Assembly: GCA_043822305.1 (NCBI GenBank)
Contig: JBDRBU010000084.1
Span: forward strand, 1 to 25,041
Reading direction: 5' to 3'
DNA: 25,041 nucleotides
From: Candidatus Firestoneibacteriota bacterium
GTDB taxonomy: Bacteria; Oederibacteriota; D2-FULL-39-29; JBDRBU01
The position numbers and the translations under genes were made by a program. Shown piece after piece: positions 1-25,041 of the stretch. Below the pieces are notes generated by a model. The model saw only the letters and a list, made by a program, of their open reading frames with translations. It was not told the DNA's origin and searched no databases. Numbering within the stretch: the stretch's first letter is position 1; the number at the start of each line of letters is the position of its first letter.

Positions 1-1440
1 TGTATTTGTCCCTCCTGCTGCTGTTACTTTAACATTGTATGTACCTCCTGCTACTCCCATCGGCACTACTGCTCCACTTATTGTCGTGTCTGTTATGACT
101 GCATTAGTTATATTTAATGATGTATTCAATCCATCATCTAACTTTACGGCTGTCACTGCTGAACTACTTAACCCTCCATAAAATCCACTACCTGTGATTG
201 ATACTGTGGTTAAATCTAAATTAGAACCAGTAGGTGGAACTATATCTGTTACTGTTGGTCCCGGTGTTGTTACTATATATTTGACCGCACTTGTTAAATT
301 CGTTCTTTCTCCCGCTGTTACTTTAACATTGTATGTACCTATGGCTATTCCTGTTGGCACTATTGCTCCATTTATGCTCGTATCAGTTATGACTGCATTA
401 GTTATATTCAATGATGTATTCAATCCATCATCTAACTTTACGGCTGTCACTGCTGAACTACTTATCTCTCCATAAAATCCACTCCCTGTAATTGATACTG
501 TTGTTGTCTCTAAATTAGAACCTGTCGATGGAACTACATTTGTTACTTTTGGTCCAGATTTTACTACAAATTTGACCGCACTTGTTAAATTTGTTCCTCC
601 TGCTGCTGTTACCTGGACATCATATGTACCCCCGGCTATTCCGGTTGGCACTACTGCTCCACTTATAGTTGTATCAGTTATGACCGCATTAGTTAGATTT
701 AAGGAAGTCTTTGCTCCATCGTTTAATTTCACTACTATTACTGTTGAACTACTTAATCCTCCATAAAATCCACTCCCTGTGATTGACACTGTTGTTGTTG
801 ATGAATCATAACCACTTGATGGTACTAGTTCTGCTACTGCCGGTGCTGGTGTTGTTACTATATATTTTATTGCACTTGTTGTATTTGTTCCTCCTGCTGC
901 TGTTACTTTAACATTGTATGTCCCTACTACCACTCCCATCGGTACTACTGCTCCACTTATTGTCGTGTCTGTTATGACTGCATTAGTTATATTTAATGAT
1001 GTATTTGCTCCATCATCTAATTTTACTGCTTGGATAGTTGAACTACTTAATCCTCCATGAAATCCACTCCCTGTGATTAACACTGTTGTTAATACTAAAT
1101 TAGAACCAGTAGATAGAACTATATTATTTACTTCTGGGAATGGTGCTCCTGTGACTACATATTGGACCGCACTTGTTGCATTTGTCCCTCCTAATGCTGC
1201 TACCTGAACATTATATGTACCTACTACTATTCCTATTGGCACTACCGCTCCACTTATGGTTGTGTCTGTTATAACGGCATTAGATATATTCAACGAGGTA
1301 TTCAATCCATCATCTAACTTTACAGATTGAACTGTTGAACTACCCACTTCTCCATAAAATCCTGTCCCTGTGATTGATACTGTCGTTGTTTCTAAATTAG
1401 AACCTGTTGATGGGACTATATTACTTACTTCCGGGAATGG
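1..1440 (-). repeat. At least five tandem IPT/TIG-like repeats (~98 aa) within the giant protease
   Basis: Recurring ITG(S/T)GF(Y/H)G(G/E) and (G)TY(N/D)V(K/Q)V motifs; the + strand core ccat(a/g)aaatcc recurs near 175, 470, 760, 1055 and 1350, about 294 bp apart. Confidence 0.85.
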
Positions 1441-4400
1441 AGCTATCAACTTTATCTTGCCAAATTTTAGATATGAAGTTTCCCATATATTTTTAGTTGT
1501 TCGGCTATACCAAACCATGGGAACATATGAAACATTTCCTTTTGAATATACTGTACTCGATCCCCAATTTACAAATCCATCATTAATAAAAGATGAAAGT
1601 ACTTCCCATGTTACCCCATTATATTTTCTATAAACAATACGCATATCTCCTTCCCCTTCATTTGACCAGAAACCCCATAAATTAACCCCATCTGTTGTCA
1701 GGGCTACATTGCTTACGAATGCAGATTGTAAAACAGTTGGACTTGACCAACTTATTCCATCGTAATATATATATTTCACTTTCGCCCCATCTACATATAT
1801 TGTATGAATATAATTATTAGAAGTAATACATACTGAAAAATCGCGATTACAAAAAGTCTCCGGAATATCTACTGGAGTAGACCAATTTGATCCATTCCAA
1901 TAGCTCCAGGAAATTTTATTTGCATCCTTTCCTGAACTAGCAACTACCACTGGATATCCATTCCATATAACTAATGCAGCGAACATTTTTGGAGACATCA
2001 CATCAGAACCCAAACTCCAACTTACTCCATCATCATCCGAATATTTTACTCGAGTAACCGGATTAGAATATGTCCCACTTTGATATGCAACCCATATTCT
2101 TCCGGATGATGGCTCTTTGGTAATAGAAGGATATCCTACGAAACTATCTTCAACAGTATATTTTGGTTCCAATGTATAATTTCCGCTATCGTATGTCATC
2201 TTTCTCATTATTAGTGAACGGTTTACATCACTCACTCTTACCAGAACTATTATATAAATGTTATCTGAGGCATCTTTACATACAGATGAATGCAGTGCTG
2301 GATCATCAATCACGAAGTCCTCTGGACTGGTTGTGACTAATGTTTCATTACCCCAAGTGTCTCCACCATCTGAAGAAATTTTATAATATAAACCTCCATA
2401 TCCATATGACCCCCCTGTGCCATAAAATACTACTAATTTACCATCCGATGTTAAAACTAAATTTCTATCTTTCTGCCATCCAACACGATGAGTATATTTT
2501 ATTTCACTTCCTGTTGTCACCTTATATTGGACTGCACTTGTTATATTTGTCCCTCCTGCTGCTGTTACTTGGACATTATATGACCCTACTACACATCCAA
2601 TAGGAACTATTGAATGTATAATTGTACTATCACTTGTCACATTATATCCATCTAAACTATAACTATTCATTCCATTGTCTATCTTTACCGATGTTACTGT
2701 TGAACTATCCCCTCCTCCATAAAATCCACTCCCTGTGATTGATACTGTCGTTGTCTCTAAATTTGAACCTGCTATTGGATATATATTACTTACTATTGGT
2801 AATGGCGCTCCTGTTACTACATATTTGACCGCACTTGTTAAATTTGTTCCTCCTAATGCTGTTACTTGGACATTGTATGTCCCTACTACACATCCAATAG
2901 GAACTATTGTCTGGACAATTACACTATCACTCGTGATACTGTATCCAGTTAAATTATAACTATAATTTCCACTATCTATCTTTACTCCTGTTACCGTTGA
3001 ACTATCCCCTCCTCCATAAAATCCACTCCCCGTGATTGTTACTGTTGTTAATACCAAATTTGAACCCATTACAGGATTGATATTATTTACTCTTGGGAAT
3101 GGCACCCCTGTGACTATATATTGGACTGCACTTGTTAAATTTGTTCCTCCTGCCGTTACTTTAACATTGTATGTGCCTACATCTATTCCTTTTGGTACTA
3201 CTGCTCCACTTATAGTAGTATCTGTTATAACTGCATTAGATATATTTAATGATGTATTCAATCCATCATCTAATTTCACTACTGTTACTATTGAATTATT
3301 TCCTCCTCCATAAAATCCACTACCTGTGATTGATACTGTCGTTAATGTTAGATTTGAACCTGTTGTTGGATATATATTACTTACTGTTGGTACAAATGTC
3401 GTTATTACATACTTGATAACACTTGTTATATTGGTCCCTCCCGCCGCTGTTACTTTGACATCGTATGTCCCTATTACACATCCACCTGGTACTATTGCAT
3501 TCATAATGCTGTCACTTGTCATATTACATCCCTCTAAACTATAATTATTTATCCCATTGTCTATCTTTACTCCTGTTACTGTTGAACTACTTAACCCTCC
3601 ATAAAATCCACTCCCTGTGATTGTTGCTGTGGTTAATATTAAATTAGAACCTGTATTTGGATTAATATTGCTTACTGTTGGTACTGATGTTGTTACTGCA
3701 TACTTGACCGCACTTGTTATATTTGTCCCTCCTGCTGCTGTTGCTTTCACATTATATGTACCTATGGCTACTCCTATTGGTACTACTGCTCCATTTATGG
3801 TTATATCAGTTATGACTGCATTAGATATATTCAACGATGTATTCGCTCCATCATCTAATTTCACTGTTTGGACTGTTGAACTACTTCCTCCTCTATAAAA
3901 TCCACTCCCTGTAATTGTTACTGTGGTTAATATTAAATTAGAACCTGTTGTTGGAACTATATTACTTACTATTGGTAATGGTGCTCCTGTTACTACATAT
4001 TTGACTAAACTTGTTGTATTTGTTCCTTCTGTTGTTGTTACTTTAACATTATATGTACCTATGGCTACTCCTATTGGTACTACTGCTCCATTTATGGTCA
4101 TATCAGTTATGACTGCATTAGATATATTCAATGATGTATTTGCTCCATCATCTAATTTCACTGCTTGGACTGTTGAACTACTTCCTCCTCCATAAAATCC
4201 ACTCCCTGTAATTGTTACTGTGGTTAATGCCAAATTTGAACCTATTGATGGAACAACATCTGTTACTGTTGGAATAATTATCCCACCAAACCAATCTATT
4301 ACTCTTTTCATAATTGTTTTTCTAATGTCTTTACCATCTATATCATCAAACTGAAAATCTAAAAACACTACTTTGTAGGTACTATTTTCATATGATACAC

Positions 4401-7400
4401 CAACAGTACCAACACCATATGTAACGCATGAAAATAGTGGATTTGAATCAAGCGGGGTTAAATTCATCATCATTTCAGCATACCATCCCCCATTCTGTCC
4501 TCCTAAAACATCAAAAGATAAACCCTCGCTAATCGGATTACTTTCTACTCCATTTATTCTTACACTATTGTCCCACGATCCACCAAAACTTACGACACCA
4601 GTTTGACAATGTAAATAATTCCTACGAAATGCTAATGCCTGGTCTGAGATCATATTTGATGTTAGATCTCCTCCAATCAAAAACAATCTACCTCCATTAT
4701 CTAAATAATTTGATAAATTAATTAGATCATTCGCTGTGAGAGGAGCAGGAGCGGCATACCCATCATTAGCACTACCAATCGTTACAACACCTGATGTAAA
4801 CCAAATTACTTTTTTAAACATATTAAGAATATCTGAATTGGGAGAATCATCATCTTTCACAATAAATTCTTCAAAGTTAAAACCATTATCTGATAATGCC
4901 TCTCTATAGTTTGCTTCACGATTGTATTTTGTATAGTCTCTATATCTATTACTATTTACTAACAAAATTGGATAGGGTTTTCGGATAACAAGCGAATGCA
5001 ATCCAGATACCGGCTCTCTGGCCATATTACCAGCATCATCAGTAGATTCAATATAATAATAAACCATAGTTCCAGATACCTGCCCAGGAATAAAAGCAGT
5101 ATAAGTATCAGAAATATTTGACATAGAAATAACAGTAAATGGAGTAGTCCCAGTAGTATTCCAATAAACTTCTGCTTTATTAACTCTATTATTATCGGCA
5201 ATATTCGCCACAACTCTATATTTGTCCGGTCTCCAGGCATCACTAATAGGAGGAGAATGAACAATTACAGGAGGAATAGTATCATAACTACTAGGAACAA
5301 CATTAAATACAAAATTACCAGATACAGGAAGTCTACTTATATTAGAATGTATATCTTTTGCACTAAGACAATAATAAACATTAGTCCCTACAGGTTGAGT
5401 CGGAATATCTCCCATGAATATCTCTTCTTCTCCAAACTTTCTTGTCAGATTTACTTGAGTCCACCCAGTTGCATCATTAATCTTCCAATATAGATATCCG
5501 TTTTCTACTGCTCTATTATCTACTATGATTGCTTCTACTCCATATTTATCTTTTACTTGTTGGTAACTGCCAAAAGGAGTATGAGAAAGGACAGGACCAG
5601 CTATATCCGGTTCTGCACAGCTATCTAACCAGGATATTGATCTTCCTATTAATTCTCTGGTTTTGGATGGATCAGATATGTTCCCCGTATGCCCCAGTCT
5701 AAAAGCAAAGTATACTACTGCATATGTGTTATTTACATATCTTGAAGCAACAGTCAGCGGGGCTACAGATGGGTAAGGAGGATACTCTAAAGTCCCATCT
5801 ACAGGTGTAGTAAATTTAAGTATTGGAGTAGATGCATCTAAACAACTAAACCCTCCTGTCTGATCAACTCCACTAATATTTACTCCAGGCCATACATTCC
5901 AGCCAACAATCGTTACATTCTTCATCCCGCTACTTATAGGATCATTAGGAATTTCATCAAAAACTGCTTGTGGTTGATTGCCGCCTGCAACTTTATGCAA
6001 GATTACATTGGAATGTAAATAATTCCGAATAAATGAGGCATTCGTATAATCTAACATATCACTACTTACAAGTAGCTTTCCACCTTGATCAAGATAACCT
6101 TTTAGATTTTCTAACACAGTGATATCAACACCCATCTCACCTGTCCACCAAATTACTTTCTTAAAAAGAGATAATATCTCTACACTTGGAAATGGCTCAA
6201 CCAAAGCATCTACTACTGCAAATTCATACCCATTATAATCCATCGCATTTTTGAAAGATGGGAAATAATCGAAGTTTCCAAAGTAAGGATCAGCAACATC
6301 TATCCCATCATCATCTATCAATAAAACAGGAGGCAATATAAACTTAAATGAAAATACACCTACCTCAGGTAATCTACCAATATTTGTCCCATCAAATGCT
6401 GTAATATAATAATAGACTGTGGTCTTATCTGCTTGCTTTGGAATAATACCTATATAATTTCCTTTCCCATCAGAGTTCATCTTTACCTCGGTGAAAGGTT
6501 CGATGCCTGTAGTATTCCAGTAGACACAAGGGTTAATAACTTCAGCATTATCTGTAATAGTTGCCTTCACTTGCCGATCTTCATATATTTTCCAGGTATC
6601 ACCAAGTGGCATATGAATAATTTGAGGTGGTTCAGTGTCTGGAAGTATATTAAAAGAATAAGTGCCTGTAGATGGAGAATAAGATGCGTTTGGTACACCT
6701 GCACCGTCTTTTGCATAAATATAATAATATATAGTAGTTCCTCCTGATTGACCAGGAATATTTCCCTGATATGTATCTAATCCGGTTAAACTCATAATTA
6801 CTTCATTAAAAGGAGCAAATCCTGTTGTATTCCAAAAAAGCGATACATTGTTTACTTTTACATTATCAGTAACTTTTGCTGATATATAATATTCAGTTAC
6901 TATATATGTATCAGAATACGGAGTATGAGTAATAACAGGAGGTGTAATATCTATTCCTACTCTCATTGTCCAGGTTTCTGATGGTGCATTCACCGGACTT
7001 AAAGAAGGCCCAGACTGGATAGTAGCTTTAAAATAGTAATAAATTATTGTCCCTTCACTTTGAGACGGGATGTTTCCAGAATATTCATCTGGATTTCCAG
7101 TAGAGATCATATTAACTTGCGTAAAATTTATTTCATCAAAAGAATAATATAATAAAGTCTCATTAAGAGGAAAGAAAGAAGTAATCACTGCTGTTATCGG
7201 TATAGGGCTGGTAGTATTTTCAGTATCAGAAGGTGTGTGTGAAATTTTTGGTTTAATGTGACAAAGGGTTTTGTCTACATTTATTCTACCATATCCAAAC
7301 TTTTCATCATAGCCAACATCTCCTAAATCATCTACTCCTAGTTGAATATAGTTTTTAATTTCATCCCTTGTCAGCAATGTATCACTCGACCACACTAATG

Positions 7401-8511
7401 CAGCTAATCCAGCGACTTGAGGAGTGGCCATAGAAGTTCCACTATAGAAGCCATAATTATTGCCTGGTAGTGAACTTAAAATTCCGGCTGACTGGCTCCC
7501 TCCTCCGCCGGGTGCTGCTACCGATACTCCTCCTCCATAAGATGAATAGTAAGCAAGAGTATCATCAATGGTAGTAGCTGAAATAGCCATACATTCAGGG
7601 TAAGCAGCAGGATAGAAAATACCATCGTTACCATTGTTGCCACGAGCAACTACGATTAAACATCCTTTGTTGTATGCATAAATTACTGCATTATGAACAA
7701 CACTTGAATCACTTGTTCCTCCTAAACTCATACTAATAACTTTTGCACCATTATCAGCAGCATAGATTATACCATTAGCTACTGATTCATTAGATCCCGA
7801 ACCCTGATCTGTTAATACCTTAACCGCTAATATTTGTGCTCCCCAGGAAACCCCTGCAACACCTTTAGCATTATTAGTAATCGCCGAAGCAATACCCGAA
7901 CAATGAGTTCCATGACCATGTCCATCCATAGGGTCATAATCATTATTAGCAAAATCATATCCTTTTATAACTTTACCAGCTAAATCTTCATGATTATAAT
8001 CTACTCCTGTATCAACAATGGCAATGGTAATATTACTTCCTCCGGTAGATGTACTCCATCCTAATTCAGATTGCATTCTAATATGACACCATTGCTCAGA
8101 ATATCTCGTATCATTAGGAGTAGTAAAAATTTCATAATAACTAACAGGCTCTGCTACTTCTATTAAAGGATTCTTCTTTAATTGTTCTAAATACTCTTCT
8201 ACTTTTTTCCCTTTAGGTAACTTGATTTTTTTATATCCCAATTTGCTAATACCTTGAAATTCCTTCTTCCCTGGAAATTTCTTCATTCCTGGAAATTTCT
8301 CTTCTACTATATTGCCTACATTAAATGTGCTTAATAATTTACCCATCATTGCTGGATTAACATTCTTCTTGAATTTTACAATTAACTCTCCTTCTACATA
8401 CTTCTGACTCTCTTTTGCCTTCCATAATTCAGCTTCTAATTTATTTACTCCCACAAGAAAAAATAGAATCAAAAAACTGCTTATCCACTTTACATTATTT
8501 AATCTTTTCAT
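1..8511 (-). CDS. Giant secreted modular S8 (subtilisin/thermitase-like) serine protease, >2837 aa, 3' end beyond the window
   Basis: Not in the ORF track, consistent with no stop codon inside the window. ATG at 8511 with AGGAG RBS at 8516-8520. N-terminus MKRLNNVKWISSFLILFFLVGVNKLEA is signal-peptide-like. Hand translation of many segments down to base 1 stayed in one frame (ending ...GTYNVKVTAAGGTNT). Architecture: prodomain, S8 domain, 3 'HTP' Ig-like repeats, GATase-like domain, 2 'HTP' repeats, GATase-like domain, 6 IPT/TIG, BNR propeller, at least 5 IPT/TIG. Confidence 0.93.
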   Translation of the reverse strand, partial: MKRLNNVKWISSFLILFFLVGVNKLEAELWKAKESQKYVEGELIVKFKKNVNPAMMGKLLSTFNVGNIVEEKFPGMKKFPGKKEFQGISKLGYKKIKLPKGKKVEEYLEQLKKNPLIEVAEPVSYYEIFTTPNDTRYSEQWCHIRMQSELGWSTSTGGSNITIAIVDTGVDYNHEDLAGKVIKGYDFANNDYDPMDGHGHGTHCSGIASAITNNAKGVAGVSWGAQILAVKVLTDQGSGSNESVANGIIYAADNGAKVISMSLGGTSDSSVVHNAVIYAYNKGCLIVVARGNNGNDGIFYPAAYPECMAISATTIDDTLAYYSSYGGGVSVAAPGGGGSQSAGILSSLPGNNYGFYSGTSMATPQVAGLAALVWSSDTLLTRDEIKNYIQLGVDDLGDVGYDEKFGYGRINVDKTLCHIKPKISHTPSDTENTTSPIPITAVITSFFPLNETLLYYSFDEINFTQVNMISTGNPDEYSGNIPSQSEGTIIYYYFKATIQSGPSLSPVNAPSETWTMRVGIDITPPVITHTPYSDTYIVTEYYISAKVTDNVKVNNVSLFWNTTGFAPFNEVIMSLTGLDTYQGNIPGQSGGTTIYYYIYAKDGAGVPNASYSPSTGTYSFNILPDTEPPQIIHMPLGDTWKIYEDRQVKATITDNAEVINPCVYWNTTGIEPFTEVKMNSDGKGNYIGIIPKQADKTTVYYYITAFDGTNIGRLPEVGVFSFKFILPPVLLIDDDGIDVADPYFGNFDYFPSFKNAMDYNGYEFAVVDALVEPFPSVEILSLFKKVIWWTGEMGVDITVLENLKGYLDQGGKLLVSSDMLDYTNASFIRNYLHSNVILHKVAGGNQPQAVFDEIPNDPISSGMKNVTIVGWNVWPGVNISGVDQTGGFSCLDASTPILKFTTPVDGTLEYPPYPSVAPLTVASRYVNNTYAVVYFAFRLGHTGNISDPSKTRELIGRSISWLDSCAEPDIAGPVLSHTPFGSYQQVKDKYGVEAIIVDNRAVENGYLYWKINDATGWTQVNLTRKFGEEEIFMGDIPTQPVGTNVYYCLSAKDIHSNISRLPVSGNFVFNVVPSSYDTIPPVIVHSPPISDAWRPDKYRVVANIADNNRVNKAEVYWNTTGTTPFTVISMSNISDTYTAFIPGQVSGTMVYYYIESTDDAGNMAREPVSGLHSLVIRKPYPILLVNSNRYRDYTKYNREANYREALSDNGFNFEEFIVKDDDSPNSDILNMFKKVIWFTSGVVTIGSANDGYAAPAPLTANDLINLSNYLDNGGRLFLIGGDLTSNMISDQALAFRRNYLHCQTGVVSFGGSWDNSVRINGVESNPISEGLSFDVLGGQNGGWYAEMMMNLTPLDSNPLFSCVTYGVGTVGVSYENSTYKVVFLDFQFDDIDGKDIRKTIMKRVIDWFGGIIIPTVTDVVPSIGSNLALTTVTITGSGFYGGGSSSTVQAVKLDDGANTSLNISNAVITDMTINGAVVPIGVAIGTYNVKVTTTEGTNTTSLVKYVVTGAPLPIVSNIVPTTGSNLILTTVTITGSGFYRGGSSSTVQTVKLDDGANTSLNISNAVITDITINGAVVPIGVAIGTYNVKATAAGGTNITSAVKYAVTTSVPTVSNINPNTGSNLILTTATITGSGFYGGLSSSTVTGVKIDNGINNYSLEGCNMTSDSIMNAIVPGGCVIGTYDVKVTAAGGTNITSVIKYVITTFVPTVSNIYPTTGSNLTLTTVSITGSGFYGGGNNSIVTVVKLDDGLNTSLNISNAVITDTTISGAVVPKGIDVGTYNVKVTAGGTNLTSAVQYIVTGVPFPRVNNINPVMGSNLVLTTVTITGSGFYGGGDSSTVTGVKIDSGNYSYNLTGYSITSDSVIVQTIVPIGCVVGTYNVQVTALGGTNLTSAVKYVVTGAPLPIVSNIYPIAGSNLETTTVSITGSGFYGGGDSSTVTSVKIDNGMNSYSLDGYNVTSDSTIIHSIVPIGCVVGSYNVQVTAAGGTNITSAVQYKVTTGSEIKYTHRVGWQKDRNLVLTSDGKLVVFYGTGGSYGYGGLYYKISSDGGDTWGNETLVTTSPEDFVIDDPALHSSVCKDASDNIYIIVLVRVSDVNRSLIMRKMTYDSGNYTLEPKYTVEDSFVGYPSITKEPSSGRIWVAYQSGTYSNPVTRVKYSDDDGVSWSLGSDVMSPKMFAALVIWNGYPVVVASSGKDANKISWSYWNGSNWSTPVDIPETFCNRDFSVCITSNNYIHTIYVDGAKVKYIYYDGISWSSPTVLQSAFVSNVALTTDGVNLWGFWSNEGEGDMRIVYRKYNGVTWEVLSSFINDGFVNWGSSTVYSKGNVSYVPMVWYSRTTKNIWETSYLKFGKIKLIAPFPEVSNIVPSTGSNLETTTVSITGTGFYGEVGSSTVQSVKLDDGLNTSLNISNAVITDTTISGAVVPIGIVVGTYNVQVAALGGTNATSAVQYVVTGAPFPEVNNIVLSTGSNLVLTTVLITGSGFHGGLSSSTIQAVKLDDGANTSLNITNAVITDTTISGAVVPMGVVVGTYNVKVTAAGGTNTTSAIKYIVTTPAPAVAELVPSSGYDSSTTTVSITGSGFYGGLSSSTVIVVKLNDGAKTSLNLTNAVITDTTISGAVVPTGIAGGTYDVQVTAAGGTNLTSAVKFVVKSGPKVTNVVPSTGSNLETTTVSITGSGFYGEISSSAVTAVKLDDGLNTSLNITNAVITDTSINGAIVPTGIAIGTYNVKVTAGERTNLTSAVKYIVTTPGPTVTDIVPPTGSNLDLTTVSITGSGFYGGLSSSAVTAVKLDDGLNTSLNITNAVITDTTISGAVVPMGVAGGTYNVKVTAAGGTNT
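1445..2511 (-). other. BNR/Asp-box beta-propeller domain within the giant protease
   Basis: Asp-box motifs ISSDGGDTW and YSDDGGVSW; Trp/Tyr-rich blades (WSYWNGSNWS, YYDGISW, LTTDGVNLWGFWSN); collinear with the N-terminal domain of the 14372..18244 protein. Confidence 0.8.
2512..4272 (-). repeat. Six tandem IPT/TIG-like repeats within the giant protease
   Basis: ITGSGFY(G/R)G cores near 4195, 3895, 3600, 3310, 3015 and 2720, about 291-297 bp apart; two sequence subtypes. Confidence 0.85.
4285..6330 (-). other. Two class I glutamine-amidotransferase-like (flavodoxin-fold) domains (~5620-6330 and ~4285-4975) separated by two Ig-like repeats
   Basis: Paired motifs VLLIDDDG...FKKVIWWTG...YLDQGGKLLVS and ILLVNSN...FKKVIWFTS...YLDNGGRLFLIG, each ending in a helix with W(L/F). 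The fold assignment is inferred from the motif pattern. Confidence 0.6.
6335..7255 (-). repeat. Three ~100-aa Ig-like repeats starting P.I.H.P (two more at ~4980-5605)
   Basis: PKISHTP, DITPPVITHTP, DTEPPQIIHMP, DIAGPVLSHTP and DTIPPVIVHSP, each followed by a ...(G)xIP.Q..(G)T.(I/V)YY core. Confidence 0.7.
7264..8121 (-). other. Peptidase S8A catalytic domain (thermitase-like) with intact triad
   Basis: Mature start TPNDTRYSEQW; IAIVDTGVDYNHEDL (Asp at 8011-8013); HGHGTHCSGI (His at 7912-7914, with thermitase-type Cys); SMSLGG; oxyanion VVARGN; SGTSMATPQVAG (Ser at 7432-7434); FGYGRIN. Confidence 0.95.
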
Positions 8512-8526
8512 TTTTCTCCTCTTTAA

Positions 8527-8548
8527 GTAGTAGCAGGCTTTAGCCTGC
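8527..8548 (+). repeat. GTAG-type REP-like palindrome
   Basis: GTAG-TA-GCAGGC-TTTA-GCCTGC: a GTAG foot and a perfect 6-bp GC-rich stem in AT-rich DNA, lying in the predicted 5' UTR of the protease gene. Confidence 0.6.
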
Positions 8549-8574
8549 ATTCCTTTCTTATTCTTTACATAAAA

Positions 8575-8603
8575 ATTATAACACTATTTTTCTGTTTTGT
8601 CAA
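8575..8603 (-). promoter_or_regulatory. Perfect-consensus sigma70 promoter for the giant protease gene
   Basis: Minus strand TTGACA (8603-8598), 17-bp spacer, TATAAT (8580-8575), with extended -10 TGn; about 64 bp upstream of the ATG at 8511. Confidence 0.88.
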
Positions 8604-8611
8604 GAGTAATT

Positions 8612-8651
8612 CATTGCTTTTCGGGATAGTATATTGCTTTTTTAGGTATTA
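8612..8651 (-). promoter_or_regulatory. Tandem 20-bp direct repeat, candidate AraC-family operator
   Basis: TAATACCTAAAAAAGCAATA and TACTATCCCGAAAAGCAATG (14/20 identical, shared AAAAGCAAT); begins at the regulator stop codon and ends 8 bp upstream of the -35 box. Confidence 0.5.
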
Positions 8652-11501
8652 CATTGATGATTTTCGGTATTCGGAAGGAGACAAGCCATTGATTTTTTTA
8701 AAGACTTTGGAAAAGTAATTTGTATTCTTAAAACCACATCTCATAGATGCTTCGTTTACATTTAATCTTATATCTTTTAAAAGTTTCTTTGATTTTTCAA
8801 TTCTTAAATATGTCAAATACTCAAAGATTGTTTTTCCAGTTTCTTTTTTAAAAACTCTTGACAAATGAAAGGGAGATAATTTTAAAAAATCGGATACAGT
8901 AGTTAATTTTAATGGTTTATGTAAATTCTCTTCTAAAAAATTAATCGTATTACTGGCTAAATGCGAATAAAGTGGTTTTGTTTCTAAACTTTTTAGTTCA
9001 ACAGCAGCATTCTTTAAACTAATATACGGTTCTATTTTATTATTTAAAGTGTTCCAAATCGCATTTCTTAAAACTGGAAAAATTTTCTCAAAAGAAGGAA
9101 TTTTATGAATATTTTTTATTTTCACCTCTTCAAAAAATTTGGGAGCATCCTTATAAAAGGGCTTATCTTTTAATACATCTTTATCAAAACAAATGCTCTT
9201 CCTTGCAGAAAAACTACCTCCACCCAGAAGTTCTACTTTCTTTTGATTTTCAAAACTTGTAAAAAATTTAAGCAATTCTATGGATGACTGAGGGAAACTC
9301 ACCGATTTAGAAATTCCATATGCAAATTCCCAAATTACTGTAGTCGCTTCTTTTCCTTCTTCTCCCAGAGGGATACGCATTAAATCTAATTTATACTTAG
9401 TATTATTAAATATTTCTTTTAGTAAAAGCGAGGAACATAAAAAAAATATCATATTACCTTCACACAATTTTTTAATTTTTTCATTTCCCCTTAATCTTAA
9501 TATTTCTTCAGGAACAATCTTAAACTTATATATTAAATCCTGTATGAATTGCAATGTATCTACAACATTTTTTTCTAATAGCCCTAATTTCCCGCCTTTT
9601 TTGTAAATCTCTCCATCATTATTATATAAAAGTGATAAAAATAAATTAACTAAATTATTTCCGTCTAAAGGAAACCACATTAAACCCGATAAATTGGGAT
9701 TATTTTCTTTTTTTATAATAATCTCTACTTGTTTTATCAATTCATCCCATGTTTTTGGAGGCAAAAATCCATATTTTCTTAATAGGTCTTTCCTGTATAC
9801 AATTAACTCACATTTTATATCATCCGGGATAGCATAAAGGCACCCCCCAAAAGAACATCCCTCTAATCCTGCATGAAAAAAATCTTTTTTATCTTCGTCA
9901 CTTAAAACATTGTCTAATTCCAATAGAAACTTATCTTTAGCCAGAAGTTGCATAGTATTAAACTCTAAAGGGACTACTCCAATATTTTTATTAGATGTTA
10001 TGTTCTCTTTTATATAAGGAAGATTATCCCAAGTATCTATATCTAATATTTCCACCTTAATGTCTGGATGAATTTTTTGAAAATCGTTAATTATATTTTC
10101 TATCGCTTTACCCTTATATGTTATTAGTTTTATCTCTATTTTTTTTGCACTACCACTTAAAATATTCTGGTATATTTCAAGACTCTTTCCTGTACGAATT
10201 TCATTATTGTCTATTAGTAGTTCTCTGACGGACTTATCACAATCTATATTACTTGCTTTTATTACATAAATTATTTTTCTAATTCTATTTTCTATCTCTG
10301 TATATTTCAACAAAATGACATTGTCTGCTATTTTAAAAATTTCTTCTTCGCTATTTACAGTATTCAATGTAAGCAATAAACCTTTTTCTAAAAACATTGT
10401 TTTTAAAATCTTTATTACTTTAAAGAGAATTATTCCTTTATTTTCAAATTCTTTAATCTCGTCTATGACAACTCTTTCAATATTTGAATTTGCTAATTTA
10501 AAAATCTTATCAAGAATCTCTTCAATAAATAAATCTTGCGAAATATTCAAAATTTCTAATGTCCCTTTATTTAAAACTTCTTTTAAATTGAAATTTATTA
10601 AATTAGCCGTTCTGGCTAACTTTTCCATTTCAATATCAAAACCTATATATAAACATTTTTCTTTGAATTCTATCCCTGTCTTCAAAAATTTCAAAGAAAA
10701 TAAGGTTTTACCAATACCAGATTGTCCTCCTATTAAACTAATTTCCCCTTTTAAAAATCCTCCATCTAAAACTTCATCTAACTTACTTATGCCTGTTTTA
10801 ACTTTAATATAACTTTTTTTTATGGATTTTTGAGAAAGTTCCCTTGTCAAATGCTCAAGATTAGGATATACCTTTAATCCATTATTAGTAATTTTTAACA
10901 AATGCTTCCCCTCAGAAAAGGGGCTCCATCTTGATTTTAAAACACTGATAGTTCTCTTAAACGGTTCTTCATTTATTCCAAGTTTAATAATTATATCAAC
11001 CAAGCAATCTAAATAATGAAACATATTCTCATTATTTATTAAAAGGACAGATATATTCTCGTTCTTGATTTTTCTTAAGAATGAAAGAAGTATATTATGA
11101 AATTTAACGGCATCTTTTGATATGTGATATAATGGATTAATACTGTCTATGACAATTCTTTTTATCTTATATTTTCTAATTAATTTGTAAAGAAAACTGC
11201 TTTTAAAATTAAACATACTTTTATAAACATTTATAACATCGGAAACAATGAAGAGTCTTTTTTGTTTTTTTAAACCAGAAAAATTCCAATTAAAATTTTT
11301 TGCATAATAATTTAAAATTTCTTCTTCTGTATTACTAAAAGATAAAAATATAGATGGTTCATTGGATTTATATATAAATTGTAATCCAAACATAGTCTTA
11401 CCGGTTCCAGAAGAACCTTCAAGGAGTATTGAACCACCTGGCAAGATTCCTTCATGCAATAATCCATCTACTCCTATTTTCATGGTATCATCTCTTGACA
11501 T
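8649..11501 (-). CDS. Fusion of double KaiC/RAD55-like ATPase, family-1 solute-binding domain and AraC HTH (putative one-component transcriptional regulator)
   Basis: Walker A GSSGTGKT (aa 29-36) and GQSGIGKT (aa 259-266); Walker B RIVIDS and RVVIDE; KTGISKLDEVLDGG; ILSGSA at the end of CII. SBP motifs FQKIHPDIKVE, LYAIP, YRKDLLRKYGFLPPKTWDEL (aa ~455-838). AraC motifs LSPFHLSRVFKKETG and CGFKNTNYFSKVFKKINGLSPSEYR (aa ~848-946). No signal peptide. Confidence 0.9.
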   Translation of the reverse strand: MSRDDTMKIGVDGLLHEGILPGGSILLEGSSGTGKTMFGLQFIYKSNEPSIFLSFSNTEEEILNYYAKNFNWNFSGLKKQKRLFIVSDVINVYKSMFNFKSSFLYKLIRKYKIKRIVIDSINPLYHISKDAVKFHNILLSFLRKIKNENISVLLINNENMFHYLDCLVDIIIKLGINEEPFKRTISVLKSRWSPFSEGKHLLKITNNGLKVYPNLEHLTRELSQKSIKKSYIKVKTGISKLDEVLDGGFLKGEISLIGGQSGIGKTLFSLKFLKTGIEFKEKCLYIGFDIEMEKLARTANLINFNLKEVLNKGTLEILNISQDLFIEEILDKIFKLANSNIERVVIDEIKEFENKGIILFKVIKILKTMFLEKGLLLTLNTVNSEEEIFKIADNVILLKYTEIENRIRKIIYVIKASNIDCDKSVRELLIDNNEIRTGKSLEIYQNILSGSAKKIEIKLITYKGKAIENIINDFQKIHPDIKVEILDIDTWDNLPYIKENITSNKNIGVVPLEFNTMQLLAKDKFLLELDNVLSDEDKKDFFHAGLEGCSFGGCLYAIPDDIKCELIVYRKDLLRKYGFLPPKTWDELIKQVEIIIKKENNPNLSGLMWFPLDGNNLVNLFLSLLYNNDGEIYKKGGKLGLLEKNVVDTLQFIQDLIYKFKIVPEEILRLRGNEKIKKLCEGNMIFFLCSSLLLKEIFNNTKYKLDLMRIPLGEEGKEATTVIWEFAYGISKSVSFPQSSIELLKFFTSFENQKKVELLGGGSFSARKSICFDKDVLKDKPFYKDAPKFFEEVKIKNIHKIPSFEKIFPVLRNAIWNTLNNKIEPYISLKNAAVELKSLETKPLYSHLASNTINFLEENLHKPLKLTTVSDFLKLSPFHLSRVFKKETGKTIFEYLTYLRIEKSKKLLKDIRLNVNEASMRCGFKNTNYFSKVFKKINGLSPSEYRKSSM

Positions 11502-11526
11502 TTGACATATCGCCTTTTATAAAGAC

Positions 11527-11591
11527 AGGGTCTAAAGACCCTTGACTACTCAAAATTTGTTAATGGAGTCGGGGTCGTCTCTGACCCTAAC
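11527..11591. repeat. Pair of divergently oriented REP-like palindromes
   Basis: Minus strand GTAG-TCA-AGGGTC-TTTA-GACCCT (11549-11527); plus strand GGAGTCGGGGTC-GTCTCT-GACCCTAAC (11565-11591), a degenerate hairpin. Confidence 0.5.
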
Positions 11592-11711
11592 ATACCTTCT
11601 CTAATCCTATAATATAATAAAATATAGATTTTTCAAATGTTTTTATGTATCTTCTGGATTTTTCTATCTCTTCGTTGTATTTTTGCAAAAAGATTTCTTT
11701 ATTTTCCATAA

Positions 11712-12761
11712 TTACCCATAGTTTAATATTTTTGTTTTACCTTTTAAAGCCATTAAAGCTCCTGCGGCCAGAGATTCCATTTCTTTTTCTCCTAGATAAA
11801 CATAAACAGGTGCTATATATTTTATCTTTGGTTTAATTAATTTAATTAACATTTTACTTCTGGCTAAATTTCCGGCAAGGATAATGGCCGATACTTTTCC
11901 ATTTAAAACTGTAGCCATAGAACCAATATACTTTGCAATATTATAAGCCATGGCTTTAAAAATTAATTTTGCTTTATTATTTCCTGTTTTTATCATTTTT
12001 TCTATCTTTTTGCCGTCATTTGTACCCAGATTGGATACTAATCCACCTTCTCCGACAAGCATAGATAAAATCTGTTTTTTACTGTATTGGCCAGAGAAAC
12101 ACATATCAACTAATTGTTTAGATGGTAAACTTCCGCTTCTTTCCGGGCTAAACGGGCCTTCTTCTAAAGCATTATTTACATCTATAACTTTTCCACGCTT
12201 ATGAACACCTATAGATATTCCACCACCCAGATGGGCCACTATCAAATTATCTTTACCAAATCTTTTGGCAACTGCTTTTTGGTTTAATGCATGAAATATA
12301 CTTTTCCTTTTAATCCGAGATACCCCGGTAATTCTTGCTTCAGGAATTAGCTCATCTACAGTAACCGGGTCTACTATGAACGATGGAATCTTGAGTTTTT
12401 CTGAAATCTTATATGATAAAATTGCACCCAGATTAGAAGCATGACTTCCGTATTTTGCCTTTTTTAAATCTTCCAACATTTTCTCGTTTATCTTGTAAAC
12501 ACCGCCTTTTAATGGTTTAAGTAACCCGCCTCTTCCGGCTATTACATTAATATCATTTAATTTAAAATTAATATTTTTTAACCATTGGATAATAAGATTT
12601 AACCTGTATCTCCATTGACTGTAAATAGTTGGGAATTTTTTCAAGAATGTATTAGAATGAGAAATCCCTATATTTTTATACAATTTATCATTTTTAAAAA
12701 TTGCTACTTTTGTTGATGTCGAACCTGGATTTATAACTAAAATATTAATTTGTTTTTTCAT
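11712..12761 (-). CDS. buk: Butyrate kinase (branched-chain carboxylate kinase)
   Basis: ILVINPGSTSTKVA, GRGGLLKP, HASNLGA, IVDPVTVDE, FHALNQKAVA, IVAHLGGGIS, GPFSPERSG. Start moved from the track's 12785 to the ATG at 12761 (MKKQINIL), which has a GGAG RBS. Confidence 0.95.
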   Translation of the reverse strand: MKKQINILVINPGSTSTKVAIFKNDKLYKNIGISHSNTFLKKFPTIYSQWRYRLNLIIQWLKNINFKLNDINVIAGRGGLLKPLKGGVYKINEKMLEDLKKAKYGSHASNLGAILSYKISEKLKIPSFIVDPVTVDELIPEARITGVSRIKRKSIFHALNQKAVAKRFGKDNLIVAHLGGGISIGVHKRGKVIDVNNALEEGPFSPERSGSLPSKQLVDMCFSGQYSKKQILSMLVGEGGLVSNLGTNDGKKIEKMIKTGNNKAKLIFKAMAYNIAKYIGSMATVLNGKVSAIILAGNLARSKMLIKLIKPKIKYIAPVYVYLGEKEMESLAAGALMALKGKTKILNYG

Positions 12762-13662
12762 GTTTCTCCGAATAAACACACCCAAGCATTATTGATAAAA
12801 ACTTTGACATTTTATCATCGGTTCTTGATGGAATAACCAAAGGTATAGAAGCACCAATAACCAAGCTGGCTACTTTTGCTCGGGCAAAGTATGTTAAGGC
12901 TTTATATAAAATATTGGCTGATTCAATATTTGGAAGTATTAATATATCGGCCTGACCAGCTACCTCACTTTTAATTCCTTTTACTTTGGCACTACTGACA
13001 GAAATAGCATTATCTAAAGCAAAAGGACCTTCAATGGTTGCATCTTTAAATTTGCCTTGTTTTGATACCTTGGTAATTAAATCTGCATCTATAGTCGCCG
13101 GTATGGAAGAAATTACTTTTTCAACTGCTGATAGAATCGCAACTTTCGGATTTTTAATATTTAATACCTTCGCCAGATTTATGGAGTTTTCTATTATTTC
13201 CATTTTCCTATTAAAGTCTGGCTGTATATTAACACCGGCATCAGTAATTAAAAGAACTTTTTTATAAGTTGGAATATCAAAAACAGCCACATGACTTAAT
13301 ATTGATTCTCCTTTTAATCCCTTCTCTTTATTTAAAACAATGTGCAATAAAGTATTGGTCTTTACCATTCCTTTCATTAATATATTGAACTCTTTATTCC
13401 TGACAAGTTCTATTGATTTTTCAATTGCTTTATATTCGTCTTTTTCATGTATTAGATCATACTTGAAATCAATATTCTTGGTGATTAATTTTTTTATTTT
13501 ATTTTTATCTCCGACAAGGGTAGGATAAATTACTTTATGTTTATAGGCAAGGGCTAAGGCTGAAATTGTAGAATCCTCATATGGCAGAGGAATTACTAAT
13601 TTTCTGGGTGAGCTAAACTTTTTAACAATTGGATTAAGTAAATTAAATATTTTAGATTTCAT
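12745..13662 (-). CDS. ptb: Phosphate butyryltransferase (PTA/PTB family)
   Basis: ILMKGMVKT, LSHVAVF, ITDAGVNIQP, PKVAILSAVEKV, EGPFALDNAIS, VAGQADILILPNIESANILYKAL, SRTD; overlaps the buk start. Confidence 0.92.
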   Translation of the reverse strand: MKSKIFNLLNPIVKKFSSPRKLVIPLPYEDSTISALALAYKHKVIYPTLVGDKNKIKKLITKNIDFKYDLIHEKDEYKAIEKSIELVRNKEFNILMKGMVKTNTLLHIVLNKEKGLKGESILSHVAVFDIPTYKKVLLITDAGVNIQPDFNRKMEIIENSINLAKVLNIKNPKVAILSAVEKVISSIPATIDADLITKVSKQGKFKDATIEGPFALDNAISVSSAKVKGIKSEVAGQADILILPNIESANILYKALTYFARAKVASLVIGASIPLVIPSRTDDKMSKFLSIMLGCVYSEKHEKTN

Positions 13663-14140
13663 CGCCTCTTTTTAATGCAATCTTTCCGGTTCTGGCAATA
13701 CTTTTTATCCCAAACGGTATTAAAAGTTTAACAAAACCATCTATTTTTTCTGCATCTCCACTCATTTCAATCGTAATAGTAGTATTGCCAACTCCTACAA
13801 CATTTGATCTAAAGATTTCAGATATTTGCATGATTTGAGAGATATTATCCTTAGAAAATTTAACTTTTATTAAAACTAATTCTCTATTTATAAACTCTTT
13901 TCTTGTTAAATCATCAAGTATTATAACTTCTTTTAATTTTTTAACTTCTTTTTCGGCTAATCTTATTTTTCCTTCTTCATCATAAACAACAATAATTATT
14001 CTTGAAACCCCACTATTTTCTGTTTCTCCGGCTGATAAACTTTTTATATTTACTTTTTTCTTAGCAAAAACTCCAGCGATTTTGCACAAAACTCCAGATT
14101 GATTACTGACTAATCCAGATATAGTATGTTCTCTTTTCAT
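13652..14140 (-). CDS. ilvN: Acetolactate synthase small (regulatory, ACT-domain) subunit
   Basis: HTISGLVSNQSGVL..IAGVF...VNIKSLSAGETE..SRIII, RELVLIKV, FGIKSIARTGKIAL; 162 aa; GGGAGG RBS; overlaps the ptb start by 11 nt. Confidence 0.9.
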   Translation of the reverse strand: MKREHTISGLVSNQSGVLCKIAGVFAKKKVNIKSLSAGETENSGVSRIIIVVYDEEGKIRLAEKEVKKLKEVIILDDLTRKEFINRELVLIKVKFSKDNISQIMQISEIFRSNVVGVGNTTITIEMSGDAEKIDGFVKLLIPFGIKSIARTGKIALKRGDEI

Positions 14141-14155
14141 ATGGATTTTCCTCCC

Positions 14156-14318
14156 TTAGTCTTCCATGCTTGGTGGGAAAAGTTCTATTTCTTCTCTAAC
14201 ACCACATCTATATGCCATTACATTAATCTCCTTTTTTTACTTTAGTTTATACTATCTGCTATTATATCCCAATATGATATTACTTTTCTATAAAAAAATT
14301 TCATTGCGACACAGTCTC
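14156..14318 (-). mobile_element. Probable IS1182-family left-end remnant: terminal repeat, RBS and first 20 transposase codons
   Basis: Mini-ORF 14218..14156 MAYRCGVREEIELFPPSMED* with AAGGAG RBS resembles IS1182 transposase N-termini as I recall them (MAYRYG.R.Q..LFP.SIEDY). Upstream GAGACTGTGTCGCAA (14318-14304) resembles IS1182-type ends. TATAAT at 14266-14261. Not database-confirmed. Confidence 0.55.
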
Positions 14319-14323
14319 AATGA
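14292..14323 (-). terminator. Possible intrinsic terminator downstream of the 1290-aa gene
   Basis: Minus strand TCATTGAGAC-TGT-GTCGCAATGA (9/10 stem) followed by AATTTTTTT, about 50 nt after the stop; overlaps the putative IS end. Confidence 0.45.
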
Positions 14324-14371
14324 CAAAAAAATACCTTTTGCCATAACGGTGTTCAGTAAGGATTACTTCTT

Positions 14372-17300
14372 CTATTTCACTACAAATTTTCCTACTTTTC
14401 TTCCACAGCTCTCATCTGTGATTAAAAATATATATATTCCTCTCTTTATTACCTCTCCAACTTCATTTTTCCCATCGAATTCTATTCTTCCATCGTTTCC
14501 TGAATTACCTATTGTGTCTGGTAGTATCTCTTTGACTAACTCACCTGAGATCGTATATACCCTTAATCTCGGATTTGCTGTTAAATTTACAAATTTTACA
14601 ACTCCAGTTCCCAGACTAAAATCAATTGGATTTGGATAGACAACGACATCATTCAAATTATTTGATGGCTCTACATACTGCACAATCCTGAATATTGAAA
14701 GAGATGAAACCGCAGTTTCTACTTCTTTATTGGCCGTGTCTACATTGCAATCACTACTAACATATTCCCATTTGCCTTCATTATTTAATCTAACTGTTCT
14801 AAACTTCTTCTCTATGACAGAATCATCTATACCACTATAACTCATAGTTAGACTTAAACTTTTTCCATCACTAATTTCTGCTTCTGTAGATTCTATTTTT
14901 CGGACAGTATTATCCAAAATCACATTTATCTTCATATTCAGATATTTTAACTTGTCTGCTTTGCTAACTTTTTCTAAATCTGAATCAGTTAATCTATCTT
15001 CTATTATTATTGCTGTATCTTCACTAAATGTATTTGCCGGAATACTTAAACTTACCCCGGATTTTGAAAAACTATAATCCGCATCTGCTTTAAATAAAAT
15101 ATCGTATTTTGGCCCTTCGAGGCTACTTGTTCCTCCTACTGTTTCTACTATAACTGGATATCTCCCTGTATCTAAACTTTTTAATAATATAATCGAATGA
15201 AAAATATTATTATCATCAAATACATTATAACCACTTAAATCTATATTGTTTATTTTAATACTAATTACTTGTGAAGAAGGTGTCCCCCCAAAAAATCCTG
15301 TTCCTTTAATATCTATGGTTACATCTTCTTCTCTACTACCTTTATTAGGAGTTATCTGAGTAACTACAGGGATTGGAGTAGCAACATTAAAATTAATTAC
15401 CTCTGTGGAAGAACCTCCTCCTGTAGTTACCTTAACATTATATATTCCAACTAAAAGACCGGATGGAACTACTCCAGTTCCTGAAGTATCAGAAACCACA
15501 GTACAATTAATAAGATCTGTAGATAGTGCTCCTTTTGATAATGTTATGGCTCTTATATCAGGAAGACCATATGTTCCACCAAAGAAAACAGAGCCAGCAA
15601 GTGAAATAGTAGTTGAATTTGCATTTGAACCAGCATTAGGTGAAATACTTGTTAAATGCGGCAAATCTGTTGTTGATATCCATTTTTGCGAAGATGCCAC
15701 ATTCGTCCCGTTTAATGTTGTTACTCTTATATCGTATGTTCCGGCTAATATCCCCCCTGGTATCATTACATTATCTATGCTTGTATCATCCACAAAATGA
15801 AAGGTAGATATCGTAACTTCCATTATTCCAGAAAGAGACATGCTTGTCCATCCAGTAAAATTATTTCCGGTTATGGCTAAACCAGTATGCTGAATTAAAT
15901 TTGAACCAGTAATTTTTGAAATTGTAGAAACTGTTGGCATGGCTGTAACTTTGTATTGGACTGCGCTTGTTGCAACTCCTCCACCTGTTGTTACTTTCAC
16001 ATCATATGTTCCTACGGCAACACTTGACGGAACTATACAATTTATTATACTTGTATCATTTGAAACAGTTCCTTTGGTTATGGTGATACTAGCACCTAAC
16101 TTTATCTCTCTTATATCATCCGTTCCTGTGCCCCCATGAAATCCAGAACCATATATAGATATAGTAGATGTTTGATAAAGATTATTTCCTGTGTCTGGAA
16201 CTAAATTTGTAACTGTTGGAATAACTGTGGTTGTCACTGTAAACTTATTTACACTCGTTGCATTATTCCCTCCAGAAGATGTGCTAACCCTGACATTATA
16301 AGTTCCGGCATGACATTGTGCAGGTATTACTGCTCCGGTTATTATCGTCTCTGCTACATTTGATGATATAAATGTTACATTTGTTTGATACAAGCCATCT
16401 ATACTTGCTATCTTTATCCATTCTACATCTGATGAAGAACTTCCTCCCCAAAAAGCAGTTCCATTTATATCTAATGTAGTTGGTTGATTATTAGGTGCTG
16501 TTGTTGAACTTAATGTTGTAACTGTTGGATTTGTTACTATTCTTAATTGGACTGTACTTGTGGTATTATTTTCTCCACCTGTATATACCTTCACATTGTA
16601 TGTTCCTAATACTACTCCAGAAGGCACTATGCAATTATTGATTTGTGTATCAGAAACTACTGTTCCTGTTGCAATTTGTGTATTTGCACCATCTGATAAT
16701 CTTATATCTCGGACATCCTGAACTGGATTTGTCCCTGAAGTTGTCCCACCAAAAAATCCTGTTCCATGTATTGCAATTTCTGTTACACCTGTGTTTCCTG
16801 CTCTATCAGGAACTAAATTCATAACAGTTGGAACAATATTCGTAGTTACAATAAACTTTTGTGAACTGGTTGTATTTGTGCCTTTTGATGTTGTTACTTT
16901 TATATTATAAGTTCCTGCTTTAACTCCAGCAGGGACGATTGCATTTGAAATTATTAAATCAGTTATAGTTGCCGAAAAAATATTTAAAGCCGTATTAAAA
17001 GTATCATCTAATTTGACACTTGTTATATCACTGCTATAAACTCCTCCAAAAAATCCCTGACCAGTGATTGTTACTGTAGTAGGAGTAGAATTTTCTCCTG
17101 TTGTTGGTGAAATACCTGTAACTTTTGGAGAAAATCCTAATTTTGAAAATCTTATAATGTATGGATTTGCAGTGCCTTCATACCAAAATACAGGAATAAT
17201 AGCATTGTCCCCTCCTATTGAGTAAGGAACTGCTGAACGATAGTTATTGCCACCACTACTATATAGAGTAGTAGTACTATCCCAACTCCCATTGTATTTT

Positions 17301-18244
17301 TTATAGACTATATCTGCTGCACCACTTCCTGCATTTGACCAGAAACACCATAGATTTACACCATCTGTAACAAGTGCAGGGTTTCTTGATGCCGAAGATT
17401 GTAAAGTATTTGGGCTAAACCAACTTGCCCCATCATAATATGTATGTTTAATATTTCCTCCATATTCAGAATATAATAGATGAATATAACTGGAAATAAC
17501 ACATACTGAAAAATCCTCATAAACATCTGTAGTATTTGGAATAATTGCTTTTGCTGACCAAGATGTTCCAGTCCAATAACTCCACGGTATATAACTATTA
17601 TCACCAAATACTGCTGGATACCCATTCCCCATAATAATTATTGCATTTCGTCCATAATAACAACTATATACTGTTGAATAACCACTCCAAGTTGCTCCCT
17701 CATTATCTGAATATCTTGCTCTCACTTCAGCATCTGGTGAACCGTTAGCATTATATGTATAAGATACCCAAATTCTTGTTCCTGACACGGCTATAGAAAC
17801 CTGAGGAGCATACAGTGTTTCTGTGCCTAATGCTACTGTTCTTTCTGCTCCCGGAGTATAACTTCCTGCACTATATGTCATCTTCTTCATCATGACATCA
17901 TTATTATAACAATACACTACATAAATATGATCAGAACTATCCTTCCAGACTGAACTCCTATAAGCATCCCAGTTAGTCCCGCCAATTAAAGTTCCTTCTG
18001 ATGGCTCTGATGGCAACCAAGTCACCCCTCCATCTGATGAAATCCTACAATATAAAGGGCCACCAGATGTAGAACCCTTACAATAAAAGGCTACTATCTT
18101 TCCATCTGATGTTAAAACTAATTTTCTATCCTTAGCTTTTCTAATATTGTTTTCTATTGTTGCAATATCATTTGCATTAAGACATAAAGGAATACATAAA
18201 GCACTAAGAATTAAAAATACAAAATTAAGCATTTTCCTTTTCAT
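14372..18244 (-). CDS. Secreted surface protein: BNR beta-propeller, 7 IPT/TIG repeats, ZU5-like region and T9SS type-A/FlgD-Ig-like C-terminal domain
   Basis: Signal peptide MKRKMLNFVFLILSALCIPLCLNA; Asp-boxes ISSDGGVTW and YSDNEGATW; seven P.V..(I/L).P...I.G..F.G(G)...G.Y.(V/I).V.T repeats; GVSLSIPANTF; tail VVVYPNP...RVYTISGELVK...FDGKNE.G..I.RGIYIF...GKFVVK; AAGGAG RBS. Confidence 0.85.
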   Translation of the reverse strand: MKRKMLNFVFLILSALCIPLCLNANDIATIENNIRKAKDRKLVLTSDGKIVAFYCKGSTSGGPLYCRISSDGGVTWLPSEPSEGTLIGGTNWDAYRSSVWKDSSDHIYVVYCYNNDVMMKKMTYSAGSYTPGAERTVALGTETLYAPQVSIAVSGTRIWVSYTYNANGSPDAEVRARYSDNEGATWSGYSTVYSCYYGRNAIIIMGNGYPAVFGDNSYIPWSYWTGTSWSAKAIIPNTTDVYEDFSVCVISSYIHLLYSEYGGNIKHTYYDGASWFSPNTLQSSASRNPALVTDGVNLWCFWSNAGSGAADIVYKKYNGSWDSTTTLYSSGGNNYRSAVPYSIGGDNAIIPVFWYEGTANPYIIRFSKLGFSPKVTGISPTTGENSTPTTVTITGQGFFGGVYSSDITSVKLDDTFNTALNIFSATITDLIISNAIVPAGVKAGTYNIKVTTSKGTNTTSSQKFIVTTNIVPTVMNLVPDRAGNTGVTEIAIHGTGFFGGTTSGTNPVQDVRDIRLSDGANTQIATGTVVSDTQINNCIVPSGVVLGTYNVKVYTGGENNTTSTVQLRIVTNPTVTTLSSTTAPNNQPTTLDINGTAFWGGSSSSDVEWIKIASIDGLYQTNVTFISSNVAETIITGAVIPAQCHAGTYNVRVSTSSGGNNATSVNKFTVTTTVIPTVTNLVPDTGNNLYQTSTISIYGSGFHGGTGTDDIREIKLGASITITKGTVSNDTSIINCIVPSSVAVGTYDVKVTTGGGVATSAVQYKVTAMPTVSTISKITGSNLIQHTGLAITGNNFTGWTSMSLSGIMEVTISTFHFVDDTSIDNVMIPGGILAGTYDIRVTTLNGTNVASSQKWISTTDLPHLTSISPNAGSNANSTTISLAGSVFFGGTYGLPDIRAITLSKGALSTDLINCTVVSDTSGTGVVPSGLLVGIYNVKVTTGGGSSTEVINFNVATPIPVVTQITPNKGSREEDVTIDIKGTGFFGGTPSSQVISIKINNIDLSGYNVFDDNNIFHSIILLKSLDTGRYPVIVETVGGTSSLEGPKYDILFKADADYSFSKSGVSLSIPANTFSEDTAIIIEDRLTDSDLEKVSKADKLKYLNMKINVILDNTVRKIESTEAEISDGKSLSLTMSYSGIDDSVIEKKFRTVRLNNEGKWEYVSSDCNVDTANKEVETAVSSLSIFRIVQYVEPSNNLNDVVVYPNPIDFSLGTGVVKFVNLTANPRLRVYTISGELVKEILPDTIGNSGNDGRIEFDGKNEVGEVIKRGIYIFLITDESCGRKVGKFVVK

Positions 18245-18261
18245 TATTATGTTTCTCCTTG

Positions 18262-21045
18262 TTATTTTTCTATTGTTGTTAATAATTCGTTTATGACTTC
18301 TGAAAATTCGGGTGTATAGCCCAGATTCGCATCCAAAATTCTTTTTAATTCAACAAAATATTTATTTCCTGCTTCAATATTACCTGCTCCCCATGATTCC
18401 ATTCTTATATCCATTGGTATATGTTGTGGAGGGCCACTTGTAAGTGGCTTATCTTTATCCCAATACCTAAAACTACTTCCATAGACATAATCATATTTTT
18501 GCCCCCAATATATATCATCCGTAGATGTATCTTTTGCTAAATCTAAATTATCACAAGAATATTTTGAGCCTACGAAACGAATATCGTTAAATCTAGCATA
18601 AACTCCTGGGTCTGTACTTAACCTTCCATAATGGCTATCATTTTCACCATATCCCACTCCTCCCCCCATATGCATCCCTAATTTCCTTTCATAATTTCCT
18701 TCAATCCCCCTACTCTTACTATCCCAATCTAAATAGTTTTGAGTAATATCAAAAAAATATGAATCGTATAATACTACTTTGTTTAATTTGAGGGTTTTGT
18801 TGTAGTCACCCTCAGAAGCTTTTCCATTATCCCAAGGTATAAATGTATTAGTATCATATTTAGGACCAAGGTCTGGTGGAGCTTTTCTGTGAGGCGCATA
18901 ACTCATATCTAAAGTTATTATCCCTTTGTATTTACCTGTTGTCGCATCTTTGCTGCCTTTGCAAATAATACCAACTGGACATATCTCTTCAGAATCATCA
19001 GCATAATCATTATCAACAAGACCTTTCGGCTCTAATTTTTCATTTAATCTGTCTCGAGAATTTATCGGACCCACCCAAACATCATCTTCACATACTATTG
19101 TTACTGGAACTTTTGGTGTTCCCATTATATGAAGTGGAACTTTTGAATATATCACCCCAAATTTTGTCTCATCATCCGGATAATTTGGATCTTTTGGACA
19201 ATTATTTTCATCTATCTTATCTAAATCTATTTTTACTACTTGATACATTTTATGCAACCATACCTCTATGGGAGTATTGAAAACATGACTCCAGGTTGCT
19301 CTAATCTGTGCACCAGCAGGAGGTATTGCTCCTTTTCCACTCGTATTTGTAATTGAATCGTAATTTCCAAATTTAACTATTCCCTCATTAAAATCAATCC
19401 CATATTTAGTACCACCATCTCCATTTGGTAAGTTAGACAACTCGCCCCCTGGTGCCCTCTCCCATAGAATACCACCACTTCCATTGTCATTACATCCTAC
19501 ATATATTTTTTCAGCATCAGAACCTGTCTCATTTACTGCTGAATATTTAGATAAAGATTGGCGATGTATAGTACCTCCTCCTCCATATGTTGAATAAATT
19601 GTAAAGGTTTGATCTGCAACACCATTTCCCACTCCTATAAGCCAATTTACTCTTCTTCCCTTCCATGTCCCTAATGGGGGTGATTTGAAATAAAAGCCAT
19701 CCCATTCTAATCCCTGAAAACTATCTCCATGAGAATCAACCTCCCCGAATGAGGCATTGTAATTAAATACTGCTTTATTATTATTTATATCTATATAATA
19801 ACCAGTAAGTGGAGAATCAAACTCAAGAGGAACTCTTGCATTTATATATCTATTGAACATCCAATATTGAGAAAGTGGCCAGACATAGGTGTTTGTATTT
19901 GAGGATGGTCTTAAAGATATATGCCTTATAAATCTAGGGTCTCTTTCTTTCCCAAATTCTATACCTCCAGGATTCATCTCTTTATCATACTCAGGGATCG
20001 TTGCATAAGAACTTCTTGGTCTTTGTTCATCTGTTATATAAGTAGTAGAAGCACATCCATTAGACCAATCAAAATTTTCAATATACCAATCCGGATTTAT
20101 CCATTTTTTAAAGTATTTCTCGCTTATTTCAGTAGTTTTCGGTACTTTTATATATATACCTCCATTTTCTTTATGCTCAACTAATGGATAAGAATATTCA
20201 TTACCATCTAAACCTATCTTAGGTTTTGTTAATGAAGGAAAAGCTTTAGAGTTATATGGAACTGGTTCAGGTTGTCCCCTTGATGCACCTCCATTACCAG
20301 GCCATTTTATACCACCATATGAAGAATAAGTAACATCTGTAAAATTTGACGGGATATTACTACAATTAAAAGTAAATGGATTTAAAATCTCACCTTCACC
20401 AAATGCTGTGTATAGGTTCACACCTCCTGAGTAAGAATCATTTGCTGAATAAATTGTTCCAGAACAAGAAATTACTGGTCCATAATCCTTGTCTGATTTT
20501 TTAAAAATTGAGTTAGCCGAACCATCAAAAACAAACGATGGACCATGCCCTACATAAGCATCTCCATTCAGATGAATTGGACCTGCATGAATTGGATTTC
20601 CACCTGAATTATGGCTTCTAAAATTATGAGCTTTACCCTCAAAGAAAAATAAATAATCAGTAGGTGTATTCATGCTTACTTGAGCATATATACATTTCCT
20701 GTGTCTTTCCTCTTCTTTAGCTGATATTGGCCATTCTCCCAGAGACACGATAAAAGCCCTGTGAATTCCTTGACCTATTAATGTGGCTACACCTACTTTA
20801 TACTGCCCTCCTCCGAATTCTTTAGGTCCTACATATTCCATCTGATGTTGAAACCAATAATCTTTCATATCATGTTTTTGTTGATTTATTCCTGCAATTG
20901 TTATCCAATATGCTTTATCTACACCTAATGATCGCTCGAGTAACATTAAATTTATAACCGTAAGTTGCAAAAACAACCCAGCCAGTAGCAGAATCATAGC
21001 TAAAACAAATATTGATAGAACCAAAACACTTCCTTTTTGATTCAT
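18262..21045 (-). CDS. PilX/GspK-like protein with type IV prepilin-like N-terminus and a large C-terminal region
   Basis: MNQKG|SVLVLSIFVLAMILLLAGLFL: basic residue, Gly, hydrophobic helix and no Glu5, as in PilX/GspK minor pilins. KAYWITIAGI, FGGGQYKV, IVSLG and GPIHLNGD match PilX-type N-terminal motifs. GGAGGTG RBS; 17 bp from the next gene. Confidence 0.75.
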   Translation of the reverse strand: MNQKGSVLVLSIFVLAMILLLAGLFLQLTVINLMLLERSLGVDKAYWITIAGINQQKHDMKDYWFQHQMEYVGPKEFGGGQYKVGVATLIGQGIHRAFIVSLGEWPISAKEEERHRKCIYAQVSMNTPTDYLFFFEGKAHNFRSHNSGGNPIHAGPIHLNGDAYVGHGPSFVFDGSANSIFKKSDKDYGPVISCSGTIYSANDSYSGGVNLYTAFGEGEILNPFTFNCSNIPSNFTDVTYSSYGGIKWPGNGGASRGQPEPVPYNSKAFPSLTKPKIGLDGNEYSYPLVEHKENGGIYIKVPKTTEISEKYFKKWINPDWYIENFDWSNGCASTTYITDEQRPRSSYATIPEYDKEMNPGGIEFGKERDPRFIRHISLRPSSNTNTYVWPLSQYWMFNRYINARVPLEFDSPLTGYYIDINNNKAVFNYNASFGEVDSHGDSFQGLEWDGFYFKSPPLGTWKGRRVNWLIGVGNGVADQTFTIYSTYGGGGTIHRQSLSKYSAVNETGSDAEKIYVGCNDNGSGGILWERAPGGELSNLPNGDGGTKYGIDFNEGIVKFGNYDSITNTSGKGAIPPAGAQIRATWSHVFNTPIEVWLHKMYQVVKIDLDKIDENNCPKDPNYPDDETKFGVIYSKVPLHIMGTPKVPVTIVCEDDVWVGPINSRDRLNEKLEPKGLVDNDYADDSEEICPVGIICKGSKDATTGKYKGIITLDMSYAPHRKAPPDLGPKYDTNTFIPWDNGKASEGDYNKTLKLNKVVLYDSYFFDITQNYLDWDSKSRGIEGNYERKLGMHMGGGVGYGENDSHYGRLSTDPGVYARFNDIRFVGSKYSCDNLDLAKDTSTDDIYWGQKYDYVYGSSFRYWDKDKPLTSGPPQHIPMDIRMESWGAGNIEAGNKYFVELKRILDANLGYTPEFSEVINELLTTIEK

Positions 21046-21067
21046 TTTACACCTCCGTTAACAATAA

Positions 21068-21096
21068 ATTTTATCAAAAATCCATTAAAGAAACAA
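21068..21096 (-). promoter_or_regulatory. Putative sigma70 promoter for the PilX-like/IPT gene pair
   Basis: TTGTTT, 17-bp spacer, TAAAAT with extended -10 TGn, 22 bp upstream of the ATG at 21045. Confidence 0.5.
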
Positions 21097-21152
21097 CAAT
21101 TATTTTTCAATAATTGAATCTATTTCTATTTCCTGTCGTCCTTTAAATGGTG

Positions 21153-21233
21153 AATATTCAGCGAAAGCCCTCTATTTTTTAACTCCCCCTTAATAAAGGG
21201 GGAATACAATCCTCACGGCTTTCACTGACTATT
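21153..21233. repeat. Nested inverted-repeat element
   Basis: AATATTCAGCGAAAGCC (21153-21169) pairs 15/17 with GGCTTTCACTGACTATT (21217-21233); inner hairpin TCCCCCTT-AATA-AAGGGGGA (21184-21203). Confidence 0.6.
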
Positions 21234-21236
21234 TAC

Positions 21237-21353
21237 AATCTGGGATATCCCTGTTACCCTTGCTTCAGAAATTATCTCATCTACAATAACTGGATCTACT
21301 ATGAACGATGGAATTTTAAGTTTTTCTAAAATCTTACAGGATAAAATTGCACT
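21237..21353 (-). pseudogene. buk: buk internal fragment (relic copy of 12312..12428)
   Basis: Translates SAILSCKILEKLKIPSFIVDPVIVDEIISEARVTGISQI versus intact GAILSYKISEKLKIPSFIVDPVTVDELIPEARITGVSRI; 99/117 nt identical by hand alignment. Confidence 0.92.
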
Positions 21354-21359
21354 TAAAAA

Positions 21360-21483
21360 TTATAAACTTTTTCTATTTACATTTTTCTTAGCAAAAACTT
21401 CTGAAATTTTGTGTGAAACTCCAGATTGATTACTGACTAATCCAGATATAGTCTGTTCCCTTTTTATAAGGATTTTCCTCCCT
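21360..21483 (-). pseudogene. ilvN: ilvN 5' fragment with its RBS (relic copy of ~14033..14155)
   Basis: GGGAGGAAAATCC RBS retained; ATG mutated to ATA (21467); reads KREQTISGLVSNQSGVSHKISEVFAKKNVNRKSL then TCA>TAA; 94/108 nt identical including a 37-nt exact match. Confidence 0.92.
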
Positions 21484-21498
21484 GCTTTTTTCACCTCT

Positions 21499-22416
21499 TT
21501 AAAGCCATTTCTTTAACCATTTATATGCTCTTTCTCGCATAGTAAAAGAAAAAGCATGACCTCCATCTTCAAGGTAGTAACTAAAACATTCTTCCTTTCC
21601 CAGACATTTATAGATTTTCATAACTTCTTTTTTCACTACTTTTTGTTCTTCTAATGTTGAAACTTTATCTGAACTACGCCCTAATAAAAGAAATGGCTTT
21701 GGAGCAATCATTGAATATAAAAGAGGAAGATCGCCTGTTTTCATAAATCCGGGTATTTGATAAGACCAGGGGATGTCATCTCCTCTTAAAAAAGCAATTT
21801 TTAACACTTTTGCTCCACAACTGGCCATGACTACTTTTATCCTTTTTTCTAAAGGAGTGAGTATCAAAGCTTGCATAGCACCCATTGAGTGACCAATTAG
21901 CCCGATACGATTTGGATTGATTTCTTTACGGCTCTCCAACCAATCAATTGCTCTTTTAATATCCCAGATAAACATACCGGCTAATGTCTTGCCTTCTAAA
22001 AGTAATCTATGTGAATATATTCCATCGCCATCCCAGAACTTCTGTCTTTCTTCAAAACATCTACTATCTGCTGCAAAAACCGCATATCCTCTTTTTACTA
22101 ATTCAAGCCCATATTGTTGATTCTTGTTACCAATTCGTCCAACAATCTCACTTTTCCCTAAGGCAAAATGGCCTCCATGTTGATGTAAACAAATAACAAC
22201 TGGTAAACCTTCCTGATAATAACTTTTTTTTGGAATAAGAAAATACGCAAAAATACTTTCTTTTATCTCGCTTTGAAAAATTACCTTCTCTCTGATATAA
22301 TCATCATACTCTTTCCTTTCAATAATTCTCGTTAAAAAAGGAACCTTAGAAGGAAATTTACCCAGCAACTTTTTGTAAATTTTCAGAAATCTTTCTTTTT
22401 TGCTAATAAATTTCAT
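21499..22416 (-). CDS. Alpha/beta hydrolase (dienelactone hydrolase / carbohydrate-esterase-like)
   Basis: PVVICLHQHGG, LVKRGYAVFAAD...FEER, WDIKRAIDWL, nucleophile elbow IGLIGHSMG, IAPKPFLLL.G.SD, GGHAF; GGAGG RBS. Confidence 0.88.
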   Translation of the reverse strand: MKFISKKERFLKIYKKLLGKFPSKVPFLTRIIERKEYDDYIREKVIFQSEIKESIFAYFLIPKKSYYQEGLPVVICLHQHGGHFALGKSEIVGRIGNKNQQYGLELVKRGYAVFAADSRCFEERQKFWDGDGIYSHRLLLEGKTLAGMFIWDIKRAIDWLESRKEINPNRIGLIGHSMGAMQALILTPLEKRIKVVMASCGAKVLKIAFLRGDDIPWSYQIPGFMKTGDLPLLYSMIAPKPFLLLGRSSDKVSTLEEQKVVKKEVMKIYKCLGKEECFSYYLEDGGHAFSFTMRERAYKWLKKWL

Positions 22417-22430
22417 TGGTTATTCCCTCC

Positions 22431-24656
22431 TTATTGTCCAAATGCTGTTTTTGGGTCGCCACAAGAATCTATAACTTCAGAAAATTTAATGTTACTTATT
22501 TTTTTACCGGTGTTTTTTGTAATTCTTAATTTTACCACTACACAGTTTTTATAATTAATTAAAGGCACGGCTATTATACTACCATTAAACATAAATTTAA
22601 CTTTCTTGGGTTTTTTATCCCCCGGATACATCACTTCTACAACTCCTAGATCATATCCTCTTTTTATCCTAAAATAAGCATATTTTGGTTTACCATATTT
22701 GATCTGATCATCTGCTTCTATGCCTTCGTTCATTATTCCAGCTACATATCCATCTTTAACTGTATATAGTTTTCCTCTCATTCCAGGTGAAAGTCTCATT
22801 GGATCCGGCTCAAAACATAAAACTCTTTCTTTAAACTGGGCATAAAGTGGTAAATGTTTTTGATAAAGTTTTGATAATTCTTTTAAATTTTTTCTTCCTT
22901 CTTTAGTCTCACTTTTATAATCTGCATACGGTGTTGTTGGATAGCCACCTAAAACTACTGCTCTTCTTAAATTTTCATCTACTGTTTTTGCATCAGAAGT
23001 CCACATTAAAAATATTGGCTTGGCTATGGCCGAATAGAAAAATTTCTCCTCACTTACATTTCCATCTCCTTCAAGTAAAACTCCATCAACTGATTTCATT
23101 GACCTTATCGTGTGCGGTTTATTGGCAAAATTATTTCTTCCAGTCCTTATTAAATCTTTGTAAATTTTTTCATTTAATTCATCATAAGAGAAGTTAACAC
23201 TATAACAAGGTTTATTATTTACGACTGTAATTCCATCATCGTGAGCAAAATCTAAATTAACATGTATCCAACAATCTAAGAAAAATCCATCTAACATTGG
23301 GTATTCTTTTAAAATATTTTTTGCCGTCTTTAACATATATTGGCCAAATGGTAATCCTATATCACAATTCATTAAATTACACATACGCCAGCAGGTGCTA
23401 TATTCACCATTTTCTTTTTTTACAATAGAACTTTCAAATCTTTTCTCAACAAATGGTTTAAATCCATCCGAAAAATTAATATAATAAAACACATTTATCC
23501 CTGCTTTTTTTAATTTTAAAATTGCTTTTTTTATTTCTTTTTTAGAGAGTTCATAAAACCATTTTCTTCTTTCTGGAAATTCTTTTTTCATAACCTCTAG
23601 ATCCTTATCGGTCATCTCGTAATATTTTTTCAATACTTCTTCAGGACTTAGTTTCCCTTCACTTTTAAGATATATTCCTTCCAATATACCCACGTTTCTC
23701 CATCTTTTCTCTTTTGGGAAGTAATATCCATACCAAGGAAAATGTCCGTGCAATTCTAAATATTTTAAACCTACTTTCTTTTCTTTATTTATATGATCAG
23801 CCGTATGAATATCTCCACATTGAAATACTCCTTCTCTTTTGTAAATATTTTTAGAGCGTGGCACAAAATATTCCTTATATTTTTCAAATGTTGCTCCTAA
23901 TCCACATCTCCAATCACCATCATGAAAAAATATTTTGCAATTTGTTTGCAACTTTCTATTTTTTACAAGGCCAATATAATAATTAACAACTTCAAAAACC
24001 GGATAATCTTCTATGTGTGGTTTTTCCTGATTACCCCAATTAAAACATTTCTCTCCATTCTGAAATTGGAATTTACTCGCTGGAACTTTCTTATCGTACG
24101 GAACTATTACTGAAAAACCTACATTAAGGTCTTTGTTGAAGTGTGATATTATCGGAACTACTATCTCTGTATTTCCAAAATATGGTATTTGACCATACAT
24201 ATATTCAAATGAACTCATTCCATCAAATGTCCACTCTCCCTGCTCTGCCGGTGCCCAGACATCCCAGCCGGCTATAAGGGGCAAAAAGAAATACACCCTT
24301 ATTGACCTATCTTCTATGTTTTTGTTCTTCTTCTCCATGACAACTTCCCAATCTATGCAATCCTTTTCTGCTGTAAATGTTACTTTTAAGTTAAATTTCG
24401 CCCCTTTAAAATTCTTATTAAACGAAATTTTATCTTTTGTTGCCTTAAAATTTGTTACTGTAAATTCTGTTGTGTAATCACTAAACCACTTTCTATCTAA
24501 CTCATCAAAGATTCTTATTCCACCAATATAACCTTTTATCCCCTGCCTGAGTTGTTTAAAAAGATCTATATTCTTTCCCTTCCACATCAAAGACTTTATC
24601 AATCCAGTCTTTTCATCTAGACTAAAACTTCCTGCTTTATTTTCTATATTTATCAT
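22431..24656 (-). CDS. Uncharacterised 741-aa protein, probable glycoside-hydrolase-like (beta-sandwich, TIM barrel, beta-sandwich)
   Basis: Long ORF with GGGAGGT RBS; barrel-like motifs KLKKAGINVFYYIN, LDGFFLDC and DGVLLEG reminiscent of clan GH-D-type enzymes; no signal peptide. Function inferred only. Confidence 0.55.
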   Translation of the reverse strand: MINIENKAGSFSLDEKTGLIKSLMWKGKNIDLFKQLRQGIKGYIGGIRIFDELDRKWFSDYTTEFTVTNFKATKDKISFNKNFKGAKFNLKVTFTAEKDCIDWEVVMEKKNKNIEDRSIRVYFFLPLIAGWDVWAPAEQGEWTFDGMSSFEYMYGQIPYFGNTEIVVPIISHFNKDLNVGFSVIVPYDKKVPASKFQFQNGEKCFNWGNQEKPHIEDYPVFEVVNYYIGLVKNRKLQTNCKIFFHDGDWRCGLGATFEKYKEYFVPRSKNIYKREGVFQCGDIHTADHINKEKKVGLKYLELHGHFPWYGYYFPKEKRWRNVGILEGIYLKSEGKLSPEEVLKKYYEMTDKDLEVMKKEFPERRKWFYELSKKEIKKAILKLKKAGINVFYYINFSDGFKPFVEKRFESSIVKKENGEYSTCWRMCNLMNCDIGLPFGQYMLKTAKNILKEYPMLDGFFLDCWIHVNLDFAHDDGITVVNNKPCYSVNFSYDELNEKIYKDLIRTGRNNFANKPHTIRSMKSVDGVLLEGDGNVSEEKFFYSAIAKPIFLMWTSDAKTVDENLRRAVVLGGYPTTPYADYKSETKEGRKNLKELSKLYQKHLPLYAQFKERVLCFEPDPMRLSPGMRGKLYTVKDGYVAGIMNEGIEADDQIKYGKPKYAYFRIKRGYDLGVVEVMYPGDKKPKKVKFMFNGSIIAVPLINYKNCVVVKLRITKNTGKKISNIKFSEVIDSCGDPKTAFGQ

Positions 24657-24762
24657 TCAAACCTCCCAGCATAATGACAACACTAATAACACTCGTTACA
24701 TAATTTATTATCTGTCTTAAATGTTTGTCTCTATTAAATATCCTATCCCATATTTTATTGCT

Positions 24763-24791
24763 ATTATATCATAAAAAAATAATCTTGTCAT
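24763..24791 (-). promoter_or_regulatory. Putative sigma70 promoter for the GH-like/hydrolase pair
   Basis: ATGACA, 17-bp spacer, TATAAT with extended -10 TGn, about 107 bp upstream of the ATG at 24656. Confidence 0.65.
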
Positions 24792-24899
24792 ATTTTTTAA
24801 TTTTACCCCTATCTCTTTCGCCCAGTTGGATATTCTGCAGACATAAACTACACGAGCATCTCTTGTCTTTTTAGGCGCAAATCCTAATGATGTCTGTCC

Positions 24900-25040
24900 C
24901 TATTTAAATTTTACTGTTCCAAACTTCTCTGGAATATGCGAGCTTCCACCGGTTGGAGACCACATTGAATCTTCAAATGGAAGATTTGATTTTCCCGGTC
25001 TTTCCCTGCAAAAATTTATCTTCCAGGATTCTTTATTAAT
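24900..25040 (-). CDS. 3' end of a gene with a C-terminal CBM9/DOMON-like sugar-binding domain (5' part outside the window)
   Basis: Translates INKESWKINFCRERPGKSNLPFEDSMWSPTGGSSHIPEKFGTVKFK*; W.INF.R...WSP....H.PE.FG...F is the typical CBM9-like C-terminus. Confidence 0.7.
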   Translation of the reverse strand: MNKESWKINFCRERPGKSNLPFEDSMWSPTGGSSHIPEKFGTVKFK

Positions 25041-25041
25041 C

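What the first reader, a model, noticed from the sequence alone, without database searches (positions are those of the whole stretch)
8649..11501. KaiC-SBP-AraC fusion: candidate undescribed one-component signalling system
Seen: one 950-aa ORF with tandem CI/CII KaiC-like ATPase domains (aa ~6-213 and ~233-452), a full-length family-1 sugar-binding-protein fold (aa ~455-838) with no signal peptide or lipobox, and a C-terminal AraC double HTH. Known: KaiC-family proteins form hexameric rings and usually signal through separate partners (KaiA/KaiB/SasA); SBP1 domains are normally extracytoplasmic; AraC HTHs usually carry a cupin or receiver sensor. Inferred: a cytoplasmic transcription factor integrating nucleotide/energy state or timing with a carbohydrate-like ligand, potentially displaying six DNA-binding heads on a ring. 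I do not know a characterised protein with this architecture. No kaiA, kaiB or ABC permease genes are in the window.
Basis: partly seen in the sequence, partly recalled or inferred. Interest (0 to 1): 0.92.

Follow-up and report, generated by a model that had tools for sequence, protein, structure and literature searches.

The report
KaiC-ATPase, sugar-sensor, AraC fusion regulator
This gene encodes a cytoplasmic DNA-binding regulator that joins two clock-type (KaiC-like) ATP-binding domains to a sugar-binding sensor; it is the rarest form of an unstudied regulator family found beside sugar-degrading and giant secreted-protein genes, and it is probably a sugar switch, not a clock.

Summary
Window 8649-11501 (-) is one uninterrupted 950-aa ORF with KaiC-like CI, KaiC-like CII, a full CUT1-type solute-binding domain and an AraC double HTH. 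It has no signal peptide or membrane segment. Six other full-length sequences (40-59% identity) from independent assemblies keep the architecture, so it is not a chimera.

It is not a one-off. It is the two-KaiC form of a modular, uncharacterised family: SBP-AraC (about 500-540 aa), KaiC-SBP-AraC (about 720-775 aa; seven or more paralogues in each of two related genomes) and KaiC-KaiC-SBP-AraC. Named members come mainly from Candidatus Firestonebacteria MAGs. Members often sit beside glycoside-hydrolase genes or directly upstream of giant secreted proteins.

A clock reading is not supported. The KaiC phosphosites are replaced (F389/K390), the catalytic Glu pairs are lost (S56/N57, D289/I290), the CII arginine finger is absent, and no kaiB was found in the genome. 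Both P-loops and Walker B aspartates are intact.

Best reading: a sugar-sensing AraC regulator whose assembly depends on an ATP-binding, poorly hydrolysing KaiC-like ring. The ring and the ligand are inferred.

I found no description in the literature I could search. A separate KaiC-KaiC-SBP family without an HTH exists in Armatimonadota. Novelty: a new variant of known kinds.

The parts
8649..11501 (-). Whole 950-aa ORF (P0001): KaiC-like CI, KaiC-like CII, SBP and AraC HTH
10824..11492 (-). KaiC-like domain CI (aa 4-226). P-loop aa 29-36 (GSSGTGKT) and Walker B D119 are intact. KaiC's E77/E78 positions are S56/N57.
10146..10820 (-). KaiC-like domain CII (aa 228-452). P-loop aa 259-266 and Walker B D347 are intact. 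KaiC E318/E319 correspond to D289/I290, S431/T432 to F389/K390, and the arginine-finger position to S417.
8967..10136 (-). Cytoplasmic CUT1-type solute-binding (Venus-flytrap) domain, aa 456-845. It is fused where KaiC's C-terminal A-loop would begin.
8658..8951 (-). AraC/XylS-type double helix-turn-helix DNA-binding domain, aa 851-948
8575..8603 (-). Perfect sigma-70 consensus (TTGACA, 17 nt, TATAAT, with TG) between the regulator's stop codon and the downstream giant gene
   Evidence: consensus match only
8613..8641 (-). Two exact AAAAGCAAT direct repeats 20 bp apart, directly upstream of the -35 hexamer. Weak operator candidate.
   Evidence: The only other such pair in the genome lies inside a coding region.
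1..8550 (-). Downstream same-strand giant ORF of at least 2850 aa, running off the contig: S8 subtilase, seven TIG stretches, BNR. Putative regulated target, inferred from adjacency only.
   Evidence: Analogous regulator-then-giant-protein order in L088, L098, L099 and L115.
11609..11636 (-). Promoter-like site (10 of 12) in the 210-bp gap upstream of the regulator
   Evidence: not above the chance expectation

Best explanation
The gene encodes a cytoplasmic one-component transcription regulator. Its solute-binding (Venus-flytrap) domain senses an imported sugar or oligosaccharide. Its AraC domain binds DNA near the gene. The likely targets are the adjacent genes for very large secreted proteins or glycan-degrading enzymes.

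The two N-terminal KaiC-like domains bind ATP and drive self-assembly, most likely as a KaiC-type ring. They do so with little or no hydrolysis and without a phosphorylation cycle. The ATPase module therefore sets oligomeric state and cooperativity. In function it resembles the NTPase module of MalT or the AAA+ ring of enhancer-binding proteins.

Shown: the four domains, cytoplasmic location, motif status, conservation, and the modular family with its neighbourhoods. Inferred: ligand class, ring formation, ATP dependence and the target genes.
For: The architecture and its integrity rest.

Conservation:
- Five full-length relatives at 43-59% identity come from other assemblies.
- One more, at 40% identity, lies in related genome G014.

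Modular family, by Pfam on the window plus 20 fetched loci:
- 2 are KaiC-KaiC-SBP-AraC, 15 are KaiC-SBP-AraC and 4 are SBP-AraC.
- Of the best 150 of 1367 representatives at E<=1e-30, 2 are double, 29 are single-KaiC, 46 are SBP-AraC, 63 are SBP only, 7 are AraC-AraC, and 3 are KaiC(-KaiC)-SBP without an HTH.

Neighbourhoods:
- 9 of the 20 fetched loci hold glycoside-hydrolase, CBM or malectin families: GH28, GH94, GH141, GH31, GH123_N, GH18, GH16, GH42, CBM30/11, PcRGLX.
- In 4 loci (L088, L098, L099, L115) the regulator is followed on the same strand by a protein of about 350-390 aa and then a giant PQQ-propeller/Ig protein. In the window it is followed directly by the giant S8 gene.

Sensor and location:
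- The sensor is closest to oligosaccharide-binding proteins: MalE3, TMBP, SmoF and AbnE.
- It is cytoplasmic in all 25 aligned members.

Nucleotide binding:
- P-loop intact in 8 of 8 CI, 8 of 8 CII and 25 of 27 single domains.
- Walker B Asp intact in 8 of 8, 8 of 8 and 16 of 27.

Low or absent catalysis:
- A Glu at KaiC's EE positions occurs in 5 of 8 CI domains (not in this protein), 1 of 8 CII and 14 of 27 single domains.
- The CII arginine-finger position is Ser.
Against: - No ligand, DNA site, oligomer or ATP binding was measured or reliably modelled.
- The inter-domain arrangement in the model is uncertain (pTM 0.49).
- Catalytic-residue calls rest on sequence alignment. Acidic residues lie two to four positions downstream (E59-E61, E291) and could substitute.
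- The promoter of the downstream giant gene is a perfect sigma-70 consensus. That is unusual for an activator-dependent promoter and would fit repression or no control at all.
- Only 9 of 20 fetched loci show carbohydrate-active neighbours. The window's own neighbours are a protease-like giant, butyrate-kinase-like/PTB genes and unknowns.
- SBP-AraC members work without any KaiC domain, so the ATPase is dispensable for the core function.
Confidence: 0.55

Rival explanations
1. Energy-state integrator or active motor. Both KaiC domains hydrolyse ATP. The protein reads the ATP/ADP ratio, or uses hydrolysis to remodel DNA or RNA polymerase, and combines this with sugar binding.
For: P-loops and Walker B aspartates are intact in both domains of all 8 double forms. 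4 of the 6 closest full-length relatives keep a Glu at the second CI position. The CI Lys/Arg pair K189/R191 is present in this protein. The fold, including CI-CII stacking, matches KaiC.
Against: This protein has S56/N57 and D289/I290 at KaiC's catalytic Glu pairs. None of the 7 proteins of its clade has a CII Glu at either position. The CII arginine-finger position is not Arg in this clade. In single-KaiC paralogues, Walker B Asp is lost in 11 of 27 and the P-loop in 2 of 27. A domain under selection for catalysis would not show this.
Confidence: 0.2
2. The SBP domain is not a ligand sensor. It is a structural or dimerisation scaffold, and the effector, if any, is the nucleotide or a partner protein.
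For: Cytoplasmic CUT1-type SBPs have no characterised precedent that I found. The most conserved SBP motif (Y569-R570-K571-D572-L573...K576) is a general family motif, not a known ligand contact.
Against: The domain is full length and aligns with ligand-binding SBPs over about 370 residues. It is well folded in the model. It is the constant core of the family together with the HTH. Paralogues are expanded to seven or more per genome beside different glycan-degrading genes, as expected for sensors with different specificities.
Confidence: 0.1
3. KaiC-type timer. An autophosphorylation/dephosphorylation cycle in CII gates the AraC output in time.
For: Double-domain KaiC homology over the whole N-terminal half.
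Against: KaiC S431/T432 correspond to F389/K390, and to F/Y plus K/E in all 6 aligned relatives. The T426 position is not conserved. The CII catalytic base is lost. The KaiB family was not found in the 96.8%-complete genome. The SBP replaces KaiC's C-terminal regulatory tail.
Confidence: 0.03
4. Assembly chimera or pseudogene.
For: The source is a metagenome-assembled genome and no reads could be laid.
Against: The ORF is uninterrupted. Both junctions are conserved in six other full-length sequences from other assemblies. The same SBP-AraC junction occurs in dozens of shorter family members.
Confidence: 0.01

Closest known systems
Cyanobacterial KaiC (e.g. PDB 2GBL, 4O0M, 7S65)
   Same: Two stacked RecA-type domains with P-loops and Walker B motifs. 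They align end to end (E 4e-42) and superpose as one unit (TM 0.71-0.77 normalised to the target).
   Different: The S431/T432 phosphosites, the E77/E78 and E318/E319 pairs and the CII arginine finger are all absent. No KaiB was found. KaiC's C-terminal A-loop and tail are replaced by an SBP plus an AraC HTH. KaiC residue numbers are recalled from the literature and mapped through the alignment.
Archaeal KaiC-like ATPase 'signal transduction hubs' (Makarova, Galperin and Koonin 2017, mBio)
   Same: The concept is the same: KaiC-family ATPases, some inactivated, fused or linked to input and output domains, with narrow phyletic range. I saw this only as cited in passages of Galperin 2018 (PMC5847659), which names KaiC-REC and iKaiC fusions.
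   Different: That proposal concerns archaea. This protein is bacterial, with input (SBP), ATPase and output (AraC) in one chain. I could not read the 2017 paper (not held), so I cannot exclude that it lists a similar architecture.
E. coli XylR (PDB 4FE4/4FE7)
   Same: A cytoplasmic periplasmic-binding-protein-like sugar sensor fused to a C-terminal AraC HTH. Its HTH region matches aa 834-947 (E 8e-12).
   Different: From recall, XylR's sensor is the LacI-type (type I) fold, not a CUT1 SBP_bac_1 fold, and it has no ATPase domain.
MalT (STAND-class ATP-dependent maltose regulator) and sigma-54 enhancer-binding proteins (NtrC type)
   Same: A functional analogy only: an NTPase module that oligomerises, plus a sensor and an HTH. 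In enhancer-binding proteins a ring carries several DNA-binding heads.
   Different: Their NTPases are STAND or AAA+ folds, not RecA/KaiC. No PF00158 or NB-ARC/NACHT match appeared at E<=0.01. The output domains are LuxR or Fis type, not AraC. Descriptions of MalT and NtrC are recalled.
Armatimonadota KaiC-KaiC-SBP proteins (uncharacterised; P0106 and relatives)
   Same: A double KaiC followed directly by a CUT1 SBP, with no signal peptide context.
   Different: No HTH (870-881 aa). Much closer to true KaiC (E 1e-74), with the CII Glu-Glu pair and a Ser at the S431 position retained. Its KaiC domains branch apart from those of the window's clade, so the fusion is independent.
GvpD (haloarchaeal gas-vesicle regulator)
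   Same: A KaiC-family P-loop protein acting in transcription control. The GvpD_P-loop Pfam family matches aa 21-186 at 39.2 bits against a cut-off of 24.
   Different: From recall, GvpD has no DNA-binding or sensor domain of its own and acts on the activator GvpE.

Membership tests
KaiC superfamily (Pfam PF06745, RecA-type) | Match above Pfam's gathering score, in two copies | tested here: met
   200.5 bits against 26.6, two stretches. Own-genome scan scores the two domains at 122.4 and 89.4 bits.
KaiC superfamily (Pfam PF06745, RecA-type) | P-loop GxxxxGK[ST] and Walker B Asp in each domain | tested here: met
   aa 29-36 and D119; aa 259-266 and D347. Invariant in 6 of 6 full-length relatives.
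Circadian-clock KaiC proper | Catalytic Glu pairs after strand 2 (E77/E78 and E318/E319) | tested here: not met
   S56/N57 and D289/I290 by alignment to KaiC.
Circadian-clock KaiC proper | Phospho-acceptor Ser/Thr pair (S431/T432) | tested here: not met
   F389/K390 here; F/Y plus K/E in all 6 relatives.
Circadian-clock KaiC proper | KaiB partner encoded in the genome | tested here: not met
   PF07689 was not found in the 96.8%-complete genome. The control rings in Synechococcus.
Circadian-clock KaiC proper | Hexameric double ring | not testable with these tools
   The one complex job returned no verdict (see Tried and rejected). Needs SEC-MALS or cryo-EM.
AraC/XylS family | C-terminal domain of about 100 aa with two HTH motifs, above Pfam cut-offs | tested here: met
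   HTH_18 75.1 bits against 33.6; HTH_AraC 72.4 against 26.6 with 2 stretches. Matches XylR, AraC and MarA chains. F884, G923, F930, F934 and P942 are invariant in 25 sequences.
CUT1-type ABC solute-binding proteins (SBP_bac_1) | Full-length type II binding-protein fold, above the Pfam cut-off | tested here: met
   68.8 bits against 26. aa 470-839 align with residues 23-404 of 1eu8 and 23-391 of 6dtq.
CUT1-type ABC solute-binding proteins (SBP_bac_1) | Export signal or lipobox, and partner ABC permease genes | tested here: not met
   The domain is internal, with no hydrophobic segment. No permease family appears among the window ORFs. It is therefore a sensor domain, not a transport receptor.
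STAND (MalT-like) or AAA+ sigma-54 activators | NB-ARC/NACHT or Sigma54_activat ATPase domain | tested here: not met
   No such Pfam family at E<=0.01. The ATPase is RecA/KaiC type. Analogy only.

The most novel reading that the evidence does not exclude
SBP-gated KaiC signalling. A Venus-flytrap sugar sensor is fused exactly where KaiC's regulatory A-loop emerges from the CII ring. Ligand-induced closure would then set the nucleotide state or assembly of a KaiC-like ring, which in turn arrays up to six AraC heads for cooperative promoter binding.

Two observations support this. The series with zero, one and two KaiC domains shows stepwise recruitment of the ATPase by an SBP-AraC regulator. 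The independent KaiC-KaiC-SBP family of Armatimonadota shows that sensor-to-KaiC coupling was invented at least twice. Together they would make this a general, undescribed bacterial input route into KaiC-family ATPases, with both input and output easy to assay.
Probability: 0.2. Interest if true: 0.8.

Novelty: new variant of a known kind. Interest (0 to 1): 0.62.

Why it matters
KaiC-family ATPases outside cyanobacteria have been proposed as signalling hubs, but their inputs and outputs are mostly unknown. Here the input (a sugar-type binding domain), the ATPase and the output (an AraC DNA-binding domain) lie in one polypeptide. Natural variants carry zero, one or two ATPase domains, which makes a ready comparison set for asking what a KaiC-like module adds to a transcription factor. 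The family also marks candidate regulators of glycan-degradation genes and giant surface-protein genes in poorly known phyla (Firestonebacteria and relatives). Finally, it shows that CUT1 solute-binding proteins have been recruited as cytoplasmic sensor domains.

Tried and rejected
- **Complex prediction.** Two copies of aa 1-455 returned 'no answer' (score 0.00, controls not run). This is no evidence either way.
- **Read-level check of the junctions and expression.** No sequencing run was listed. This blank is not evidence.
- **Genome-contig scan with A1.** All 74 loci were KaiC-only relatives, because the patterns lay partly in the KaiC part. It did not help with the fusion.
- **Metagenome-contig scan.** Of 80 loci kept, one was a full-length double form (L115, which is P0006) and two were single-KaiC forms (L163, L165, not examined further). 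The rest were KaiC-only.
- **Operator hunt.** The AAAAGCAAT pair upstream of the giant gene has one other match in the genome, and that lies inside a glycosyltransferase-like coding region. The motif remains a weak candidate.
- **PDB sequence searches of the unknown neighbours** (741 aa and 927 aa) found nothing.
- **Clock reading.** Rejected on motifs and the absence of KaiB.
- **Internal duplication as the origin of CI.** Rejected. CI and CII of the fusion fall in different parts of the KaiC-domain tree (quick search, SH-aLRT support only, with CI placement at 81-89).
- **Literature.** The Makarova 2017 paper is not held. One malformed query was corrected.
- **Earlier notes of this scan.** Searches by sequence and by words for this architecture found nothing.
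Full report
**1. The observation**

Window 8649-11501 on the minus strand is a single open frame of 950 codons.

Pfam finds four kinds of domain:
- KaiC (PF06745), two stretches, 200.5 bits against a cut-off of 26.6.
- SBP_bac_1, aa 464-753, 68.8 bits against 26.
- HTH_18, 75.1 bits against 33.6.
- HTH_AraC, two stretches.

Against solved structures:
- aa 5-458 align end to end with cyanobacterial KaiC (E 4e-42).
- aa 470-839 align with the whole of MalE3 (6dtq, 6e-26) and the trehalose/maltose-binding protein (1eu8, 6e-25).
- The tail aligns with XylR, AraC and MarA.

An AlphaFold2 model built on a 25-sequence alignment has mean pLDDT 87.5 but pTM 0.49. The domains are therefore reliable and their mutual arrangement is not. 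Foldseek superposes aa 1 to about 480 on complete KaiC chains (TM 0.71-0.77 normalised to the target), so the CI-on-CII stacking is also KaiC-like.

There is no signal peptide and no membrane segment in this protein or in 24 aligned relatives.

**2. The gene is real**

A word-indexed search of 5.8 billion proteins found five other full-length proteins (951-962 aa, 43-59% identity, 99% coverage) with the same Pfam set, from other assemblies. One is named by NCBI as a hypothetical protein of a Candidatus Firestonebacteria MAG. One is named by JGI 'circadian clock protein KaiC'. A sixth (956 aa, 40% identity) lies in a related genome, G014. Conservation of both junctions makes a chimera very unlikely.

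**3. It is one member of a modular family**

Searching 99 genomes of the same phylum gave full-length matches in 2 genomes only, G000 and G014. It also gave many shorter matches that begin at about aa 225 of the query: 7 in G013, 7 in G014, and 1-2 each in G006, G007 and G009. Others begin at about aa 505-550, in G008, G017, G033, G036, G039, G045 and G055.

I fetched 20 such loci and scanned every ORF of 100 aa or more with Pfam. Counting the window, the 21 regulators divide as follows:
- 2 are KaiC-KaiC-SBP-AraC.
- 15 are KaiC-SBP-AraC (712-774 aa; one is cut by a contig end).
- 4 are SBP-AraC (527-542 aa).

A profile of the SBP-AraC part (alignment A3, 20 sequences) was run against 1.84 billion cluster representatives. 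It gave 1367 hits at E<=1e-30. I classified the best 150 with my own domain HMMs:

| Architecture | Count | Note |
|---|---|---|
| KaiC-KaiC-SBP-AraC | 2 | |
| KaiC-KaiC-SBP | 1 | |
| KaiC-SBP-AraC | 29 | |
| KaiC-SBP | 2 | fragments |
| SBP-AraC | 46 | several are fragments; one has an unassigned 288-aa N-terminus, |
| SBP only | 63 | |
| AraC-AraC | 7 | |

Where members carry names, these are hypothetical or generically labelled proteins. KaiC-bearing forms and one SBP-AraC form come from Candidatus Firestonebacteria MAGs. Two SBP-AraC forms come from Spirochaetes MAGs.

**4. Origin of the two KaiC domains**

I built a tree of 118 KaiC domains (quick IQ-TREE, LG+G4, SH-aLRT support only). 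It used the fusions, the stand-alone double KaiCs of the phylum, and KaiC-only relatives from loci L003-L029 only. I left out the three domains of one odd protein, P0008.

- CII of the seven double fusions forms a group (support 91).
- That group is sister (84) to a strongly supported group (99) of 16 single-KaiC fusion domains.
- CI of the same seven forms its own group (89) elsewhere, among stand-alone CI and archaeal single-domain proteins (81).

So KaiC-SBP-AraC is the older fusion, and CI was added at the N-terminus. It is not a tandem duplicate of CII. These supports are moderate and the tree is unrooted.

**5. State of the ATPase**

KaiC residue numbers below are recalled from the literature. 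I mapped them through the KaiC alignment and the family alignments.

*Kept in this protein:*
- Both P-loops (aa 29-36 and 259-266).
- Both Walker B aspartates (D119, D347).
- K189/R191 at the CI Lys/Arg-finger positions.

*Lost in this protein:*
- E77/E78 are S56/N57.
- E318/E319 are D289/I290.
- S431/T432 are F389/K390.
- The CII arginine finger is S417.

*Across the fusions (43 distinct domains of 46):*

| Feature | CI | CII | Single-KaiC |
|---|---|---|---|
| P-loop intact | 8 of 8 | 8 of 8 | 25 of 27 |
| Walker B Asp | 8 of 8 | 8 of 8 | 16 of 27 |
| Glu at either EE position | 5 of 8 | 1 of 8 | 14 of 27 |

The single CII with a Glu is P0106, which belongs to another lineage.

The pattern fits a nucleotide-binding module whose hydrolysis is weak, lost or dispensable. 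It does not fit a clock: no KaiB family match exists in the 96.8%-complete genome. One caveat applies. These calls come from alignment, and acidic residues two to four positions downstream (E59-E61, E291) might compensate.

**6. Where the sensor is attached**

The KaiC alignment runs to query residue 461 (chain position 503 of 4o0m). The first SBP strand (aa 455-461 in the model) therefore takes the place of the segment that in KaiC forms the C-terminal A-loop and tail (recalled). In a KaiC-like ring, the SBP-AraC arms would leave from the CII face. This is inference.

**7. What it may control**

All nine large ORFs of the window are on the minus strand.
- Upstream of the regulator lie an acetate/butyrate-kinase-like gene, a PTA_PTB gene and an acetolactate-synthase small-subunit gene.
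- Downstream, 98 bp after the stop codon, begins an ORF of at least 2850 aa with an S8 subtilase domain, seven TIG stretches and a BNR domain.
- The gap between them holds a perfect TTGACA-17-TATAAT promoter with a TG extension.
- Just upstream of that promoter are two exact AAAAGCAAT repeats 20 bp apart. The only other such pair in the genome is inside a coding region, so this remains a weak lead.

In relatives:
- 9 of the 20 fetched loci carry glycoside-hydrolase, carbohydrate-binding or malectin families near the regulator.
- Four loci (L088, L098, L099, L115) repeat the order regulator, then a protein of about 350-390 aa with sub-threshold FadL/TodX-like similarity, then a giant PQQ-propeller/Ig protein. 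Two of these regulators are double forms and two are single.

Adjacency suggests these regulators govern secreted glycan-degrading enzymes and giant surface proteins, but it does not prove it. A consensus promoter is unusual for an activator-dependent gene, so repression or no control of the giant gene remains possible.

**8. Mechanism proposed**

A cytoplasmic sugar or oligosaccharide binds the Venus-flytrap domain. The AraC domain binds DNA near the gene. The KaiC-like module binds ATP and sets the oligomeric state, with little hydrolysis and no phosphorylation cycle.

Rivals and their confidence:
- Active ATPase or energy sensor: 0.2.
- SBP as a mere scaffold: 0.1.
- Timer: 0.03.
- Artefact: 0.01.

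**9. Comparison with what is known**

The protein is a member of the KaiC superfamily and of the AraC/XylS family by their defining sequence features. It carries a CUT1-type SBP fold used as an internal domain. It fails four tested features of clock KaiC.

In function it most resembles ATP-dependent oligomerising regulators (MalT, enhancer-binding proteins) and the binding-protein-plus-AraC regulator XylR. It belongs to none of those families.

Literature searches of the held library:

| Search terms | Result |
|---|---|
| KaiC + 'domain architecture' + AraC | 0 papers |
| solute-binding + one-component + AraC + DNA-binding domain | 0 papers |
| SBP_bac_1 + HTH_18 | 1 unrelated paper |
| KaiC + AraC | 142 papers; none of the 15 listed relevant by title or abstract |

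The key 2017 paper on archaeal KaiC-like hubs is not held. I saw only how Galperin 2018 cites it (passages). Absence from print is therefore not established.

Earlier notes of this scan describe degenerate KaiC-like N-terminal domains on sigma-54 activators in other genomes. I did not test them.

**10. A side finding**

P0106 represents a separate family of KaiC-KaiC-SBP proteins without any HTH.
- 79 of the 80 proteins returned at E<=1e-20 carry KaiC plus SBP Pfam families. Most are 868-889 aa.
- They are named 'extracellular solute-binding protein' (NCBI, Armatimonadota MAGs) or 'circadian clock protein KaiC' (JGI).
- The ESM Atlas holds a 52-member cluster of this kind.
- P0106 is much closer to true KaiC (E 1e-74). 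It keeps the CII Glu-Glu pair and a Ser at the S431 position.
- Its KaiC domains branch with stand-alone double KaiCs, apart from the window's clade.

A sugar-type binding domain has thus been joined to a KaiC C-terminus at least twice.

**11. Verdict**

This is a new variant of known kinds, namely one-component AraC regulators and KaiC-like signalling ATPases. It is not described in what I could search, and it is experimentally tractable. Interest 0.62.

Noticed in passing
P0106 and relatives P0210-P0285 (not in the window): A well-populated, uncharacterised family of KaiC-KaiC-SBP proteins (about 870-881 aa, no HTH) in Armatimonadota MAGs, annotated as 'extracellular solute-binding protein' or 'KaiC'. 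Unlike the window's protein, it keeps the CII Glu-Glu pair and a Ser at KaiC's S431 position, and it arose by an independent fusion.
   Followed up: partly
window 8575-8641 (-): A perfect sigma-70 consensus promoter with extended -10, preceded by two exact AAAAGCAAT repeats 20 bp apart, between the regulator and the giant S8 gene. The only other such repeat pair in the genome is inside a coding region.
   Followed up: partly
window 8533-8548 and 11527-11542: Short GC-rich hairpins (GCAGGC..GCCTGC; AGGGTC..GACCCT) flank the regulator gene in otherwise AT-rich DNA. I did not compare them.
   Followed up: no
L088, L098, L099, L115: A recurrent cassette: regulator, then a protein of about 350-390 aa with sub-threshold FadL/TodX/UPF0164-like similarity (possible outer-membrane barrel), then a giant (1500 to over 2800 aa) PQQ-propeller/Big_1 protein, all on one strand.
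   Followed up: partly
window 1-8550 (-): An ORF of at least 2850 aa running off the contig: Fervidolysin-like prodomain, S8 subtilase, seven TIG stretches and BNR. The annotated ATG at 8550 may be less likely as the start than an ATG at about 8511, which has a strong AGGAG ribosome-binding site.
   Followed up: no
window 14372-24656 (-): Further large genes of unclear function: 1290 aa (TIG/BNR), 927 aa (no Pfam or PDB match), an alpha/beta-hydrolase with weak esterase-family matches, and 741 aa (only weak GHL6; no PDB match).
   Followed up: partly
G000:C59:4-267 (L110): A second KaiC-family fragment (C-terminal part of a domain, 98-aa frame) at a contig edge in the same genome. The genome may therefore hold another KaiC-like gene that is cut by assembly.
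   Followed up: no
window about 11450-11460 (aa 14-16): Compared with all five close relatives, this protein lacks three residues (the 'DEI' of the N-terminal GLDEIL motif) just before the CI P-loop.
   Followed up: no
L095:10981-14681: Beside one paralogous regulator in G014 lies a cluster of defence or mobile-type genes: AbiEii toxin, PIN_3, YhcG PDDEXK nuclease and PRiA4_ORF3.
   Followed up: no
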